Positions 1-64,000 of a stretch of 64,000 nt of DNA are shown one piece after another. Origin of the DNA: an uncultured Chloroflexia bacterium (GTDB lineage: Bacteria > Chloroflexota > Limnocylindria > Limnocylindrales > CSP1-4); contig CAWBLU010000001.1 of assembly GCA_963789725.1 (NCBI GenBank), positions 709,549 through 773,548 of the forward strand. Reading direction: 5' to 3'. How positions within the stretch are numbered: position 1 is the first letter of the stretch; each line of letters starts with the position of its first letter. The translations under genes were made by a program, and so were the position numbers. The notes beneath the pieces were generated by a model that made no database searches, was not told the DNA's origin, and saw only the letters and a program-made list of their open reading frames with translations.

Positions 1-927
1 GCCCTGCGGGACGATGACGATGGGAATGAACTGCAGGATCTGCAGCTCCGTACGGGCGAACGTCGACAGGAAGATGCCCAGCGAAACCGCGCCCAGGCCC
101 AGGACGAGGACCAGCAGGTAGGCGAGCAGCGGGTTGCCGATGGTTCGGACGCCCAGGCCGATAGCGAAGGCCGGAATGGGACCGAGCGCCGGGATGTCGA
201 AGCGACCAAGGACGAAGGCGAGCACAATGGCCACCTGGATGGTCGCGAAGAAGCCGAAGCCGAGGCTATAGCCGAGTACGATCTCGGCCCGGCTGACCGG
301 CGTCGCCAGCAGCCGTTCGAGCGTCCCGCCGATCCGTTCTCGCAGGAAGCTGATGCCGGTCAGGATGAACACGAAGAAGTAGGCGAAGAAGCCGACGACT
401 ACCGGCGCGAGCGTGTCGAGCTGGGTCGCATCCGGCGAGCCGTAGACGGTCGCCCGTTCGAACGTGGGCAGGGCAACCCCGAGCGTGTCCGCCATGGAGC
501 CGAGCAGCGCCTTCTGGATCGCCGGGACGACGGATGCCTCGCCGGGTGGATTGAGACCGAGCGTGAGCAGCTCGAACTTGCGGTTCTGGACGCTGAAGTC
601 GGCCGGGAGGAGGACGACCAGGTCGAGCCTCTTGTCTTCGAGCATCTGGCGGGCGGTCGAGTCGTCGGCGACCGAGCGATCGAGGGCGATGCCGGGCTGG
701 CCTTCGAGCGCGCCCTGGATCTTGGAGGCGAAGGCGCCTCCGGCCGGGGTGCCCGACTCATCGACGACCGCGATGCGAGCCGTGGTCGACTGCGAGCTGC
801 TCAGGACCCAGCCGAGCAGGGCGATGATCGCAAGCGGGGCGACAAAGAGAAGGGCGAGCGAGCGGGGGTCGCGGCGGAACTGGGCGACGATGCGGCGGAA
901 GACGGCGGCCACACGGAGCGGGTTCAT
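1..927 (-). CDS. ABC-2 type transporter permease, partial (C-terminus runs off the window start)
   Basis: Minus-strand frame from ATG at 927 reads MNPLRVAAVFRRIVAQFRRDPRSLALLFVAPLAIIALLGW... with several hydrophobic helices typical of ABC-2 permeases. Its ATG (927..925) overlaps the TGA of the upstream ATPase (926..924) in an ATGA junction. It is absent from the ORF track because no stop lies inside the window. Confidence 0.7.
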   Translation of the reverse strand, partial: MNPLRVAAVFRRIVAQFRRDPRSLALLFVAPLAIIALLGWVLSSSQSTTARIAVVDESGTPAGGAFASKIQGALEGQPGIALDRSVADDSTARQMLEDKRLDLVVLLPADFSVQNRKFELLTLGLNPPGEASVVPAIQKALLGSMADTLGVALPTFERATVYGSPDATQLDTLAPVVVGFFAYFFVFILTGISFLRERIGGTLERLLATPVSRAEIVLGYSLGFGFFATIQVAIVLAFVLGRFDIPALGPIPAFAIGLGVRTIGNPLLAYLLVLVLGLGAVSLGIFLSTFARTELQILQFIPIVIVPQG

Positions 928-1748
928 CGGGTGACCTCCTTCGAGCCGGCCGCGTGGGCGGGGTCCGCGGGGTCGGCGGGGTCGGAGCCGCCCGGGGTCT
1001 GAGCGGCGAAGCTCAGGAAGGCCGTCTCCAGGTTGTCGGTGGCGGCGCGCGCTCGCAACTGTTCCGGCGTTCCCTGCGCCAGGACATGCCCGCTCCGGAT
1101 GAAGAGCAGTTCGTCGCAGCGATCAGCCTCGTCCATCACGTGACTAGAGACAACCAGCGTGGCGCCGTCGGCGGCGAGCTTGTGGAAGTGGTCCCAGAAC
1201 TGGACCCGCAGGGCCGGATCCACGCCGACCGTAGGTTCGTCGAGGAAGATGACGCTCGGGTGGTGGGCCAGCGCGCACGCCATCGAGAGTCGGCGCCGCA
1301 TCCCACCGGAGAGGTCCTGGGCGGGCGTGCCGGCCCGCTTCTCCAGCTCGACGAATTCCAGGGTCGCCTTGAGCTGGGCCTTGTCGGTCTGGCCGTAGAG
1401 CGCCGCGAAGAACGTCAGATTCTCCCAGACCGAAAGCTCGGGGTAGATGCCGTCGGCCTGGGTCATGTAGCCGATGCGCGCCAGGTTGGTGCGCGACGGC
1501 ATCGCCACGCCCATGACCTTGACGGTCCCGCTGGTCGCGGAGGCGAGTCCGGTCAGCAGCCGGATCAGGGTCGTCTTGCCCGAGCCGTTGGGCCCGAGCA
1601 GCCCGTAGATCCTTCCCGGCGGCAGGCGCATGTCGATGCCGTCGACGGCATGTATCTCCCCGAAGTCTTTGCGGAGTGCGACCGCTTCCACCGCCGGCGG
1701 TGGCGGCGTCGGCGCCATGTCGGGTGAGGGCGCGGGAGCGACGGTCAT
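924..1748 (-). CDS. ABC transporter ATP-binding protein
   Basis: Walker A GLLGPNGSGKTT, signature LSGGMRRRLSMACAL and Walker B VIFLDEPTVGVD. The start overlaps the TetR stop in an ATGA junction at 1745-1748. Confidence 0.9.
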   Translation of the reverse strand: MTVAPAPSPDMAPTPPPPAVEAVALRKDFGEIHAVDGIDMRLPPGRIYGLLGPNGSGKTTLIRLLTGLASATSGTVKVMGVAMPSRTNLARIGYMTQADGIYPELSVWENLTFFAALYGQTDKAQLKATLEFVELEKRAGTPAQDLSGGMRRRLSMACALAHHPSVIFLDEPTVGVDPALRVQFWDHFHKLAADGATLVVSSHVMDEADRCDELLFIRSGHVLAQGTPEQLRARAATDNLETAFLSFAAQTPGGSDPADPADPAHAAGSKEVTR

Positions 1749-2575
1749 CGGTTGCCTCCTTGGCTGGCTTCAGGTCGGGCGGCGCCGCGGAGAAGCAGAT
1801 CCACGTACGCCTCGACGTTGTCTATGGCGGGAGTGATGCCGATTCGGGAGAGTTCCTCGAATACGGCAGGCCCGAGGACGATGAGCAGGAAGACGGGCCC
1901 GAACAGCGCCTGGATGAGCAGTGCCGGGTCGGTCTGGCGCAGATTTCCCTTCTGGATCTGGACCCCGAACCAGGCGATCATCAGCGGCGCACCCTGGCCT
2001 ACGATCTCGGACATGACGACGCGGGCCAACTCCGGGTCCCGCGACGAGTTGGCGGCGAGGTTTCGGACGAGGTCGGCTCGGGTCCGCATGGCGTCGTAAT
2101 AGGCGCGGGCGATGGCGATCAAGCCGTCTCTGGCGCTCAGCTCAACGGACGGTTCGATCTTCCCGCGCATCTCATCCACGGGGCTGACGCGCCGGGCGAC
2201 GGCTCGCAGCAGCTCCGCGCGATCATCGAAGTGGTGGTAGAAGGCGCCCTTCGTCAGGCCCGCTTCAGCGGCGATGGCCTCGATCGAGATCTGGCCGCCC
2301 CCGGGGCGGGAGAGGAGGCGGACGGCGGCATCGATGAGGCGATCGCGGGTCGGCTCGTCTCGTGCGGTCGTGGTGTCGAGGCCATCGGCGGCCAGAGCGG
2401 CGCGGAGGCCTCGCAGCCCACCGAAGTAGTGATGAACGGTCTGGCGGGAGACGCCGGCCTCGGCAGCCACGTCCTGGACCGACAGGGCAGCGGGGTCGGC
2501 CTGGAACCGGCGGCGAGCGGCTTCCAGGATCGCGTCCCGGGTTGGCTGCGCGATTGGGCTCGACTGGTCAGACAT
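1745..2575 (-). CDS. TetR family transcriptional regulator with two tandem TetR_N-like HTH segments
   Basis: Start chosen at ATG 2575 (MSDQSSPIAQ...); the ORF-track extension to 2809 only translates the 14-bp repeat array. There are two HTH-like stretches, LSVQDVAAEAGVSRQTVHHYFGG and ISIEAIAAEAGLTKGAFYHHFDD, followed by a roughly 150 aa ligand-type domain. It is the first gene of the TetR-ABC ATPase-permease operon. Confidence 0.8.
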   Translation of the reverse strand: MSDQSSPIAQPTRDAILEAARRRFQADPAALSVQDVAAEAGVSRQTVHHYFGGLRGLRAALAADGLDTTTARDEPTRDRLIDAAVRLLSRPGGGQISIEAIAAEAGLTKGAFYHHFDDRAELLRAVARRVSPVDEMRGKIEPSVELSARDGLIAIARAYYDAMRTRADLVRNLAANSSRDPELARVVMSEIVGQGAPLMIAWFGVQIQKGNLRQTDPALLIQALFGPVFLLIVLGPAVFEELSRIGITPAIDNVEAYVDLLLRGAARPEASQGGNR

Positions 2576-2617
2576 ACGTACCAGTATGCATGTCGTGTCA
2601 AGTGCTTGTTTGGGTGG

Positions 2618-2814
2618 TCCCGACACCCGCGCCCCCGACACCCGCGCCCCGACACCCGCGCCCCGACACCCGCGCCCCGACACCCGCGCCCCGACACCCG
2701 CGCCCCGACACCCGCGCCCCGACACCCGCGCCCCGACACCCGCGCCCCGACACCCGCGCCCCGACACCCGCGCCCCGACACCCGCGCCCCGACACCCGCG
2801 CCCCGACACCCGCG
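2618..2814. repeat. Perfect tandem repeat, 14-bp unit ccccgacacccgcg x14 (first two units are 14 and 15 bp)
   Basis: Read directly from the sequence. The array is intergenic, about 40 bp upstream of the tetR ATG, and has no spacers. The tetR coding strand therefore reads (cgcgggtgtcgggg)n. Confidence 0.9.
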
Positions 2815-3069
2815 CCTTCTCAATATCACCCGGGCTGCTGCTACGCCGAGTACCGGGCCGAATGCCTGCTCAATATCAGCCCGGCGAATGCTGAGGTGCG
2901 TTGGGCCGCCCGCTCGGCCACGGCCGGTGCCTGGGCCGGCGGTTCGAGCGTGAGCAGGACAGCGTCGCCGACCTTTCTGCTCCGCGAGTGTGAAACGGCG
3001 GCTTCGCGGCTGCTTTGGATCACCCAGGATGATTCTGAGCAGGTTTGAGTTGGTGTCTGCCCGCCCTGG

Positions 3070-3858
3070 CTATGGCGCGCTCACCGCCGCGTCCACCGGC
3101 CGGCGGAGCAGCCGCAGAGATGCGGTCTGGACGGCGATGACCGCCAGCAGGCCCGCGCCGAAAGCGACGCCGAGACCCAGCTGTTCGATCGTGGAGTTGA
3201 TTACGAGGAAGAACACGATCGTGCCGAAGAGGCCCATCTGAAGCCCTCGAACGACATGGATCGCCGAGCCCGGTCCTTCGAGGTGGTGGGCAAAGACCGC
3301 CAGGACTGTGACATAAACTGGCAGCGCGGCCAGCAGTCCGCTGAGCGAGGGGCCCAGCGTTTCGGCGGCGGCGGTGATCGCCAGCACGATGCCGGTGCCG
3401 ACGATCATCCGGGCGGGGATGTCCCAGGCCGGCGCGGGGGCGATGTCAATCCCCTCGGGCGCGGGAACCGCCAGCGCCAGGCAGACGATCATCACCACGG
3501 CGACCACGGCGAACACGACCACCGCCGGCTCGGCCAGCACGGGCTGCATGGCCAGTGCCGCCGCGGCAAATGCGCCCAAACCGCAGGCCACCGACACCGG
3601 CCAGCCCGCCCGGCGCGCGACCAGTCCGTACGCCAGGGCGAAGGTGGCGTCGCCGAGCAGCCCCGCGATCGAACCCTTGGCCGAACCCGCAGCGAAAGCG
3701 TTCCCCTGGCCCAGGGCAAGGTAGAGAGCGACGGGCCCGGATGTGAGCGGCAGGGCCACGATCCAGCCCCCGACCGCGGGCCCCCAGCGTCGCGCCGCCA
3801 GGCTCACCCCACCGATGAGCAGGGGCGTAAGGCTGAGTTTGAGCAAGAGAAGGGCCAC
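3070..3858 (-). CDS. Polytopic membrane protein of unknown function, paralog A
   Basis: GTG start at 3858 chosen so the N-terminus aligns in length with paralog B (VALLLLKLSLTPLLIGGVSLAARRWGPAVGG vs MIDLFFKIGLPVVMIGIVTLAGHRYGPAVGG). About 8 hydrophobic helices. The first ~100 codons of ORF 3070..4149 are Arg-rich out-of-frame junk. Confidence 0.6.
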   Translation of the reverse strand: MALLLLKLSLTPLLIGGVSLAARRWGPAVGGWIVALPLTSGPVALYLALGQGNAFAAGSAKGSIAGLLGDATFALAYGLVARRAGWPVSVACGLGAFAAAALAMQPVLAEPAVVVFAVVAVVMIVCLALAVPAPEGIDIAPAPAWDIPARMIVGTGIVLAITAAAETLGPSLSGLLAALPVYVTVLAVFAHHLEGPGSAIHVVRGLQMGLFGTIVFFLVINSTIEQLGLGVAFGAGLLAVIAVQTASLRLLRRPVDAAVSAP

Positions 3859-3925
3859 GAACGGAAGGGTATCGGATTGCAGTGTTAGGTCGCCCGGCGC
3901 CGGACGGGCCCAGTCGCTCCAGGCG

Positions 3926-4396
3926 TCAGCGTCCGGAGAATCGCCTGATCTCGCTCGCCATCGCCGCCGAGAATGTCGGCAATGCGGCCGCCACCGGCTC
4001 CGACAGCTCCTCGCCGAACGAGAACTCCGCGCCGCCGATGCCGACGAATACGCCGTCGAGCGGTGCTCCTCGCATCTCCTCGGCGAGGGCCAGGACCTGG
4101 TCGGGGGGCAGCGAATGGGATGAGGCCGGAGTCGCCGCCGCGCGCCCAACGATCTCGGCGAGCGGCAGGACGACGACCTGCCCGGCCGCGATTCCGACCG
4201 CGGCGTCGGCGACGATCAGTGGCGCTCCCAGAGGAACCTCGAGCAGCGCGTCGACCGACAGCTGACCGATCTCCGAGATTTCTGCAAGGGCCACCGTTCC
4301 CGGATCCAGACCCTCGGCCGCCAGCAGAGCCGCCCCGTCGTCGCGGCGCAACCGCTCGCCGCAGACGAGCACCACGACCGGTTGCGTCGGGGTCAC
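3926..4396 (-). CDS. [NiFe]-hydrogenase maturation endopeptidase (HyaD/HoxW/HycI family)
   Basis: The frame within ORF 3926..5476 reads VTPTQPVVVLVCGERLRRDDGAALLAAEGL...IVADAAVGIAAGQVVVLP...SHSLPPDQVLALAEEMRGAP, matching the family pattern VLGxGNxLxxDDGxG...DAxxxGxxPG...SxHxL. The GTG at 4396 overlaps the paralog B stop (GTGA). About 156 aa. Confidence 0.7.
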   Translation of the reverse strand: MTPTQPVVVLVCGERLRRDDGAALLAAEGLDPGTVALAEISEIGQLSVDALLEVPLGAPLIVADAAVGIAAGQVVVLPLAEIVGRAAATPASSHSLPPDQVLALAEEMRGAPLDGVFVGIGGAEFSFGEELSEPVAAALPTFSAAMASEIRRFSGR

Positions 4397-5220
4397 TCGG
4401 CCGCCTCGGGCAGAGCCAATTCGTCGGCTAACTGAGCCTCGACCTCGGCCGCCGGACGGCGCGCCCGGAAGGCGGACCGCAGCTCCACGAATTGCACGAC
4501 GACCACGGCGCATCCCGCCAGGGCGAACGATCGCACGACCCCCAGCGGCTCGAGTGTCGCCGCGACGACCGTCAGAAAGGCGGCGAAGCCCAGTAATCCG
4601 TGAGTCAGGCCGCGCATCACTCCGACCGTCCGGTCCGGTCCTTCCTGCGCGTGAGTGAAGAGCGCCATGACGGCGGCAATCGTTGGGATCGTGGTCAGCA
4701 TGCCGCTCAACGTCGCCCCGAGGCGTGGGCCGGCGGTTGTCACGAAGACCACCATGGCCGCGCCGGCGATCATGCGAGTTGGCAGATCGGACCTGGCGGT
4801 GGCACGGCGCGGCATCGGCGGCGCCTTCGGCAGCAGGCGGCGCGAAACCAGCAGGACGGCCATGGTGGCGACAAACGCCGGGGCCAGTCCCCAGGCCGAG
4901 ATGGGCAGCATGGCCGCCCATGTCACGGCAAACGCCGCGTAGGCCCCGGCACCTGCCACCGACCAGCTGAAACGGCGGCACATCAGGGCATAGGCAAGGC
5001 AGAAGACGCCGCATCCTGCGGCACCGCCGAGCGACGCGGCGGCGGACTTGGCGGCGAACGACGTGTTCTGCTCCAGAGCCAGGAACAGGAGGATCGGGCC
5101 GCCCTTGGCCGGGACGGCGCTGAGAATGCCGCCGACGGCCGGGCCGTAGCGGTGGCCGGCGAGCGTGACGATGCCGATCATCACGACCGGCAGTCCGATC
5201 TTGAAGAAGAGGTCGATCAT
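4393..5220 (-). CDS. Polytopic membrane protein of unknown function, paralog B
   Basis: Start ATG at 5220 (MIDLFFKIGLPVVMIGIV...). Clearly paralogous to the 3070..3858 product, sharing GPAVGG, ALFTHAQEGP/AVFAHHLEGP and VMRGLTHGL/VVRGLQMGL blocks. The ORF-track extension to 5598 is just the translated 61-bp repeat. Confidence 0.65.
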   Translation of the reverse strand: MIDLFFKIGLPVVMIGIVTLAGHRYGPAVGGILSAVPAKGGPILLFLALEQNTSFAAKSAAASLGGAAGCGVFCLAYALMCRRFSWSVAGAGAYAAFAVTWAAMLPISAWGLAPAFVATMAVLLVSRRLLPKAPPMPRRATARSDLPTRMIAGAAMVVFVTTAGPRLGATLSGMLTTIPTIAAVMALFTHAQEGPDRTVGVMRGLTHGLLGFAAFLTVVAATLEPLGVVRSFALAGCAVVVVQFVELRSAFRARRPAAEVEAQLADELALPEAAE

Positions 5221-5229
5221 GTGCGGCCC

Positions 5230-5657
5230 CACGGTAACCGCCGGAGCGTTCGGCCGCCCAGTCGTCGGCTTCGCCTGGTCCGGAGGGCCCCACGGTAACC
5301 GCCGGAGCGTTCGGCCGCCCAGTCGTCGGCTTCGCCTGGTCCGGAGGGCCCCACGGTAACCGCCGGAGCGTTCGGCCGCCCAGTCGTCGGCTTCGCCTGG
5401 TCCGGAGGGCCCCACGGTAACCGCCGGAGCGTTCGGCCGCCCAGTCGTCGGCTTCGCCTGGTCCGGAGGGCCCCACGGTAACCGCCGGAGCGTTCGGCCG
5501 CCCAGTCGTCGGCTTCGCCTGGTCCGGAGGGCCCCACGGTAACCGCCGGAGCGTTCGGCCGCCCAGTCGTCGGCTTCGCCTGGTCCGGAGAGCCCCACGG
5601 TAACCGCCGGAGCGTTCGGCCGCCCAGTCGTCGGCTTCGCCTGGTCCGGAGAGCCCC
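5230..5657. repeat. Perfect tandem repeat, 61-bp unit x7 (cacggtaaccgccggagcgttcggccgcccagtcgtcggcttcgcctggtccggagggccc)
   Basis: Period of 61 confirmed at 5230, 5291, 5352, 5413, 5474, 5535 and 5596. The last two copies carry gagagcc in place of gagggcc. The array lies between the hydrogenase large-subunit stop (5696) and the paralog B start (5220). Since 61 is not a multiple of 3, it is non-coding. Confidence 0.9.
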
Positions 5658-5695
5658 AGGCTGGCCGGTTGGACGATATCCGGCTCCGCGATCGG

Positions 5696-7009
5696 TCAGT
5701 CGCGCTCGACTTCCAGTTTGAGGAAGTGCGTGGCGCAGCTGATGCAGGGGTCGTAGGAGCGGATCAGCTGCTCCAAGCGGATAGTCGCCTCGGCATGGGG
5801 CAGGGTCAGGACCTGAGGAGCGAACTCCGCCAGGTCCGCCTCGATCATGCCCTGGTTCTGGCCGGTGGGGGCAATGATCTGGGCGGCTTCGATCTTGCCG
5901 TTGTCGTCGAGGTCGTAGTGGTGCCAGCAGATGCCGCGCGGCGCCTCGGTGCCCCAGCCGGTGTCGCCGCCGCGCGGGGTCCAGGGCGTGAAGGGTCTGG
6001 CCGGCTCTTCGTACGAGTTGACGATGTCCAGCGCCGAAGCGGAGGCGTGGATCAGCTCAACCGATCGTGCCGCTATCGCCCAGTACGGGTTTCGCGCGAT
6101 CTGCCTGGCCAGGCCGCTCGCGTGGAGAGCCTCGGCCGCCAGGGGGTGGAGCTGGTCGGCGTTGAGAGTTACACGCGCCGACGGACCCAGCATGTATAGC
6201 TTGCCGTCGAGAGTGCGAGCGTGGAGGGCGTTCGTGCCTTCGTGGTGCTCTTCGTGGAAGGCCTCGCGCCAGCCCCACAGCGGCACGTCGATGCCGTCGG
6301 TGGAGACGATCCGGCCCTCGTTCAGGCCGTACTCGATCGGATGCTTGATGGCCACGTAGTGCGGGTCGCGCTCGAACTTGGGCGCCTTGAACGCGGCCAC
6401 GAGCTTGAGCGTCGCGTGAGAGAGCGCCAGCGCCTCCGTCAGGGGCGCCCGAAGGGCCTGGATCTGGTCCCGGCTCGGGGTCCTGGAAAACCCGCCGACG
6501 CGCATCGAGACCGGGTGGATCGCCCGGCCTCCGATGAGCTTCATGATCTCGTTGCCGGTCCGCTTGAGCCTCAGCGCCTGCTCGACGACGGGCTTGTGGT
6601 CGCGCGCCATGGCGATCGCGCTCTCGTAGCCCAGGAAGTCCGGGGCGTGGAGCATGTAGACGTGGAGGGCGTGGCTCTCGATCCATTCGCCCCAATAGAA
6701 GAGCTTGCGCAGGGCTCGAACCTGGGGGTCGATCTCGACCTCGAAAAGGTGCTCGAAGGCCATTGCGGAGCTCATCTGGTAGGCCACCGGACAGATGCCG
6801 CAAATTCGAGCCGTGATGTCGACTACTTCGTTGGGCGTCCTGCCGACGACGAGCTTCTCGAAGTAGCGCGGTGCCTCGAAGATGGAGAGGCTCGCCTCGC
6901 GGACTTCGCCGTCGGTTATGCGCAGCTTTAGCGTGCCCTCGCCCTCGACGCGCGCGATCCCGACAACCTCGAAGTTGCGCTCACCCGTCGTCGTTCCTGC
7001 CTTTGGCAT
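5696..7009 (-). CDS. [NiFe]-hydrogenase large (catalytic) subunit, group 3-like, 437 aa
   Basis: N-terminal RVEGEG...RICGICPVAY (RxCGxC), EAPRG, and C-terminal DPCISCATH followed by the cleavable tail FLKLEVERD. The size and motifs fit soluble group 3 enzymes. No small-subunit gene lies upstream. Confidence 0.85.
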   Translation of the reverse strand: MPKAGTTTGERNFEVVGIARVEGEGTLKLRITDGEVREASLSIFEAPRYFEKLVVGRTPNEVVDITARICGICPVAYQMSSAMAFEHLFEVEIDPQVRALRKLFYWGEWIESHALHVYMLHAPDFLGYESAIAMARDHKPVVEQALRLKRTGNEIMKLIGGRAIHPVSMRVGGFSRTPSRDQIQALRAPLTEALALSHATLKLVAAFKAPKFERDPHYVAIKHPIEYGLNEGRIVSTDGIDVPLWGWREAFHEEHHEGTNALHARTLDGKLYMLGPSARVTLNADQLHPLAAEALHASGLARQIARNPYWAIAARSVELIHASASALDIVNSYEEPARPFTPWTPRGGDTGWGTEAPRGICWHHYDLDDNGKIEAAQIIAPTGQNQGMIEADLAEFAPQVLTLPHAEATIRLEQLIRSYDPCISCATHFLKLEVERD

Positions 7010-7169
7010 TCGGTTCTACCACCTGGCTGATCTCGCCCGCCCACAGACCCGGGCGTTCCGAGGTTGCCGCATCGCCGCCCGGCCGGGCTAGGGCCGTTTG
7101 TCGTGCCGGAGCGTGCCCCGCGTTCCGAGGCCGGCTCGGACAGGGTGGTTGGACGAGGTGGGGTCCGGA

Positions 7170-8069
7170 TCAGCCCGCGGCCGGCCCGCAGGCTGACTCG
7201 TTGGGATAGACGGGTCGCACGGCGGCCGAATAGGCCCCGCTCGGCGCGCTCCAGACGGTCATCGGCGTCGCCGTCACGGCGACGGTCGTGAACGCTGCGA
7301 GGTCGGCACCGGAGACGGCGACGCAGGTCGTGCCGTCGACCAGCGTCGGCCGCCCGCCCGTGGCGGGATCCACAGACAGCGGCCACGTTACGGTGGGCGA
7401 GGTGGAATCGCCGGGCGATTGCGGCCCGGCCGTCATGAAGACTGCCAGGGCCGTGGGCTCGTAGGCACCGTCGTCTCCGACCGCGCGGCCCAGGAAGGTT
7501 GAGAGGTCGAGGATCTTGGTCTCGAAATCGAGCAGCTTCTCGCGAGCGGCAGCCGTGGCCGGGTCTGGGGCCGGGATGTCGAGGCCGAGTCCACCGGCGG
7601 TGATGGTGTGGACTCTGCCACCGACAATCGTGGTGAACACCGTGTCGCTGGCGTCGGGAGTTCCGACCGACCGGTAGTTCATGTCCGGCCCCAGCAGGCC
7701 GTCGGCATCCGCGGCGGCCACGATCTTCTGGATCTCCGCCACCGTGACGTGCATGACTCGGAGGTTGGGGATGAGCGGAGCCGGGTCGGCGGTGGGGAAG
7801 GGGCCCGGGACTATCAGCGTGCCGTCACCGTAGAGCGCAAGGCGGGGGGTCCTCACCAGTAGGTACCCGGGGCCTACGAATCCGCCCTCGTCCGCCAGCC
7901 GAAAGATGAGCTGGTCCGCCCCGGTTGCGACCTGGTAGCCGGGTGTGGCGGTCGACGCCGCCGATGGGGCCGCCGAGGCGGATTGGCCGGCGGACGGATC
8001 CCCGGTCGCGGCGCTCGCGCACGCCGCTACGAGAAACGAGACTGCCAGGAGCGACGGGAGCGCGCGCAT
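7170..8069 (-). CDS. Secreted lipoprotein, hypothetical
   Basis: Start ATG at 8069: MRALPSLLAVSFLVAACASA, which is a signal peptide plus lipobox LVAAC. The ORF-track N-terminal extension to 8249 is Arg-rich junk. Confidence 0.6.
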   Translation of the reverse strand: MRALPSLLAVSFLVAACASAATGDPSAGQSASAAPSAASTATPGYQVATGADQLIFRLADEGGFVGPGYLLVRTPRLALYGDGTLIVPGPFPTADPAPLIPNLRVMHVTVAEIQKIVAAADADGLLGPDMNYRSVGTPDASDTVFTTIVGGRVHTITAGGLGLDIPAPDPATAAAREKLLDFETKILDLSTFLGRAVGDDGAYEPTALAVFMTAGPQSPGDSTSPTVTWPLSVDPATGGRPTLVDGTTCVAVSGADLAAFTTVAVTATPMTVWSAPSGAYSAAVRPVYPNESACGPAAG

Positions 8070-8247
8070 CGTGTGTTGCCTCAACGTTGGTGTGCGCGCG
8101 GGATGGCGCACGTCTCCACGCCCGACGCAGCCGAGGTGACGGCGGTTCCGCGGAGTCGCCTGATGAAACGGCAGGCCGGGCGCGCGCTGCCACGGCCCCG
8201 GCGTCCCATGCGTGGAACCCGGCCGGTGACTGTGGCCGCGGCTCACC

Positions 8248-9351
8248 ATGCCCCGCTATAGTCCAGCGGTGAACCTGCCGTTCAATCCGCCGATCGAGCC
8301 GATGCTGGCCAAACTGACCGAGGCAATTCCCGCCGGCGCCGGCTGGTTGTACGAGCCCAAGTGGGACGGCTTCCGGGCCCTGGTCTTCCGCGACGGCGAC
8401 GAGACGTTCATCCAGAGTCGCGACCTGAAGCCGCTCGACCGCTACTTCCCGGAGCTGCCGCCGGCGCTTCTGGCGGCCCTTCCGTCTCGCTGCGTCCTGG
8501 ATGGCGAAGTGGTGATAGCCGGACCCAACGGCCTGGACTTCGACTCCTTGCTGCTGCGAATCCACCCCGCGGCGTCGCGGGTCAAGATGCTGGCGGCCCA
8601 GACGCCCGCCAGCTACGTGGCCTGGGATCTACTGGCCCTCGATGACCGCGATCTGCGCGCAGTGCCGCAAGGGGAGCGGCGCGCGCTCCTGGAGCAGGTC
8701 CTGGCCGACGCTCCACCACCCGTGCATCTGACCCCATCGACAGCCGATGCGTCGGTCGCGGCCGACTGGTTCCATCGGTTCGAGGGCGCCGGCCTGGACG
8801 GCGTCGTCGCCAAACGGACGTCGGACCCGTATATGCCGGCCAAGCGTGGCTGGGCCAAGATCAAGCACGCCCGCACCGCCGATTGCGTCGTGGCCGGATT
8901 TCGGTGGCACAAGAACGGACCGGGCACCCTGGTCGGCTCTCTCCTGCTGGGGTTGTACGACGATACCGGCCGATTGAACCACGTCGGCATCACCGCCAGC
9001 TTCACCACGGATAAACGCCGCCAGCTGGTCGAGGAACTTGCCCCTTTGCGTGCAGAGGCCCTCCAGGGCCATCCCTGGGCGGAATGGGCCGAATGGGAGG
9101 CCGCCGCGCGCGCGTCGGGCCAGCGCATGCCGGGAGCGACCAGCCGCTGGAACCGCGGTCGCGATCTGACGTGGGAGCCGTTGCGCGCCGAGCGAGTCTG
9201 CGAGGTCGCCTACGACCATTTGCAGGGCGACCGCTTCCGCCACGCCACTACGTTCGTGCGCTGGCGCCCGGACAAGCGCCCGTCGGATTGCCGCTACGAT
9301 CAGCTGGAGTCGACCGCCCCGTTCGAACTGGCAGCGATCTTCGGGCGGTAG
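8248..9351 (+). CDS. ATP-dependent DNA ligase (LigC-type, adenylation + OB domains)
   Basis: Motif I EPKWDGFR (KxDGxR), DGEVV, WDLLALDD, DGVVAKR and WAKIK. 367 aa. Confidence 0.85.
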   Translation: MPRYSPAVNLPFNPPIEPMLAKLTEAIPAGAGWLYEPKWDGFRALVFRDGDETFIQSRDLKPLDRYFPELPPALLAALPSRCVLDGEVVIAGPNGLDFDSLLLRIHPAASRVKMLAAQTPASYVAWDLLALDDRDLRAVPQGERRALLEQVLADAPPPVHLTPSTADASVAADWFHRFEGAGLDGVVAKRTSDPYMPAKRGWAKIKHARTADCVVAGFRWHKNGPGTLVGSLLLGLYDDTGRLNHVGITASFTTDKRRQLVEELAPLRAEALQGHPWAEWAEWEAAARASGQRMPGATSRWNRGRDLTWEPLRAERVCEVAYDHLQGDRFRHATTFVRWRPDKRPSDCRYDQLESTAPFELAAIFGR

Positions 9352-9361
9352 GGGCCGCCCG
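9343..9361. terminator. GC hairpin between convergent ligase and polymerase genes
   Basis: cgggcgg-tagggg-ccgcccg inverted repeat spanning the ligase stop; no clear U-tract. Confidence 0.3.
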
Positions 9362-9381
9362 GCGTGGCCTGGGGGAGGGAC

Positions 9382-10698
9382 TCAGCGGAACTGGCTCCAC
9401 GGGTCGTAGTCCACCTCGAGCGGCTCCTGCGGCGGCCGTTCCGCCTCGGGGACGTGCTCGAGGTTGACGCGGATCCGGTACCAGAGCTTGTAGCGGCCGC
9501 GCATGCCGTCGACCAGAACGTCTAGCGGGTCGAGGTAGCCGGCGACGGAGCCGTGGCGCTCCTTCCAGCTTTCGAAGCCGGCGAGCGCCTCCTCCTTGGT
9601 CGCCGCCCGCGCGATCTCGATGAGTGGCTTTGTCGAGATGCGCCGGCCGGTCGGGGAGCGGCCGGACTCGGCCCCACCGCCCGGCCCGGCCGCATCGGTC
9701 TTGCGTGCCCGCGACGGCATGACCCTGGGCGGCTCGCCCGGCGCCTTGGCGTAGTGCGGCGGCCACGGCGCGTCGCCCATGCCTTCCTTCTCCTGCCGAG
9801 CGGACAACTCCAGCAACTGGGCCAGCGAGCCAGCGGCCTCGTCGATTCCGGCGCCCGGATCGCCGACCCGCGCATACCGCGCCGGAACCGTTGCCAGCGT
9901 GAAATCACCCAGCTCGCATGAAGGCAACTCGTCCCAGGTCACCGGCGCCGAGACGCGCGCGTCCGGCACCGGCCGGACCGAGTAGGCCGAAGCCACGGTT
10001 CGGTCCTTGGCGTTCTGGTTGTAGTCGATGAAGACGCCGTGGCGCTCTTCCTTCCACCACTTGCTGGAAGCGATCGTCGGGGCGCGGCGCTCGATCTCGC
10101 GAGCCAGGGCGACGGCGGCGCGCCGGACCTGATCGAACGTCCAGCGCGGTTCGATACGAACGTTGATATGGATCCCGCGCGAGCCCGAGGTCTTGGGCCA
10201 GCCGACGAGCGAGTGGTCGGCCAGGACTTCGTGGGCCACCAGGGCCACGCGGCGGATGTCGTCCCAGGGCACGCCCGGCATCGGATCCAGGTCGACCCGC
10301 AGCTCGTCGGGGTGGTCGAGGTCGTCGGCGCGGATGGCGTGCGGGTTCAGGTCGATGCAACCGAGGTTCGCGACCCAGGCCAGTCCGGCGGCGTCGTCGA
10401 GGACGATCTCGTCGGCTGTTCGTCCGGACGGGAAGGACAGCTCCACGGTCCGCAGCCACTCCGGCCTGGACTCCGGGGCGCGTTTCTGGAAGAAGTACTC
10501 ACCGTCGGCGCCGTTCACGAAGCGCTTCATCGCCATCGGCCGGCGTCCGGCGCCGCGCAGGGCGCCATCGGCCACGGCCATGTAGTACGAGACGAGGTCG
10601 CGCTTGGTGTAGCCCGGTCCTGCGAAGAAGATCTTGTCCGGATTCGTGATCGAGACCTGCCGGCCCGCGACCTCTACGACTTCGCTTCGCGTTGGCAT
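9382..10698 (-). CDS. LigD-type NHEJ polymerase/primase domain protein with C-terminal extension
   Basis: GYTKRDLVSYY, WPKTSGSRGIHINV and FIDYNQN blocks typical of the LigD polymerase domain (archaeo-eukaryotic primase fold), about 300 aa. An extra ~130 aa C-terminal region of unknown function follows. Confidence 0.85.
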   Translation of the reverse strand: MPTRSEVVEVAGRQVSITNPDKIFFAGPGYTKRDLVSYYMAVADGALRGAGRRPMAMKRFVNGADGEYFFQKRAPESRPEWLRTVELSFPSGRTADEIVLDDAAGLAWVANLGCIDLNPHAIRADDLDHPDELRVDLDPMPGVPWDDIRRVALVAHEVLADHSLVGWPKTSGSRGIHINVRIEPRWTFDQVRRAAVALAREIERRAPTIASSKWWKEERHGVFIDYNQNAKDRTVASAYSVRPVPDARVSAPVTWDELPSCELGDFTLATVPARYARVGDPGAGIDEAAGSLAQLLELSARQEKEGMGDAPWPPHYAKAPGEPPRVMPSRARKTDAAGPGGGAESGRSPTGRRISTKPLIEIARAATKEEALAGFESWKERHGSVAGYLDPLDVLVDGMRGRYKLWYRIRVNLEHVPEAERPPQEPLEVDYDPWSQFR

Positions 10699-10969
10699 GC
10701 CGCGAACGATAGCGCCTGCCCGATGGCTGGCCTACCTCGGGATCGAGCCACCAGGCGCGGCGACCCGCCGGATGGGACGGCAGTACGAGCGTCACGACTC
10801 CGGCTGTACGCAGGACTCGTTCGATATCGAAAGTACCGAAAGTTGATTCGTGATCGACCAGCCGGCTGCCGAATTCTCTCTTGTCGAACGTAACGACCCC
10901 GCCTCACCGCGGCGTCGGCAACCGTGCCGTTCCGAGATTCGTCCCTCGGAGTATGGGGGTGTGCCCGCC

Positions 10970-11902
10970 ATGAGAATGATCGTTCTGGCTGCCGGTCAGG
11001 GCACCCGAATGCGTCCGGTCACCGACGACCAGCCAAAGGCCGTGATCCCGTTTCTGGGCCGGCCGGTGATCGACTGGACGCTGACGACGGCCGCCGACAA
11101 CGGCCTGACCGAAAACGTAATCGTCGGCGGCTACCGAGCCGACCGGTTGCCGACAGACCGGGCGCAGGTTCTGCGGAGCCCGGACTACATGGGCTCGAGC
11201 GTGGTCGAGTCGCTGATGTTCGCCGAAGAATGGTTCGGTGACGGGTTCGTCATGAGCTACGGCGACATCGTCTACCGGACCGAGGTCCTGCGGGCGCTCG
11301 TCGCCTCGGCCGCGGAGATCGGCGTGGCCGTAGACCTCGATTGGCTGCCCTACTGGCAGCGCCGGTTCGCCGATCCGTACGAGGACGCCGAGAGCCTGCG
11401 AATGACGCCCGATGGAACCATCCGGTCGATCGGGCAGACGGTCTCGCGCGTCGAGGACGTGCAGGCCAGGTTCATCGGCCTGTGCGTGTTTCGTGGCCGG
11501 GGTGTGAAGGCTCTGCGCCGGGCGTGGGTTCGGGCCAAGTCCGACGCGGCTTATCGCCGGCCGATTCTCGGCCACCGCCAGTCGATGGCGAAGCTTGACC
11601 TGACCGACGTCCTCGACGAGCTCGCGGTCTCCGGCGAAGTGCCCGTCAAGGCCATCGGAATCCACGGCGGCTGGGTCGACCTCGACAGACCGGAGGACGT
11701 GCCGATCGCGGAGGAACTGTGGACCGGCAGCGCCGGCAACAACGTGATCGCCAGCGCGCCTGTCGATTCCGCGGCCGTGTCCGCGCCGATGAGCCCGTCC
11801 GGAGTCACCGTCGGAACCGGCGCCGTTGCCGAGTTCGGAGCCAGGCGCGCGGTCGAACCACTCGTCGTGCCGACTATCTTCCGGTCGAGTCGCCGCTGGT
11901 GA
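10970..11902 (+). CDS. Sugar-phosphate/phospho-base nucleotidyltransferase (NTP_transferase, LicC/MobA-like fold)
   Basis: MRMIVLAAGQGTRMRP...KAVIPFLGRPVIDWTL. Start placed at ATG 10970, downstream of ggagtatggggg; the upstream 10850-10969 part of the ORF does not look coding. Confidence 0.7.
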   Translation: MRMIVLAAGQGTRMRPVTDDQPKAVIPFLGRPVIDWTLTTAADNGLTENVIVGGYRADRLPTDRAQVLRSPDYMGSSVVESLMFAEEWFGDGFVMSYGDIVYRTEVLRALVASAAEIGVAVDLDWLPYWQRRFADPYEDAESLRMTPDGTIRSIGQTVSRVEDVQARFIGLCVFRGRGVKALRRAWVRAKSDAAYRRPILGHRQSMAKLDLTDVLDELAVSGEVPVKAIGIHGGWVDLDRPEDVPIAEELWTGSAGNNVIASAPVDSAAVSAPMSPSGVTVGTGAVAEFGARRAVEPLVVPTIFRSSRRW

Positions 11903-11947
11903 TCGGCTGCGCGCTGCCGGCGATGCGTCGCCTGGGCCGGAACCGCC

Positions 11948-12517
11948 TCAGTCCAGCGGGACGCTCCGCTCCATCAGGTCGGCCAGCGTCTCAAGCTCGG
12001 TCCGGTTGAACGATCCGAGGAAGTGGTGCTTGACCGCTGCGAGGTGGGCCGGCCGGGCTTGCTGGAGTCTCGCCAGGCCGCGATCGGTCAAGGCGGCATA
12101 TGCGCCCCGAGCGTCGGACGCGCACTTCATGCGAACGACCAAACCATCGGCGACGAGCCTGTCGACCAGCCGTGTGATGCCGGCGCGGCTGAGGAGAACG
12201 CGATCCGCCAGTTCGTTCATGCGCAGGCGATGCCCGTCGGTCAGGGCAAGCTGGAAGAGGACATCGAACTCGGCCAGGGGCAGGTCGCTGCGAGCCATCA
12301 GGTCGGCCTCCAGCAGCCGGGCCACTAGCGCGTGCTTGTGGAGGAAGGCGCGCCAGGCGCGGTGCTCGAGAGGATCCAGTTCCGGGCCGGGATGGATCGC
12401 CGGAGCCGGTGCGGACGCCGCGGTTCCGGGAGCCACTCCGCCGGCCGCGGCCGAGGCCATTGCGGTGGCCGTGGCGGCAGGCACATTCGTGCCGGCGCGT
12501 GTCTCTTGATTGTCCAT
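11948..12517 (-). CDS. MarR family transcriptional regulator
   Basis: Winged HTH LAEFDVLFQLALTDGHRLRMNELADRVLLSRAGITRLVDRLVADGLVVR. It lies downstream of an MFS gene on the same strand. Confidence 0.8.
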   Translation of the reverse strand: MDNQETRAGTNVPAATATAMASAAAGGVAPGTAASAPAPAIHPGPELDPLEHRAWRAFLHKHALVARLLEADLMARSDLPLAEFDVLFQLALTDGHRLRMNELADRVLLSRAGITRLVDRLVADGLVVRMKCASDARGAYAALTDRGLARLQQARPAHLAAVKHHFLGSFNRTELETLADLMERSVPLD

Positions 12518-12610
12518 GGCAGAACCCCGAGCAGTCGTCGTTGCCGCGCATATTGATGCATCGGGCGTCGATGCGAACGTGCAGGCGCGCGATGCGCACC
12601 CGCGAACGAG

Positions 12611-14179
12611 TCAAGCTGCCGGGGCCAGGTCCGGGCCTGCCCGGTTCACCGTCTCGACGGCCACCTGAGCCCCGGCCGCGGCGCGTCGCCCGGGCAGGAA
12701 GGCCAGGGCCACCACCGCGCCGGCGATCGCCACGACTGCCCCGACAAGGACGGCCGCGCTCATCGCGTCCACGAAGGCCACTCGAGCCAGCCCGAGAATT
12801 GCCTCGCCCTGCGTTCCCGGCAGGTAGCTCGCGACGACTCCGGCGCCGGCCAGAGAGTCGTGGACGGCGCCGGCCGCGTCGGCGGGGAGGAGCGCCGTAG
12901 CCGGCTTGACGCCCGCCGCGTAAACAGGGGCCGAGATGCTGCCGAGGATCGCGACACCGAACGCGCCACCAAGCTCGCGAGCGGTGCTGTTGATCGAGGA
13001 TGCGACGCCCTGCTTGGAGCGCGGCAAAGCCCGGATCATGATCACGGTCAGCGGGCCCATCGCGAAGCCCATGCCGCCGCCGACGAGGAAGAGCGTCGCG
13101 GCCACGAACGGGTAGCCGTCCGCGGTTCCGGCCAGGCGCATGACGAGCAGGCCGGCGGCGACCCCGGCCATGCCGCCGGCGACCGTCAGCCGCGTCCCCA
13201 GGGCCTGAGCGGCGACCATGCTGAGCGGGCTGAAGACCCCGATCGCAATGGCCAGGGGCAGGATCGAGAGGCCGGTCTGCATCGTTCCGAAGCCCAGAAC
13301 GCCCTGGAGATACTGGCTGAGGAAGAACATCGAGCCGAAGAGGCCGAAGCTGGTGAGAAGAACGGCGAGAACCGCCGAGCCGAACGCCGGCTGGACGAGC
13401 ATGCGGACGTCGAGGAGCGGGTCGTCGGCGGTCAACTCGCGCACCACGAAGCCGCCCAGGAGCGCGGCCGCTGCCGCGAAGATAGCGACCTCCGAGGGTG
13501 CGGTCCAGCCGTGGGCAGGAGCCTCGATGACGCCGTAGATCAGGGCCACCAGGCCGCCGACTGACAGGGCGGCTCCGAGCAGGTCCAGCCGAGCGGCGTT
13601 CGGCGAGCGGCCCTCCGGGACCAGGGCAACGACCCCGACCACGGAGATCAGAACCACGGGCACGTTGATCAAAAAGATCGAACCCCAAGCGAAGTGTTCG
13701 AGCAGCCATCCGGCCAGGACCGGGCCGGCCACGATGCCGAGGCCGCTGACGCCGGTCCAGATGCCGATCGCCTTGGGCCGCTCTTCAGTCGAGAACACGT
13801 TAGCCGTCACCGACAAGGTCGAGGGTGTGATCAGCGCGCCGCCGATGCCCATGCCGGCGCGGAGGAGGATCAGGACCGTGGCCGAGGGAGCGAACGCGCT
13901 CGCGAGCGAGCCGGTCCCGAAGATGACCAGGCCGATCAGCATCACGCGCCTGCGCCCGAAGCGGTCGCCAAGCGCGCCGGCGGCGAGCAGCAGTCCGGCG
14001 AACAGGAGCACATAGGCGTCAACCATCCACTGCAGTTGGCTCGTGTCCGCATGGAGGTCACGGGCCAGGGTGGGCAGCGCGACGTTGAGGATCGTGTTGT
14101 CCAGACTGACGGTGAAGAGACTGACTATCAGGACGGCGAGGATCCACCAGCGGCGGCTGTGGAGGGTCGGGTCCGGCAT
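12611..14179 (-). CDS. MFS transporter, DHA2 (EmrB/QacA, 14-TM) drug efflux family
   Basis: MPDPTLHSRRWWILAVLIVSLFTVSLDNTILNVALPTLARDL...GDRFGRRRVMLIGL. 522 aa with 14 predicted helices. Confidence 0.9.
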   Translation of the reverse strand: MPDPTLHSRRWWILAVLIVSLFTVSLDNTILNVALPTLARDLHADTSQLQWMVDAYVLLFAGLLLAAGALGDRFGRRRVMLIGLVIFGTGSLASAFAPSATVLILLRAGMGIGGALITPSTLSVTANVFSTEERPKAIGIWTGVSGLGIVAGPVLAGWLLEHFAWGSIFLINVPVVLISVVGVVALVPEGRSPNAARLDLLGAALSVGGLVALIYGVIEAPAHGWTAPSEVAIFAAAAALLGGFVVRELTADDPLLDVRMLVQPAFGSAVLAVLLTSFGLFGSMFFLSQYLQGVLGFGTMQTGLSILPLAIAIGVFSPLSMVAAQALGTRLTVAGGMAGVAAGLLVMRLAGTADGYPFVAATLFLVGGGMGFAMGPLTVIMIRALPRSKQGVASSINSTARELGGAFGVAILGSISAPVYAAGVKPATALLPADAAGAVHDSLAGAGVVASYLPGTQGEAILGLARVAFVDAMSAAVLVGAVVAIAGAVVALAFLPGRRAAAGAQVAVETVNRAGPDLAPAA

Positions 14180-14220
14180 CTGTGCTGCGCTCCTGCTGCT
14201 TTCTCGTACTGTGGACGATG

Positions 14221-14300
14221 TTTGCTGGTACGGCGTACGTGTTAGTTAGTACGTTGTACGATTGACGTCGCACAAGTTACTAGTACAATGCACGAGTGTC
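14221..14300. promoter_or_regulatory. AT-rich divergent promoter/operator region between MFS and TetR genes, with dyad elements
   Basis: ggtacggcgtacgtgttagttagtacgttgtacgattgacgtcgcacaagttactagtacaatgcacg contains cgtacg, actagt and gacgtc palindromes, ttgtac..gtacaa arms, and near-repeats agttagtacgttgtac and agttactagtacaatg. Confidence 0.35.
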
Positions 14301-14334
14301 AAGCCCCATTCTTGAGGGGCCGCGAGGAAGATCG

Positions 14335-15159
14335 ATGAGTGAAGCCGACAACCCGCCCACGCCGCCGTGGTGGAACAGCCGGGAGACTCGCAAGGCGGCA
14401 CGCGGGGAAAGGCGTCGCCAGCGCCACGAGGCCCGTCATCCGGACGACCCGACCACCGCCGGGACGGCCGCGCGCGAGCCGGTGACTCCGGAGCGAATCG
14501 CTGACGCTGCTTTGAGGGTCATCGATGCGAACGGCATCGACGGATTGACTGTACGGTCCCTGGCCGTGGAGCTCGGTGTCGGGACGATGACGCTCTACTG
14601 GTACGTCAAGAACAAGGACGAGGTCCTCGATCTCGTGGCCGATCGGCTGCTGGCGGACGTCAGCTTCCCGCCGGCGGAGCACGATTGGCGTGTTTCCGTG
14701 GGCGTAGGCGCCGCCTCCGTGAGAGCAGCCCTCCTGCGCCATGCCCGGGCCGTGCCGATCATCGTCGGCCGCGGCTCATTCGGCCCGAACGGTTTGCGCA
14801 TGACCGAGGCTTCCATCGCCGTCTTTCGTGCGGCGGGCTTCGATTCGGACACCGCCGCCGACGCCTACTTCACCATCTCCAACTTCGTGACCGGCTTCTG
14901 TATCTTCGAGACCTCGTCGCTCGGTTATCGCAATCGCCCCGACATCGACATGCGGGCCTACGGCCAGATGATCCGGCAGTACATCGACTCGCTGCCGCCG
15001 GCCCTCTATCCAAACCTCCAGGCGTCCGCGCCGCGCATCTTCGGCCACAGCCTGGACGAGCGCTTCTCTTTCGGCGTGGAGTGCCTGATAGCAGGCTTCG
15101 AGGCCAAACTCGGTGCTGCCGGGGCAGACTCCAACGAGCAGGAGGGATCCAAGCCATGA
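14335..15159 (+). CDS. TetR family transcriptional regulator
   Basis: HTH LTVRSLAVELGVGTMTLYWYVKNKDEVL. ATG at 14335 is preceded by gaggaag; the GTG at 14296 is also possible. The stop overlaps the downstream ATG (ATGA). Confidence 0.8.
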   Translation: MSEADNPPTPPWWNSRETRKAARGERRRQRHEARHPDDPTTAGTAAREPVTPERIADAALRVIDANGIDGLTVRSLAVELGVGTMTLYWYVKNKDEVLDLVADRLLADVSFPPAEHDWRVSVGVGAASVRAALLRHARAVPIIVGRGSFGPNGLRMTEASIAVFRAAGFDSDTAADAYFTISNFVTGFCIFETSSLGYRNRPDIDMRAYGQMIRQYIDSLPPALYPNLQASAPRIFGHSLDERFSFGVECLIAGFEAKLGAAGADSNEQEGSKP

Positions 15160-15639
15160 ACGTTAAGGGTGTCGGTTCGCAGGGTGGCGTCCGGGCCCGC
15201 CCGTCCGGCTTCAACCGCTTCATGATCCGCTGGCTGGCCTCGCCGTTCGGCTTCGTCTCCGGCGGCGTATCGCTAGTCAGGTACGTCGGCCGCATCTCCG
15301 GCCTGCGTCGCCAACTCCCGGTCAGGTGTTCAAAGTACGAAGGCGACTACCTGATCCGTGTCGGCAAGTACGAGCAGCAGACCTGGTGGCGCAACTTCAC
15401 CGTTCCGTGGCCCATCGAGATCGCCAACGGCTTGCGCGTGGTCAAGGGGACCGCGGGTGGCCCTGCCCGGCAGTACCGCAAGGGGTCAGCGCATCGCCGC
15501 TGACTACTTCGCCGTCCATCATGGAGCGGCGAAGCGGGCCGGGCTGCCGAAGCTGCCGAAGGGCAAGAGCCATTCACCGGAAGAGCTGCAAGCCGCGGCC
15601 GCAACGATGCTCTTCGTTGTCGTCACGCCGGATCGCTGA
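15156..15639 (+). pseudogene. DUF385 / nitroreductase-family deazaflavin(F420)-dependent oxidoreductase-like, interrupted by a +1/-1 frameshift in a G4 run (~15482-15485)
   Basis: Frame 0 reads MNVKGVGSQ...VRYVGRISGLRRQLPVRCSKYEGDYLIRVGKYEQQTWWRNF...QYRKG then stops. The C-terminus continues in another frame (ORF 15358..15639) as QRIAADYFAVHHGAAKRAGLPK...MLFVVVTPDR. Removing one G restores a continuous ~160 aa protein, so this may be an assembly indel rather than a true pseudogene. Confidence 0.55.
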
Positions 15640-15692
15640 ACCGGCCCAATCCCCGACGAACAGCGTGGGTTCGATGCAGACGGCGTCGGGAG

Positions 15693-17141
15693 TCATCTCC
15701 CCATCGGGCTCTGCACCGCCTCGAGGGACAGCTTGCGAACGGCCCGATGCCGGGCGATCACTTCGTCGTCGCGCTCCATCGACTCGAGCAGAATGCCCGC
15801 GTCAGTGCGCCAGCCGGCCGCGACCGCCTGCGGCGAAACGCCCCGGAGCACGGCCGCGGCCTGGGCAGCCGCCCCGATCGCGACCAGTTCTGTGGCGGCA
15901 GGAATGCGGATCGCGCGACCCGTCAATCGTCGCGCGACCTGCTGCCAGGTGGCGCCCTTCGCGCCGCCGCCGATGAGGGTCAGCGGGGCGTTTGGGTCCA
16001 CTCCGGAGGATGAGACGTCGATTACCGCCAGGGCGTCCAGCAGGCCGATGACCGCGCCTTCGTACGTGGCCATCAGGATGGACCGAGGGTCCGTATCGTG
16101 GCGCAGGCCGACGATCGCGGCCGCGGCGCCGGGCAGATTGGGGGTTCGCTCGCCGTCGAAGTAGGGAAGGACGACAACGCCGCCACTCGGGGCGACGTCG
16201 TCTCGCGAGAGGCCCAGCCACGCCGCCATCCGATCGATGGCAAGAGTGCAGTTGAGGGTCGCCGCGAGGGGCAGGAAGCGACCGGTCGCGTCCGCGAATC
16301 CCGCCACGCTGCCCGTTGGGTCGGCGGTGCGAGACGTCGAGACCATGTATACGGTGCCCGACGTGCCCAGGCTGAGAGCCGGCGCCCCGGGTTCCAGGCC
16401 GAGGCCCAGGGCGGCGCCCATGTTGTCCCCGGTGCCGGGTCCGACGATCGTGTCCGAGGCCAGACCCGTGGCGGCGCCGGCGGCCGGCGCGACCGTGCCT
16501 GCGGGCTCGTCCGGCCACAGGACTCGCGGCAGCAGCTCGACGGGGAGCGCCAGCTCGGGCAGCTCCAGAACGCCGCCGACGTACGACTCCGACTCCGTCG
16601 ACCACCAGGCCGTGCCGGAAGCGTCGCCCCGATCGGTCACGCCGGCGCCCGCGAGCCGCTCGGTCATGTAGTCGTGTGGCAGCCGGATCGCCGCGGTCCT
16701 GGCCGCGGTCTGAGGCTCGCGGCGCCGCAGCCAGGCCCATTTCGTGGCCGTGAACGAGGCCACCGGCACGACCCCGATACGGGCCGCCCACGCGGTTGCC
16801 CCGCCGAAGGCCTCGATGAGCCTGACCGCGTCGCTGGCCGAGCGGGTGTCGTTCCACAGCATCGCCGGTCGAATCGCCGCGCCCGCGGCGTCCAGGCAAA
16901 CGAGGCCGTGCTGCTGACCGGCCACCGAAATGGCCTTGACCTCCGCAGCCAGCTTCGTCTGTTCCAGCGCGGCTCGGAAGGCCTCCCACCAGACCTCTGG
17001 ATGGGTCTCACGGGCGCCGCCGGTCCCCGAAACGGTGTGGCCGGCCTGGCCAAAACCGACGATCTCGCCGCCATCGGCGTCGATCACCACGACCTTGGTG
17101 GATTGCGTCGAGCAGTCCACCCCGGCGACAAGAGTCCTCAT
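15693..17141 (-). CDS. xylB: Xylulokinase (FGGY carbohydrate kinase)
   Basis: MRTLVAGVDCSTQSTKVVVID...GQQHGLV...GTGDNMGAALGLG...LIGGGAKG. ATG at 17141 with a GGAGG ribosome-binding site. It lies downstream of xylA. Confidence 0.9.
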   Translation of the reverse strand: MRTLVAGVDCSTQSTKVVVIDADGGEIVGFGQAGHTVSGTGGARETHPEVWWEAFRAALEQTKLAAEVKAISVAGQQHGLVCLDAAGAAIRPAMLWNDTRSASDAVRLIEAFGGATAWAARIGVVPVASFTATKWAWLRRREPQTAARTAAIRLPHDYMTERLAGAGVTDRGDASGTAWWSTESESYVGGVLELPELALPVELLPRVLWPDEPAGTVAPAAGAATGLASDTIVGPGTGDNMGAALGLGLEPGAPALSLGTSGTVYMVSTSRTADPTGSVAGFADATGRFLPLAATLNCTLAIDRMAAWLGLSRDDVAPSGGVVVLPYFDGERTPNLPGAAAAIVGLRHDTDPRSILMATYEGAVIGLLDALAVIDVSSSGVDPNAPLTLIGGGAKGATWQQVARRLTGRAIRIPAATELVAIGAAAQAAAVLRGVSPQAVAAGWRTDAGILLESMERDDEVIARHRAVRKLSLEAVQSPMGR

Positions 17142-17181
17142 TGGTCCTCCGCGGCAACCGATCGCCCGACTTGCTACTCGC

Positions 17182-18375
17182 TCAGCGCACGCCCAACAGC
17201 AGGTCCATGACGAGCTGATCGAGTCGCTCGTTGTAGTAGCCGCGATCCGCGAGCGCCTCGGGATCGCCGGGGTTGGCCTTGAGCTCCTCAGCGACCGCCG
17301 CCGAGTACTTGCCCACGGTCGGCCTGGCCAGGTCCGGAACCGATGCCGCGACCAGGGCCGCCTGGATCTCGGTATCGGCCGCGAACCGCCTGGCTTTCTC
17401 CTTGAGCGCCAGGTAGGTGCGCATACAGCCGGCCGCGAAGTCCCAGACTCCCTCCGGATTCTCGTTCCGGTAGGCGTGAGCGTCGAAGTGCCGGGCTCCG
17501 GAGTAGCCCGATTCCTCGAGCAGCTTGACGAGGAAGAAGGCGTCCTTGATGCCCTCGGAGCCGAAGCGCAGGTCCTGGTCGTAGCGGCCGATCTTCTGCC
17601 CGTTGAGGTCGATGTGGAAGAGCTTGCCCTGCCAGACGGCCTGGGCGACGGCATGGTGGAACGAGAGCCCGGACATGGTCTCGTGGGCGAACTCGGGGTT
17701 GACTCCAACCATGTCCGGCCGATCGAGAGTGCTGATGAAAGCCAGGGCATGACCGACCGACGGCAAGAGACAGTCGCCGCGCGGCTCGTTCGGCTTCGGC
17801 TCGAGGGCGAAGCGCATCTTGTAGCCGCGATCGACGACGTAGTCGGCGAAGAAGTTCATGGCCTCGCGCATGCGGTCGAGCGCGTCCCCGACAGGCTTGG
17901 ACGCCATCGCCTCGGCGCCCTCGCGTCCGCCCCAGAAGACGTAGACCGGGGCGCCCAGCTCAGCCCCCAGATCGATCGCCCGCAGGGTCTTGGCGATCGC
18001 ATGGCGCCTCACCTTGGGGTCGTTCGACGTAAAGGCGCCGTCCTTGAAGACCGGGTGTCCGAAGAGGTTGGTCGTGGCCATGGACACGACCAGGCCGGTT
18101 TCGTCGAGGGTGGACTTGAACCGACGCACGACCTCGTCCCGCTCGGGAAGGGAAGAACCGGGCGGAACGAGGTCGTCGTCGTGGAAACAAACGCCGTATG
18201 CGCCCAGCGCGGCCAGCCGGCGAACGCTTTCGTTCGGGTCGACGCGCGGCCGCGTCGAGCTTCCGAATTGGTCGGCGCCGGTGTTGCCGACGGTCCAGAG
18301 GCCAAATGTGAACTTGTGCTCGGGTCGGGGCTGCAGCGAACCCTCACCAAAGGCGCTCTGTCGATCCTGGGCCAT
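17182..18375 (-). CDS. xylA: Xylose isomerase, class I (actinobacterial type)
   Basis: [38 protein letters not shown] and HIDLNGQ. 397 aa. Confidence 0.95.
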
Positions 18376-19171
18376 CAGTTGACCTCCTTCGGATGGTTAT
18401 GAGTGCGAATTCTCCCGCCCGCACGATTCCTCGGGCCGGGAGCGGATAGCGGCAATTCACGGCGGCGTTCGTCGACGGTACGCTGCATTTCTCCTGCCAA
18501 CCGCTCGCCCGCCGGCGGGAAGTCGGCTCCACTCCCGACCCTTGTCTCCCGACAGCCTGGATTGACGCGGGCGTGCCTGGGGTTCGATCGGAGTTGCCTG
18601 GTAGGGGACCGTCGTGAATCTACCTTCTGGACGGGGTCGACCGGTATCGGGCCGACGCCCAGTCGCGGCAGCAAGGACGAACTGTCCCGGATCAGTCTCA
18701 CGCGCGGCGTCGGGTCTGGAATCACAGACGTATACCCGGGCACGGCTGCCGCTGGCGAGCCGACCCTCGGGTGCGCTGAATCCATAGCCGTCATGGCGGC
18801 GACGCCTCCTCGGTGTTCTTGGAGCCAGCAGGTTGGCCGGTCGCGTCTCTCTCTCTCCTCCTGCCCGAACAGGCACCCTCGCCGGCCCGGGCATGGCCGT
18901 GCAATCGTATGCCGCATATCCATGGTCAGCAAGCCCCTTGGGACCCTTGACTCTGATCGCACACGTATGCTACATAGGTATGCATCCGAGCCTGTCGCCA
19001 GATGCGTAACCGTGGCACCCCAGTTTCCACGGGTTCTTATGGCGCGCTCGGTGGCAGTTGGTCGCCCAATGTAGGAGGAGCCGATCGCGGAAGAACCGAG
19101 TGTCCTGTTGAGGAGGCGGCTCCGCCGTCATCTGTCGTGCGACCGCCGATCTCGTCGCTTCGAGTAGGAGG

Positions 19172-20467
19172 ATGGAAGTGAGATTCGTACCCAAGAGGCT
19201 CCTGGCAGGAGTCGCGGTTCTCGCAATAGCGGCAAGTGCGTGCACATCGTCAACAGCGTCAGCCGGCAATGTCACCATTGAGTGGTGGCATATCTCCACC
19301 GGCGAGCCTGGCAAGTCCATCTTCCAGGGCATCGCCGACACCTACCAGGCGGCTCATCCGAACGTCAAGATCAACGTCACGGTCCTCGAGAATGAGGCCT
19401 TCAAGACCAAGCTCGCGACCGCGATGCAGTCGGGCACGCCGCCCGATCTCTTCCAGTCGTGGGGCGGCGGCACGATGGCCGCTCAGGCCGACTCCGGGAA
19501 CCTCCAGGACATCACCTCCGCGATGGCGGACTGGAAGGACACCATCAACCCGGGCGCCCTCGGCATCTACGCCTACAACGGCAAGCAGTACGGCGTGCCG
19601 TGGGACATGGGCATGATCGGGTTCTGGTACAACAAGGCAGCCTTCACCAAGGCCGGTATCAGCGCCCCGCCCACGACCTGGGCTGACTTCCTCACCGACG
19701 TTGGGAAGCTCTCCGCAAGCGGCATTGCTCCTCTCGCAATAGCCGGCAAGGACGAGTGGCCGTCGATGCACCTCTGGAGCTACCTCATCCTCCGCATGGC
19801 GGGCTATGACGCCCTCCAGACGATGATCCAGACCGGCGACTGGAACACTGACTCCTGCAAGGCTGCCGGCGACGAAGTCGTCAAGCTCAACGCCCTGAAT
19901 CCCTATCAGGAAGGCTACAAGAGCGCAACCTACGACGATGAAGCGGCCGCGGTTGCCAACGGCAAGGCGGCGATGGAACTGATGGGCCAGTGGGCGCCTG
20001 GCGTCCAGCAGAACGACAGCGCCGACAAGAAGGGCCTCGGCGACAATCTCGGTTGGTTCGCATTCCCCGGCATTGACGGCGGCAAGGGCGATCCGGCCGA
20101 CGGCGTCGGCGGCGGCAACGGCATCGCGGTTGGCAAGAATGCCCCGCCCGAAGCCATCGATTTCCTCAAGTTCTTCAACAGCGTCTACAACGCCCAGAAG
20201 CTTGAGACCCCGTCCACCCCGGGTGGCACCGACAGCATGGGCCTCTCGCCCGTAGTCGGCGTCGACTCGTCCTCCCTGGCCTCGACCCTTCTGCAGGTTC
20301 TCGCGGGTCGCGACAAGGCCAAGCACATCCAGCTCTACCTCGACCAGGCCACCTCGCCGGCCATGGGCACGGCGATCAACGACGCGACGGCCGCGCTCTT
20401 CCTGGGCGCATCCGACCCCACCAAGACCTGCCAGGCCATCACCGACGCCGCAGCCAAGAACAAGTAG
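19172..20467 (+). CDS. ABC transporter substrate-binding lipoprotein (family 1 sugar SBP)
   Basis: Signal peptide plus lipobox AASAC; the domain begins NVTIEWWHISTGEPG. RBS aggagga. Divergent from xylAB. Confidence 0.9.
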   Translation: MEVRFVPKRLLAGVAVLAIAASACTSSTASAGNVTIEWWHISTGEPGKSIFQGIADTYQAAHPNVKINVTVLENEAFKTKLATAMQSGTPPDLFQSWGGGTMAAQADSGNLQDITSAMADWKDTINPGALGIYAYNGKQYGVPWDMGMIGFWYNKAAFTKAGISAPPTTWADFLTDVGKLSASGIAPLAIAGKDEWPSMHLWSYLILRMAGYDALQTMIQTGDWNTDSCKAAGDEVVKLNALNPYQEGYKSATYDDEAAAVANGKAAMELMGQWAPGVQQNDSADKKGLGDNLGWFAFPGIDGGKGDPADGVGGGNGIAVGKNAPPEAIDFLKFFNSVYNAQKLETPSTPGGTDSMGLSPVVGVDSSSLASTLLQVLAGRDKAKHIQLYLDQATSPAMGTAINDATAALFLGASDPTKTCQAITDAAAKNK

Positions 20468-20557
20468 CGGCTAGGAATCCTCGATAGGACCACAGTGAAG
20501 AGCGGGCCGGCCAAACGCCGGCCCGCTCGATCTCCCGGGGGGGAAGAGAGGACGGCG

Positions 20558-21490
20558 ATGAGCGCAACGACGGTCAGGCCACGCACCGAAAGACGGCTTT
20601 CGGCGAAGTGGCTGACGATCATCCTGTTTCTGCTTCCAGGCCTGGCGCTGTATTTGCTGTTCGTCTTGTTCCCGGTCGTCCAGGCCGTTAGATACAGCCT
20701 CTACAACTGGAACGGGCTCCAGCCGCTCACGGATTTCGCCGGACTCGAAAACTACGCAACCGCGCTGGGCAGCGGCGTATTCCAGGCCGCGGTCGCCAAC
20801 AACGTCCTCATCATCGTTCTATCGCTGGCGCTCCAGATCCCGTTCTCACTCTTCCTGGCCTTGATGCTGAACCGCCGCTTCCACGGGCGGGCGCTCTTCC
20901 GAGTGATTTTCTTTCTCCCGTATGTGATCTCGGAAGCAATCACGGGCATCATCTTCTCGTTGTTCCTGCGCTCCGGATCGATGATGGACTCGACCATGCA
21001 GGGCATAGGCCTCGGGGCCTTGAAGCAGGACTGGCTGGGCGATACCAGCATAGTGATGATCACCCTCTTCGTGATCATCTCGTGGAAGTACTTCGGCTTC
21101 CACATGATCATTCTGCTCGCCGGACTTCAGGGCATACCCAAGGAGATCGAGGAGGCCGCACTCATCGATGGCGCGGGCCGCTGGCAGGCCTTCCGTCACG
21201 TGACGTTGCCGCTGCTCGGCCCCACCTTGCGGGTCTCCGTCTTCCTGTCGATGATCGGAGCGCTCCAGCTCTTCGACATGGTGTGGGTCATAACCAAAGG
21301 CGGCCCGATCGGCGCCTCGAACACCATGGCCGTCTTGATGTTCAAGAACGGCTTCGTAAGCTCGGACATGGGCTACGGAAGCGCCCTGGCGGTCATCCTC
21401 TTCCTATTCGCCCTCGTGCTGGCGCTCGCCTACCAGCGTTTCGTGCTGAGGCGTGACGTCGAGGGTGCAGTCACGGCATTCAACGGGTAG
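20558..21490 (+). CDS. ABC sugar transporter permease (MalF/UgpA-like)
   Basis: Six helices and an EAA-like loop IDGAGRWQAFRHVTLPLL. Start at ATG 20558 after gagagga. Confidence 0.85.
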   Translation: MSATTVRPRTERRLSAKWLTIILFLLPGLALYLLFVLFPVVQAVRYSLYNWNGLQPLTDFAGLENYATALGSGVFQAAVANNVLIIVLSLALQIPFSLFLALMLNRRFHGRALFRVIFFLPYVISEAITGIIFSLFLRSGSMMDSTMQGIGLGALKQDWLGDTSIVMITLFVIISWKYFGFHMIILLAGLQGIPKEIEEAALIDGAGRWQAFRHVTLPLLGPTLRVSVFLSMIGALQLFDMVWVITKGGPIGASNTMAVLMFKNGFVSSDMGYGSALAVILFLFALVLALAYQRFVLRRDVEGAVTAFNG

Positions 21491-21494
21491 TGCG

Positions 21495-22400
21495 ATGACC
21501 ACCACAGCTTCAGCCGCCAAGACACACGCTCCGGCCACAACCGTCTGGAAGCGGCCCGGCAGGCTCGCCCGAATGGGCATAGTCGGGATCCTCCGCTATG
21601 CGATCCTCGTCTTGGTCGCGTTAGTGATCCTGGTGCCGATCGTATTCGCGGTCATGGGCGGTGCCAAGACTAACGGCCAGCTCGTGAGCGACCCCGTCGG
21701 TCTGCCGAACCCGTGGGTCTTCTCGAACTACACGGAAGTCCTGTTCGGTGAAAACGCAGCCGTCTTCTGGGGGGAGCTTCTCAACAGCCTGATAATCGCG
21801 ACGATTGCCGTCGTATTGACGGTGGGTCTGGCCTCACTCGCGGCCTTCACCTTCGCAAGGCTGGTGTTCCGGGGCCGCGAGGCGATGTACACGCTGTTCA
21901 CCCTCGGCCTGCTGTTCCCTTCGGCTGTCGCGATCCTGCCGCTCTACATCCTCGTCCGCGATCTCGGGCTGGAGAGCAACTACCTGGGAGTGGCTCTGCC
22001 GCAGGCCGCCTTCGGACTGCCTCTTACAGTCATCATCCTGCGACCGTTCTTCAAGAGCATCCCGGTGGAGCTCGAGGACGCGGCCAAAATCGATGGCTGC
22101 ACCACGTTCGGCTTCTTCTGGCGTGTATTGCTGCCGCTGGCCCGGCCTGCCCTGGCTACGGTGAGCATCCTGGCGATCGTTGGGACGTGGAACGCGTTCA
22201 TGCTGCCGCTGATCATCCTGAATGGCGCGGATCAGTGGACACTCCCGCTCGGTGTGATGAACTTCTCAAGCGAGTACGTGCGCGACCAGGCCCGCACCCT
22301 GGCGTTCACGGTGATGGCGATCCTGCCGGCGATCATGTTTTACATAGTTGCGGAACGCCAGATCGTTTCCGGCCTCACCGCCGGCTCGGTCAAGGGTTGA
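21495..22400 (+). CDS. ABC sugar transporter permease (MalG/UgpE-like)
   Basis: EAA loop AKIDGCTTFGFFWRVLLPLARPAL; membrane topology typical. Confidence 0.85.
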   Translation: MTTTASAAKTHAPATTVWKRPGRLARMGIVGILRYAILVLVALVILVPIVFAVMGGAKTNGQLVSDPVGLPNPWVFSNYTEVLFGENAAVFWGELLNSLIIATIAVVLTVGLASLAAFTFARLVFRGREAMYTLFTLGLLFPSAVAILPLYILVRDLGLESNYLGVALPQAAFGLPLTVIILRPFFKSIPVELEDAAKIDGCTTFGFFWRVLLPLARPALATVSILAIVGTWNAFMLPLIILNGADQWTLPLGVMNFSSEYVRDQARTLAFTVMAILPAIMFYIVAERQIVSGLTAGSVKG

Positions 22401-22402
22401 CC

Positions 22403-24739
22403 GTGGCCGGGGCCGTCTACAGAGACGCCGCGGCCGACATAGATGAGCGAGTAGCAGATCTCCTCGGGCGCATGTCGCCCGAGGAGAAACTGGCCCAGCT
22501 CGGATCTGTCTGGTCGTTCGAGATACTCGATCACTTCGCCTTCGACCCTGCCAAGGCAAGCCCACGGCTGGGCGCCGGCATCGGCCAGATAACGCGCGTG
22601 GCCGGGGCCACGAATCTCGGCTCGGTGGCGTCGGCCGAACTGGCCAATCGGATCCAACGCTTCCTTGTCGAGGAAACCCGGCTTGGAATCCCGGCCATCG
22701 TTCACGAGGAATCGCTGCACGGCCTCCTGGCCACCGAGTCGGTGTGCTTTCCGCAGTCGATCGGCCAGGCGGCCAGCTGGGAGCCCGGGCTGGTCGAGGA
22801 GATGGCCAGGCGGCTCGGCCGCGAACTGCGGGCCCAGGGTGCTCAGCAGACGCTGGCCCCAATCCTGGATATCACCCGCGACCCTCGGTGGGGACGCCTC
22901 GAGGAAACCTACGGCGAAGATCCGTACCTGGTGGCCGAGCTCGGCACGGCATACGTCCGCGGCATTCAAGGCGACGGTGGGCCCTCGGACCTCGTCTACG
23001 CCACGGGCAAGCACATGGTCGGCCACGGACTGCCCGAAGGCGGCATGAACCACGCCCCGGCCCACATCGGATCACGCGAGCTGGTCGACGAGTTCCTCTT
23101 CCCATTCGAGGCGGCCGTCCGGGGGGCAGGCTTGCGCTCGATGATGCATGCGTATGACGAAGTCGACGGCGTTCCGTGCGTCGCGTCGCGGGAACTCTTG
23201 ACGACGATCCTGCGGGAGCGCTGGGGCTTCACGGGGATCGTCGTATCGGACTACTTCGGTGTCGATGAGCTCATCACCTCGCATGCCGTGACCGAGGACC
23301 TCGCTGGCGCGGCCGTAATGGCCATCGAGGCGGGCGTGGACGTCGAGCTGCCCACGACGCGGGGATTCGGTGGACCGCTGGCAGAGGCTCTGTCGACGGG
23401 CCGGGTGAGCCAGGCGACCGTAGACATGGCAGTCGGGCGGGTCCTGTGTGCCAAATTCGAGCTCGGACTCTTCGAGACCCCGTACGTTGACCCGGCCGCC
23501 GCGGTCTTGCCGTACGAATCGGATCGGGCGCTCGCTGCCGAGATCGCTCGAAGGTCGATCGTCCTCCTGGCCAACGATGGCACCCTGCCCCTGAAGCCGA
23601 ATCTCGCCACAGTCGCCGTTATCGGGCCGAACGCCGATTCCGGCCGGAACCTGCTGGGCGACTACAGCCACCTGGCCCATATCGAGGCACTCCTCGAGCA
23701 GGGCGGCTTCGGCACCGAGCTGCCGGACGGGCTCGAGGCCAGCGACGACCTCGGGTCCATCAAGACCGTCCTGCAAGCGATCCGCGAGAGCGTCGGTCCG
23801 TCTACAAGCGTTCGATTTGCCGCCGGTTGTGGCCTCCTCGACGGCGACGACGCGGACATCGAAGAAGCGGTCGAGGCCGCGACCGGCGCCGACGTCGCCA
23901 TCGTGGTCGTGGGCGAGCGATCGGGGCTCACCGACGACTGCATCTCCGGCGAAGCCAGGGATCGTCTGGAGATAGGCCTGCCTGGCCGTCAGAGCGAGCT
24001 GGTGGCCGCCGTAGCCTCGACCGGCACCCCGGTCGTCCTGGTCCTGATCGCGGGCCGCCCGCTCTCCGTAGGGTCGGACGCGGCTGTGGCAGCAGCGGTG
24101 TTGCATGCCTGGGTGCCCGGTGAGGAGGGTGCCGGGGCGGTGGCGGACGTATTGTTCGGGCGCGTCAACCCGGGTGCCAAACTGCCGATCACCGTTCCCC
24201 GCAATGTCGGCCAGGTGCCCATCTACTACGGCCACAAGCCTTCTGGCGGCAGGTCGCATTGGAAGGCGGCCTACGTCGACGGCTCCAACGAGCCGCTGTG
24301 GCCATTCGGCTACGGGCTCTCATATACGAGCTTCCGGGTGTCGGACCTCCGTCTGGACCGTGACACGACTCCGGTCGACGGCGAGTTCGAGGCAACGGTG
24401 GTGGTTGAGAACACCGGCGACCGCGAGGGCGACGAGGTCGTTCAGCTATACCTTCGAGACGATCAAGCCAGTGTGACTCGCCCCGACAAGCAGCTCCGCG
24501 GCTTCAGGAGGGTGACGCTCGCGCCCGGCGAGCGCCGCAACGTCACCTTCCGGGTCGCGGCAGAACAGCTTGCTTTCACCGGCGTTGACGGCCGTCGCAT
24601 CGTGGAGCCGGGCAGGATCACGGTCATGGCGGGAACGTCAGCTGTCGATCTGCCGTGCCGGGCCGGCCTGCGTCTCACCGGCAAGACGGTTGTGGTGGAG
24701 CGGCGCAGCCGCTTCTTCACCGAGACGCGGGTCGAGTAG
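22403..24739 (+). CDS. Glycoside hydrolase family 3 (beta-glucosidase/beta-xylosidase-like)
   Basis: GH3 N-terminal domain GIPAIVHEESLHG...KHMVGHG...GFTGIVVSDY, then C-terminal and fibronectin-like domains. GTG 22403 (or TTG 22397) lies immediately after the permease stop. Confidence 0.85.
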   Translation: MAGAVYRDAAADIDERVADLLGRMSPEEKLAQLGSVWSFEILDHFAFDPAKASPRLGAGIGQITRVAGATNLGSVASAELANRIQRFLVEETRLGIPAIVHEESLHGLLATESVCFPQSIGQAASWEPGLVEEMARRLGRELRAQGAQQTLAPILDITRDPRWGRLEETYGEDPYLVAELGTAYVRGIQGDGGPSDLVYATGKHMVGHGLPEGGMNHAPAHIGSRELVDEFLFPFEAAVRGAGLRSMMHAYDEVDGVPCVASRELLTTILRERWGFTGIVVSDYFGVDELITSHAVTEDLAGAAVMAIEAGVDVELPTTRGFGGPLAEALSTGRVSQATVDMAVGRVLCAKFELGLFETPYVDPAAAVLPYESDRALAAEIARRSIVLLANDGTLPLKPNLATVAVIGPNADSGRNLLGDYSHLAHIEALLEQGGFGTELPDGLEASDDLGSIKTVLQAIRESVGPSTSVRFAAGCGLLDGDDADIEEAVEAATGADVAIVVVGERSGLTDDCISGEARDRLEIGLPGRQSELVAAVASTGTPVVLVLIAGRPLSVGSDAAVAAAVLHAWVPGEEGAGAVADVLFGRVNPGAKLPITVPRNVGQVPIYYGHKPSGGRSHWKAAYVDGSNEPLWPFGYGLSYTSFRVSDLRLDRDTTPVDGEFEATVVVENTGDREGDEVVQLYLRDDQASVTRPDKQLRGFRRVTLAPGERRNVTFRVAAEQLAFTGVDGRRIVEPGRITVMAGTSAVDLPCRAGLRLTGKTVVVERRSRFFTETRVE

Positions 24740-24756
24740 CGCCGGCGCGGCGAAGT

Positions 24757-26133
24757 TCAGGCGGTCAGGGTCATGGCCTTGTCCGGCCTGAGCAGGAACG
24801 GCGGCAGGTGCGCGGCCAGGTTCGAGAACGGCAAGACGTCCGGGTGGAGGGCGATTCCGAGGGCGTCGTTCATGAACCTGCGTCGGGCCTGGATCCGCCC
24901 CCATGCCGCCGGATAGGCGGACGCGAAGGCCTCGCGCAGGGACTCGTCCGCAAGAGCCAGTCCGTCCTCGATGTTGGTGGTGAAGTAGTCCGTGCCAGTC
25001 GCGGGAATGACGTCCACCTGGAAGGCCATGCCGGACTCGAGCTCGATCCGCGAGTCCGGCGCGATGGGCGAGTTGACCCATTCGTCCAGGTGGATCTGGT
25101 GGCCCGGGTTCAGCGAAACCCCGAAGAACGGGTCCCCGATGTGTCGCCGGATGATCTCGTAGAGCGCGCCGCCGGTCTGGCCGACGCGCAGGGCGCCGTA
25201 CCACTCCGCGATCGCCTCGAAATATGGTCCGACGAGCCGGTCCACGTAGTCCGAGATGCCGGCCGGCAACTCGTCGGCCGACTCGACGACGAATCCGGCG
25301 CGGCAGTTGAGGGCGCCCCAGACGCCAAAACCGACGGTGAAGCGGTCGCCCCGCTCGATCTTTCGGTCGCCCGGGCTCACGAGACCGAAGGTCGCCCGCG
25401 GACCGGCCGTGAGCATCAGGTGGCATGACAGCGGCATGCCGTTCCAGCGGAGCAGCCGCACGGCCTCGCCTTCCGTCATGCCGGGCCTGAGCTCGGACAG
25501 CATGCGGCGGACGCCGTCCGAGGTCTGGCACGACGCATACTCGAAAACCGCGAGCTGGTCGACTTCGTTGATCACGCGCAGTCCGTCGGCGGCATCTGTC
25601 AGCAGATCCGTTGCGTTCTCGACGAGCCCACCCGGACCGGTGAGGCGCCGCAACTCGTCGACGATGTAGGCGGGGACGTCCATGGCTTCGCGGGTCGGGT
25701 ATGTCTTCCAGCCGATCACGCCGACACGGCTGCCCCTGCCGATGCCCTCAGAGGCAAGGGACTCGCCGAGCGGCGCGGTCTTGTCGCGCGGTTGCCCGGG
25801 CAGGCTGAAGTGCTGGAACAGCACCCGCCGCATCTCCAGCGGGGCGGCCCCGGCCATGCCGGTGTTCTCGTTGCCGACCAGGATCGCGGGCTCGCCGGTC
25901 GACCCGAGGACCATGAGCGCTTCCTCGAAGCGAGGATCGAAGCCGCTCAGGTAGGCGAGGTTGGCGCTGTGCTCGCGGTCCGCGTAAACGACCAGGCGGT
26001 CGTAGCGGCGGGCCTCGAGGCGCTCTCGCAACCCGGCGACGCGGGCCGGATAGATGTCCGCCGGGAGTTCGGGGCGCGTTTCCGGCATCCCGAATTCCGG
26101 CAGCTTGATCTCAGCGAGCCGTGCCCTGGGCAT
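24757..26133 (-). CDS. M24 family metallopeptidase (Xaa-Pro aminopeptidase/creatinase-like)
   Basis: Creatinase_N-like N-terminus and pita-bread C-terminal domain with the HQIHLDEWVNSPIAPD...GMAFQVDV pattern. Confidence 0.75.
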   Translation of the reverse strand: MPRARLAEIKLPEFGMPETRPELPADIYPARVAGLRERLEARRYDRLVVYADREHSANLAYLSGFDPRFEEALMVLGSTGEPAILVGNENTGMAGAAPLEMRRVLFQHFSLPGQPRDKTAPLGESLASEGIGRGSRVGVIGWKTYPTREAMDVPAYIVDELRRLTGPGGLVENATDLLTDAADGLRVINEVDQLAVFEYASCQTSDGVRRMLSELRPGMTEGEAVRLLRWNGMPLSCHLMLTAGPRATFGLVSPGDRKIERGDRFTVGFGVWGALNCRAGFVVESADELPAGISDYVDRLVGPYFEAIAEWYGALRVGQTGGALYEIIRRHIGDPFFGVSLNPGHQIHLDEWVNSPIAPDSRIELESGMAFQVDVIPATGTDYFTTNIEDGLALADESLREAFASAYPAAWGRIQARRRFMNDALGIALHPDVLPFSNLAAHLPPFLLRPDKAMTLTA

Positions 26134-26151
26134 TGCCTGCCGTCCTTCCGT

Positions 26152-27870
26152 TCAGTTCTTGGGGGGATCCCACGCGCGAGCGTCGGTCGCATCGCGATCG
26201 ACGAAGACGTGCCGGTTGGCATCGACGCTGATCCACGGTCCGGCAGCCCCGTCCGGCCATATGACACGGACCTGCGCCTGACCCGAACTGCCCAGCCCGA
26301 ATTGACTCCAGCCGATCTGGCCTCCGGCATGACCGCCCCCGATTGTCAGCTCCCGCCGCATCGTGGTGTCGCCGACCTTGACTTCTATCCAGCCGCCGAC
26401 GGCGTTCCGATTCGGGCCGGGCTGAGTCGCGGCCACCGCGATCCAGTTGCCCATCTGGGCCGGCTTTGCCGCGTCCCCCGAGCCGACGTTACGCCATACT
26501 TTCAGGCCCGAACCGTAGTTGACCTCGACCAGGTCCAACATCCCATCGAGATTGAAGTCGGCCAGCGCGGCGCCGCGGCCACGTTCGTAGTTGAGAACGC
26601 CAGCCTTGTCGGCCGCCTCCGTGAAGGTGCCGTCGGGCTGGCCGAGGAGCAGGTTGTTCGGATCCTTCGTGGCGAAGTCGGGCTGGGTGCTGACGTTGCC
26701 CTTGGAGACGAACAGGTCGATGAAGCCGTCGTTGTTGACGTCCTGGAACTCGGGGTCCCAGGCGGTGGACGGAAGCACATCGCCGCCGGTGAAGGGCTGG
26801 GCCACCGTCACGCCGCGCTTGAGGGCGATGTCACGGAAGGTCGGCTGCTCCGGCCCGATGGTCAGAGTCTGGAGCTTGTTGTCGCCCTGGCTGGTGATGT
26901 AGTACTCGGGCAGGCCGTCGCCGGTCAGGTCGTAGCCGGCGATGCCCATGCCGAAGATCTGCATGGAGACCCATCCGTCGGCGTCGGTGTACAACCGCGG
27001 AGGTTGACCCGCGTCGATACGCCAGAGTTGATCCGTCCCATTCATGTAGTAGTTCTTGTCGTTGGTCATCCGGAGGTCTCGCCGCCCGGAGCCGTCCCAG
27101 TCGCTGAATAGCATCGACAGCGTGCAGAAGCCGGGCGACAGGACGGTCGGAAAGGCGTAGCCGTTCCCGGCCGTGTCCGGACGGTAGAGGGCGCTGTCGG
27201 CGCAGTCGAGGGTCGGGGCGCCGGCGCCGTCGAGCTTGCGGTAATGGCCGACGGCCAGGGTCGGGAGCGCGGCCTGGCCTTCCCACGTCGCGCTGAATGC
27301 GGCGGCCCAGGCATTGTCGTCCGCGAACGACCAGGCGTGGTTGGCCGCCTCGAACCGGCAATCGCCGAGCCCTCGCAGCAGCTGCGTCCCGCCGACGCGC
27401 AGCACCGCCAGGTCGGTCGTACCGTCGCCGTCGACATCGATCGGATAGGCGCCGACGACGGCCGTGAGATCCGTGGCCGGGTCGTGAATGGCGCTGAACT
27501 CGAGCGCGCCGCCGATCGAGCCGTCGTTGCGATATAGCGTCGCCGGATTGGTGCCTCCGGCGACGTACATGTCGGGTTTTCCGTCGTCGTTGCAGTCGAG
27601 GACGGCCACGCCGCCGCCGGTTGCGTACTCCTCTCCGCCGTCATAGATGTGGCCGACGCCCGACGCCGCCGTCTCGTCGACGAAGTTGGGCGGGCCCAGG
27701 GCGGTAGTGGGAGTAACACCACCGGGGCGGCTGCCTACGAAACCGATGACTGCCACCCCGGCCACGGCGACCGCGACGACGGCCACGGCCACGCCGATCA
27801 GACGCCGGCTGAGTCGGCGGCCTGGTCGGCGCCGAATGCGAGTCTCGGCGGGACCGGGGGCGTCGGTCAC
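26152..27870 (-). CDS. CRTAC1-family protein (FG-GAP/VCBS repeats + ASPIC/UnbV C-terminal domain), membrane-anchored
   Basis: N-terminal transmembrane helix IGVAVAVVAVAVAGVAV. Repeated DxDGDGxxDL/FG-GAP-like blocks (LDCNDDGKPDMYVAGG, DVDGDGTTDLAV, NNDGFIDLFV, DFNLDGMLDLVEV) and a UnbV-like tail. GTG 27870 overlaps the upstream stop (GTGA). Confidence 0.75.
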   Translation of the reverse strand: MTDAPGPAETRIRRRPGRRLSRRLIGVAVAVVAVAVAGVAVIGFVGSRPGGVTPTTALGPPNFVDETAASGVGHIYDGGEEYATGGGVAVLDCNDDGKPDMYVAGGTNPATLYRNDGSIGGALEFSAIHDPATDLTAVVGAYPIDVDGDGTTDLAVLRVGGTQLLRGLGDCRFEAANHAWSFADDNAWAAAFSATWEGQAALPTLAVGHYRKLDGAGAPTLDCADSALYRPDTAGNGYAFPTVLSPGFCTLSMLFSDWDGSGRRDLRMTNDKNYYMNGTDQLWRIDAGQPPRLYTDADGWVSMQIFGMGIAGYDLTGDGLPEYYITSQGDNKLQTLTIGPEQPTFRDIALKRGVTVAQPFTGGDVLPSTAWDPEFQDVNNDGFIDLFVSKGNVSTQPDFATKDPNNLLLGQPDGTFTEAADKAGVLNYERGRGAALADFNLDGMLDLVEVNYGSGLKVWRNVGSGDAAKPAQMGNWIAVAATQPGPNRNAVGGWIEVKVGDTTMRRELTIGGGHAGGQIGWSQFGLGSSGQAQVRVIWPDGAAGPWISVDANRHVFVDRDATDARAWDPPKN

Positions 27871-29762
27871 GAGCCGACCAACCCCTTGAAGTAACGGTTG
27901 GCCAGCGCCCACGAGGCCTTGCCGCACTCGGAGCCGACCCGGCGTCCGATGAAGTCGTCAGCCTGGACGTGGATGCCGCCCCAGAGCCGGGACTGGCCGG
28001 CCTGGTCGGAAGCGTCGTAGTAGGTCGCCCACTCGAGTCGGATATCGGTGGTGGGCCCAACCTCGAACTTGAGCGAGCCCGCCTTGATGGTGTAGCCGCT
28101 GACGCCGCCAGGGAAGTACTCGCTGCCGGTGAATCCCGTCAATGCCTCAGCGCCGGCCCGGCTGAATGTGCTGTGGCCCGAGAAGTAGCCCGGGAACGAC
28201 GGCGTCACGAATGTCGGCAGCTGGTAGGGGACCCACGTCGTCGCAAGGATCCACTTGACGCCGCCGATCTCCGTCTTCGGGTTGGGGGGGTTGCCGGCCC
28301 AGGCTCGGATGGCGATCTCGCCGATGTGGCCGGCCAGGGCCTCATGCCTCTGTCCGGGCGCGCTGGACTCGGGCGTAACGACCTCGATGAGGCCGGGCAC
28401 CAGCGTCAGGCCGTCCTTGTTGTACGAGGGCCCGTTCGGCTCGTTCGACTGGCCCAGGCCGCCCATGTAACGGATCCACTCGATCGGCCGCCCGCCGTCG
28501 TAGTAGCCCTTGGCTCCCCAGGCCGCTATGGCGGCATCGTGCACCGCCCCGTTGATGGTGAGGTAAAGCTTGACGTCCCATTGCAGCCGGTCGACCACCG
28601 GGCCGGTCCCGCCAACGCGCAGATCCGGGTCGAGCTCGTCGGAAACCAGGTTGGCCAGCACGTTCCAGTGCCCGGGAGGCGTCTCCGAGTTAGGGCCGTC
28701 GGCCCAGAATTCGGCCATGATGCGGCCGAAGTCGCCCTGCTTGACGATATTCGGCGGGTAGGGCTGGCCCGTGACGGGGTTGACCGCGCGGCCCGTTCCA
28801 TCGTTGGTGCCGAGCGAGTTATTGCCGAGCGACCCGGGCGAGATGTCCATGGTCAGGCCGTCGGTCGGATCGAGCATGCTGCTGTCCTTGATGACCTGGA
28901 CGACGTCGGCCTTGAACTGCGCGTCCGTGGCGGGGTCTCCCAGTCGGGGCTGCGGGCCCGGATCGAGCGGCGGAGCGCCGCCGCTGCCGGCCGGAGGCAG
29001 GCCGAAGCTCGCGACATGGCCCCACTGCGGGCCGACATTCTGCTGAACGCCGTTGGTCACCGGTATGCCGTTCTGGGAAATCATGTGCAGGATCTGGAGC
29101 GGCTGCCAGTGGTTGGGGTCGACCAGGGTCGTTCCGGGCTGGGCCACGACCAGCGGCGGATTGACGGACACGTAGCCCGTCGCGGCGTAGCCGCCCGCCT
29201 CGTTGGATCCGTCCGTCTTGCCGTAGTCGAGCACGGTCCTGGCAATCCGGTTGCCGAGAGCGGCCGGCGTGTCGCCCTGCGTGGCCGTGAAGTTCAACGG
29301 ATAACACAGCGAGTCCATCACGTCATCGAACTCGGAAAGCGACTTGTCCGCGCCGACGGACTTGATGAAACGGGCCGTCAGCACGCGATATGCGGCGTAG
29401 CTGATCGCTTCGTTCCTGGCCGCGGCTACGTCCGGGGCGGTATCCTTCTCCTTCACGAGGTAACCGGACGCCTGCGGATCGTACGCGGCCCAGGCATCCC
29501 ACATGGCGACGGACATGTGGAGGAGGTTGCGGGCATGGACCGGCGGGTTGGGCAGAGCACGCCGAATCGCGTCGAGCAGGGCTTCGTCCCACCTGCGGGC
29601 CACGGACCACTCGGGGTGGACGGCCGGAGGCGCGCACGTAGGAGTCGGGCTCGGGCCGGTCCACGGCTTGACGACAGCCAGCCCGCCCGCGGCGACCGCC
29701 GCTACGATCAGGACAGCGCCGACGGCCGCGGCGACCTTAGCTTTAGAACGCCTCGCTCCCAT
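27867..29762 (-). CDS. PAP2-superfamily protein resembling vanadium-dependent haloperoxidase / acid phosphatase, N-terminally anchored
   Basis: All three PAP2 motifs are present: KGYYDGGRP (KX6RP), PGYFSGHST (PSGH) and SRLWGGIHVQADD (SRX5HX3D). 631 aa with an N-terminal transmembrane helix. Confidence 0.7.
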   Translation of the reverse strand: MGARRSKAKVAAAVGAVLIVAAVAAGGLAVVKPWTGPSPTPTCAPPAVHPEWSVARRWDEALLDAIRRALPNPPVHARNLLHMSVAMWDAWAAYDPQASGYLVKEKDTAPDVAAARNEAISYAAYRVLTARFIKSVGADKSLSEFDDVMDSLCYPLNFTATQGDTPAALGNRIARTVLDYGKTDGSNEAGGYAATGYVSVNPPLVVAQPGTTLVDPNHWQPLQILHMISQNGIPVTNGVQQNVGPQWGHVASFGLPPAGSGGAPPLDPGPQPRLGDPATDAQFKADVVQVIKDSSMLDPTDGLTMDISPGSLGNNSLGTNDGTGRAVNPVTGQPYPPNIVKQGDFGRIMAEFWADGPNSETPPGHWNVLANLVSDELDPDLRVGGTGPVVDRLQWDVKLYLTINGAVHDAAIAAWGAKGYYDGGRPIEWIRYMGGLGQSNEPNGPSYNKDGLTLVPGLIEVVTPESSAPGQRHEALAGHIGEIAIRAWAGNPPNPKTEIGGVKWILATTWVPYQLPTFVTPSFPGYFSGHSTFSRAGAEALTGFTGSEYFPGGVSGYTIKAGSLKFEVGPTTDIRLEWATYYDASDQAGQSRLWGGIHVQADDFIGRRVGSECGKASWALANRYFKGLVGS

Positions 29763-29940
29763 CTCTCTCCACCAGGCGGCCGGGCGCTCCCGGTTCGGTC
29801 AGCCCGCTCGTCGCCCCGGTCCCACCCCGGCGACTACCGCAGACGCATCCAGCGAGACTCCTTGCTGGAAAGCTCCGTGCGGAGAATAAAGTCTGCTCAT
29901 GACAAGGGTGTTGACACGACCGCCTCGTATGTAAGAGGCT

Positions 29941-29974
29941 ATCACAAACGTTTGCAAGATAACGTTTGCATAAC
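29941..29974. promoter_or_regulatory. Two adjacent LacI-type operator palindromes (tcacaaacgtttgcaag / gataacgtttgcataac)
   Basis: caaacgtttg is a perfect 10-bp palindrome, with a second aacgtttgca copy 17 bp on. Both sit in an AT-rich island about 300 bp upstream of the sugar ABC operon (30281-33761), whose LacI gene lies just downstream. TTGACA at 29910 is nearby. Confidence 0.45.
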
Positions 29975-30280
29975 AAACCCGGTCACTCGGCCGCGACGGG
30001 CCGGACCAAGGTGTGAGACTCCTCGGCGGGGCTGCCGTCGTCGCGACCCTTGCACCTGAGAATTGGTTCGGACCAGCCCTGGTCCACCGGACAAGTCTCG
30101 CCGCCCAGCGAGGACCCGGGAGAGGTCGCAAACAACCAGCACCTATGTCGATCGATCGCTTCCCAGAGATCGAGAGTGATAGGAGGATGTCCAGCCCAAA
30201 TCGGACCCAGACCCGGTGATTTCCGGAGCTACCGGTAACCCGGGAGAACGAGTGGAAACTTCCAGAGGAGGAAGGACCCT

Positions 30281-31429
30281 ATGATCGGTCACCGCAAAGC
30301 TGCGGCATTTATCGCGATTACCGCGATCGTCGCGTCGGCTTGCTCAAGCGCAGCCGCGACCCCGACCGAAGCCCCGGTAACGGCGGCTCCCGTCACGGAA
30401 GCTCCCGTAACGGCCGCCCCGGCCACCCCCACCGCGAGTCCGTGCGTAGTTGGCGTCTCCTGGAACAACTACGCCGAAGAGCGCTGGGCCAAGTGGGACG
30501 AGCCGGCAATCAAGGACGCGCTCACCAAGGCCGGTGCAACCTACATCTCGAACGACGCGAAGTCGTCCGCTGACAACCAGCTGTCGAACGTCGACGCGCT
30601 GATCAACCAGGGCGCCAAGGTCCTGATCATCCTGGCCCAGGACGGCACGGCCATCAAGCCGGCCGTTACCAAGGCTCTCGCGGCCGGCATCCCGGTCATC
30701 GCCTATGACCGCCTGATCGAAGATCCGGGCGCGTTCTATATCACGTTCGACAACGTCCTCGTCGGTAAGCTCCAGGCCGAGGCACTGCTCAAGGTCAAGA
30801 GCGCCGGCAACTTCGTCGTCATCAAGGGCAACAAGGCCGATGCCAACGCAGACTTCCTGCGCTCGGGCATGGTCCAGGCTGGCCTCCCGGACGTCGGCGC
30901 GACCGACCCGGCCGGCAAGCTCGTGAACGTCGGCGAGACCTACACCGACAACTGGGATCCGGCCAACGCCCAGAACGAAATGGCCCAGCTCCTTACCAAG
31001 AACAACAACAAGATCGACATCGCCTTCGTTGAGAACGACGGCATGGCCGGTGGCGTCATCGCCGCCCTGAAGTCTCAGGGTCTTGCCGGTAAGGTTCCGG
31101 TTTCCGGCCAGGACGGCGACGCAGCCGCCCTCAACCGCATCGCCCTCGGAACCCAGACCGTTGACGTCTGGAAGGACGCCCGCCTGCTCGGCAACGCGGC
31201 CGGCGAGGCCGCCGCGCAGCTGTGCGCCGGCACCACGATGGACAAGATCACCACGGCGCAGGGCGCTTCCGCCATCTTCAAGACCCCGGGCGGCAACAGC
31301 GTCAACTCGATCCTCATCACCCCGCAGGCGATCACCAAGGACAACCTCCAGGTCGTCCTCGACGCCAAGTGGATCGACCAGGCCACGCTCTGCAAGGACG
31401 TGACCGCCGGATCCGTCAAGGGCTGCTAA
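30281..31429 (+). CDS. Sugar ABC transporter substrate-binding lipoprotein (periplasmic-binding-protein type I, XylF/RbsB-like)
   Basis: Lipobox ASAC and an APVT-rich linker; VGVSWNNYAEERWAKWDE...IPVIAYDRLI...VSGQDGD. Confidence 0.85.
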   Translation: MIGHRKAAAFIAITAIVASACSSAAATPTEAPVTAAPVTEAPVTAAPATPTASPCVVGVSWNNYAEERWAKWDEPAIKDALTKAGATYISNDAKSSADNQLSNVDALINQGAKVLIILAQDGTAIKPAVTKALAAGIPVIAYDRLIEDPGAFYITFDNVLVGKLQAEALLKVKSAGNFVVIKGNKADANADFLRSGMVQAGLPDVGATDPAGKLVNVGETYTDNWDPANAQNEMAQLLTKNNNKIDIAFVENDGMAGGVIAALKSQGLAGKVPVSGQDGDAAALNRIALGTQTVDVWKDARLLGNAAGEAAAQLCAGTTMDKITTAQGASAIFKTPGGNSVNSILITPQAITKDNLQVVLDAKWIDQATLCKDVTAGSVKGC

Positions 31430-31544
31430 CAGCTCTCGACATCTAACGGCAATCGACGCGCCCTGCACCCGGGAATCCGCGGTGCAGGGCGCGTAACATT
31501 ACGGTGAAGGGTGTCTTGATCCCAGGTCAATCGAGAGGCTGACG

Positions 31545-32924
31545 ATGACTCAGGTTGCGGGCGAAGTACGGGCTCCGGCGCCACCTCAGCCGGCGTGGAG
31601 GCGGGCGACGGGACCGCTGCAGGTCGTTTTCCGGAGGCTAAGGTCCGGTGCTCGGACGATGGAGATCGACTTCCGGCTGACCGGCATGATCCTGGCCCTG
31701 GTTGCCATCTGGCTGGGCTTCGGCTATGCGTCGGACGGCCAGTTCCTGACGCCGCGCAACCTTTACGACGTCTCCGTCCAGAGCGTGCCGGTGGCGATCA
31801 TGGCCACGGGCATGGTCCTCATCATCGTTTCACGGAACATCGACCTTTCGGTCGGCTCGGTCATGGGTCTGACGGCCTACATGGCCGCGATGACGCAGCG
31901 TATCTGGCTGACCGAGAACCTGCATCTCGCCTATGGCTCGTGGGAGATCTGGATCGCCGCCCTCCTGGCCGCGATTGTTGTGGGTGCTGTGGTCGGAGCC
32001 ATCCAGGGCGGCCTGATCGCCTACATTGGGATCCCGTCGTTCATCGTCACTCTGGGCGGCTGGTTCATATGGCGCGCCATCATCTTCAAGATCCAGCAGG
32101 GCCAGACGATCGCCCCCATGGACAAGAACTTCGCCATCCTCGGCGGGAACCTTTCCAGCGGCAGCGCAATCAGCGATGTCGGCGGCGCGATCGGATTCTG
32201 GCCGACCTGGATTGTCGCCATATTGATCTGCGCGGGGATCGCGTATGCGCTGATCAGCAGCAGTAACAAGCGCCGGCAGTACGGATTCCCCGTCCGGCCG
32301 CGGTGGGCCCTGGCTGTATTGATAGTGGTCGGCTGGGCAACCGTTTTGTACTTTGCCTGGGTCCTCAACAACTATCCGCTGCCGCCCGGACTCGCCACCC
32401 AGTACGCCACGGCGCACAGCATCACCGAGCCGGCCGGCGGCCTGATCATTCCTGTCGGCCTTGCCACACCGGTCTTGATTCTGCTGGGCATAGGGCTCGT
32501 AATGGGGTACCTGGCGACCCGACGCCCCTTCGGCCGCTACGTTTTCGCGATCGGCGGTAACCCCGAAGCGGTCACCCTGGCCGGTATCAACACGAAGCGA
32601 ATCATCCTCGGCACGTTCGTGCTGATGGGCATACTCTGCGCCATCGCCGCGTGCGTTCAGGCGTCCCGGCTCGACGCCGGCGTGACCAGCACCGGAACCG
32701 GATACGAGCTGCTCGTGATCGCCGCGGCTGTCATCGGCGGAACGTCGTTCTCCGGCGGCATCGGCACGATCCAGGGCGCCATCCTGGGGGCGGTGCTCAT
32801 GCAGTCGCTCAAGGCCGGCATGGTCACCGTCGGCCTCGATTCACCGATGCAAGACGTCGCGATCGGTTCGGTCCTGGTGTTCGTGGTCGGCCTCGACACC
32901 GTCCTTCAGCGGCGTTCCAAGTAG
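31545..32924 (+). CDS. Sugar ABC transporter permease (XylH/RbsC-type, BPD_transp_2)
   Basis: Ten hydrophobic helices. The start may be ATG 31659 (MEIDFRLTGMILALV) rather than 31545. Confidence 0.8.
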   Translation: MTQVAGEVRAPAPPQPAWRRATGPLQVVFRRLRSGARTMEIDFRLTGMILALVAIWLGFGYASDGQFLTPRNLYDVSVQSVPVAIMATGMVLIIVSRNIDLSVGSVMGLTAYMAAMTQRIWLTENLHLAYGSWEIWIAALLAAIVVGAVVGAIQGGLIAYIGIPSFIVTLGGWFIWRAIIFKIQQGQTIAPMDKNFAILGGNLSSGSAISDVGGAIGFWPTWIVAILICAGIAYALISSSNKRRQYGFPVRPRWALAVLIVVGWATVLYFAWVLNNYPLPPGLATQYATAHSITEPAGGLIIPVGLATPVLILLGIGLVMGYLATRRPFGRYVFAIGGNPEAVTLAGINTKRIILGTFVLMGILCAIAACVQASRLDAGVTSTGTGYELLVIAAAVIGGTSFSGGIGTIQGAILGAVLMQSLKAGMVTVGLDSPMQDVAIGSVLVFVVGLDTVLQRRSK

Positions 32925-32939
32925 GCCAGGAGCAAGAAG

Positions 32940-33761
32940 ATGAGCATCGCACCCACCCCCGAGCCCAAGCTCGCAGCGCCGGTCGCGGACGCGCCCATGG
33001 TCGAGCTGCGCAACATCAGCGTGGCGTTCGGCGGCGTTCACGCGGTCCAGAACGTCACCGTTGATCTCCGTCAGGGAGAGGTCGTCGGCCTGGTCGGCGG
33101 CAACGGCGCCGGCAAGACGACGCTGATCCGGACCCTCTCGGGGGCCCGCCCGCCCGATTCCGGCGAGGTCCTGATCGACGGCCGGCCCGTCTCGATACCG
33201 AACCCGCGCGTGGCCAAGGCCCTGGGCATCGAGACGATCTATCAGAACCTGGCTCTGGCCGAGAACGTGGACGCGCCTGCCAACTTCTTCCTCGGACGGG
33301 AGCTCAAGACTCGGACGGGGTCGCTCAACGACGCGGCCATGGAATCGGCCACTCGCCAGGTCATCGGGCGCCTGAACCCTCACTTCAAGAACTTCAAGTC
33401 GCCGGTGATGTCACTCTCCGGCGGCCAGCGGCAAGCCATCGCGATCGGCCGCGCCATCCACTTCAACGCCCGCATCCTGATCATGGACGAGCCCACGGCG
33501 GCCCTCGGGCCGGCTGAGACGGCGCAGGTCCGCGACGTGATCAAGCAGTTGAAGTCGGAGGGGATCGGCATCTTCCTGATCAGCCACGACATCCACGATG
33601 TCTTCGACCTGGCGGACCGGATCAGCGTCATGCTGCACGGCCGGCTCGTGGGCACGGTCAACAAGGCCGAAGTCACGACCGACGAGGTGCTGGCGATGAT
33701 CATCATGGGCAAGATGCCGACCGAAGTAACGCAGACTGAACTGGCCCAACTTCACGAGTAG
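32940..33761 (+). CDS. Sugar ABC transporter ATP-binding protein (single ABC domain)
   Basis: Walker [10 protein letters not shown], signature LSGGQRQ and Walker [12 protein letters not shown]. Confidence 0.9.
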
Positions 33762-33941
33762 CCGCTCTTTCCGGCGCGCCGCGGGCATCTGCCGAGGCGG
33801 GACTTGAGCCGGCCGGCAGTCACGGAGAAGCAATTCCCCGTGCCCGTCCCCGGGCCGTGGGCCGGGCCTCTTCTGACAGGGCAAGGACTACCGGTCGGAC
33901 CAAACGCTTGCCTTCATCGTGGTACTTCGGCAGGCGTGCCG

Positions 33942-35177
33942 TTAACCACTGTGGGCCGGCGGTCCGGATGATTCGCGCACGACCAGCGACGGGACAAGCA
34001 GCTGGACGACGGGGGCATCGTCGTCGCCTGCCTTGTCGATCGCCGCGCTGACGCCGACCGCAGCCATCTCGGCTATCGGCATCCGCACGGTCGTCAGGGC
34101 CGGGTTCGCGTACTCGGCCATGGGCAGGTCGTCAAAGCCGACGATCGATACGTCGCCGGGCACACTCATGCCCATCCGGCCGGCGACGTGGAGCGCCCCG
34201 ATGGCCAGCAAGTCGGTCGAGGCGAAGATCGCGGTCGGGCGGACGGGAAGACTCATCAACGCTTCGAAGGCGATGGCGCCGCCGCCGAGGTTGTTCTTGA
34301 TCTCGCACACGTAACCGTCCGGGACCGGCAGATCGGCCGCAGCCATCAGCTCCAGGAACGCCGCTCGCCGCTCTCCGATGTCGCCCAGCAGCAAGCCCTC
34401 GCCGAAGCCGCCGCCGATGAAGGCCAGTCGCTTGTGGCCGAGGCCGAGGAGATGGGCCATCACCTCTTCCACGCCGGCCCTGTTGTCGACGCTGACGGTA
34501 GATATCCCGGGCACGGGCGTGGACCCCTGCCACAGCCCCACGACGTTGATATTCGTGTCCCGCAGATCCCCGAGAAGGCGAGGCTGGTCGCTCGTGTCGC
34601 CGAGAAGGAGGATGGCGTCGCAGTGGCGCGTCTCCAGGACCGCACGCAGGGCAATGGCTTCGTCCGTCTTGCCGTGGGCATGCCCCAGGACGACGTTGTA
34701 GCCACGCCGGTTTGCCTCGGACGAGATCGCGTCGACGGCGCCGGCGAAGAACGGGTCGGTGATCTCCCGGACGATGACGCCGAGGAGCATCGTGCGAGCG
34801 CCCCTCAGGCCCCTGGCCAGGGGGTTCGGGCGGTAGCGCATCTGGCGCGCGACTTCCAGGACCCGCTCGCGAGTGGCCGGGTTGATCGGAACGACAGTCG
34901 GAGCGCCGGTCAGAACCCTGGAAACGGTGCTCTGCGATACGCCGCTCGCCGTGGCGATGTCCTGCATCGTCGGGATCCGCGAGAGACGCGGCGGTGACGC
35001 GGTGTGGCCGCCCGCGGGAACCACCGGAGCGGCACGTCCGTTTGTGGCCGGCTCTTCGCCGGAGCCCTTGGCGGCCGTGGGCCGGGCGCCCCGTCCGTTG
35101 GATTTCGAGCTGCTATCTGACATCAGGCGCCCATGACCAAGTGGTTCGGACTGTTGCCCATGTATCAACCTGCTCAC
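33942..35177 (-). CDS. LacI family transcriptional regulator
   Basis: HTH MQDIATASGVSQSTVSRVLTG plus a periplasmic-binding-protein-like effector domain. The N-terminal extension is uncertain: GTG 35177 overlaps the abfA stop, and alternatives are ATG 35123 or ATG 34967. Confidence 0.8.
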   Translation of the reverse strand: MSRLIHGQQSEPLGHGRLMSDSSSKSNGRGARPTAAKGSGEEPATNGRAAPVVPAGGHTASPPRLSRIPTMQDIATASGVSQSTVSRVLTGAPTVVPINPATRERVLEVARQMRYRPNPLARGLRGARTMLLGVIVREITDPFFAGAVDAISSEANRRGYNVVLGHAHGKTDEAIALRAVLETRHCDAILLLGDTSDQPRLLGDLRDTNINVVGLWQGSTPVPGISTVSVDNRAGVEEVMAHLLGLGHKRLAFIGGGFGEGLLLGDIGERRAAFLELMAAADLPVPDGYVCEIKNNLGGGAIAFEALMSLPVRPTAIFASTDLLAIGALHVAGRMGMSVPGDVSIVGFDDLPMAEYANPALTTVRMPIAEMAAVGVSAAIDKAGDDDAPVVQLLVPSLVVRESSGPPAHSG

Positions 35178-36708
35178 TACTGGGAATACTGAATGGTAGC
35201 TATGGAGTGCGCGGGAATTGCGGTGCTTGAGACGCCACTCGCAACCGACCGCACAGCCAGCGGTCTCGGGGCGACGCGCTGGGGCGACTCAAGCGTATTG
35301 GCGGCGTCGGCGGCGTCGGCCGAAAGGAGGAGGCCGTCCGCTACGCCCGCGGGACCGTGGATCTCGACCTCGACCGACCGGCGGAATTCGCGATTGACGA
35401 CTGTCACCGCCGTACGGCCGTCGCGGACCGAAGCCGTCGCGCTGACCGCGCTTCCACCGGCGGGCAAGGACACGCTCGACGTGATCGTGACCGGCACAGC
35501 GGTCGCGCCTATGTGAGGTCGGTGGAGGGCGAAGGCGTGGTACGTCGGCGTCCTGACGCAGGTCTCTCCGTCTGTGACGAGCACCGACTGGAGGACGTTG
35601 ACGACCTGAGCCAGATTGGCCATCGACAGCACCTCGCACTGCCGGTGGAAGCCCTCGAAGGCGATCGCGACCGCGATCGCGTCGCGGAGGGTGTTGGCCT
35701 GCTCGAAGGTCGGAGGGGATCTGCGCGGCACCTCGCCCGGGCCCCAGGTTCGGGCCTCCGGGTGCCACACGCCGTACTCGTCCAGGGCCACTCCCAGTCG
35801 GCGCCCGGCGGGGGCGAATTGGGCCAGCCGCGCCGCCGTTCGCTTGACCAGGCCCTCAGTGGATGCGGCCTCGTCCAGGAGTGCGTAGTACTCGTCCTCG
35901 CCGAAGCCGGTCTCGGGACCGCCCCTGATCCAGTAGCGGTGGACGGAGAGGTGGTCTATCAGGCCGGCGTTCGGGCTGAGGGCGTCAAGCAGGCGTACGT
36001 TCCAGTCCGGATCCAACATCGATTCGGGCAGCGGCTCGTCCTCCATCCCGACCGCGACCAGCTCGATCCGCGGATCGATATGGCGCAACATCGTGGCGTA
36101 GCGCCTGTACTCATGTGCATATGACGCGGCGTCGTAGCGGCCGCCGCAGTCCCACGTTTCGTTGCCGATGCCCCACAGCCTGACGCCCCAGGCCGCCGCG
36201 TGGCCGTTGGCCGCCCGCAGGCGCGTCAGGGTCGTATCGACGTCGGCGTTGACGTACTCGAGCCAGCCACAGGCTTCCTCGACCGTTCCGGTTCCGACGT
36301 TGACGGCCAGGTACGGCTCCGCCCCGAGCAGTTCGGCCAGGCGCATGAACTCGTGCGTCCCGATGCGGTTGCCGTCCGATTCGAGTTGCCCGCAGGACGT
36401 GTTGAGGGTGGCCGGCCTCGCCTCTGGAGCCCCTATTCCATCGCGCCAGTGGTAGTGGTCCGCATAGCAGCCGCCGGGCCAGCGCAGGAGGGGCACCGGC
36501 AATTCGTTGAGGGCCGCCACGACATCGGTCCGGAAGCCGTCGACGTTCGCTACGCCGCTGCCGTCGCCTGCCCAGAGCCCGCCGTAACAGCATCGGCCCA
36601 GATGTTCGGCGAAGTGGCCGTAGATGCGCGGGGAGATGCGGCCGATCGGCTCATGGCCGATCGTGATGGAGGCTTCTGGCACTTGTGAGGCTCCGGACGG
36701 CGGCATCG
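35177..36708 (-). CDS. Alpha-L-arabinofuranosidase (GH51)
   Basis: IGHEPIGRISPRIYGHFAEHLGRCCYGG...LRWPGGCYADHYHW...GIGNETW are GH51 catalytic-domain blocks. ATG at 36708. Confidence 0.85.
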
Positions 36709-36878
36709 CGGCAGCAACCCGACTCGCTGCATGCAATCGAATGAAGCATACCATTGCAGGGCCGGACTGGAGACCCGAGCAGCTGTGGAAATGTGCGCCC
36801 GGGCTTGCGGCGGTCGGTAGCTTGCGCCATATTCGGCGGGCCGCCATCGCGCCGACAGGCCCGTCGGAGTGATAGTAG

Positions 36879-36908
36879 AGACCGCCGGCGGTTGCCCTCC
36901 GGCGGTCT
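36879..36908 (-). terminator. Putative intrinsic terminator hairpin downstream of pspA
   Basis: agaccgccgg-cggttgccct-ccggcggtct, 10-bp perfect arms, about 50 nt after the pspA stop; a weak T-tract follows. Confidence 0.35.
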
Positions 36909-36954
36909 GATGTTTCGTCTGCGAATCGTTGGGTCGCCGCGTTGCGACCGACCG

Positions 36955-37665
36955 CTACTTTGCCTTGAGAGCCGCGAGACGCGCCTCCACCTCGGCCGAG
37001 TCCTCCTCGCCCTGAAGGGCCGAGAACTGCTCGTCGAGAGAGTTGGCGTTCACCTCGGCCATTCCGCGGGCCATGGCTTCCTGGCGCCGGACCTTCTCCT
37101 CGTACTGGCTCAACTCGCTCGTGGGGTCCATGACCGAGACGTTCTTGAGGGTCTGCTGGACCTGCGTCTGGGCCTTGGCCATCTTGGCGCGAGCGACCAG
37201 TTCGTCGCGCTTTTGGACCAGCTCGTCGCGGCGGACTCGCATCTTTGTGAGGCCGTCCTTGAGCTGGTTGACGAGTTCAGTCTGCTGGGCGATCTGGGTG
37301 TCGAACGTCTTGACCTGGTTCTCAAAGCTGATCTGGCGACCGAGGGCCAGCTTGGCCAGGTTATCGAACTTGTCCGCTCCGGCCCCGTCCCCGGCGGCTC
37401 GCAATTCGTCCGCCTTCTTCGAGGCGGCCGTGGCCTTGCCGCCCCAGTCGTCCGCGGCCGCGCGCGCTTCCTTCTCGTCGTCCTCGACCATGCGCAGGTT
37501 GCCGATGGTCTGGGCGACGGCGTCCTCGGCCTCGGCCATGTTGTTGGTGAAGTCCCGAACGAGCTGGTCCAGCATCTTCGCGGGATCTTCGGCGCCGTCG
37601 ATCAGGGCATTGATGTTCGCCCGGAGCAGTTGACCGACGCGTCCCAGGATCGTTGTCTGAGCCAT
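36955..37665 (-). CDS. pspA: PspA/IM30 family protein (phage-shock protein A-like)
   Basis: MAQTTILGRVGQLLRANINALIDGAEDPAKMLDQLVRD and coiled-coil throughout. 236 aa. Confidence 0.9.
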   Translation of the reverse strand: MAQTTILGRVGQLLRANINALIDGAEDPAKMLDQLVRDFTNNMAEAEDAVAQTIGNLRMVEDDEKEARAAADDWGGKATAASKKADELRAAGDGAGADKFDNLAKLALGRQISFENQVKTFDTQIAQQTELVNQLKDGLTKMRVRRDELVQKRDELVARAKMAKAQTQVQQTLKNVSVMDPTSELSQYEEKVRRQEAMARGMAEVNANSLDEQFSALQGEEDSAEVEARLAALKAK

Positions 37666-37735
37666 GGATTCGATCTCCTTCTCTGTGTCCTATCTCTTGA
37701 CTGCCGAAGTATTGCGAAGGTTCGAACGAGGTCGC

Positions 37736-39859
37736 CTACCAGCCTCCCCCTCCGCCATGGCCGCCGCCACCGCCACCGCCACCGCTCGTCCAGCCGCCGC
37801 CACCACCGTGGCCGCCGCCGAATCCGCCGAATCCGCCGCCGCGGCTCGAACCGCCGCCGGTCCAGCCGCCGCCCGAGCCCCACGGCGTTCCGCCGAACCC
37901 GCCGTGCCGGCCGCCGCCGCTCAGGAGGCCGCCGATGACTCCGCCGAGAATCGCGGCCCCGACGTCCGTTCCGCCAGACCCGCCGGACCCGCCCGTGCCT
38001 CCGCGGCGGTCGTAGTCGTTGAAGTTCGTCTGAGCCAGGGACCGGGCCTCGTCCGCCATCTGATGGGCCGTGAGGGCCTCGCGCGTGGCTCCGTCCGGAT
38101 CGGTCGAGGCAAGGCTCTCGGCCTGGGCCATGTGCCTCTCCGCTTCGGCCAGGCGCGTGCGCGCCTGGGTGCCGATGCCGTCCCGGCGCGACGCCACGAA
38201 GGCGCTGGCCTGCGCGATGCTGATGGCCGCCGACTGATGCGTGGAGCCGTACGCGGCCTGGGCCCGGGCTTGCTGGGCGGCTGCCTCGCGAATTCCGGTG
38301 AGGGCGTGGTCCGCCTCGAGGTGGGCGGCCTGCGCCGCCTTGAGGGCAGCGATCGGATCCGGGGTCGCCGCGGCCGCCTGGCGCCGGGCTTCGCCGAGCA
38401 GCGTCTCGGCCTTGGAGAGGTCCGCGGCCTTTGCCGGGCCAGCGGCCGAGGGCGCCGCAGCAGCGGCCTTCTTTGCCGCCGCCAGGTCTTCGTCTGCCGC
38501 CGCGATCTCGCCGTCGAGCTGGCCGTGTGCCGTCTGGAGCGCGGCGGCGAGGCTCTCGACCGCGTCGAGGAGCTGGTTGGCCTGAGCCACCGCCTCCTGG
38601 GCGGCACGGGCCGCTCGGGCCGCGGCGTAGTTGTCGGGCGGCGTTGCCGCGAGTGCGGCCGAGCCTTTCGCGATCTGCGCCTCCGCGAAGTCGCCCCGCT
38701 TGTCGGCTTCCTCGGCGTTGCCCTTGACGGTCGCCCAGCTGGAAGGCGCATATGCAGTGAAGGTCGCGGCCGCTGCCTGAATGGCGGGCAGCCGCGCCTG
38801 GAGCGCTTCGATCGACTTGGGAAGTTCCGCCAGCGCGGTCGGGGCCGTCTTCTCGAGGTCCCGGAGGTTGTCGATGCGCTTGGCCTGCTCGTCTACGGCG
38901 GTAGTCGCGGCCTGGCAGTAGGCGATTATCTGGCCGTACATCTTCTCCTTGGTCGGCTGGTCTTCCGGGATCGAATCGTCGAGTTGCTGCCGGATGGCGA
39001 AGGCTTGCTTCAGATTCGCCTGGGCGGCGGTGACCGCGTCGGCGTAGGGCTTCACGTCCGCCCCGTCGAACTCCGCCTCCGCGAAACCGACTTCCTGGGT
39101 GGCATTGTGCAGGGCGTCGTCCGTATCGACGAGGAGCTTGTTGGCCTGACGCGCCAGGTCTCCCGTCTTCTTGTCACGCTCCTCGACGCTCAGACGTGAC
39201 TGCTGCCGCCCGCGGTACCACACGACCACGACGAACAGTCCGATGCCGATCAACAGGAGTGCGACCACGAACCACAGGAAAGTCGCGACACCCGAGGTGT
39301 CGACGGTCGTGGTGTTGTCGGCAGGGACGGGTGTCGGCTCGTCGGCAGTCGGCTTCGGCACGGGGTTCCTCGCCTGGAGGATGGCGCCGCCCAGCACATC
39401 GGTGAACTTGATGATTCCGGCCGAATAGTTGCCGGCTCGGAAGCTCGGCTCCATCTCCGAACCGAGCAGCCCGTCGATCTGCGAGCCGGGCAGGCCCGTC
39501 GCCTGGGTCTCCCACCAGCCGTAGCGATGGTCGTCGACGGCGATCAGGAGGACCAAGTCGTTGCCGCCGAGCCCGTTCGACTCGAAGGTCTGCTGGGCCA
39601 GATCCTGCGCCGTGGCCCCGCCGGTGCTCGAGATGAGTACTAGCCACAGCTGGACATTCTCCTGGTTCAGCAGGTCGTCGAGCGCGCTCTGAACCTGGGC
39701 CTGGTCCGACCCAAGAACCCCGGTCTGATCCGTGATCTGGCTGGTCAGGCTGGGGACGGATTGGGCCAGCGCCGCGGGCACGAGCAGGAGTGACAGAGTC
39801 CCTGCGAACAGGACCGGCCGAATTGTCGAGCGTAGCCAGGCGACGATCTTCATCGGCAC
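37736..39859 (-). CDS. TPM-domain (TLP18.3/Psb32/MOLO-1) membrane protein with long Ala/Gln-rich coiled-coil region and Gly-rich C-terminal tail
   Basis: Signal peptide, then a TPM block (TDQTGVLGSDQAQVQSALDDLLNQENVQLWLVLISS...), a transmembrane helix FLWFVVALLLIGIGLFVVVVWY, about 350 aa of alanine-rich helix, and a final GGGFGGFGGGHGGGGGW tail. It lies immediately upstream of pspA. Confidence 0.75.
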   Translation of the reverse strand: MPMKIVAWLRSTIRPVLFAGTLSLLLVPAALAQSVPSLTSQITDQTGVLGSDQAQVQSALDDLLNQENVQLWLVLISSTGGATAQDLAQQTFESNGLGGNDLVLLIAVDDHRYGWWETQATGLPGSQIDGLLGSEMEPSFRAGNYSAGIIKFTDVLGGAILQARNPVPKPTADEPTPVPADNTTTVDTSGVATFLWFVVALLLIGIGLFVVVVWYRGRQQSRLSVEERDKKTGDLARQANKLLVDTDDALHNATQEVGFAEAEFDGADVKPYADAVTAAQANLKQAFAIRQQLDDSIPEDQPTKEKMYGQIIAYCQAATTAVDEQAKRIDNLRDLEKTAPTALAELPKSIEALQARLPAIQAAAATFTAYAPSSWATVKGNAEEADKRGDFAEAQIAKGSAALAATPPDNYAAARAARAAQEAVAQANQLLDAVESLAAALQTAHGQLDGEIAAADEDLAAAKKAAAAAPSAAGPAKAADLSKAETLLGEARRQAAAATPDPIAALKAAQAAHLEADHALTGIREAAAQQARAQAAYGSTHQSAAISIAQASAFVASRRDGIGTQARTRLAEAERHMAQAESLASTDPDGATREALTAHQMADEARSLAQTNFNDYDRRGGTGGSGGSGGTDVGAAILGGVIGGLLSGGGRHGGFGGTPWGSGGGWTGGGSSRGGGFGGFGGGHGGGGGWTSGGGGGGGGHGGGGGW

Positions 39860-40058
39860 ATCCTACCCAACGCGCGAGCCCAGGTGTCCGGCATTCGCTC
39901 GAATTTGTGCGACGGCAGGCGCCGTTCGAAGTCGCAGAGGACCAGAGTCCGTGCCGGCAGCCCGCGATGGACGCTCCCCGCCGGTCTTCGGGCTATCTCC
40001 GTCAAGCCGACGACTGGCTCTGCCAAACGGCGTAATGGGCTGTTACTATCGCTTTCGC

Positions 40059-40133
40059 GCCGACATAGCTCAGCGGTAGAGCAGTTGTTTCGTAAACAAC
40101 AGGTCCTCGGTTCGAATCCGAGTGTCGGCTCCA
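40059..40133 (+). tRNA. tRNA-Thr (anticodon CGU)
   Basis: Cloverleaf folded by hand: acceptor gccgaca/tgtcggc, D arm gctc..gagc, anticodon stem gttgt/acaac with loop ttCGTaa, T arm ctcgg-ttcgaat-ccgag, and an encoded CCA. Confidence 0.9.
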
Positions 40134-40218
40134 CCCTTCCCCCGGCATCACGCTGCCGGGCCGACGCGCGCCGAACACGGTCGCGCCTCCCGGCGCGCGC
40201 CGTGTCGCGGGCCTCCGA

Positions 40219-41390
40219 TCAGACCGAGGGCGCCGGCCGTGGGGTGACGACCAGGACGGCGAGCGCCGCCACGGCGAGGGCCAGAATGATCGGCCAGGCA
40301 GCCCCGCCACGCCGACGGCGTCTGAGGCGAGGCCCAGCGCGGAGGGTGCCAGCAGGACCGCCGTGCCCGAAGCCAGTGTCGACCGGGCGGCCGCCGAAAG
40401 CGGAGCTTTCGGGGCACTCTGGAGCGCGGCAGTCAGCCCGACGGGCCACAGTGGGGCCAGGCCCAAACCGCCGAGGAAGAGCCCTGCTCCTGAAAGGGCG
40501 GGCGCAGGCGAGAGCCATACCAGGCTCGCGCCCAGCAACACCACTGCCAGGCCGACGGCAAGGATTCCTCGCGGCGCACGCCCTGCTCCCAATCCCCGCC
40601 CCACGGCGGCGCGGCCGACGAACATGCCGGCGACGAAGAGGCTCGCCAGCAGAGTCGCGTCGGCGGTGGACAGGCCGGTCTGCTTGCCCACGATGGTCGA
40701 ACCCCAGAAGACGAACGAGAATTCGATCGAGACCCCGAGCACGAGCAGGAGCCAGGCGAACCAGTAGGCTCGCGGCAGCCTGATGCGCGGCGGCCTGACC
40801 GAACTGTGAACCTCCGAGTCGCGCGGCCGGCTCAAGGTCAGGGCCAGGAAGGCCACGATCGGAACCAGCAGGGCCAGCCGCCAGGCATGCAGCCCCGCGA
40901 CCGCGAGTCCGATCGTCACGGGCGCCGCCGCGGCCGTGATCATCGACAGGGCGTTGGCCTGGCCCATGGCCCGACGCGTTGCCGCCACGTCCGGGCGGAT
41001 CAGCCGGACGTTGATGTCGGTGCCAAGAACCCCGCCGCCAAACCCGATCAGCAGTGCCCCGGACAGCGATGCGGGCAGGGTTGGAGCCAGAACGATGAGA
41101 CCGAGGGCCACGACCAGGATGGCCACGGCCAGGTCGAGCAGCCAGCGCGGTCCCACCCAGCGGGCGATCTGGTCGGCGGCGACTCCGGCCATGAGCACGC
41201 CCACGGCGAGAGCGGAGGCATGAAGCCCGGCCTGGAAGTCGGTCAGGCCCAGGTCCGTGCGCAGATACGGCGTGGCGTTGCCGAGGGCGTAGAGCACGTA
41301 TCCCCAGACCGACAGATAGGAGTAGGCGGTCCAGGTCGCCCAGCGTCCCGGTGCCGTGGCGCGACCGTCGGTGGTAATCGCGGCAGCCAA
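40219..41390 (-). pseudogene. MFS transporter (12-TM), frameshifted in a C4/G4 run near 40302-40305
   Basis: Eleven helices read in the main frame as far as ...ASDAVGVAGLPG. TM12 and the true stop (WPIILALAVAALAVLVVTPRPAPSV*, stop 40219-40221) lie in another frame. The alternative, ORF 40002..41390 running antisense through the tRNA, is implausible. Inserting one G restores a continuous protein. Confidence 0.6.
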
Positions 41391-41396
41391 GGCTGG

Positions 41397-43931
41397 CTAG
41401 GCCCCGACTTCGACTATCGTCGCCAGCCGCAGGTCGCCGACGCTGCGGCCGACGCGAACCTCGAACGAGCCCGGTTCGATCGCCCAATCGCCGCCGGCCT
41501 CGTCCCAGTGCCGGAGCGCCCAACGGTCCAGCGGGACCACGACCTCGATCGTCTGCCCGGCGCCGGCCTCCACGGCTTCGTAACCACCCAGCCAGAGCAG
41601 CGGCCTCTCGATCGAACTGGCCGGGCGGGCGAGATACACCTGCACGACTTCGCGGCCGGGCCGGGCGCCGGAATTTCGGAGACGGACCCTGACCGACGGC
41701 GAACCGTCCCCGGTCTCCGGCTCCGCGTCGAGGTAGGTCCACGTGGTGTAACCTCCGCCATGCCCGAAGGAGAAGGCCGGTGCCTTTGCGGCCCGTAGCC
41801 AGGCCTTGTAGCCGACGTGGAGCCCCTCGGTGTATTCGAGCCGGCCGTCGACGGGCTGCGTGTCCAGAACGGGCACGTCGTCCATCGTGGCCGGCCACGT
41901 GGTCGGCAGGCGCCCGCCCGGCTCAACGTGGCCGAGCAACATGTCGGCGAGGGCGTTGCCCGCCTCCTGGCCCGGGAACCATGTGAGCAGGACGGCGGCC
42001 ACGTCGTCGCGCCACGGCATCTCGACGGGGGCTCCCGCGGACACGACCACGATCGTGCGGGGGTTGACCGCGGCCACGCGGCGGACGAGTTCGTCCTGGG
42101 CCGGGGGCAGGGCCAGGGACTTCCGGTCCCGCCCTTCACTCTCCTCCTGGTCGCCGGTGCCGATGACGAGGACGACGGCATCGGCGGCTCGGGCCAAACG
42201 CTCCGATTCATTCAGGGCTTCGGATGGGGCTACGGTCGGCTTCTCCATGGAGAGCGACAGGACCACCTGGTTGTGGTCGAAGAACTTGCGCCAGCGGGCC
42301 CGGAACTCTACCGGGCGGCGCGCCTCCATCTCGATCTCGGCCACGTGGTACGGCTGTTCGCTCCAGATCCCGTCCAGCTCGAAGGCCGCCGGCGACTCGC
42401 CCTCCTCGACGATCAGCTCGCCGTCGATCCAGACCGCGGTCCGGCCGCGGGCCGCGAGACCGATCCTGTGCTTGCCGCTGACCGAGGAGACGATTCGGGT
42501 CGAAATCTCGAGCACGGACGGGCCGGCCAGGATCGGATCCCCGCCCCACACCAGTCTTCCATCCGGGCGGATGTAGCGGCGGATCTCCGGGCCTATTTCC
42601 CCGTCCAGGTCGGCGGTCGGCGTGGCCGGGCCGCCCGCCGCGGCCTCGTCAAGGACGCGGACCAGGATGCCGGGCTTTGCGGCGCCCTCACCGGCGCCCC
42701 CGGGAAGGAGCACCTCGTCCTGGGCCACGAGCTGCCAGCCGGGTCGGATGCGGTCGGACGGATTGGCGAGTATCTCGACGCCGGGCAGCGCCGCCCGGAT
42801 GCCATCCAGGGGCGTCACCGCGTAATCGGGCCGCAGGTTGGCGCTGCCGCCGCCCTGGCCGGGAGGAACGGCCGCGCTCGGGCCGAGGACCGCCAGCCGC
42901 CGCAACTCGCCGGCGGCGAGTGGCAGGGTGCCGTCGTTGCTCAGAAGAACCGAGCCGGCCGCCGAGACCTGCCGCAGGAGCGCGGCCACCTCCGGCGGCG
43001 ACGGCCGCACGGCCGGGGCAGTCGCCGGTGCCACTCCTTCGAGCGCGCCCACGCGTGCGGCCAGGCGCAGCAGCCGCCGCACTTTGTCGTCGATCGCGCC
43101 GACGCCGACGTCCCCGGCCTTGACCGCAGCCAGGAGCGCGGCCCCCCACGGGCCGTCGGGGCCGGGCATGACAAGGTCCAGGGCCGCCCTCCCCGCCTCA
43201 ACGGTCCGCTTGGTGGCGTACCAGTCACTGACTACAACCCCGTCGAAGCCCCACGTCTCCTTGAGTGGGTCGCGGAGCAGGTCGCTCTCGGTCATCGGAA
43301 AGCCCCGCACACCGCCGTATGCGGCCATCACCGACCATGCCCCGGTCTCGCGCACGGTCCGCTCGAACGGGGCCATGTAGAGCTCCCGGAGCGGCCGCTC
43401 GTCGGCCTCGACGGTCAGCGTCTGGCGTTCCGTCTCGGAGTCGTTGCAGACATAGTGCTTGGGGCACCCGCCCACGCCGTGCATCTGCAACCCGCGCACG
43501 TAGGCCGCGGCGATCCGGCCGGTCAGGAGCGGGTCCTCCGAGAACTGCTCGAAGTGGCGCCCGCCCAGGGGCGATCGGTGCAGGTTGATGGTCGGGCCGA
43601 GCAGAACGTCGACGCCTTTGGCCCGGGCCTCGCCCGCGAGCAAGGCTCCCACTTTGCCGACGAGATCCTCGTCCCAGCTCGCGGCCAGGGCCGTCGGACC
43701 GGGCAGGCTGGTCGTCGTCTCGTCGTGGCCGACAGAGCCGCCCTTGACGCCTGCAGGGCCGTCGGAGACCACCACGGTGCGCAGGCCGACAGCCGGGACG
43801 GCGTGAGTCTTCCAGAAGTCGGCGCCGGTCAGCAGGTGAACTTTCGTTTCCAGGTCGAGCCCGGCGATCGCTCGTTCGACGGCGGCCTCCACGGTGGCTT
43901 CGTAGTCGGTTCCGGGCGCGCCGGTGCTCAC
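41397..43931 (-). CDS. Glycoside hydrolase family 3 beta-glucosidase (with PA14-like insertion)
   Basis: TKVHLLTGADFWKT...GPTINLHRSPLGGRHFEQFSEDPLL...GFDGVVVSDW, plus a C-terminal domain. GTG at 43931 with a ggagg ribosome-binding site. Confidence 0.85.
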   Translation of the reverse strand: MSTGAPGTDYEATVEAAVERAIAGLDLETKVHLLTGADFWKTHAVPAVGLRTVVVSDGPAGVKGGSVGHDETTTSLPGPTALAASWDEDLVGKVGALLAGEARAKGVDVLLGPTINLHRSPLGGRHFEQFSEDPLLTGRIAAAYVRGLQMHGVGGCPKHYVCNDSETERQTLTVEADERPLRELYMAPFERTVRETGAWSVMAAYGGVRGFPMTESDLLRDPLKETWGFDGVVVSDWYATKRTVEAGRAALDLVMPGPDGPWGAALLAAVKAGDVGVGAIDDKVRRLLRLAARVGALEGVAPATAPAVRPSPPEVAALLRQVSAAGSVLLSNDGTLPLAAGELRRLAVLGPSAAVPPGQGGGSANLRPDYAVTPLDGIRAALPGVEILANPSDRIRPGWQLVAQDEVLLPGGAGEGAAKPGILVRVLDEAAAGGPATPTADLDGEIGPEIRRYIRPDGRLVWGGDPILAGPSVLEISTRIVSSVSGKHRIGLAARGRTAVWIDGELIVEEGESPAAFELDGIWSEQPYHVAEIEMEARRPVEFRARWRKFFDHNQVVLSLSMEKPTVAPSEALNESERLARAADAVVLVIGTGDQEESEGRDRKSLALPPAQDELVRRVAAVNPRTIVVVSAGAPVEMPWRDDVAAVLLTWFPGQEAGNALADMLLGHVEPGGRLPTTWPATMDDVPVLDTQPVDGRLEYTEGLHVGYKAWLRAAKAPAFSFGHGGGYTTWTYLDAEPETGDGSPSVRVRLRNSGARPGREVVQVYLARPASSIERPLLWLGGYEAVEAGAGQTIEVVVPLDRWALRHWDEAGGDWAIEPGSFEVRVGRSVGDLRLATIVEVGA

Positions 43932-44079
43932 TGGGAGACCTCCAGATGGGACCCTTCGTTGGCTCGGCATCAGTCTAAACCGGTCAGCGAAACGGCCGAC
44001 CGGCGGCTTCCTGACCCGGTCGGGGCGGCTTGCATACATGGCTTGCATTCTCTGGCGCGTTTTTGCGTAGAATTGCAGC

Positions 44080-45093
44080 ATGTCGAAACGACTTGCAGAA
44101 GTTGCGCGCAAGGTGGGCGTCAGCGAGGCGACCGTTAGCCGCGTTCTCAACGAGCGGCCCGGAGTCTCAGAGCCCACGCGCCAGGCTGTCCTCACCGCCC
44201 TGGACGTCCTGGGCTATGAGCGACCGACCAAGCTGCGAGGAGAGCGGGCGAGGCTCGTCGGCCTGGTCCTGCCCGAACTGCAGAACCCGATCTTCCCTGC
44301 CTTCGCTGAGGTCGTGGGCGGGGCGTTGGCCCAGCGCGGCTTCACGCCGGTTCTCTGCACCCAGACCACCGGCGGCGTCTCCGAGGCCGACTACGTGGAC
44401 CTCCTTCTGCAGCAGCAGGTCTCGGGCATCGTCTTCGTCGGCGGCCTGTACGCCCAGGAGGACGCGCCGCACGAACACTACGCTCTGCTGGCGAGACGCC
44501 ACCTGCCCACGGTGCTCGTCAACGCCTCGGTCAAGGGCCTGGACTTTCCGTGCGTCTCGTGCGACGACAGCGTGGCTATAGAGCAGGCCATGGGCCATCT
44601 ACTATCACTCGGCCATACCCAAATCGGCGTCCTCATCGGGCCGCCGGACCATGTTCCCTCGCAGCGTAAGCTGGCCGCGGCCAGAACGGTAGCCGCCAGA
44701 TCGGGCATTGCCCTGGAGGCGGACCAGGTCGCGCATTCCCACTATTCGCTCGAGGGGGCTCAGGCCGCGGCGATGCGACTGCTCGATGCCGGCGTTACGG
44801 GGATTGTCTGCGCCAGCGATCCCATGGCACTCGGGGCGATACGCGCGGCCAAACGAACCGGTCTGGTAGTGCCGCGGGACGTCTCGGTCGTGGGCTTCGA
44901 CGACTCGGCCTTGATGAACAGCATCGATCCGCCACTTACGACCGTGCGGCAGCCGATCGAGCCCATGTGCCGGATGATCATCGAGCTCCTGGCCAGCCAG
45001 ATCTCCGGGACGTCCCTGTCCCACGACGAGCTCCTCTTCGAGCCGGAGCTGGTCGTTCGCGGTTCAACCGCTCCTCCCGCCGCCACGCGGTAG
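44080..45093 (+). CDS. LacI family transcriptional regulator
   Basis: MSKRLAEVARKVGVSEATVSRVLNERPGVSEPTRQAVLTALDVLGYERP. Divergent from the GH3 gene; ttgcat/ttgcag repeats lie in the shared 148-bp intergenic region. Confidence 0.9.
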   Translation: MSKRLAEVARKVGVSEATVSRVLNERPGVSEPTRQAVLTALDVLGYERPTKLRGERARLVGLVLPELQNPIFPAFAEVVGGALAQRGFTPVLCTQTTGGVSEADYVDLLLQQQVSGIVFVGGLYAQEDAPHEHYALLARRHLPTVLVNASVKGLDFPCVSCDDSVAIEQAMGHLLSLGHTQIGVLIGPPDHVPSQRKLAAARTVAARSGIALEADQVAHSHYSLEGAQAAAMRLLDAGVTGIVCASDPMALGAIRAAKRTGLVVPRDVSVVGFDDSALMNSIDPPLTTVRQPIEPMCRMIIELLASQISGTSLSHDELLFEPELVVRGSTAPPAATR

Positions 45094-45410
45094 GGTCGAC
45101 CTCGCGAAAGAAGGGCCGATCGGGCCGGCGGATGTGGAAGCCTGGCCCGGCTGGTCCGGCCGGCGCGGCGCACGGGGTCGGGCTCAAGGACCGCCAGACC
45201 GGCCTCGCTCCTCCGTTTCCGAACGCCCACCATGCCTGCCCGAACCCCTGACGGCACGGTATGAGTCAGCTAGTTGCCATCAACCGCGTGGTACTGAGCT
45301 AAATCTTGTTCAGATCTTGCATTTCATTGTTCGATAGTGTACTTTGCGCAGCGCGGTGCCAAGGGTGCCCTCAGGTGTGGCACCAGCCGCTTGACCGGAG
45401 CTGAGTCCAA

Positions 45411-47165
45411 GTGACAGACGGGGTCCTGGCAGGTGCGGCAATACAGCCCAGAGCGACCGATGCGTCGTCGGGGTCCACCGGCACCGTCTGGGGCGAAGAC
45501 CAGTGGTGGCGCCGCGCGGTCATATACGAGGTGTACGTTCGCAGCTTCGCGGACGGCAACGGCGACGGCATCGGCGACCTCGCCGGCGTGCGCGCCCGAC
45601 TGGAATACCTTGCCGACCTGGGTGTGGATGCGATCTGGTTCACGCCGTGGTACGTGTCGCCGCTCGCGGACGGCGGATACGACGTCGCGGACTACCGCGC
45701 CATCGACCCCGCGTTCGGTTCACTCGGCGAGGCGGAACAGCTGATCGCCGAGGCCCGCGCCTTGGGGATCCGGACCATCGTCGACGTCGTTCCGAATCAC
45801 GTGTCGGACCGGCACCCCTGGTTCGTGGCCGCCCTGGCCGCGGCGCCGGGTTCGCCGGAGCGAGCCCGCTTCTGGTTTCGGCCGGGGAGCGGCGTGAACG
45901 GCGAGCTCATGCCCAACAACTGGGTCTCCAACTTCTCGGGTCCCACCTGGACGCGGACGACCAATCCCGATGGAACGCCGGGGGAGTGGTACCTGCACCT
46001 TTTCTCGTCTCAGCAGCCCGACCTGAACTGGAGCGACCCGGAGGTTCGGGCCGAGCACGAAGCGATCCTTCGGTTCTGGTTCGACCGCGGCGTCGCGGGC
46101 GTCCGTATCGACTCGGCCGCCTTGCTGGTCAAGGACCCGGCTCTGCCCGAGGTCCCGGCTGAGCCGGCGCCCGGCGAGCACCCCAACACCGATCGCGATG
46201 AGCTGCACGAGATCTATCGAGGCTGGCGGGCCGTAGCCGACACATACCCCGACGAGCGGATTCTGGTGGGCGAGATCTGGCTGCCGGACATCGACCGGTT
46301 CGCCAAGTACCTGCGACCGGACGAACTTCACACCGCCTTCAACTTCGACTTCCTCGCCCGACCGTGGGACGCGGCGAGTCTACGGGCCTCGATCGACATG
46401 ACTCTTGCCGCCCACGCTCCGGTCGGCGCTCCACCCACATGGGTCCTGTCGAACCACGACGTCACCCGGCCCGTGACCAGATACGGCCAGGCGGACACGG
46501 CCTTCTCGTTCGCCACCAAGAGGGCGGGTGTTCCCACCGACCTGGCCCTGGGCCGGCGGCGCTCCAGGGCGGCGGCGATGCTGTGCGCCGCCCTGCCGGG
46601 GTCTCTCTACATATACCAGGGCGAGGAGCTGGGCCTGGACGAGGTCCAGGACTTGCCCGCCGAGCAGCGCCAGGACCCGATGTACCACCGTTCCGGCGGC
46701 AGCGATCCCGGCCGGGACGGATGCCGCGTGCCCCTGCCGTGGGCGGGCCTCGAGCCACCCTTCGGGTTCAGCCCGTCGGACGCGACCGCCGAGCCCTGGC
46801 TGCCGCAGCCGAGCCATTGGGCTCGGCTGACAGTCGAGGCGGAGGAAGCCGACCCGGGCTCGATGCTGAGCCTATACCGGGAGATGCTGCGGATTCGGCG
46901 GAGCGACCGCGACCTTGGCCGGGCGCCGCTCAGGTGGCTGCCCTCCGACCCCGAAGTGCTCGCGTTCCGCCGGGGAGACGGCTTCGTCTGCGTCGCCAAT
47001 CTCTCGTGCACTCCTATCGAATTGCCCGCCGAGGCTTCCGTACTGCTAGCCAGCACCGACCTCACGTGCGGCCATCTGCCGTCGGACGCGACCGCCTGGT
47101 TGCGGCCCGACCGGCCCCAAACCGAGGACCACATCCTCCGGTTCCGGAGTGTGGGAGGAGAATGA
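45411..47165 (+). CDS. GH13 alpha-glucosidase / oligo-1,6-glucosidase (AglA-like)
   Basis: AVIYEVYVRSFADGNGDGIGDLAGV...DVVPNHVSDRHPWF...GVRIDSA...EIW are GH13 regions I-IV. Confidence 0.9.
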   Translation: MTDGVLAGAAIQPRATDASSGSTGTVWGEDQWWRRAVIYEVYVRSFADGNGDGIGDLAGVRARLEYLADLGVDAIWFTPWYVSPLADGGYDVADYRAIDPAFGSLGEAEQLIAEARALGIRTIVDVVPNHVSDRHPWFVAALAAAPGSPERARFWFRPGSGVNGELMPNNWVSNFSGPTWTRTTNPDGTPGEWYLHLFSSQQPDLNWSDPEVRAEHEAILRFWFDRGVAGVRIDSAALLVKDPALPEVPAEPAPGEHPNTDRDELHEIYRGWRAVADTYPDERILVGEIWLPDIDRFAKYLRPDELHTAFNFDFLARPWDAASLRASIDMTLAAHAPVGAPPTWVLSNHDVTRPVTRYGQADTAFSFATKRAGVPTDLALGRRRSRAAAMLCAALPGSLYIYQGEELGLDEVQDLPAEQRQDPMYHRSGGSDPGRDGCRVPLPWAGLEPPFGFSPSDATAEPWLPQPSHWARLTVEAEEADPGSMLSLYREMLRIRRSDRDLGRAPLRWLPSDPEVLAFRRGDGFVCVANLSCTPIELPAEASVLLASTDLTCGHLPSDATAWLRPDRPQTEDHILRFRSVGGE

Positions 47166-47256
47166 GGATGGTGTGACGGCCCAGACACGCTATCAGGGGG
47201 ACCCGGGCTCACCCAAGGAGCCCAGAATCGAGCCAGAGATCAAGGTGAGTGAGGAT

Positions 47257-48705
47257 ATGACAGCCAAGCCGAATCGCAGGTTCATATCGACGGCGATGGC
47301 CGCGTTGGCCATTGTCGCGCTGAGCGCCTGCAGCTCCGCAGCCAGCACTCCTACGGCCGCGCCCGCCGCCGCCGACGCCACCGCCGCCGCCGACGCCACC
47401 GCCGCCCCGAGCGCGGATACGCACAAGCCCGTCTCCATTACCGTCGGCGTGCTTCGCCCCGGCGCCACCCAGGAAGCCAGCGACGCCCTGAACCTTCAAA
47501 TCGCCGAGTTCGAAGCCAAGTATCCGTGGGTCACCGTTGTGCCGAACGAGTACAACTGGACCGCCCCCACGTTCACCGCGCAACTCGCCGGCGGCACCCT
47601 GCCGACCGTCTTCAACATCCCGTTCACCGACGGCAAGGGTCTGATCGCCCAGCATCAGATCGTCAACATCGACGCACGCGTCCGCGCTCTCGGCTATGCG
47701 GACAAGTTCAACCCGAACGTCCTGGTCAACGGCGAAGACGCCGATGGCAAGATCTACGCAGTGCCGATCACCGCATACGGCATGTCGCTGACCTACAGCC
47801 GGACCCTCTTCACGCAGGCCGGCCTCGACCCCAATAAGCCGCCCACGACGTGGGATGAAGTCAAGGCCGACGCCAAGGTCATCGCCTCCAAGACCGGCGC
47901 CGCCGGCTTCGCCCAGATGGCCACACAGAACACCGGCGGCTGGCAGCTGACCACCATGACGTACTCCCTCGGCGGGCGCATGGAAACCGTCGACAACGCC
48001 GGCAAGGTCACCGCCACGCTAAACAACAGCTACACCAAGGCCGCCCTCGACTATCTCCACGGTCTGCGCTGGGACGACAACTCGATGGGCGCCACCTTCG
48101 ACTACAACTGGGGCACCATCAACCAGGCCTTTGCCGCCGGCGAGATCGGCATGTTCACGGGCGGATCCGATCTCTACACCGCCATGGTCCAGAACAACGG
48201 GCTCAGGGCCGACGACTACGGCATCACCGTCATTCCGCTCGCCAGCGACCCGAATGCGGGCGTCCTCGGCGGCGGCAACCTCGTCGCCGTCAACGTCCTC
48301 TCGACCGAGGCCCAGCGCGACGCGGCAGTCAACTTCATCGACTTCTACTACATGAACAAGCTCCGAACCCAGGACGGCGCGGTTGCCGATGCCCAGGCCC
48401 TGAAGGCCAACAATCAGCCCGTCGGCGTCCCGGCCCTGCCGATCTTCGACAAGGCAACCTACGACCAGTCTCTGACCTGGATCAAGGACTACATCAACGT
48501 CCCCACGGCCCAGATGACCCCCTTCACCGGCAAGATCAACGCCCAGCCCCTGGTCACCGAACCGCGCTACAGCACCCAGGATCTCTACGCGGCTCTCGAC
48601 CCGGTCGTCCAGGCGGTCCTGACCGACAAGAACGCGGACATCAGCAAGCTGCTCGACGCAGCCAACGCGAAGGTCCAGAAGCTCCTCGACGCCCCGGCCT
48701 CCTAG
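47257..48705 (+). CDS. ABC transporter substrate-binding lipoprotein (alpha-glucoside/maltose type)
   Basis: Lipobox LSAC and an Ala-rich linker. RBS gaggat. Family 1 SBP. Confidence 0.85.
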   Translation: MTAKPNRRFISTAMAALAIVALSACSSAASTPTAAPAAADATAAADATAAPSADTHKPVSITVGVLRPGATQEASDALNLQIAEFEAKYPWVTVVPNEYNWTAPTFTAQLAGGTLPTVFNIPFTDGKGLIAQHQIVNIDARVRALGYADKFNPNVLVNGEDADGKIYAVPITAYGMSLTYSRTLFTQAGLDPNKPPTTWDEVKADAKVIASKTGAAGFAQMATQNTGGWQLTTMTYSLGGRMETVDNAGKVTATLNNSYTKAALDYLHGLRWDDNSMGATFDYNWGTINQAFAAGEIGMFTGGSDLYTAMVQNNGLRADDYGITVIPLASDPNAGVLGGGNLVAVNVLSTEAQRDAAVNFIDFYYMNKLRTQDGAVADAQALKANNQPVGVPALPIFDKATYDQSLTWIKDYINVPTAQMTPFTGKINAQPLVTEPRYSTQDLYAALDPVVQAVLTDKNADISKLLDAANAKVQKLLDAPAS

Positions 48706-48832
48706 TCCCGCACCTCCGATGGGGGCCTTTCATCCCTTGGCCCCCATCGGAGCCTCGATCCACCATGAACCCCCTCAAGCCGCCGGCACGTCCGGCCCCG
48801 CGCAGAAAGGCAGTAGTTCGGGCATGGACTCC

Positions 48833-49771
48833 ACGGCTGTACGACCGGGGTCGGCCAGCGGCACACGCCCAGGTCGTGGTCGGCTGACCTGGCTCAGCCG
48901 CGACGGGCTCAGCTCGCTGTTATTCCTGCTTCCTCTGCTGCTCGTCTTCGGGACCTTCTCGTGGTTCCCGATCCTGCGTTCCTTCGTCATGGCGGTGCAG
49001 GAGACCAACCTGGTCTCGACGCCCACATTCGTCGGCCTGGACAACTTCGCTACCGTCCTGGCGGACCCGCTCTTCGGCAAGGCTGTCGCCAACACGGCCT
49101 ATTTCGCCGTCCTGGCTCTCGTCATCGGCTATCCGATGCCATTGGTCCTGGCCATCGTCATGAGCGAGACCCGTCGCTTCCGGGGCCTGTACAGCGCCCT
49201 GGCATATCTCCCCGTCGTGGTCCCGCCTGTGGTCGCCGTTCTGCTGTGGAAGGTCTTCTACAAGGGCGGTCCCAACGGCGCGTTCAATTCGATACTCGGC
49301 GTCGTGGGCCTCGGGCCGATCCTGTGGCTGGGCGACGCGGCCATGGCGATGCCGTCGATCGTGGTGGAGGCCACGTGGGCCGCGTTCGGCGGGACGGTGA
49401 TCATCTACCTGGCGGCCCTGGTGAGCGTCCCGCCGGAGCTCTACGACGCGGCCGAGGTGGACGGGGCAAACATCTGGAACAAGATCCGATACGTGACCCT
49501 GCCGCACATGCGCGGGATCCTCTTCATCACCCTGATCCTCCAGCTGATCGCCACGGCCCAGATATTCACAGAGCCGTTCCTGCTGACTGAAGGGGGACCG
49601 GCCAACTCGACCACCACGGTCCTGCTGCTCATCTACAACTACGCCTTCGGGAGCAGCCTGGGCGGCCACTTCGGCGAAGCCGCCGCCCTCAGCCTGATGC
49701 TTGCCGCCTTCCTCGGCGTCTTCACCGCGGTCTACTTCTGGTTCACCCGGTCGTGGAGCACCTCCTCATGA
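48833..49771 (+). CDS. ABC sugar permease (MalF-like)
   Basis: EAA loop VDGANIWNKIRYVTLPHM. ATG at 48833. Confidence 0.85.
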   Translation, partial: TAVRPGSASGTRPGRGRLTWLSRDGLSSLLFLLPLLLVFGTFSWFPILRSFVMAVQETNLVSTPTFVGLDNFATVLADPLFGKAVANTAYFAVLALVIGYPMPLVLAIVMSETRRFRGLYSALAYLPVVVPPVVAVLLWKVFYKGGPNGAFNSILGVVGLGPILWLGDAAMAMPSIVVEATWAAFGGTVIIYLAALVSVPPELYDAAEVDGANIWNKIRYVTLPHMRGILFITLILQLIATAQIFTEPFLLTEGGPANSTTTVLLLIYNYAFGSSLGGHFGEAAALSLMLAAFLGVFTAVYFWFTRSWSTSS

Positions 49772-50691
49772 TGCTGCCGATCCCCTTCCGCCGCGGGCGC
49801 AAGAGAGCGCAGTCCGGACAACGCGGCCTCGTCTCGCTGGCGGACTGGCGCCGGCGCAGGATCCGCTGGTCGATCCAGACGGCCCACGGGCTGACGCTCG
49901 TTGTGCTGCTCATCGTGGGCCTCGGCCCCATCCTGTGGCTGGCCAAGGCCGCCATCACGCCGACCCAGGACACCCTCCGCCAGCCGATGGCGCTGTGGCC
50001 CAACGGCTGGGACCTGGACCTGCTGGTCCGGGCCTTCACCACGGTGCACATCGAGCGCTACTTCATGAACACGGTCTGGATCGCGATCGGGTCGTGGATC
50101 TGCCAGATCACCGTCGCCACAACGGCGGGCTACGCGCTTTCCGTCCTGAGGCCGAAGGGCTCGAGGATCCTCTACGGCCTGGTCCTGGCGACGCTGTTCG
50201 TGCCCTCCATCGTGCTTCTCGTGCCGCTCTACCTGACCGTTCTGGACATGCCGATCGTGGACGTCAAGCTCGTCGACACCTACTGGGCGGTCTGGCTGCC
50301 GGCCGGAGCAAGCGCCTTCAACGTCGTGATCATCAAGCGCTTCTTCGACAACCTGCCTCGCGAGATATTCGAGGCCGCGGAGGTCGATGGGGCCGGGCCC
50401 TTCCGGCTCTTCTGGTCGATTTGCCTGCCCATGTCACGCCCGATCGTCGGTGTCGTGTCCGTCTTCGCGGTGATCGCGACCTGGAAGGACTACCTCTGGC
50501 CGATGCTGGTGCTGCCGACCCCGGCCAATCAGCCGCTTTCGGTCCGACTCCCAACTCTTGAGCGGGGCATCCAGCTGGACCTCTTCCTGGCGTCGCTCGC
50601 GATCGCGACCCTGTTCCCGATCATCCTGTTCCTCATCTTCCAGCGAATGTTCCTGAAGGGCGACAACCTCAGCGGCGCGATCAAGGGCTGA
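49768..50691 (+). CDS. ABC sugar permease (MalG-like)
   Basis: EAA loop AEVDGAGPFRLFWSICLPMSRPI. ATG at 49768 overlaps the upstream TGA (ATGA). No ATPase follows, so a shared MsiK-type ATPase is inferred. Confidence 0.85.
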   Translation: MMLPIPFRRGRKRAQSGQRGLVSLADWRRRRIRWSIQTAHGLTLVVLLIVGLGPILWLAKAAITPTQDTLRQPMALWPNGWDLDLLVRAFTTVHIERYFMNTVWIAIGSWICQITVATTAGYALSVLRPKGSRILYGLVLATLFVPSIVLLVPLYLTVLDMPIVDVKLVDTYWAVWLPAGASAFNVVIIKRFFDNLPREIFEAAEVDGAGPFRLFWSICLPMSRPIVGVVSVFAVIATWKDYLWPMLVLPTPANQPLSVRLPTLERGIQLDLFLASLAIATLFPIILFLIFQRMFLKGDNLSGAIKG

Positions 50692-50803
50692 CCAGTCTTC
50701 GGCCGTGCGGCCGTCGAGATCCCGGCTGCCGTAGAGCCCGACCGGTCGCGGCCGTCGCGGAACGACCCGCCGGCCGCTTGCGCAGGGCCCGTAGGATCGG
50801 ACC

Positions 50804-51964
50804 ATGGGATCGGTCGGGTCGCGGTCGCCGCTCAAGGCCGCCGCGCTGTCTCTGGTCGTGGTCACCGCCCTCGTCGGCTGCGGCAGCTCGGGCGGCCCGG
50901 TCCTCGGCGGTCTGTCCGCTTCAGGAGCGGGCCGGTCTGGCGCTAGCGCATCCGGCGCATCGTCCGTGGAGCCGAGCCCCGTCGGATCGGCCGCCATCGC
51001 GGTCGGAGACGCATCCGATTCACCCGGCGCCGGATCCACAGCGGCGGTCGGCGCGACAGCCACGGCCCCGGCTGCGCCGACGCTCGCCGCCACCGTAGGG
51101 CCGACCGCCACGCCACGGCCGGTGCCGCCCGCCCCGACTCAACCCCCGGCCGCCGGACCGTGTTATGTCTTCCCGTCTTCCAACGTCTGGAACCGCAGCG
51201 TCGCCGGCCTGCCGGTGGCATCCAACTCGGCGGCGATGGTGAACGCGATCGGCCCGGCTGCCTACCTCCATCCGGACTTCGACGCAATCGGCGACGGGAT
51301 CCCGTACAACATCGTGACCGCGGCCACGCCGTCCTACACGGTCGCATTCGACTATGCCGACGAGTCCGATCCCGGCCCGTATCCGATCCCGTCGAGCCCC
51401 CGGATCGAAGCGGGCTCGGACCGGCATCTGCTCTCGCTGGATCTCGGTCGGTGCAAGCTCTGGGAGCTGTACGACGTCCGCAGATCTGGTTCGGCCTGGT
51501 CGGCCGGGTCGGGCGCGGTCTTCGATCTCCGCTCGAACGCCCTGCGCCCGGCAGGCTGGACGAGCGCCGACGCCGCCGGCCTGCCGATCTTCCCGGGCCT
51601 GGTTCGCTACGACGAGGTCCTGACCGGCGCGATCAACCATGCCATCAGGTTCACCGCCCCCAGGACATGCGGGTACATCTACCCTGCGCGCCACCTGACC
51701 GCGAGCTCGTGCTCTACCCTGCCGCCGATGGGATTGCGCCTGCGCCTGAAGTCCTCCGTGGACATCAGCGGCTTCGGCCCGCACGCGCAGGTGGTGCTCG
51801 CGGCTCTCAGGCGCTATGGCATGATCTTGGCCGACAACGGGTCGCCCTGGTACGTCAGTGGTGCCCCCGATGCGCGCTGGAACGATGACGAGATGCACGA
51901 GCTCCAAACCCTGACCGGGGCGGATTTCGAGGTCGTGGACACGAGCGGGCTCCGCAACGGATGA
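50804..51964 (+). CDS. Secreted lipoprotein, hypothetical
   Basis: Signal peptide plus lipobox LVGC, and a Ser/Ala/Gly/Pro-rich linker. The conserved-looking C-terminal domain has no family I can name. Confidence 0.55.
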   Translation: MGSVGSRSPLKAAALSLVVVTALVGCGSSGGPVLGGLSASGAGRSGASASGASSVEPSPVGSAAIAVGDASDSPGAGSTAAVGATATAPAAPTLAATVGPTATPRPVPPAPTQPPAAGPCYVFPSSNVWNRSVAGLPVASNSAAMVNAIGPAAYLHPDFDAIGDGIPYNIVTAATPSYTVAFDYADESDPGPYPIPSSPRIEAGSDRHLLSLDLGRCKLWELYDVRRSGSAWSAGSGAVFDLRSNALRPAGWTSADAAGLPIFPGLVRYDEVLTGAINHAIRFTAPRTCGYIYPARHLTASSCSTLPPMGLRLRLKSSVDISGFGPHAQVVLAALRRYGMILADNGSPWYVSGAPDARWNDDEMHELQTLTGADFEVVDTSGLRNG

Positions 51965-52137
51965 GGGCGTCGGGGCGATGGAGCAGGACCCAAGGTGCGG
52001 TCGGGGAGACTCCGGATAGGGCGTGGAAGCACCACCGGTACTTACGTATGGCTATATCCGCAAGCACGACGCGATACCCTCGGGCTACCGTTCGGCGAAC
52101 GTCAGACCGGCCCTTACTCGTCATCCATGGAGGCTGC

Positions 52138-52653
52138 GTGCTCATCCCGTTCATCGGGTACGCCCGGGGTCGGCGGTTCATCGGTTACGTGGAATGCGAG
52201 GGTGACCGACTCACCGACGTGCTCAACCGGACCGACTCGGTGGTCATCCGGGAGACCTACGTCGAAAGCTTCGAAGACGACACCGTCGTGAATCTCGGGG
52301 ACGGCGAGGTGGACCGGTCGATGCTGTACGCGGTCGAGACGACCGGCGTCCGAGGGGAAGTCACCAGGCGCATCCACACCATCCGCCACCGTCTGCAGGT
52401 CCAGCTCGGGCCCTACACCGCCCTTGGACTCCTTCATTCTCTGCCGGGCCAGCTGCCGCTGCCGCATCTCCATTCGCGCGGCCCCATGATCCCGCTCTCC
52501 GACGCCACCATCGGGTTCGCCTGCCGGGGCTCGATCCAGCTTCGCGATGTCGGCACCCTCATCGTCAACCGCGACATGCTGGACTGGGTTCGCGCCAGCG
52601 ACGACGAAGCCCTGGCCTTCCCGGGCGTGCCCGTCGTCTCGGACCGGGCATAA
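52138..52653 (+). CDS. Hypothetical protein (~171 aa)
   Basis: High GC3 coding signal from about 52110. GTG at 52138 is preceded by ggagg. No recognisable motifs. Confidence 0.4.
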   Translation: MLIPFIGYARGRRFIGYVECEGDRLTDVLNRTDSVVIRETYVESFEDDTVVNLGDGEVDRSMLYAVETTGVRGEVTRRIHTIRHRLQVQLGPYTALGLLHSLPGQLPLPHLHSRGPMIPLSDATIGFACRGSIQLRDVGTLIVNRDMLDWVRASDDEALAFPGVPVVSDRA

Positions 52654-52693
52654 CCCGGGCGACGCCGTCGCGCATGCGGGCCGGGGCTTGCGC

Positions 52694-53260
52694 CTACAGT
52701 CCCAGCTCGCCGCGGATCGTCTTGAGGCCCTCGATCACGTTTGCGACGTGCTCCTCAAAAGGCACGCCCAACTCGTCCGCCCCCTTGAGCAGCTGATCGC
52801 GTGGAACCAGCCTGGCGAAGCTCTTGTCCTTCATCTTCTTGACGACGGCCCGGACGTCGACTTCGTCCAGGCTTCGGCTCGGGCGGACATACGTGACGGC
52901 GATGATGAAGCCCGTCATCTCATCGCAGGCGTAGACCGTCTTCGCCAGCAGGCTGACGCGCGGCACACCGGTGTGGTCGCCGTGGCCCAGGATCGCCTCG
53001 ACGACCTCGTCGGGGTAACCGAGCCGCCGCAGCTCTTCGGCGCCGCGCATCGGGTGGGTCTCGGGATAGCGCTCGTAGTCGAAATCGTGGAGCAGGCCGG
53101 CCGAGCGCCAGGTCTGGAGTTCGGGCTCGCCGATTCCGAAGCGGTTCTCGCCATACCAGCGGACGGCCGCCTCGACGGCCAGGCCGTGTTTGCGCAGGGC
53201 CTCGCTCGGGGTCCAGTCGGCCAGGAGACGCCAGGCATCGTCGCGCGTCGGAGTGTTCAT
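52694..53260 (-). CDS. HD-domain phosphohydrolase
   Basis: HD motif AGLLHDFDYERYP...HP...ILGHGDHTGVP. ATG at 53260 with a GGAGGAGG ribosome-binding site. Confidence 0.75.
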   Translation of the reverse strand: MNTPTRDDAWRLLADWTPSEALRKHGLAVEAAVRWYGENRFGIGEPELQTWRSAGLLHDFDYERYPETHPMRGAEELRRLGYPDEVVEAILGHGDHTGVPRVSLLAKTVYACDEMTGFIIAVTYVRPSRSLDEVDVRAVVKKMKDKSFARLVPRDQLLKGADELGVPFEEHVANVIEGLKTIRGELGL

Positions 53261-53328
53261 GAAGCCTCCTCCGCGGGAGCGTACCATCGACCCGATGAGC
53301 CGGCATCCGCCGGGGCCGCACACGGGGA

Positions 53329-54156
53329 GTGGCGTCAGGTATGAGCCTACTAAGAGTCGCCCTCGTCCAGCTCGCTGCCGACCACGACGTGGCCGCGAAC
53401 ATCGACCGCGCCGCGGAACTGGTCCGGCAGGCGGGCGAGAGCAGGCCGGGGCTGATTTCGCTGCCCGAGGTGTTCCAGTACCGCGGCCCCGTGGCGGGCT
53501 TCCGCGAATCCGCGACCGGGCTGCCCGGCCCGATCACCGACCAATTCTCGGAGCTGGCACGCGGCCTGAACTGCTGGATCCTGCTCGGCAGCCTGGCCGA
53601 ACGATCGACAGACCCTCTGCGGCCTTACAACACGTCCGTCCTGCTGGACCCGGCCGGGCAGATCGCGGCCGTGTACCGCAAGCGTCATCTCTTCGACGTC
53701 GCCATCGAGAACGGGCCCTCGGATCGCGAGTCGGCCCGCATCACGCCCGGAGACTCGACCGTGATCGCGTCGATGGAGGGGCTAGGAGAGGGTCTGGACG
53801 TGCGCCTGGGACTGAGCATCTGCTTCGACGTGCGCTTCCCGGAGCTGTACCGCGAACTCGCCGCCGGTGGGGCCGTGGTGATGGCCGTCCCGGCCAACTT
53901 CACCGAGGCCACGGGCCGCGACCACTGGGAGGTTCTCCTGCGGGCCCGAGCAATCGAGAACGGATCGTTCGTGATCGCGCCGGCTCAGTGCGGCAGCGGC
54001 GGCGGCGTCCCCGCGCACGGCCGCAGCATGGTCGTGGATCCGTGGGGCATCGTCATTGCCCAGGCGCCGGACGGACCGGGCGTCATCGTCGCCGATCTGG
54101 ACCTCGATCGGGTAGCTTCAGTCCGTCGTCAGCTGCCGACCCAGCCCGCCGGTTGA
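53329..54156 (+). CDS. Carbon-nitrogen hydrolase (nitrilase superfamily)
   Basis: LRVALVQL...ISLPEVF...YRKRHLFD...LGLSICFDVRFPELYR...ENGSFVIAPAQCG, with the Glu-Lys-Cys triad context. Confidence 0.85.
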   Translation: MASGMSLLRVALVQLAADHDVAANIDRAAELVRQAGESRPGLISLPEVFQYRGPVAGFRESATGLPGPITDQFSELARGLNCWILLGSLAERSTDPLRPYNTSVLLDPAGQIAAVYRKRHLFDVAIENGPSDRESARITPGDSTVIASMEGLGEGLDVRLGLSICFDVRFPELYRELAAGGAVVMAVPANFTEATGRDHWEVLLRARAIENGSFVIAPAQCGSGGGVPAHGRSMVVDPWGIVIAQAPDGPGVIVADLDLDRVASVRRQLPTQPAG

Positions 54157-54206
54157 GGCTCAGGCCAGGGGGCCGGACCGAGCCATTCGAGCCCTCCGAG
54201 CCGAGA

Positions 54207-55052
54207 TCAGGCCGCTCCCCATCGCCGGGCGAGCGGAGAGTCTTCCGCGTGGCCGTCGTTCTGGTCGCTGGCGCCGTCCCCGCCATGCTCGGCGACTATC
54301 GTCAGCAGTTGCTCGCGATTGAGCAGCGCGAACGGGAACCGGGCCACGAGGGTGGGATTCGAGAGCGAGCCAACGGTCAGGTCCGTGATCGGCAGGAAGT
54401 GAGGATCGGGCGTTTCCAGGAACTGCGCCATCGACCCGTGGGCATGGACGTGGAGGCTGCCGCGGAGCTCGTAACCGGGGGTCACGATCGAGACTCGCAG
54501 CTGCTGCTTCCGGATCACGGGTGCCCCGGGTCGGCCCTGCGTAGCCGGGGCCCGTTCGGCGAGCATGACCACCTGGTCCAGGCGAACCCAGAGCGTGCCC
54601 CGTTGTTTGTCCGAACCGGGAGCTTCCGGCTGCCCGAGGTGGGATAGCGACGCGTCGCAGACCTGCAAGAACCCGGCTTGCATGTTTACCCAGTCCGAGA
54701 GGCGATCGAACTGCCCGGTACGGATCTGTCCCGAGATCTGGAATCCGTTGCCGAATATCTCAACTCCCACGGCGACGCCCTCGGACGCCGCGGCCTCACC
54801 GCCGAGCCAATCGTTGCCGCCCTGCGGAACCGGGGCGCCCAGGGTCCCCCACACAGGGTCGAACCCGGGCTGGGCGCCGCGCTCACCGATGAGGCGGCCC
54901 GCGTGCGGATCGCCCAGGCGGACATACGGGGCATAGCCGGTCGAGGCGTTCGCGTCGAAGCCCGATCCATAGTCCTGCTCCGGCGAATCGCCCTGGCGAA
55001 GGCCCCCGAGGAATCCCGGTCTTGCAACCATACGTCTGTCCGCGTGCCTCAA
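54207..55052 (-). CDS. Hypothetical protein, downstream of the two-component system
   Basis: Long ORF with coding-like composition and no family motifs recognised. The start is uncertain. Confidence 0.45.
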   Translation of the reverse strand: MRHADRRMVARPGFLGGLRQGDSPEQDYGSGFDANASTGYAPYVRLGDPHAGRLIGERGAQPGFDPVWGTLGAPVPQGGNDWLGGEAAASEGVAVGVEIFGNGFQISGQIRTGQFDRLSDWVNMQAGFLQVCDASLSHLGQPEAPGSDKQRGTLWVRLDQVVMLAERAPATQGRPGAPVIRKQQLRVSIVTPGYELRGSLHVHAHGSMAQFLETPDPHFLPITDLTVGSLSNPTLVARFPFALLNREQLLTIVAEHGGDGASDQNDGHAEDSPLARRWGAA

Positions 55053-55258
55053 CTGATGCCGTCGCGAGCACCTGCCGGAGGAGTCGGCAGATTGCCGTGG
55101 GGACTTAATCCGCCAAGGATGAGTGACAGCGCGGTCCGTGGCGTCGCATCATCCTGCGTCTCATGAGGTCGCCTGCCCATGGCCCAAGAGTGGACATGCA
55201 ATCTCCGTGCTCCGGCGTGGGTCCAACACCGCCGGCCTGCGACTTGGAGGGACGGACT

Positions 55259-56749
55259 TCAGCTGTCGTCGCCGGGCGGCTCGCCCGGAAGGGATAGCGT
55301 GAAGGCGGCGCCGTGGCCAGCTTGTGCCGGCTCGAGCCAGAGATCTCCGCTCATGGTCCGGAGCAACTGCCGCGACACATACAGGCCCAGGCCCGTGCCG
55401 TCGGCGCTCTCGTGACCCTCACCTCTGCTGAAACGGATGAATAGCCGCTCGCGGTCGCCCTCGGGGACGCCCGGCCCGTGGTCGACGATAGTGACGTGGA
55501 GGCGGTCGATGGTTTCGTCGGCCTGGATGTGGGCCTCGACTCTGCCACTGCGACCGCCGTACTTCACGGCGTTGTCGAGCAGCGCCCACAAGACCTGGTC
55601 CAGCTGGTCCGGGTCCGCCACGCCAAGCCAACCCGGAGCCCCGTCGTGCACCTCGAAGCGGGCATCGGCCGCGTTCAGGGCTTCCCACGCGCGCCGGATG
55701 CGCGGACCCAAGGCGATGACTTCCGCCTCGGGTCTCAGCACGCCCGCTTCCAGCCGCGTCACGGTCAGGAGCTGGCGCACGAGTCGCGTCAAGCGCTCGG
55801 TCTGCTCGGCCACGATTTGCAGGCGGCGGTCTCGGGCGGCTTCGTCCGATGCCGCTCGGAGCTGATCCACGTAGGCGCGAATACTGGTAAGGGGCGTTTG
55901 GAGGTTGTGGCTGACGCCGCGCAGGAACTCATCCTTGGCGGCGTCCAGTTCGAGCAGCCTCTCGTTCTGGTTCTCTATCTGCCCGAACAGTTCCGCATTC
56001 CTCAACGCAACGCCGACCTCACTGGCGAACAGGTCGAGCAGGTCCTGGTCTGCCCGCTCCCAACCACGAGTTGCGGGCAGATGCCCGCTGAGAACTCCGA
56101 GCGTCTCGCTGCCGGCCCGAAGCACGACACGCACGGGCCGTGGGTCTCCCGGGATCGCCTCCTCGACCGGAACGTCGACCGCGTCGACGAGCTGGAGCCG
56201 GCAATCGATCAGGCCGTAGATCGAACAGGCGTCGAATTCGGCTCGGGCCGTCAGGGCGGGAAGTCCCTGTGCCGGGTTGTACGTCGCGATCGCCCGAAGG
56301 AGCGACCCCAACTCGCGGTTGCGGCGCTGGGCGTCGGCGGCGATGCGGTTATGGCTCTCCGCCAGCCGGGCGAGCTCGTCGTCCCCGGTGATGTGGATCG
56401 GGGGGCCCGGTTCGCCCGCCGCGACCCTCTCGACCGCGGTCGTGATCCGGCGCAGCGGCACCGTCAGCCAGGAGACCGACATGGCTGCCGCGAGGAGGCC
56501 CAGGAAGGCAGCCGCGACGATCGACGCGATCAGGAGCGGGACCATCACGCCGGCGTCGGTGTACAGGCGCGCAGCGACGACGATGCCGCCGAAGACCGCC
56601 ACGGGGAGTACGGCGGCGGCGATGAGGCCGGTCGTGAGCAGGATGCGGAATGAAGGTCCGGTTCCCCCGGCTTCCCCGCGGGCGGGCTCGCCGTCGCGAC
56701 TCTTCCGCGGATCACGCATTTGCGGGGCTCGCGACGAGTCGATAGCCAA
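55259..56749 (-). CDS. Sensor histidine kinase (2 TM, HAMP, GAF-like, HisKA, HATPase_c)
   Basis: H-box FLRGVSHNLQTPLTSI, N box LLDNAVKYG, and G boxes DHGPGV and GTGLGL. Confidence 0.85.
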   Translation of the reverse strand: MAIDSSRAPQMRDPRKSRDGEPARGEAGGTGPSFRILLTTGLIAAAVLPVAVFGGIVVAARLYTDAGVMVPLLIASIVAAAFLGLLAAAMSVSWLTVPLRRITTAVERVAAGEPGPPIHITGDDELARLAESHNRIAADAQRRNRELGSLLRAIATYNPAQGLPALTARAEFDACSIYGLIDCRLQLVDAVDVPVEEAIPGDPRPVRVVLRAGSETLGVLSGHLPATRGWERADQDLLDLFASEVGVALRNAELFGQIENQNERLLELDAAKDEFLRGVSHNLQTPLTSIRAYVDQLRAASDEAARDRRLQIVAEQTERLTRLVRQLLTVTRLEAGVLRPEAEVIALGPRIRRAWEALNAADARFEVHDGAPGWLGVADPDQLDQVLWALLDNAVKYGGRSGRVEAHIQADETIDRLHVTIVDHGPGVPEGDRERLFIRFSRGEGHESADGTGLGLYVSRQLLRTMSGDLWLEPAQAGHGAAFTLSLPGEPPGDDS

Positions 56750-57419
56750 CGCCCCGGACGGTGATCAGATGGACCGGCCGGTCGGGGTCGACTTCGATCT
56801 TCTGGCGCAGCCGGCGCATCGACACCCAGACGTACGATGGCTCGGCCTCCTCGGTCTCGGTCCACCCCCGCGACAGAAGGGTCTCGGTTGGGACGATCTC
56901 CCCAAGGTTCGCAGCGAGCGGCTGGAGCAGGCGTGCCTCCGTCGGCGTCAGCTGGACTTCCTTGCCGGCGACAGTGGCCGACCGGCGATGCAGGTCCAGT
57001 GTGAGGTCCGGGCCAAGGACCACGGATCGGTGTGGGATCCGATCGCCAAGACGTCGCAAGACACGTTCTATTCGAGCCCTGAGCTCGGGGTAGTGATACG
57101 GCTTGGAGACGTAGTCCTCGGCCACTTCGTTTAGCAGGCGGGCCTTGCTGTCGGCCGTGTCGATGGCGGACAGGACGATAATCGGCAGGTCTGCCTCGGC
57201 TTTGATTCGTCGGGCCAGTGCCAGACCGTCGTAGCGAGGCATCGTCAGATCGAGCAGGATCAGGTCGGGCCAGCCAGCCTCGAGGCGGCGCACGGCCTCC
57301 GCGCCATCACGGGCGGTGGCCACTTCATAACCATCGTCCCGCAGCTGCTCGGACAGAACGACCAGCAGGCTGGGGTCGTCGTCCACGAGCAGGATCCTTC
57401 GCGGCCGTTGGTCCATCAT
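56712..57419 (-). CDS. Response regulator, OmpR/PhoB family
   Basis: ILLVDDDPSLL...DLILLDLTMP plus winged-helix LTPTEARLLQPL...VRGVGYRL. Overlaps the kinase start. Confidence 0.9.
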   Translation of the reverse strand: MMDQRPRRILLVDDDPSLLVVLSEQLRDDGYEVATARDGAEAVRRLEAGWPDLILLDLTMPRYDGLALARRIKAEADLPIIVLSAIDTADSKARLLNEVAEDYVSKPYHYPELRARIERVLRRLGDRIPHRSVVLGPDLTLDLHRRSATVAGKEVQLTPTEARLLQPLAANLGEIVPTETLLSRGWTETEEAEPSYVWVSMRRLRQKIEVDPDRPVHLITVRGVGYRLVASPANA

Positions 57420-57543
57420 CCCGCCGATATGCCTCCCCCGAGCACCACGCGGCGCGGGGCGGTCGGACCGAGTATAGGCCTGAGCCGGGGACCGGCGTGG
57501 GGTCGAGGATCGCGCGCGGCTCGCCGTCGGGCGGTCGGTCGCG

Positions 57544-58404
57544 CTAGTCTGCCGAGCGGTCGAAGTAACGGCAGCGCAGCGCGATCGGGCAATGCTCACA
57601 GTCGGGGCGTTGGGCGTGGCAGGTCCGGCGCCCGTGGCTGATGAGCGAGACGTGGGTCTCGTACATCTGGTCTGGGCGGAGCATCGCCAGGAAGTAGTCG
57701 TGGGCGGCGTCGGCCTCGACCTTCGGCGGTATCAGGCCGATCCGGTGGCTGACCCGGTGGACGTGCCGATCGACCGGCATCAGCGGCGTCCCGAAGCTGA
57801 AGAGAAGTACCACCGAAGCCGTCTTCTTGCCGATGCCGGGGATAGCGGCAAGCCAGTCGCGAGCCTCGAGTGGCGGCTTCGTCGCCAGGAAGTCCAGGGA
57901 GTATCCGCCGCCGTTGGTGGCGATTGCCTGTAGAGCGGCCTGGATGCGCGGTGCCTTCTGGTTGGCGAGCCCGCCCGGGCGGATTACGTCCGTCAACTCG
58001 GCTATGGGCGCCGCCTCAACCGCCGCCCAATTCGGCGCCGGCAGGTCGGGAAGGCCTACCCCACCCCAGCCCGGGAACTTTCGGGGTTCTGTCGAAGCGC
58101 CGTCCGGGGCTGGCGCGGAGGGATATGCGTCCCGAAGCGCGCCGAAGGCGACCTCGGCGTTGATGTCGGCGCTGTTGGCCGAGAGAATAGTCAGGATCAG
58201 CTCGCTGATGGGGTCGAGGCGTCGGTGCCACACCGGGCGGCCGTTGGCTTCCGCGAGCCGGTCCAGGACGAATTGGGTGAGGCCCGGCCGCTTCTTCTCG
58301 AGTTGCGCAGCCCAGCGCCGAGCCACCTGGTCCGGACTCGGTTTCGTCTTGTGCCGGGCCGTGGCTTTCCGGGCGGCCGCCGGGACCTTGCGAGCCGGCG
58401 TCAC
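57544..58404 (-). CDS. nth: Endonuclease III (HhH-GPD, [4Fe-4S]) with basic N-terminal extension
   Basis: HhH-GPD IPGIGKKTASVVLLF and cluster CHAQRPDCEHCPIALRC (C-X6-C-X2-C-X5-C). GTG 58404 overlaps the glycerate kinase stop (GTGA). Confidence 0.85.
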   Translation of the reverse strand: MTPARKVPAAARKATARHKTKPSPDQVARRWAAQLEKKRPGLTQFVLDRLAEANGRPVWHRRLDPISELILTILSANSADINAEVAFGALRDAYPSAPAPDGASTEPRKFPGWGGVGLPDLPAPNWAAVEAAPIAELTDVIRPGGLANQKAPRIQAALQAIATNGGGYSLDFLATKPPLEARDWLAAIPGIGKKTASVVLLFSFGTPLMPVDRHVHRVSHRIGLIPPKVEADAAHDYFLAMLRPDQMYETHVSLISHGRRTCHAQRPDCEHCPIALRCRYFDRSAD

Positions 58405-59591
58405 GCCACGGGCTCGCGCAGGTTCAGCCGGGCCGATCGCCGCCGCCCGACGAGCGTTCCTACCTGCACGATGCGGGCCAGTCTTTCGCCCGCGGCCGCA
58501 ACCAGGGGCCCGGCCTGGGCCATCGCGTCCTCCAGCGTCATAGGCTGGTCCGGAACCGGCACGGCCAGGGTTCCTATCGCCGCGAGTGCCTCGACGCCCT
58601 CCGGGGTGACGCCGCCGCCCATGGCCACGCACGGCACCCCGGCCGCGGCCGCGCGCCGCGCGACTCCGAGGGCCGTCTTGCCGTACGCGGTTTGCTCGTC
58701 GATCCGGCCCTCGCCCGTTATGACGAGGTCCGCGGTCGCCAGTCGCTCGTCGAAGTGGGTCTCCTCCATGACCACGTCAATGCCCGGCACCAGATCGAAA
58801 CGGCGCATCCGCGGAGCCAGGCACAGCAGCCCGAAGCTTGTACCTCCGGCCGCACCGGCGCCCGGAATGGCGCGGGCTCGAGTCCCCGACGCGGTCTCCA
58901 GCAGATCGGCGTAGTGCTCCAGCCATGTCTCCAGGGCGACGACATCTTCCGGCCATGCTCCCTTTTGCGGAGCGTAGACCGCGGCAGCGCCGCGCTCGCC
59001 GAGAAGAGGATTGGTCACGTCGCAGGCTATGCGCAACTCCAGTTCTCCCAGCCTGGGGTCCAGCGACGCCAGGTCCACGGCGGCAAGGTCCGGGATCGGC
59101 CCGGGCAGCCGGCCGCCGGTGCTGCCGCGGTACCAGACACCGAGGGCGTTGAGGAGTCCGGAGCCACCGTCCGTCGTGGCGCTGCCGCCCACGCCCATAA
59201 GGACATGCCGAACGCCCGCATCCAGGACGGCGACCAGTACCTCGCCCGTGCCCCCGGTCGTGGCCGCCAGCGGGCTGCGCGGCTCGCCCTCGGGCAGGCG
59301 CGACAATCCTGATGCCTCGGCCAGCTCCACGGCGGCGCGCTTCCCGTCGGCGGAGAGAAGCCAGCGGGCCGTGAGCGGGCGGCCCAGCGGGTCATGAGCG
59401 GGGCACTCCTGCCACTCCCAGCCGCCCGTTTCGGCGATTGCCGCCAGTGTGCCCTCCCCGCCATCCGCGAGAGGGGCCAGGATCAGTTCATCGTCCGGAC
59501 GGGCTCGAGACCAGCCGTCGGCCAGGGCTCTGGCCACGTCCACGGACGACAGCGACCCCTTGAATGAGTCCGGGGCAAGCAGAACGCGCAA
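58401..59591 (-). CDS. Glycerate kinase (GarK/GlxK family)
   Basis: N-terminus RVLLAPDSFKGSLSSVDVA matches the family's APDSFKGS signature. TTG at 59591; everything 5' of it in the ORF is Arg-rich junk. About 396 aa. Confidence 0.8.
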   Translation of the reverse strand: MRVLLAPDSFKGSLSSVDVARALADGWSRARPDDELILAPLADGGEGTLAAIAETGGWEWQECPAHDPLGRPLTARWLLSADGKRAAVELAEASGLSRLPEGEPRSPLAATTGGTGEVLVAVLDAGVRHVLMGVGGSATTDGGSGLLNALGVWYRGSTGGRLPGPIPDLAAVDLASLDPRLGELELRIACDVTNPLLGERGAAAVYAPQKGAWPEDVVALETWLEHYADLLETASGTRARAIPGAGAAGGTSFGLLCLAPRMRRFDLVPGIDVVMEETHFDERLATADLVITGEGRIDEQTAYGKTALGVARRAAAAGVPCVAMGGGVTPEGVEALAAIGTLAVPVPDQPMTLEDAMAQAGPLVAAAGERLARIVQVGTLVGRRRSARLNLREPVA

Positions 59592-59611
59592 CCGATCGTC
59601 GCGAGAGCCGC

Positions 59612-61657
59612 TCAAGACTCGACTCCGCCAGCCCCGGCCCCGAGCGGCGTGGCCTCGCCGTTCTCGACCGGATCGCCGGCGGCGCTCGATGCCGCGACGT
59701 CCGGCGGCGCCGCCGGACTGGCCGGCGCAACCCCGCCCTGCTCCGCGGCCCCCGCCATCCGGCGCCTCTCCAGATACTCGGGGATGCCGATCATCGGTGG
59801 TCGCTCGTGGTCCGCCAGTTCGATCACTTCCAGGCCCAGGCGACCCTGGCCCGATCGTGGCAGTTTCATGGTCGAACCCGCTTCGGCCAGGAGTGGAGTC
59901 TTGCCTCTCTCCTCCAGCCGTTTCATGACGGCCTGGAGGATGACGAAACTCATCCGCGACAGGCCCTCCAGCTCCTGGTTGCGGTGAACGCGCCGCTCCA
60001 GGTCCACCTGGCCCAGGCCCTCGAGGCCGACTCTGGCCGAGACGTCGATGAGGTGGCCGATCTCCACGGCATAGCTCGTGAAGAACGGGATCGTCTCGAG
60101 CAGGCTCCGGCGGCCCGCGTACTCTCCGGCAAGCGGCTGGATCAGGCCCGACAACTCGGGATAGAAGAGGTTGATCAGCGGCCTCGCCACGAGCTCCGTG
60201 ACGCGCCCGCCGCCGCCTTCCTTGAGGACGCCGCCTTCGACGATCGGCCGGCGGTAGTAGCCCTTGACGTACTGGATCCGTTCTTCGGCGATGAGCGGCC
60301 CGAGCGTGCCGTAGACCATCCGAGGATGCCAGTTGTGGACGTCCGTATCGGCCCACACGATCAGGTCGCCGCAGGTTTCATACAGGCTTTTCCAGAGCGC
60401 CTCGCCCTTGCCTCGATAAGTGCCGTAGCCCGGCAGCACCTGCGAATGCACCGCCACCCGAGCGCCCTCGGCCGCGGCGATCTCGCGAGTCCTGTCCTCC
60501 GAATCGGAGTCCATGACGAGCAGCTCGTCGATCAACGGGTGGCGCTCCATCAGGTCGCGCCGGGCCCGCCGGACGATGGCTCCGATCGTCGCAGCCTCGT
60601 TGAGCGCCGGCAGCACGAGGCTGACGGTCAGGCCGGCCTGCTCCTTGAGGCGGACCAACCTGTCGAGGTCGCTGAATTCGCGGTGATGGAAGTTGGATTC
60701 GCCGAACCAGCGCTCGACCCGAAGCGGTACCGCCCGGGAGTCGATGGCGGCTCTCTCCGCCGCGGCCAGGGTCTCGGCTGCGGCCTCGAGTCGATCGAAG
60801 GTCGCCTCGCCGATCGCCTCACGGGTCTTGACGACTACGACGGTGTTCTTGGACTTGGCCGCGATGGCCTCCGGCAGGGCCCCGAACAGGAACGTCTCTC
60901 CGCCGTCGATCGCGGGCGCGGCCGCGGCGCCCATGACCACCACGTCCGCCGTTTCCGCGGCCTTCATGATCGCGTTGCGGACGTTCGTGCCCTCGACGAC
61001 GGCCTGCTCGACGTGGCCGCTGGCGTGCTGGCGGATGAAGTGGGCCAGGGCCCGTTCGGACTGTCTGCGGATGCCCTCGGGAATCCCCGGTGGAACCACG
61101 TGAAGGGCTATTGCCTTGCCCCCACCGTGGCGGGCCATCGCGTCGGCGAAGTGGAGCGCCATCTCGGCGTGTGGACCGCCCCGGATCGGCACCAGAACGC
61201 GGCCCATCTCCGCGGTGCCGCCCTGCTTCACGACTGCGATGTCGCACGGTGGCTCGCGAACGACCTCGTCGATCGTGGAACTGAAGACCGGCGGCTGCGC
61301 GCCCGGCTTGGCCGCCGACGGCTTGCCGCCCCAGCCGAAGATGATCAGGTCGGCGTCCATCTCCGCGGCCGCCTCGACGACGCCTTCGGCCGCGCGACGC
61401 CCGATTCTTACGATTGGGTGGATCGTCACTCCCTCCGGAGTGAAGTCGAGGACGCGCTGCAGCAGACGCCGGGCGTGGCGCGCGCGGTTCGCTCCCTCCG
61501 AGAGAGGTGTGCCTTCCGGCACCTCCACGATGCCCAGGACGGTCAGGCTGCCATTCTTGCGGTCCATGACTGCCGATCCCAATCGGACCAGTTCCTGAGC
61601 GGTCAGCGGGTTAGCCACCGGGATCAGGATTCGGCAAGGCAGCGGTGCTCTGATCAC
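59612..61657 (-). CDS. Fusion protein: two tandem USP-like (adenine-nucleotide alpha-hydrolase) domains + GT81-type glucosyl/mannosyl-3-phosphoglycerate synthase (GpgS/MpgS-like) domain
   Basis: USP-like blocks ILIPVANPLTAQELVRLGS...DLIIFGWGG and RVLVPIRGGPHAEMALHFAD...VVVMGAAAAP. The C-terminal ~330 aa read LTVSLVLPALNEAATIG...LLVMDSDSEDRT...GKGEALWKS...GGGRVTELVARPLINLFYPELSGLIQPLAGEYAGRRSLL...VHRNQ, which I recall as GpgS-like. 681 aa. Confidence 0.75.
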   Translation of the reverse strand: MIRAPLPCRILIPVANPLTAQELVRLGSAVMDRKNGSLTVLGIVEVPEGTPLSEGANRARHARRLLQRVLDFTPEGVTIHPIVRIGRRAAEGVVEAAAEMDADLIIFGWGGKPSAAKPGAQPPVFSSTIDEVVREPPCDIAVVKQGGTAEMGRVLVPIRGGPHAEMALHFADAMARHGGGKAIALHVVPPGIPEGIRRQSERALAHFIRQHASGHVEQAVVEGTNVRNAIMKAAETADVVVMGAAAAPAIDGGETFLFGALPEAIAAKSKNTVVVVKTREAIGEATFDRLEAAAETLAAAERAAIDSRAVPLRVERWFGESNFHHREFSDLDRLVRLKEQAGLTVSLVLPALNEAATIGAIVRRARRDLMERHPLIDELLVMDSDSEDRTREIAAAEGARVAVHSQVLPGYGTYRGKGEALWKSLYETCGDLIVWADTDVHNWHPRMVYGTLGPLIAEERIQYVKGYYRRPIVEGGVLKEGGGGRVTELVARPLINLFYPELSGLIQPLAGEYAGRRSLLETIPFFTSYAVEIGHLIDVSARVGLEGLGQVDLERRVHRNQELEGLSRMSFVILQAVMKRLEERGKTPLLAEAGSTMKLPRSGQGRLGLEVIELADHERPPMIGIPEYLERRRMAGAAEQGGVAPASPAAPPDVAASSAAGDPVENGEATPLGAGAGGVES

Positions 61658-63069
61658 GGCGTCACCTCGGGGGCGGCGGGAGCCGCTTGTTCATGCCAGT
61701 GCTTGACGAGGTACGGCTTCAGGAGCTCGAACTCGCGCGCCTGACGTTCTACCCGCTCCTCGGCCTGTTCCCCGGACAGCCGGCGGTTCTCGATGATGAA
61801 AGCGCCGACTCGACCGAAATAGATCGGCACGAAGGCGGCGACGAGTCGCTCGAGTGTGAGGTTGCCGAAACTCGCGCTAACGAGCAGGTCGTAGAAGACC
61901 CTGGCCCACAGGTCGTCCGGGAAGTGGAAGGACGCGACGGAATCCGAGAGCTCGTCGGTGGATGGCAGGCCGCTCCGGCCGGCGGAGCCCTCGCCGGACT
62001 CGGCGTCGATGCCGAGCCTGTGGGCCGCGGCCTCGGCCAGCTTCCCGGCCTCCTCGGCGAGGAGCATGACGTTCTCGTAGTTGCCCTGGCGGAGCATCTG
62101 CTGCCACGTGTCGCACATGGTCAGAGAGCCGGCGTGGAACTGCGCCAGCAGCCGCAGCGTGTTGACCTCGAGCGGGGGCGGGTCGGCGTACCGCTCGAAG
62201 CCGTAGACCGGAACCTCGCGACTGCCCACGATCGGCAGCCAGCGCTCGGCATTGTCGCGAGCCATCGTCAGCAGGGTCCCGACGACCTGGCGGAACATCG
62301 GACCGAGGTCCGAGCCGGGGTCCTTGGGGTCGTGGATCTTGGTCCCGAGGCGGGTCTGGCAGACGGCGAAGCCGCCGGTCAGGGCCGTCGTGGTCATCCA
62401 GATGTCAATGCCGAAGCGCGAAACGTCGTCGGTCCAGCCCTCCTGGGCGAGGTAGTGGCGGATCAGGTCCCCGCTGACGCCGAAGTCGCCGCCGATGGGC
62501 TGGCGGATTCGGTGCCCATAGAGAGCTCGCGTGACAGGGTAGGTGACCGTGTTCGTGATCGTGCCGTCGTACTTGTGGCGCGCGTACAGAGGCGCCACGT
62601 AGTCGTAGCCGCCCTTGAGGATCGGGCCGGCCAGGAGTTCGATCCATTCCGGCACGATCGATCGGAGGTCGGAGTCGACGACGACCAGAGCCTCGACCTC
62701 CAGGGCAGCCGCCATCTCGAAGAGCGTTCTGAGGGCGGCGCCCTTGCCACCGATGCCGTCGACCTCGGGGTAGGTCAGGCTGACGCGCTGGAGGCGGTTC
62801 GTCGGGCGGACGAGCAGGATCTCCTCGACGTACCCCGGCGGTTCGGTTTCGACGACGACTCGCTGCGTGCCGTCCGGCGAGCCCGCGTCGGCGTTCACCA
62901 GGATCGGGCGCAGGTCGGGGAAGTACTGGACCAGGCCGGCCTGAGCGGCCCGAACGACGTGGCCTATCGTTGCCGCGTTCCGATAACTCGGTATGCCGAC
63001 CATGATGTCGGCGCAACCGAGCCGAGCGATCTCGTCCTTGATTGCGGGGGTAAGGGCGCTCGACGGCAT
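61654..63069 (-). CDS. GT78-like glycosyltransferase resembling mannosylglycerate/glucosylglycerate synthase (single-step, glycerate acceptor)
   Basis: From ATG 63069: IMVGIPSYRNAATIGHVVRAA...GKGAALRTLF...VVDSDLRSIVPEWI...QPIGGDFGVSGDL...FGIDIWMTTTAL. These align by eye with blocks I recall from Rhodothermus-type MGS: GKGDGMNTAL, YDADITSFGPDWI, QPLGGELLM and WGIDTLYTFV. The 5' 440 bp of the ORF are Ser/Arg-rich junk. Confidence 0.6.
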   Translation of the reverse strand: MPSSALTPAIKDEIARLGCADIMVGIPSYRNAATIGHVVRAAQAGLVQYFPDLRPILVNADAGSPDGTQRVVVETEPPGYVEEILLVRPTNRLQRVSLTYPEVDGIGGKGAALRTLFEMAAALEVEALVVVDSDLRSIVPEWIELLAGPILKGGYDYVAPLYARHKYDGTITNTVTYPVTRALYGHRIRQPIGGDFGVSGDLIRHYLAQEGWTDDVSRFGIDIWMTTTALTGGFAVCQTRLGTKIHDPKDPGSDLGPMFRQVVGTLLTMARDNAERWLPIVGSREVPVYGFERYADPPPLEVNTLRLLAQFHAGSLTMCDTWQQMLRQGNYENVMLLAEEAGKLAEAAAHRLGIDAESGEGSAGRSGLPSTDELSDSVASFHFPDDLWARVFYDLLVSASFGNLTLERLVAAFVPIYFGRVGAFIIENRRLSGEQAEERVERQAREFELLKPYLVKHWHEQAAPAAPEVTP

Positions 63070-63196
63070 CACGGGCACCGTACCACGTCGGGGGCTTTCC
63101 GGGGCATCCTGCGGCGCAGTTCCAGCCGGGCATCCATTAGCCCGCCGTTGGCCATCGGCGTCCTGCCGAGGCGACACGTTGGTCGATCGGGGACGT

Positions 63197-63886
63197 CTAC
63201 TTTGGCGGCATCGGCAGGATGGACCAGTCGTCGTTCCTCGAGTTGGGAACGTAGCGGCTGTTCGCGGCCTTGTACACCAGCGCCCCGAAGCCGGCGCTGC
63301 GCCAGGTGGTGATGAAGCTGCCGATCGGCGGCCTGACGAACGGCGTGATCCGGACGAGGTCGCCCGGCTCGAGCGCACCGTCGAGGAGCCGCTTGCGCTC
63401 CAGCAGGGGAAGGTCGAGCAGCCGCGAGCCGTCGATCGACAGGAGGTCGACGGCGACGAACGCGATGGGTCGATCAGGATCGAGCCGGCGTTCCGGAGCC
63501 GCCATTCGGGCAACGCGGCTGCCGACCAGGAACTGGGTCATCATCTGGCCGGTCGTCGGAGCGGCGGGCTCCTGGACCGTCGTCCCTTCGGTGGGCTGGG
63601 TCGGCTCGACCGTGAGGAATCCGTCGAGAATCAACTCGCCCGCCAGCGCAGACGAGGCGATCGCGGCTGCGACCTCGGCGAACTCGGCGGTGCAGTCGAC
63701 CCCTTCTTCGTCGACGAGTGTCGCTGCCGCGCCGTCGTAGCGGACGAGGACGCGGACTCCGCCCCACCTGGGCTCGATGACCGCGTCGCGCGTCCGGCTC
63801 CCGCCGCGACCGCAGCGTTGCGGTCGCCAATCGGCCGGATCGCTCGGCGGCTGCGGCGGCGGTGGATGTCGGCGGAAGATCGGCAT
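63197..63886 (-). CDS. ATP-dependent-ligase-like adenylation domain protein with degenerate motif I (possible inactive ligase homolog), no OB domain
   Basis: IEPRWGGVRVLV aligns to the ligase motif I EPKWDGFRALV but with the catalytic K changed to R and D to G. Motif-like blocks follow: LDGFL, VDLLSIDGSRLLDLPLLERKRLL and GALVYK. About 229 aa. Confidence 0.45.
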   Translation of the reverse strand: MPIFRRHPPPPQPPSDPADWRPQRCGRGGSRTRDAVIEPRWGGVRVLVRYDGAAATLVDEEGVDCTAEFAEVAAAIASSALAGELILDGFLTVEPTQPTEGTTVQEPAAPTTGQMMTQFLVGSRVARMAAPERRLDPDRPIAFVAVDLLSIDGSRLLDLPLLERKRLLDGALEPGDLVRITPFVRPPIGSFITTWRSAGFGALVYKAANSRYVPNSRNDDWSILPMPPK

Positions 63887-63910
63887 GGTGGAACCTGACT
63901 TCGATCGTGG

Positions 63911-64000
63911 CTAGTCGCGGTAGCCGGCGGGGTTGGCATGGCGCCACGCCCACGCGGAGCCGATCATCTCTTCGATACCGCTCCGGCGCGGCCGCCACCC
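63911..64000 (-). CDS. 3' end of an unidentified gene running off the window
   Basis: Minus-strand frame ...SGIEEMIGSAWAWRHANPAGYRD* with stop TAG at 63913..63911. Too short to assign. Confidence 0.2.
   Translation of the reverse strand, partial: GWRPRRSGIEEMIGSAWAWRHANPAGYRD

Follow-up and report, generated by a model that had tools for sequence, protein, structure and literature searches.

Glucosylglycerate, a stress solute associated with salt stress, desiccation and nitrogen limitation, serves as the primer of the mycobacterial methylglucose lipopolysaccharides. We know of essentially no account of protein-level control of its synthesis. Fernandes and co-workers reportedly described in 2007 a ggs-gpgS-gpgP cluster in Persephonella marina covering both routes to glucosylglycerate. 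Universal stress protein (USP) domains are among the commonest stress-associated domains, yet how they act at the molecular level is poorly understood. Often, they are merely dimerisation modules. In ATP-binding members of the MJ0577/UspFG type, the motif G-2x-G-9x-G-(S/T) lies between beta4 and alpha4, and c-di-AMP-binding USP domains of the KdpD type carry the motif SxS-X20-FTAxY. In Halomonas elongata, the USP TeaD modulates the ectoine TRAP transporter TeaABC.

In the window, that is, the whole stretch of 64,000 nucleotides analysed, one gene encodes two USP domains followed by a glycosyltransferase domain of the glucosyl-3-phosphoglycerate synthase (GpgS) type. A sequence-only reading of the locus had called this architecture undescribed. 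For the literature searched, the statement holds: no paper describing a GpgS-USP fusion was found, co-mentions of 'glucosylglycerate' and 'universal stress' being judged by title and abstract, and a 2026 paper on Limnocylindria genomics contains no mention of glucosylglycerate, osmolytes or USP. Public databases, on the other hand, already auto-annotate hundreds of the fusion proteins as GpgS or as USP.

Architecture and distribution of the fusion protein

The gene (59612..61657, minus strand; supported by the ORF call and by Pfam and NCBIfam matches) encodes 681 amino acids. All its modules are read from the same strand. According to Pfam, USP domain 1 (USP1) spans residues 9-144 (61226..61633) and USP domain 2 (USP2) residues 152-278 (60824..61204). 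They are followed by an inter-domain linker, residues 279-313 (60719..60823), for which AlphaFold predicts a long helix at 286-306 (pLDDT 53-64). The GT81 catalytic domain of the GpgS/MpgS type occupies residues 314-625 (59783..60718), as delimited by NCBIfam, PDB matches and conservation. The C-terminal end, residues 626-681 (59615..59782), consists of a helix (626-641) and a tail (642-681). These last ~40 residues are Ala/Gly/Pro-rich and poorly conserved, have a pLDDT below 50, and are probably disordered.

The domain scan proposed with the sequence-only reading placed all three domains above their curated cutoffs. Scored separately against Pfam Usp (PF00582, gathering cutoff 24), residues 9-144 reached 48.7 bits and residues ~152-278 reached 44.7 bits, in agreement with the claim of two USP-like domains in the N-terminal half. 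The C-terminal GT81-like domain claimed for the 681-residue protein was recovered by NF010496, the NCBIfam equivalog model for 'glucosyl-3-phosphoglycerate synthase', with a score of 368.3 bits (cutoff 262) over residues 314-625 and model positions 5-305 of 307. The contrast drawn with a stand-alone GpgS of ~320 residues was also borne out, the matched solved GT81 chains being 326-344 residues long.

The same architecture was found well beyond this genome, which answers the search suggested at the outset. More than 120 clusters at 90% identity carry it, all with PF00582 and PF00535 and all 640-707 residues long. Among GTDB species-representative genomes, 429 matches were obtained, 80 loci of which were kept, each aligned over at least about 630 residues of the 681-residue query. 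At 50% identity, ~42 distant cluster representatives carry the fusion, and it is retained down to 34% identity across Chloroflexota classes. Named members belong to Limnocylindria, Anaerolineales and Dehalococcoidia, along with one Acidobacteriota metagenome-assembled genome (MAG); members are represented only by uncultured MAGs and metagenomes. Since the fusion is kept at such low identity and the fused catalytic domains group together in a tree, selection on the fusion seems to be at work.

These data also bear on the possibility that separate usp and gpgS genes were merged by a frameshift, an assembly error or a gene-calling error. Such an artefact is conceivable a priori in a high-GC genome, where spurious long ORFs are common. 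Against it, both halves pass curated models in a single frame, GC3 is 0.85 throughout the ORF, and the full-length AlphaFold (AF2) model is confident (pLDDT 85.6, pTM 0.82). The decisive point is that the continuous ORF, linker included, recurs in independent clusters and in genomes and metagenomes assembled independently of one another, of which there are hundreds; the merger is therefore excluded, its residual probability being negligible. The ORF is thus confirmed as a genuine three-module protein, USP-USP-GT81, as the sequence-only reading had supposed.

The catalytic domain and its operon

The catalytic domain is closely related to solved GT81 enzymes. In PDB sequence searches, it matched 3f1y, the mannosyl-3-phosphoglycerate synthase (MpgS) of Rubrobacter xylanophilus, with E 1.9e-80, and mycobacterial GpgS with E ~1e-60. 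The closest solved enzyme is that of Rubrobacter (43% identity), and the actinobacterial GT81 enzymes as a group lie at 40-43%. In Foldseek comparisons, the C-terminal half of the model superposed on Rubrobacter MpgS/GpgS (3f1y/3kia) with a TM score of 0.91-0.93 and an rmsd of 1.7-1.8 A, and on the GpgS of M. hassiacum and M. tuberculosis with TM scores of 0.85-0.93. The motifs GKGE, DxD, GGGRVTE, QPLxGEY and HRN align with those of the solved enzymes (3f1y; 7pdo). From the M. tuberculosis GpgS structures, we take GGGRVTE, GEY and HRN to be the acceptor and metal ligand stretches and DxD to be the metal/NDP-sugar motif. The catalytic residues K417, D437-T-D439 (DxD), G484-R485-V-T487, E512 and H558-R-N560 are kept in 100% of 120 close relatives.

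The domain would move a hexose from an NDP-sugar onto 3-phosphoglycerate and so open the two-step route to glucosylglycerate. Which sugar it uses is uncertain, because the PDB entry of the nearest solved enzyme names it a mannosyl-3-phosphoglycerate synthase, and PMC3240985 describes this enzyme as an MpgS/GpgS with dual specificity. The product is most likely glucosyl-3-phosphoglycerate, mannosyl-3-phosphoglycerate being a possible but less likely one.

In Limnocylindria, the usp-usp-gpgS gene is translationally coupled to a glycosyltransferase gene upstream and a glycerate kinase gene downstream. Start and stop codons overlap by 4 nt at both junctions: the GTG start shares GTGA with the stop of the upstream gene, and the probable TTG start of the kinase gene shares TTGA with the TGA stop. 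Operon synteny holds in 79/80 and 77/80 of the kept loci. The kinase (glxK, 58401..59615, minus strand, probably starting with the TTG at 59615) matches Pfam Gly_kinase at 2.3e-119 and TIGR00045 at 364 bits (cutoff 168). A scan for promoters and terminators of the operon gave nothing above chance. Among the ORFs scanned at ~11.9-63.9 kb of the window, neither a GpgP phosphatase nor a glucosylglycerate hydrolase was found.

The upstream protein (61654..63072, minus strand) is an MGS/Ggs-like GT-A glycosyltransferase of 471 residues with a C-terminal helical domain. No curated Pfam or NCBIfam model matched it above its cutoff. The best structural match of its model is mannosylglycerate synthase (2y4k/2bo4; TM 0.72-0.74 over ~450 columns, at only 14-16% identity), and its homologues are labelled 'glucosylglycerate synthase' by JGI. 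The modelled fold thus resembles the single-step glycosyl-glycerate synthases MGS and Ggs, which suggests a putative activity on unphosphorylated glycerate. Assignment as MggA, the enzyme that extends glucosyl-3-phosphoglycerate, was rejected, as MggA belongs to GT4 (PMC3736172) and the upstream enzyme has a GT-A fold of the MGS type.

In some proteins, this upstream enzyme (upGT) is itself fused to GpgS. P0127, with 1061 residues, is a natural triple fusion, upGT-USP-USP-GpgS, in which the USP pair lies between both enzymes. P0176 and P0168 represent upGT-GpgS and GpgS-upGT fusions that have no USP domains. Further gene fusions of GpgS, namely GT4-GpgS and GT4-GpgS-GH13, were also observed.

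Because the fused gene is coupled to both an MGS/Ggs-like enzyme and a glycerate kinase, one operon in Limnocylindria may hold both solute routes together with an enzyme that interconverts their acceptors, from glycerate to phosphoglycerate. Outside Limnocylindria, the neighbours are different or unrelated, so this operon logic is lineage-specific. In an Anaerolineales MAG, the fused gene stands within a GT4-GT4-uspgpgS-His_Phos_1 cluster, an arrangement that fits a pathway derived from glucosylglycerate.

The tandem USP module and its pockets

USP1 and USP2 share 23% identity (E 0.003). Searched as a single sequence, the N-terminal half had no meaningful match in the PDB, and a family profile of 21 sequences was needed to reach solved USPs. 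This profile matched 1wjg (1.5e-11), Rv2623 (2e-11), TeaD (1.9e-8) and MJ0577 (2e-6). The modelled N-terminal half superposes on the tandem USP Rv2623 (3cis) over ~300 columns (TM 0.66, E 1.5e-11), and the model also matches UspE (4r2k). Judged by these models, the two USP domains of the N-terminal half pair within the chain as a pseudo-dimer, in the manner of the tandem USPs Rv2623 and UspE.

The sequence-only reading had proposed that this tandem is a classical sensor of adenine nucleotides (ATP, AMP or cAMP) coupling osmolyte synthesis to energy or cAMP status. Homology favours the proposal, the N-terminal half being related to the ATP-binding USPs TTHA0895, Rv2623, MJ0577 and TeaD. The ATP-binding signature comprises the motif G-2x-G-9x-G-(S/T) and an Asp after beta1 (PMC3673472). 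Neither alignment nor a regular-expression search found the motif in either USP domain, and the Asp is replaced by A15 in USP1 and by R159 in USP2; on this point the claim of adenine-nucleotide sensing fared poorly. At the motif site, USP1 reads G108-WG-G111-(14x)-S126-S127 and USP2 reads G243-AA-A246-(12x)-G259-A260. USP2 has thus retained the first and last Gly of the motif (G243 and G259), which speaks for a nucleotide site, and has lost the middle Gly and the Ser/Thr. The position after G259, where the phosphate-binding Ser/Thr would stand, is Ala in 115 of 120 close relatives and most often Pro (14/41) in distant members.

In USP1, conservation rests on P13, a V44-E-V-P ... L52-S motif, the invariant R63 and W109, and the pocket residues show no conservation across the family, which also argues against adenine sensing. 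Its loop 112-125 is a Pro/Ala/Gly-rich insertion of low pLDDT. The regular expression for the ATP motif did match 14 of 172 relatives, but all these matches fall in this low-complexity USP1 loop, off the aligned position. Some distant members, on the other hand, carry G-W-K-G-(9x)-G-A-T in USP1, which is close to canonical. Moreover, ATP is present in crystal structures of USPs whose motifs are degenerate, namely TTHA0350 domain 2, KPN01444 and TeaD (PMC3673472). Since such domains can bind ATP, nucleotide binding by the USP domains becomes less likely, not impossible. All in all, a classical adenine-nucleotide sensor seems an unlikely role for the tandem. As for c-di-AMP, the regular expression SxS-X20-FTAxY matched neither the query nor the N-terminal 320 residues of any of 452 proteins, non-family sequences included.

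The invariant or near-invariant positions of the N-terminal half are P13, R63, R159, G160, G161, G243 and G259. Because R159, G160, G161, G243 and G259 are among them, conservation is focused on the ligand-loop region of USP2. Where ATP-binding USPs carry Asp-Gly-Ser, USP2 has the near-invariant loop R159-G160-G161-P162. Aligned with 1wjg and Rv2623, R159 occupies the place of the Asp in their 'DGS' loop, and Arg is found at this position in 120/120 close and 36/41 distant members.

The tandem might instead be purely structural, serving oligomerisation or docking, for example to the Ggs-like enzyme in a glucosylglycerate metabolon, with no ligand sensed. Tandem USPs do make dimers of pseudo-dimers (PMC3673472), and the degenerate ATP motif fits such a role. 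So does the overall pTM, which suggests a fixed arrangement of the domains, and in P0127 the USP pair looks like a spacer or scaffold between the enzymes. Nevertheless, P0176 and P0168 join the two enzymes with no USP domain, which makes the pair unnecessary for joining, and distant lineages retain the fusion with no Ggs-like neighbour. Furthermore, the near-invariance of R159-G160-G161, which occupies the canonical ligand loop, is more what one would expect of a binding site than of a generic interface. A purely structural role is thus improbable.

Proposed function and comparison with known systems

The reading that best joins these observations is a three-module GpgS whose USP tandem acts as a built-in regulatory and/or assembly module with a non-classical USP signal site; we would put its probability at roughly 60%. 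The helical linker would join the tandem-USP pseudo-dimer to the catalytic domain, and the tandem would adjust GpgS activity post-translationally to a cellular signal. The allosteric control suggested by the sequence-only reading is thus kept as our inference. The signal is probably not read through the classical ATP site. The pocket of USP2 is the best-conserved surface of the N-terminal half, and the Arg-Gly-Gly that stands in place of the ribose-binding Asp would suit a non-canonical, possibly anionic (phosphate or carboxylate) ligand or a fixed domain interface. A more specific and rather tentative version is that the USP2 pocket binds an anionic effector other than ATP (for example glycerate, 3-phosphoglycerate, a phosphorylated second messenger or the product), which would switch the fused glycosyltransferase allosterically. 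If true, this enzyme would provide the first demonstrated case of a USP domain acting in cis on the activity of an enzyme, and compatible-solute synthesis would be switched directly at the post-translational level in a phylum that is abundant in soil and freshwater but uncultured. The biochemical function of USP domains, long unclear, would also become accessible to tractable assays.

Since the fusion is natural, ancient and widespread and its enzyme has a simple in-vitro read-out, it would be a clean system for the study of USP sensing and signal transmission. The fusion suggests post-translational regulation of osmolytes in Limnocylindria and other Chloroflexota, which are major uncultured bacteria of soil, peat and freshwater. 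In addition, the operon, with its single-step and two-step synthases and glycerate kinase, and the Rosetta-stone fusions predict a functional pairing of both routes.

Compared with described enzymes, the fusion protein has the same catalytic domain as the GpgS of M. tuberculosis and M. hassiacum (Rv1208 type) and the Rubrobacter MpgS/GpgS, with 40-43% identity and shared motifs. These actinobacterial GT81 enzymes, however, are 320-390 residues long and have no N-terminal regulatory domain, whereas the fusion protein carries ~310 extra N-terminal residues. The tandem USPs Rv2623, UspE/YdaA and TTHA0350 likewise hold two USP domains per chain as a pseudo-dimer, but they stand alone, whereas the present pair is part of an enzyme. 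Both ATP motifs are canonical in Rv2623 (PMC3673472) and degenerate in the fusion protein, whose USP2 has Arg-Gly-Gly for Asp-Gly-Ser. TeaD (PDB 3hgm), a homologue detected by the profile, likewise ties a USP domain to compatible-solute homeostasis. It is nonetheless a separate ATP-binding protein that acts on uptake, in contrast to the covalent fusion to a biosynthetic glycosyltransferase described here.

As for the operon, its likeness to the P. marina cluster, and to Rhodothermus MGS, lies in the co-location of a single-step synthase-like glycosyltransferase with GpgS. The P. marina cluster has no USP domains, and Limnocylindria have a glycerate kinase in place of an adjacent GpgP. GpgS is often joined to pathway enzymes, as in the GT4-GpgS, upGT-GpgS, GpgS-upGT and GT4-GpgS-GH13 fusions. 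These are unions of one catalytic module with another, whereas the USP fusion adds a non-catalytic module of the signalling type.

Distribution and domain layout of the fused protein

The usp-usp-gpgS gene (59612..61657, minus strand) encodes 681 aa, exactly where the sequence-only reading had placed the ORF, and its GC3 of 0.85 is typical for real genes of this ~69% GC window. A Pfam scan detected two Usp family domains and a GT2-type glycosyltransferase. Scored piecewise, residues 9-144 (USP1) reached 48.7 bits and residues ~152-278 (USP2) 44.7 bits, against a Pfam gathering threshold of 24 bits. The NCBIfam equivalog NF010496 (glucosyl-3-phosphoglycerate synthase) matched residues 314-625 with 368 bits (cutoff 262). 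The scan thus bore out the proposed USP-USP-GT81 layout and its sizes. The nearest solved sequences are MpgS of Rubrobacter xylanophilus (3f1y, 1.9e-80) and mycobacterial GpgS (~1e-60); solved MpgS/GpgS chains have 326-387 aa, and the alignment is confined to the C-terminal half of the protein.

The fusion is conserved. The search in other genomes that had been proposed found it in more than 120 clusters at 90% identity, all with PF00582 and PF00535 (640-707 aa, 72-100% identity to the query), and in 429 relatives in a scan of one genome per GTDB species. The best 80 of these 429 all belong to Chloroflexota MAGs, many of them listed as Candidatus Limnocylindrales or Limnocylindria. HMMER, run exhaustively against 1.84 billion 50%-identity representatives, returned 5027 matches; of the 106 top matches with a near-complete catalytic domain, 42 were USP-USP-GpgS proteins over their full length, no more than 34-54% identical. 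Named carriers are Limnocylindrales, Anaerolineales (MBE7554046.1), Dehalococcoidia (HEY8492197.1, HEX5939099.1) and unclassified Chloroflexota, as well as one Acidobacteriota MAG (MEM9552613.1, on a 597-kb contig). All family members come from uncultured organisms. A frameshift artefact merging separate usp and gpgS genes is excluded by the conservation of the continuous ORF across these independent clusters and genomes and the 42 distant representatives. In a crude NJ tree, the fused catalytic domains group together, apart from a stand-alone GpgS clade, a pattern compatible with a single old fusion event and its retention.

GpgS and USP are each well known, USP domains occur within multidomain proteins, and the fusion is no surprise in kind. 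The claim of an undescribed architecture stands as far as the literature is concerned: a search retrieved no paper on a USP-GpgS fusion or on GpgS regulation by a fused domain, and the fusion goes unmentioned in a recent paper on Limnocylindria genomics. It does not extend to the databases, where these proteins are already auto-labelled as GpgS or as USP. The fusion offers a clean, widespread natural system to test the effect of USP domains on an enzyme and gives a hint of the way in which a stress solute is controlled in dominant uncultured Chloroflexota.

An AlphaFold2 model built from a 46-sequence alignment was confident (mean pLDDT 85.6, pTM 0.82), falling to low confidence only within USP1 (loop 113-122), in the long helical linker (281-310) and beyond residue 642, in the tail. 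Its C-terminal half superposes on Rubrobacter MpgS/GpgS (TM 0.91-0.93, rmsd 1.7-1.8 A, 43% identity) and on GpgS of M. hassiacum and M. tuberculosis (TM 0.85-0.93). The catalytic site is intact: the GKGE, DxD (D437-T-D439), GGGRVTE, QPLxGEY and HRN strings have aligned counterparts in the solved enzymes, and none of them varies among 120 close relatives. From sequence and model, the domain is predicted to be an active GT81 enzyme. Its donor may be glucose or mannose, since the nearest solved relative, deposited as mannosyl-3-phosphoglycerate synthase, is described as a dual-specificity MpgS/GpgS (PMC3240985). The distant fused representatives keep D439 in 31/41, R485 in 28/41 and H558 in 27/41 cases; some of them may have an altered or lost activity, or else these residues may be misaligned.

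Fold and ligand motifs of the USP half

The N-terminal half of the model has a tandem-USP fold, superposing on Rv2623 (~300 columns, TM 0.66, E 1.5e-11) and also on UspE. A simple sequence search of the PDB with this half alone gave no match; its family profile matched the solved USPs TTHA0895 (1.5e-11), Rv2623 (2e-11), TeaD (1.9e-8) and MJ0577 (2e-6).

ATP-binding USPs are defined by G-2x-G-9x-G-(S/T) and an Asp after beta1, although some with degenerate motifs nonetheless bind ATP (PMC3673472). In USP1, G108-WG-G111 is followed by a 14-residue Pro/Ala/Gly-rich loop and S126-S127-T128, and A15 occupies the Asp position. USP2 reads G243-AA-A246-(12x)-G259-A260, and in alignments its R159-G160-G161 falls on the Asp-Gly-Ser loop of 1wjg and Rv2623. 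A regex for the canonical ATP motif matched nothing in the query and only low-complexity loops in relatives; the KdpD-type c-di-AMP motif was not found by regex. The sensing of ATP, AMP or cAMP suggested by the sequence-only reading is unsupported, because both USP domains lack the defining motif and the beta1 Asp. Since degenerate USPs can bind the nucleotide, a classical nucleotide sensor is unlikely rather than dismissed.

The USP1 beta4-alpha4 loop (residues 112-125, window 61283-61324) carries a Pro/Ala/Gly/Lys-rich insertion, KPSAAKPGAQPPVF, with pLDDT <50, which only the Limnocylindria group has. In distant members the spacer is 9 residues long, and some of them read G-W-K-G-(9x)-G-A-T, which is near-canonical.

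Conservation in the N-terminal half, compared over 120 close and 41 distant members, is highest at R63 (161/161), R159 (156/161), G160, G161, G243 and G259, and the USP1 pocket positions drift. The residue after G259, Ser/Thr in the canonical motif, is Ala in close relatives and most commonly Pro in distant ones (14/41). The Asp to Arg charge reversal at the strictly conserved, variant USP2 loop suggests that the loop binds another, anionic ligand or forms a conserved interface. That the pair is purely structural, or a scaffold, is considered improbable.

The operon and its proposed role

Three translationally coupled genes make up the operon, with the fused gene in the centre. It begins with a GTG that shares bases with the upstream gene's stop codon (GTGA), and GAGG lies a few bases 5'. 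Upstream lies an MGS/Ggs-like glycosyltransferase gene (61654-63072, minus strand; 471 aa, start confirmed by an identical 471-aa database entry), and downstream the glycerate kinase gene glxK (58401..59615, minus strand; Pfam 2.3e-119, TIGR00045 above its cutoff). Related loci (best 80 of 429) share this order in 79/80 and 77/80 cases. The ORFs that were scanned, between about 11.9 and 63.9 kb of the window, include no GpgP-type phosphatase.

No curated family model passed for the upstream glycosyltransferase, which weakly resembles GpgS (54 bits; PDB ~1e-7); many of its relatives carry the JGI label "glucosylglycerate synthase". Its AlphaFold2 model (pLDDT 85.8, pTM 0.87) best matches Rhodothermus mannosylglycerate synthase (TM 0.72-0.74) over both the GT-A and helical domains, with GpgS structures next, and predicts a fold that resembles this single-step glycosyl-glycerate synthase. 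Elsewhere, fusion proteins join the upstream glycosyltransferase to GpgS in either order, namely ahead of USP-USP-GpgS (P0127, 1061 aa), ahead of GpgS (P0176) and behind GpgS (P0168). Such Rosetta-stone evidence suggests that the two work together.

The USP pair would modulate or organise GpgS activity upon a cellular signal, read through the USP2 pocket and not the classical ATP site, and the operon would send glycerate or 3-PGA into glucosylglycerate via two routes. We give this overall account a probability of about 0.6.

Across the 80 loci, the upstream glycosyltransferase (69-87%) is at least as conserved as USP-GpgS (71-85%). Further multi-enzyme GpgS fusions (P0172, P0181, P0218, P0233, P0241) comprise GT4+GpgS, GpgS+GT4 and a 1383-aa GT4+GpgS+GH13 (alpha-amylase family) protein; the partners are probably MggA-like or other extension enzymes.

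Neighbouring genes within and beyond Limnocylindria

In sister Limnocylindria lineages, a GNAT acetyltransferase gene (170-210 aa; Acetyltransf_1, 3.5e-14) lies between usp-gpgS and glxK (loci L037:7926-8495, L038:7932-8447, L055:8026-8658 and L066:8160-8759); it is absent at the window locus and may acylate the solute or regulate a pathway protein. On the same strand, downstream of glxK (55259-58632, minus), lie genes for an HhH-GPD DNA glycosylase (syntenic in 69 of the 80 loci), a response regulator (in 52) and a histidine kinase (in 49). Synteny also extends upstream of the operon, to an ATP-dependent DNA ligase-like gene (63197-63886) in 67/80. Elsewhere in the window, a PspA/IM30 membrane-stress protein gene (1.2e-38) adjoins that of a 707-aa TPM-domain protein (36955-39859, minus), another stress-related pair, and an FG-GAP/ASPIC-UnbV repeat protein gene adjoins a DUF6851 and vanadium-chloroperoxidase-like (VCPO_2nd) gene (26152-29762, minus). 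Three plus-strand ORFs inside or beside a GH13/ABC sugar-transport cluster (47149-48705, 50804-51964 and 51961-52653; 518, 386 and 230 aa; GC3 0.81-0.88) had no Pfam match at E<=0.001.

Outside Limnocylindria the neighbours change, so the operon is a lineage-specific setting around a constant fusion. No recognisable pathway gene lies beside the fused gene in one Dehalococcoidia MAG or in the Acidobacteriota MAG. In one Anaerolineales MAG the fused gene is part of a GT4-GT4-uspgpgS cluster; a truncated gene for a histidine phosphatase comes next, and a GH13 amylosucrase-like gene is close by. The phosphatase gene (locus L084:8962-9610) begins at the usp-gpgS stop codon and has the RHGET motif of the mycobacterial GpgP type; it is called as only 59 aa, with the frame degenerating beyond, which reflects either pseudogenisation or misassembly. 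MggA belongs to the GT4 family (PMC3736172) and mycobacterial GpgP a histidine phosphatase (PMC3240985), and with its GT4 and histidine-phosphatase genes of these types the Anaerolineales cluster resembles mannosylglucosylglycerate loci.

What the first reader, a model, noticed from the sequence alone, without database searches (positions are those of the whole stretch)
63197..63886. Ligase-like adenylation-domain gene with catalytic lysine replaced (KxDG to RWGG) heading the solute operon
The 229-aa product aligns block-for-block with the N-terminal nucleotidyltransferase domain of the LigC-type ligase elsewhere in this window: EPRWGGVRVLV vs EPKWDGFRALV, then DG..., VDLLSIDG and LERKRLL. It lacks the OB domain, and the essential lysine and aspartate of motif I are changed. 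Either it is an inactivated ligase relic, or a repurposed nucleotide-binding module. Either way it sits in an odd place, directly upstream of glycosyltransferase genes.
Basis: seen in the sequence. Interest (0 to 1): 0.55.

Follow-up and report, generated by a model that had tools for sequence, protein, structure and literature searches.

The report
Conserved dead DNA-ligase domain protein
This gene encodes a stand-alone copy of the nucleotide-handling domain of a DNA ligase that has lost almost every catalytic residue, yet selection has kept it intact in hundreds of Limnocylindria (Chloroflexota) genomes, so it is a repurposed non-enzyme of unknown role rather than a decaying relic.

Summary
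Window 63197..63886 (-) encodes a 229-aa protein. It matches the ATP-dependent DNA ligase nucleotidyltransferase (NTase) domain above Pfam's threshold, folds like one, has no OB domain, and reads E-P-R-W-G-G-V-R where ligases read E-P-K-W-D-G-x-R.

It is not a relic. About 230-aa intact orthologues occur in 495 species-level genomes. The 80 fetched and every hit that carries a source name are Limnocylindria/Chloroflexota, apart from one 2.9-kb contig labelled Actinomycetes. dN/dS is about 0.2.

Across 271 members the motif I lysine position is A/L/F/S/V. The motif I Asp, motif III Glu, motif IV Glu and both motif V lysines are also lost, and no lysine is invariant. The family is therefore a pseudo-ligase. 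An intact nucleotide pocket is doubtful.

The gene lies next to the two glycosyltransferase genes, glycerate kinase and an HhH-GPD glycosylase in about 75 of 80 loci. The link is probably not functional:
- The first glycosyltransferase gene has its own conserved leaderless-type promoter element.
- Most orthologues of the ligase-like gene have one too.
- One genome keeps the gene without the glycosyltransferases.
- A sister clade places it before glutamate dehydrogenase and a DinG-like helicase.

My best guess at its role is a non-catalytic DNA- or partner-binding protein; this is an inference. I found no description of the family in the literature searched, and source databases label its members as ligases.

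The parts
63197..63886 (-). Coding sequence of the ligase-like protein ('LIGL'), 229 aa plus stop. It is a stand-alone NTase domain with no OB domain.
   Evidence: ORF list. PF01068 39.8 bits, above the gathering score of 26.2. AF2 pLDDT 81.8 with a ligase fold. GC3 0.86. An identical protein lies on a 939,697-bp contig.
63752..63775 (-). Motif I remnant, residues 38-45: E-P-R-W-G-G-V-R. Ligases read E-P-K-W-D-G-x-R.
   Evidence: Alignments. Over 271 family members the Lys position is A110/L50/F24/S21/V12/R8/H8/G7/D7, the Asp position varies, and W, G and R are kept in at least 262.
63611..63631 (-). Motif III remnant, residues 86-92: I-L-D-G-F-L-T. The Asp-Gly pair is kept; the ribose-contacting Glu is replaced by Phe.
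   Evidence: the Glu position is V119/Y81/F31/I22 in the family and E in all six reference ligases.
63500..63589 (-). Residues 100-129, a low-confidence loop between motifs III and IIIa. It contains the conserved P110, G113 and G122.
   Evidence: pLDDT below 50 for residues 100-129. Conserved positions are listed.
63428..63466 (-). Motif IIIa region, residues 141-153: I-A-F-V-A-V-D-L-L-S-I-D-G. The Asp is kept; the aromatic residue before it is Val here.
   Evidence: for the alignment to LigD and LigC; the position is V135/F85/I26 in the family and F or W in the references.
63383..63409 (-). Family hallmark P-L-L-E-R-K-R-L-L, residues 160-168.
   Evidence: P160, L161, L162, E163, R164, K165, R166 and L168 are invariant in the two alignments of close homologues, and L167 is at least 90% conserved. 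E163, R164, R166 and L168 stay invariant in the 42 diverse representatives. This pattern found 495 relatives in species genomes.
63212..63292 (-). Motif IV and V remnants, residues 199-225: G-F-G-A-L-V-Y-K-A-A-N-S-R-Y-V-P-N-S-R-N-D-D-W-S-I-L-P. The motif IV Lys (K206) and motif V Trp are kept; the motif IV Glu and both motif V lysines are lost.
   Evidence: motif IV Glu position R/T/K/G; K206 is K245/R21; motif V Lys1 is V/I/L (K in 24); Lys2 is D/P/R.
63913..64000 (-). 3' end of the upstream gene, UDP-glucose 4-epimerase GalE. It runs off the window and stops 24 nt before the LIGL start.
   Evidence: Locus L001 carries the identical LIGL protein, with a 336-aa epimerase ending 24 nt upstream. 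That protein scores GalE TIGR01179 345 bits against a cut-off of 262.
63077..63086 (-). GTGGTACGGT, an extended -10-like element 7 nt upstream of the first glycosyltransferase gene's ATG. I infer it is a promoter for a leaderless mRNA.
   Evidence: It occurs once in the window. TGGTA[CG]GGT is found at the same spacing in 73 of 79 loci, while the rest of the intergenic region is not conserved. TAnnnT-N6/7-start occurs at 6 of 32 real-frame ORFs in the window, against 0.5% of all ATG/GTG.
61654..63069 (-). First downstream gene, 471 aa: a distant paralogue of glucosyl-3-phosphoglycerate synthase. It starts 127 nt after the LIGL stop.
   Evidence: The start is fixed by the conserved N-terminus MPSSALTPAIKDEIARLG. 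NF010496 55 bits, Pfam GT2 only weak. Adjacent to LIGL in about 75 of 80 loci.
59612..61657 (-). Fusion of universal stress protein domains with glucosyl-3-phosphoglycerate synthase (GpgS).
   Evidence: PF00582 and PF00535. NF010496 368 bits against a cut-off of 262.
58401..59615 (-). Glycerate kinase (start approximate).
   Evidence: PF02595 401 bits. TIGR00045 366 bits.
57544..58400 (-). HhH-GPD DNA glycosylase, DR2438-like (start approximate). It is the last gene of the conserved string.
   Evidence: PF00730 and PF00633. NF053634 168 bits, below its cut-off of 400. Present downstream of the glycerate kinase in 66 of the 70 loci that extend more than 6.5 kb beyond LIGL.
8248..9351 (+). The genuine LigC-type ATP-dependent DNA ligase used for comparison. 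It has NTase and OB domains and an intact KWDG motif, and sits beside a Prim-Pol gene at 9382..10698 (-).
   Evidence: PF01068 123.8 bits and PF04679 43.4 bits. PRK08224 506 bits against a cut-off of 296; the neighbour scores 204 bits on the LigD polymerase domain model.

Best explanation
The gene encodes a pseudo-ligase. It is a stand-alone paralogue of the LigD/LigC-type ATP-dependent DNA ligase NTase domain that keeps the fold but has lost the chemistry.

Shown by the analyses here:
- It is a real gene under purifying selection.
- Every relative that could be placed taxonomically is from Limnocylindria (Chloroflexota), apart from one short, probably misbinned contig.
- Family-wide it lacks the motif I lysine nucleophile and Asp, the motif III Glu, the motif IV Glu, both motif V lysines and the whole OB domain with motif VI.
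- No lysine is invariant in the family.

Inferred from established ligase mechanism: it cannot form a lysyl-AMP adduct or seal nicks.

Inferred, lower confidence: it works by binding rather than catalysis. It most likely acts as a non-catalytic DNA-end or nick-binding protein, or as a partner-binding accessory in DNA repair. Hydrophobic residues occupy the former nucleotide-pocket positions.

Inferred from conserved -10-like elements: in most genomes it is transcribed from its own leaderless-type promoter, and the glucosylglycerate genes downstream have theirs. The adjacency is therefore mainly conserved gene order, not a shared function. In this particular genome the gene's own -10 element is degenerate, so it may be read through from galE.
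For: Homology and fold:
- PF01068 above threshold.
- hhalign 97.7%, E 2.4e-12, against the in-window LigC.
- PDB profile search: best matches are the mycobacterial LigD ligase domain entries 6nhx/6nhz and 1vs0 (E 1e-17 to 2e-17), together with an archaeal DNA ligase, 4eq5 (E 1.8e-17).
- AF2 model pLDDT 81.8, with Foldseek top hits all ATP-dependent DNA ligases.

Real gene under selection:
- 686 close homologues of about 228 aa.
- 1060 representatives at E<=1e-3 in the 50%-clustered library.
- 495 species genomes.
- Intact ORFs of about 220-240 aa in 65 of 79 complete loci.
- dN/dS 0.085-0.41 over 19 independent pairs.
- GC3 0.86.

Loss of catalytic residues: the frequency table over 271 members against six genuine ligases, and the alignments. 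Residue roles are taken from the review PMC7470946: the motif I Lys is adenylated; adenine is sandwiched between the motif IIIa aromatic and a motif IV aliphatic residue; the motif IV Lys contacts N1; the motif I Arg and motif III Glu contact the ribose; a motif V Lys contacts the alpha-phosphate; OB motif VI is needed for step 1.

Independent transcription:
- TAnnnT then 5-8 nt (6 nt in most, typically TAGAAT) then the start codon, before LIGL in 76 of 83 loci. Background is 0.35% of random positions.
- GTGGTA[CG]GGT then 7 nt then the start codon, before the first glycosyltransferase gene in 73 of 79 loci.
- The same architecture occurs at 6 of 32 genes in the window, including LigC and Prim-Pol.

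Decoupling from the glycosyltransferases:
- L071 has LIGL, glycerate kinase and HhH-GPD with no glycosyltransferase between them.
- The 206-211-aa clade sits between Band7 and glutamate dehydrogenase plus a DinG-like helicase.

Weak hint of a DNA-repair link: a DNA-repair gene closes both kinds of gene string (HhH-GPD glycosylase in 66 of 70 loci; DinG-like exonuclease-helicase in the other clade). The genome also has a LigC/Prim-Pol pair.
Against: - No direct evidence for DNA or partner binding.
- The protein is acidic (pI 5.6, family median 5.7), which is not what a simple DNA-binding protein usually looks like. The NTase part of the genuine LigC is similar, at 5.8.
- The motif I Arg (R in 262 of 271) and motif IV Lys (K in 245 of 271), both nucleoside-contacting in ligases, are retained. 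Residual nucleoside binding is therefore not excluded.
- Adjacency to the glycosyltransferase genes on the same strand holds down to 41% identity, and in two members of the divergent second clade (LIGL 32-33% identical to the window protein). That is more persistent than the position of galE, so a functional link to the solute genes cannot be dismissed.
- The promoter reading rests on sequence motifs only. There are no transcription start data, and the window's own gene lacks the TAnnnT element.
Confidence: 0.6

Rival explanations
1. It is a nucleotide- or nucleotide-sugar-binding regulatory or accessory subunit of the glucosylglycerate pathway. On this reading the former AMP pocket senses ATP/AMP or an NDP-sugar and modulates the downstream GpgS-type glycosyltransferases. 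This is the first reader's 'repurposed nucleotide-binding module heading the solute operon'.
For: - Same-strand adjacency to the two glycosyltransferase genes and glycerate kinase in about 75 of 80 loci, down to 41% identity, and in two members of the divergent second clade, L087 and L089 (LIGL 32-33% identical to the window protein).
- galE, which supplies a UDP-sugar, lies immediately upstream in close relatives.
- The motif I Arg and motif IV Lys, both nucleoside contacts, are retained.
Against: - The residues that bind phosphate, metal and ribose are all lost. In the main clade the adenine-stacking aromatic is lost too.
- A separately conserved promoter-like element sits before the first glycosyltransferase gene, and another before LIGL.
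- L071 keeps LIGL but has no glycosyltransferase genes at the locus.
- A whole subclade sits before glutamate dehydrogenase and DinG instead.
- LIGL evolves much faster than the enzymes it would regulate: 41-73% identity against 60-93% for the first glycosyltransferase and 60-86% for Usp-GpgS.
Confidence: 0.12
2. It is an inactivated ligase relic, that is, a pseudogene or a gene drifting towards loss after the catalytic lysine mutated.
For: - Catalytic residues are missing.
- It is the least conserved gene of its neighbourhood.
- The window's copy lacks the -10 element that its orthologues have.
Against: - Intact ORFs of similar length occur across 80 fetched loci, out of 495 species genomes that matched.
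- dN/dS has a median of about 0.23.
- Thirty columns are invariant in 107 sequences and thirteen in 42 diverse representatives, including family-specific ones such as PLLERKRLL, W195, N209 and Y212.
- The lysine is absent in essentially every lineage, so the loss is ancient and the gene has been kept since.
Confidence: 0.02
3. It is still an enzyme: a non-canonical nucleotidyltransferase or ligase. It would use another nucleophile, or act with an OB domain or second subunit supplied in trans.
For: - The fold is intact with high model confidence outside one loop.
- K206 (motif IV) and the ER[KR]R helix are strongly conserved.
- A few members have Lys at the motif I position (L032, L037, L040, P0121).
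Against: - No lysine column is invariant. K206 is Arg in 21 of 271 members, and K165 is Arg in the second clade.
- The acidic metal ligands of motifs I, III and IV and the phosphate-binding lysines of motif V are all gone.
- Members that do have Lys at the motif I position still lack the Asp two residues later.
- No OB-only gene is seen in the conserved neighbourhood.
Confidence: 0.04

Closest known systems
Ligase domain of bacterial LigD (M. tuberculosis Rv0938, PDB 1VS0, 6NHX/6NHZ) and the stand-alone LigC ligases (NCBIfam PRK08224)
   Same: - Among the best sequence and structure matches.
- Same NTase fold and the same order of motifs I, III, IIIa, IV and V.
- Shared features typical of the LigD/LigC type: E-P-x-W-x-G-x-R, L-D-G, D-L-L-x-x-D-G, E-R-R/K-x-L-L, S-R-Y-x-P-G and W at motif V.
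   Different: - No OB domain or motif VI.
- No motif I Lys or Asp, no motif III Glu, no motif IV Glu, no motif V lysines.
- Scores 46-55 bits against cut-offs of 228-296 for these families.
- It cannot be a ligase by the known mechanism.
Minimal ATP-dependent DNA ligases (Lig E, Chlorella virus ligase): NTase plus OB only
   Same: A reduced ligase scaffold without accessory DNA-binding domains. The NTase core is the same.
   Different: The minimal ligases keep the OB domain and all catalytic motifs and are active enzymes (review PMC7470946). This protein is smaller still, NTase only, and catalytically dead.
Pseudoenzymes in general (for example pseudokinases): conserved, catalytically dead paralogues of enzymes that act as scaffolds, sensors or regulators
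   Same: It is homologous to an enzyme family, its catalytic residues are systematically replaced, and it is maintained by purifying selection.
   Different: I found no description of a pseudoenzyme branch of the ATP-dependent DNA ligase NTase domain in the literature searched. That is absence of evidence in an incomplete library.
Glucosylglycerate / mannosylglucosylglycerate gene clusters (GpgS with a second glycosyltransferase, as in Rhodopirellula or Petrotoga; GpgS of mycobacterial MGLP synthesis)
   Same: The downstream genes include a bona fide GpgS (368 bits), a second GpgS-like glycosyltransferase and glycerate kinase.
   Different: The titles and abstracts returned by the glucosylglycerate search do not mention a ligase-like gene in such clusters; I did not read those papers in full. 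Here the ligase-like gene has separate promoter signals and occurs without the glycosyltransferases in some genomes.

Membership tests
ATP-dependent DNA ligase (covalent nucleotidyltransferase superfamily) | NTase (adenylation) domain: sequence and fold | tested here: met
   PF01068 39.8 bits, above 26.2. hhalign 97.7%. Foldseek E 3e-12 to ligase structures.
ATP-dependent DNA ligase (covalent nucleotidyltransferase superfamily) | Motif I KxDGxR, with the lysine that becomes adenylated | tested here: not met
   The window protein has R40 and G42. In the family the Lys position is A/L/F/S/V and others, and the Asp position varies.
ATP-dependent DNA ligase (covalent nucleotidyltransferase superfamily) | Acidic residues of motif III (DGE) and motif IV (EGxxxK) that contact the ribose and metal | tested here: not met
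   The motif III Glu is F here and V/Y/F/I in the family. The motif IV Glu is G here and R/T/K/G in the family. The motif III Asp-Gly and the motif IV Lys are kept.
ATP-dependent DNA ligase (covalent nucleotidyltransferase superfamily) | Motif V lysines (W/L-x-K-x-K) that contact the AMP phosphate | tested here: not met
   The window protein reads W-S-I-L-P. In the family Lys1 is V/I/L and Lys2 is D/P/R.
ATP-dependent DNA ligase (covalent nucleotidyltransferase superfamily) | C-terminal OB domain with motif VI | tested here: not met
   The protein ends at residue 229, 8 residues after the motif V Trp. There is no PF04679 hit, whereas the in-window LigC has one.
ATP-dependent DNA ligase (covalent nucleotidyltransferase superfamily) | Self-adenylylation and nick sealing | not testable with these tools
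   This needs biochemistry. The residue losses predict a negative result.
LigC (NCBIfam PRK08224) / LigD ligase domain (TIGR02779) | Score at or above the curated family cut-off | tested here: not met
   46.2 bits against 296, and 54.6 bits against 227.75. The genuine LigC in the window scores 506 bits.
Pseudoenzyme (catalytically dead, conserved paralogue of an enzyme) | Catalytic residues absent across the family, not just in one sequence | tested here: met
   271 members were tabulated. No lysine column is invariant.
Pseudoenzyme (catalytically dead, conserved paralogue of an enzyme) | Maintained by purifying selection | tested here: met
   dN/dS 0.085-0.41 in 19 pairs. Intact ORFs in nearly all of the 80 fetched loci, out of 495 species genomes that matched.
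Glucosylglycerate (GpgS) operon component | Conserved same-strand adjacency to the GpgS genes | tested here: met
   About 75 of 80 loci, plus L087 and L089.
Glucosylglycerate (GpgS) operon component | Co-transcription with, and co-occurrence dependent on, the GpgS genes | tested here: inconclusive
   A separate -10-like element precedes the first glycosyltransferase gene in 73 of 79 loci. L071 and the 206-aa clade keep LIGL without adjacent glycosyltransferases. No transcript data are available.

The most novel reading that the evidence does not exclude
The dead ligase domain is a dedicated damage-recognition or recruitment subunit of a base-excision or strand-break repair route specific to Limnocylindria. 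It would bind nicks, 5'-phosphate or 5'-adenylated ends without sealing them. It would then hand them to the LigC/Prim-Pol pair, or to the HhH-GPD glycosylase or DinG-like helicase that closes its gene string. That would be the first non-catalytic 'reader' derived from a DNA ligase. A variant reading is that it couples DNA-damage sensing to the stress-solute (glucosylglycerate) genes next door.
Probability: 0.15. Interest if true: 0.65.

Novelty: new variant of a known kind. Interest (0 to 1): 0.45.

Why it matters
- It is a rare example of a pseudoenzyme in the covalent nucleotidyltransferase (ligase and capping enzyme) superfamily. The family is stand-alone, lacks the lysine and the OB domain, and is conserved across an abundant but uncultured bacterial class of soil and freshwater.
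- Source databases label its members 'ATP-dependent DNA ligase' or 'LigD'. That inflates apparent NHEJ or ligase capacity in metabolic reconstructions of Limnocylindria.
- If the protein binds broken DNA or a repair partner, it would show how a ligase fold can be reused as a reader. If instead it binds a nucleotide and controls glucosylglycerate synthesis, it would be a new kind of regulator.
- The conserved leaderless-type promoter motifs found along the way also give usable start-site predictions for this uncultured lineage.

Tried and rejected
- Rfam scans of window 54000-64000 and of the 340-nt gap upstream of LIGL in L005 found nothing above chance.
- The generic sigma-70 and terminator scan of 61500-64000 found no promoter. 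The single terminator-like site lies inside the coding sequence and matches chance expectation. The lineage-specific TAnnnT analysis was more informative.
- PADLOC defence models and PHROGs phage families gave no hit.
- The viral contig scan found no relative.
- The AlphaFold-database fold library was unavailable.
- Literature searches for lysine-less or inactive ligase-like proteins and for Limnocylindria with glucosylglycerate found nothing relevant.
- I looked for informative domain fusions among 150 representatives. The longer 'fusions' (P0215, P0227, P0229, P0237) are frameshift read-throughs into an alternative frame of the neighbouring glycosyltransferase gene, not real architectures.
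- The 198-aa versions of the protein in databases are start-codon miscalls. The full N-terminus is encoded upstream.
- Net charge gave no support for simple DNA binding (pI 5.6).
- I considered that the gene might be a spurious high-GC ORF. This is rejected by GC3, conservation and dN/dS.
Full report
**1. The observation**

The ORF at 63197..63886 on the minus strand exists, starts with ATG and encodes 229 aa. Its third-position GC content is 0.86, the same as neighbouring genes. The overlapping plus-strand shadow ORF has 0.69.

The product matches Pfam's ATP-dependent DNA ligase adenylation domain PF01068 above the gathering score: 39.8 bits against 26.2, E 5e-10, residues 33-221. In NCBIfam the best matches are the LigD ligase domain and LigC models, but far below their cut-offs: 54.6 against 227.75, and 46.2 against 296.

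The ligase 'elsewhere in this window' is at 8248..9351 (+). It is a genuine LigC: PF01068 plus PF04679, and PRK08224 at 506 bits. It lies next to a Prim-Pol gene.

BLASTP between the two proteins is weak: 24% identity over 185 residues, E 0.01.

An AlphaFold model built on 107 homologues has pLDDT 81.8 and pTM 0.77, with one disordered loop at residues 100-129. Its best PDB matches are archaeal and eukaryotic ATP-dependent DNA ligases and the M. tuberculosis LigD ligase domain, at E 3e-12 to 1e-10 and query TM-score 0.60-0.65. The profile search of PDB sequences agrees.

The protein stops 8 residues after the motif V tryptophan and has no OB domain.

**2. It is a family, not an accident**

- The 90%-clustered protein collection holds 686 homologues. 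The best 120 are nearly all 227-233 aa and 57-78% identical.
- The exhaustive 50%-clustered library holds 1060 representatives at E<=1e-3 and 160 at E<=1e-10. Most of the full-length ones are 200-250 aa.
- A scan of one genome per species found 495 genomes with a relative. Of the 80 fetched, 79 are Chloroflexota or Limnocylindria MAGs. The other is a 2.9-kb contig labelled Actinomycetes, probably misbinned.
- All hits that carry a source name say Limnocylindria, Limnocylindrales or Chloroflexota.
- In 65 of 79 complete loci the ORF is 220-240 aa.
- Shorter 198-aa database entries are start-codon miscalls.
- dN/dS (Nei-Gojobori) for 19 non-overlapping pairs is 0.085-0.41, median about 0.23.

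The 'relic' reading is therefore rejected.

**3. What has been lost and what has been kept**

I aligned 271 members with six genuine ligases and tabulated the canonical positions.

| Position | Window protein | Family (271 members) |
|---|---|---|
| Motif I Lys | R | A110, L50, F24, S21, V12, R8, H8, G7, D7 |
| Motif I Asp | G | Q/E/S/G/P/D and others |
| Motif III Glu | F | V119, Y81, F31, I22 |
| Motif IIIa aromatic | V | V135, F85, I26 |
| Motif IV Glu | G | R/T/K/G |
| Motif V Lys1 | I | V/I/L (K in 24) |
| Motif V Lys2 | P | D/P/R |

Kept in at least 245 of 271 members are W41, G43 and R45 (motif I), D88 and G89 (motif III), D147 (motif IIIa), K206 (motif IV; Arg in 21) and W221 (motif V). 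Family-specific residues are also invariant in the 107 close homologues, namely P-L-L-E-R-K-R-x-L, W195, N209, Y212 and P214; R211 is at least 90% conserved there.

A few members happen to carry Lys at the motif I position, but never with the Asp. No lysine column is invariant across both clades.

The residue roles come from the review PMC7470946:
- The motif I Lys is the adenylated nucleophile.
- OB motif VI is needed for step 1.
- Adenine is sandwiched between the motif IIIa aromatic and a motif IV aliphatic residue.
- The motif IV Lys contacts N1.
- The motif I Arg and motif III Glu hold the ribose.
- A motif V Lys holds the alpha-phosphate.
- Motif I, III and IV residues organise the catalytic metal.

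From these roles I infer that the protein cannot self-adenylylate or ligate. Only two of the usual nucleoside contacts survive, and aliphatic or aromatic residues mostly occupy the positions of the lost motif I Lys, motif III Glu and first motif V Lys. An intact nucleotide pocket is doubtful. I could not verify this on coordinates.

**4. Genomic context**

In the window the order on the minus strand is:
- galE (3' end at 63913, 24 nt upstream of the LIGL start)
- LIGL
- a 127-nt gap
- a 471-aa distant GpgS paralogue (61654..63069)
- a Usp-GpgS fusion (368 bits against a cut-off of 262)
- glycerate kinase
- an HhH-GPD DNA glycosylase
- a two-component system

The string from LIGL through both glycosyltransferases and glycerate kinase is on one strand in about 75 of 80 loci, even where LIGL is only 41-48% identical. 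The glycosylase follows in 66 of the 70 loci that extend more than 6.5 kb beyond LIGL. Two members of a more distant clade, L087 and L089, keep the same order.

LIGL is the fastest-evolving gene of the set: 41-73% identity, against 60-93% for the first glycosyltransferase.

**5. Evidence against a functional tie to the glycosyltransferases**

(a) Promoter-like elements.
- The intergenic region before the first glycosyltransferase gene is not conserved, except for GTGGTA[CG]GGT placed 7 nt before the start codon. This is present in 73 of 79 loci, including the window at 63077..63086.
- LIGL itself is preceded by TAnnnT (typically TAGAAT), then 5-8 nt (6 nt in most), then the start codon, in 76 of 83 loci. 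Background is 0.35% of random positions.
- In the window the same TAnnnT-N6/7-start arrangement precedes 6 of 32 real-frame ORFs, against 0.5% of all ATG/GTG. These include LigC and Prim-Pol.
- By analogy with the leaderless mRNAs common in Actinobacteria and Deinococcus (general knowledge), I read these as -10 boxes of leaderless transcripts. LIGL and the solute genes would then each have their own promoter. This is an inference without transcript data.
- The window's own LIGL has TCAGGT in place of TAGAAT, so here it may depend on read-through from galE.

(b) Locus L071, a lake MAG, has LIGL followed directly by glycerate kinase and the glycosylase. There are no glycosyltransferase genes between them.

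(c) A 206-211-aa subclade, also from Limnocylindria, lies in a different conserved setting: ECF sigma factor, NfeD, Band7, LIGL, glutamate dehydrogenase (16-21 nt downstream, with a Shine-Dalgarno sequence), then a DinG-like exonuclease-helicase.

**6. Mechanism**

Shown: this is a conserved, catalytically dead ligase NTase domain.

Inferred: it acts by binding. The most economical guess is that it retains a ligase-like interaction with broken DNA or with a repair partner. The support for this is limited:
- Both kinds of gene string end in a DNA-repair gene.
- The genome has a LigC/Prim-Pol module.
- The nearest relatives are repair ligases.

This is weak. The protein is acidic (pI 5.6), and nothing here tests binding.

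The main rival is a nucleotide or nucleotide-sugar sensor for the GpgS pathway. The persistent adjacency and the retained Arg and Lys keep it alive. The pocket losses, the separate promoters and the natural decoupling cases weaken it.

A cryptic enzyme with another nucleophile is unlikely, because no lysine is invariant and the metal and phosphate ligands are gone.

**7. Comparison with known families, and novelty**

The protein belongs to the ATP-dependent DNA ligase NTase superfamily by fold and sequence. It fails every catalytic membership criterion, so it should not be called a DNA ligase, LigC or LigD, although several source databases do so.

No defence-system, phage or RNA-family signal was found. 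I found no description of such a lysine-less stand-alone family in the literature searched.

I rate it a new variant of a known kind: a pseudoenzyme branch of the ligase NTase domain. Interest is moderate. It is solidly real and class-wide, but its function is unknown and no striking mechanism is yet in view.

Noticed in passing
window 63077-63086 (-); loci L002-L086 at the same position relative to the first glycosyltransferase gene's start: GTGGTA[CG]GGT lies exactly 7 nt upstream of the start codon of the first glycosyltransferase gene in 73 of 79 loci, while the rest of the intergenic region is unconserved. It looks like an extended -10 box for a leaderless mRNA.
   Followed up: yes
loci L002-L086, immediately upstream of the LIGL start; window 63887-63912: TAGAAT-like TAnnnT lies 5-8 nt (6 nt in most) before the LIGL ATG in 76 of 83 loci. 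The window's own copy has TCAGGT instead and sits only 24 nt after the galE stop, so its expression may differ from that of its orthologues.
   Followed up: partly
window 8269, 10698, 14296, 39853, 44080, 63069: TAnnnT-N6/7-start precedes 6 of 32 real-frame ORFs in the window, against 0.5% of all ATG/GTG. This suggests leaderless transcription is common in this organism. It also suggests the LigC start is GTG 8269 rather than ATG 8248.
   Followed up: partly
window 8248-9351 (+) and 9382-10698 (-): A bona fide LigC (PRK08224, 506 bits) lies convergent with (tail to tail against) a Prim-Pol / LigD-polymerase-domain gene (204 bits). This is the pair known from mycobacterial excision repair.
   Followed up: partly
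window 57544-58632 (-): An HhH-GPD DNA glycosylase (DR2438-like, 168 bits, below its cut-off) follows the glycerate kinase gene. It is conserved there in 66 of 70 loci, so a DNA-repair gene is embedded in a sugar-metabolism string.
   Followed up: partly
window 61654-63069 (-): The first gene after LIGL is a 471-aa protein with no precomputed Pfam hit in its homologues' records. It is only distantly GpgS-like (55 bits) yet more conserved (60-93% identity) than its neighbours. It may be the second glycosyltransferase of a di-glycosyl-glycerate pathway.
   Followed up: no
protein P0251 (327 aa): A ligase homologue with NTase and OB domains also lacks the motif I Lys (YELDWGGVR) and the motif V lysines (WLEMP) but keeps LDGE. 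It is a second, possibly intermediate, lysine-less lineage.
   Followed up: no
L088 9001-13641; L090; L091: In a 206-211-aa subclade the ligase-like gene is followed 16-21 nt later by glutamate dehydrogenase with an AAGGAG ribosome-binding site, and then by a DinG-like RNase T-helicase fusion. This is probably one operon.
   Followed up: partly
L030, intergenic region between LIGL and the first glycosyltransferase gene: The spacer is expanded by about three tandem copies of a unit of roughly 47 nt (GGGCACGCC[AC]TCGACTGG[AG]CAGCAGGCGCGCCGGCCGGCAAGCCTCA) that other loci lack.
   Followed up: no
proteins P0215, P0227, P0229, P0237: Database 'proteins' of 344-472 aa that begin like LIGL continue in an alternative reading frame of the neighbouring glycosyltransferase gene. 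They are gene-calling artefacts of high-GC, error-containing contigs.
   Followed up: yes
window 5696-7009 (-): A NiFe hydrogenase large-subunit-like gene (sulfhydrogenase alpha, 268 bits, below its cut-off) lies near the LigC locus.
   Followed up: no
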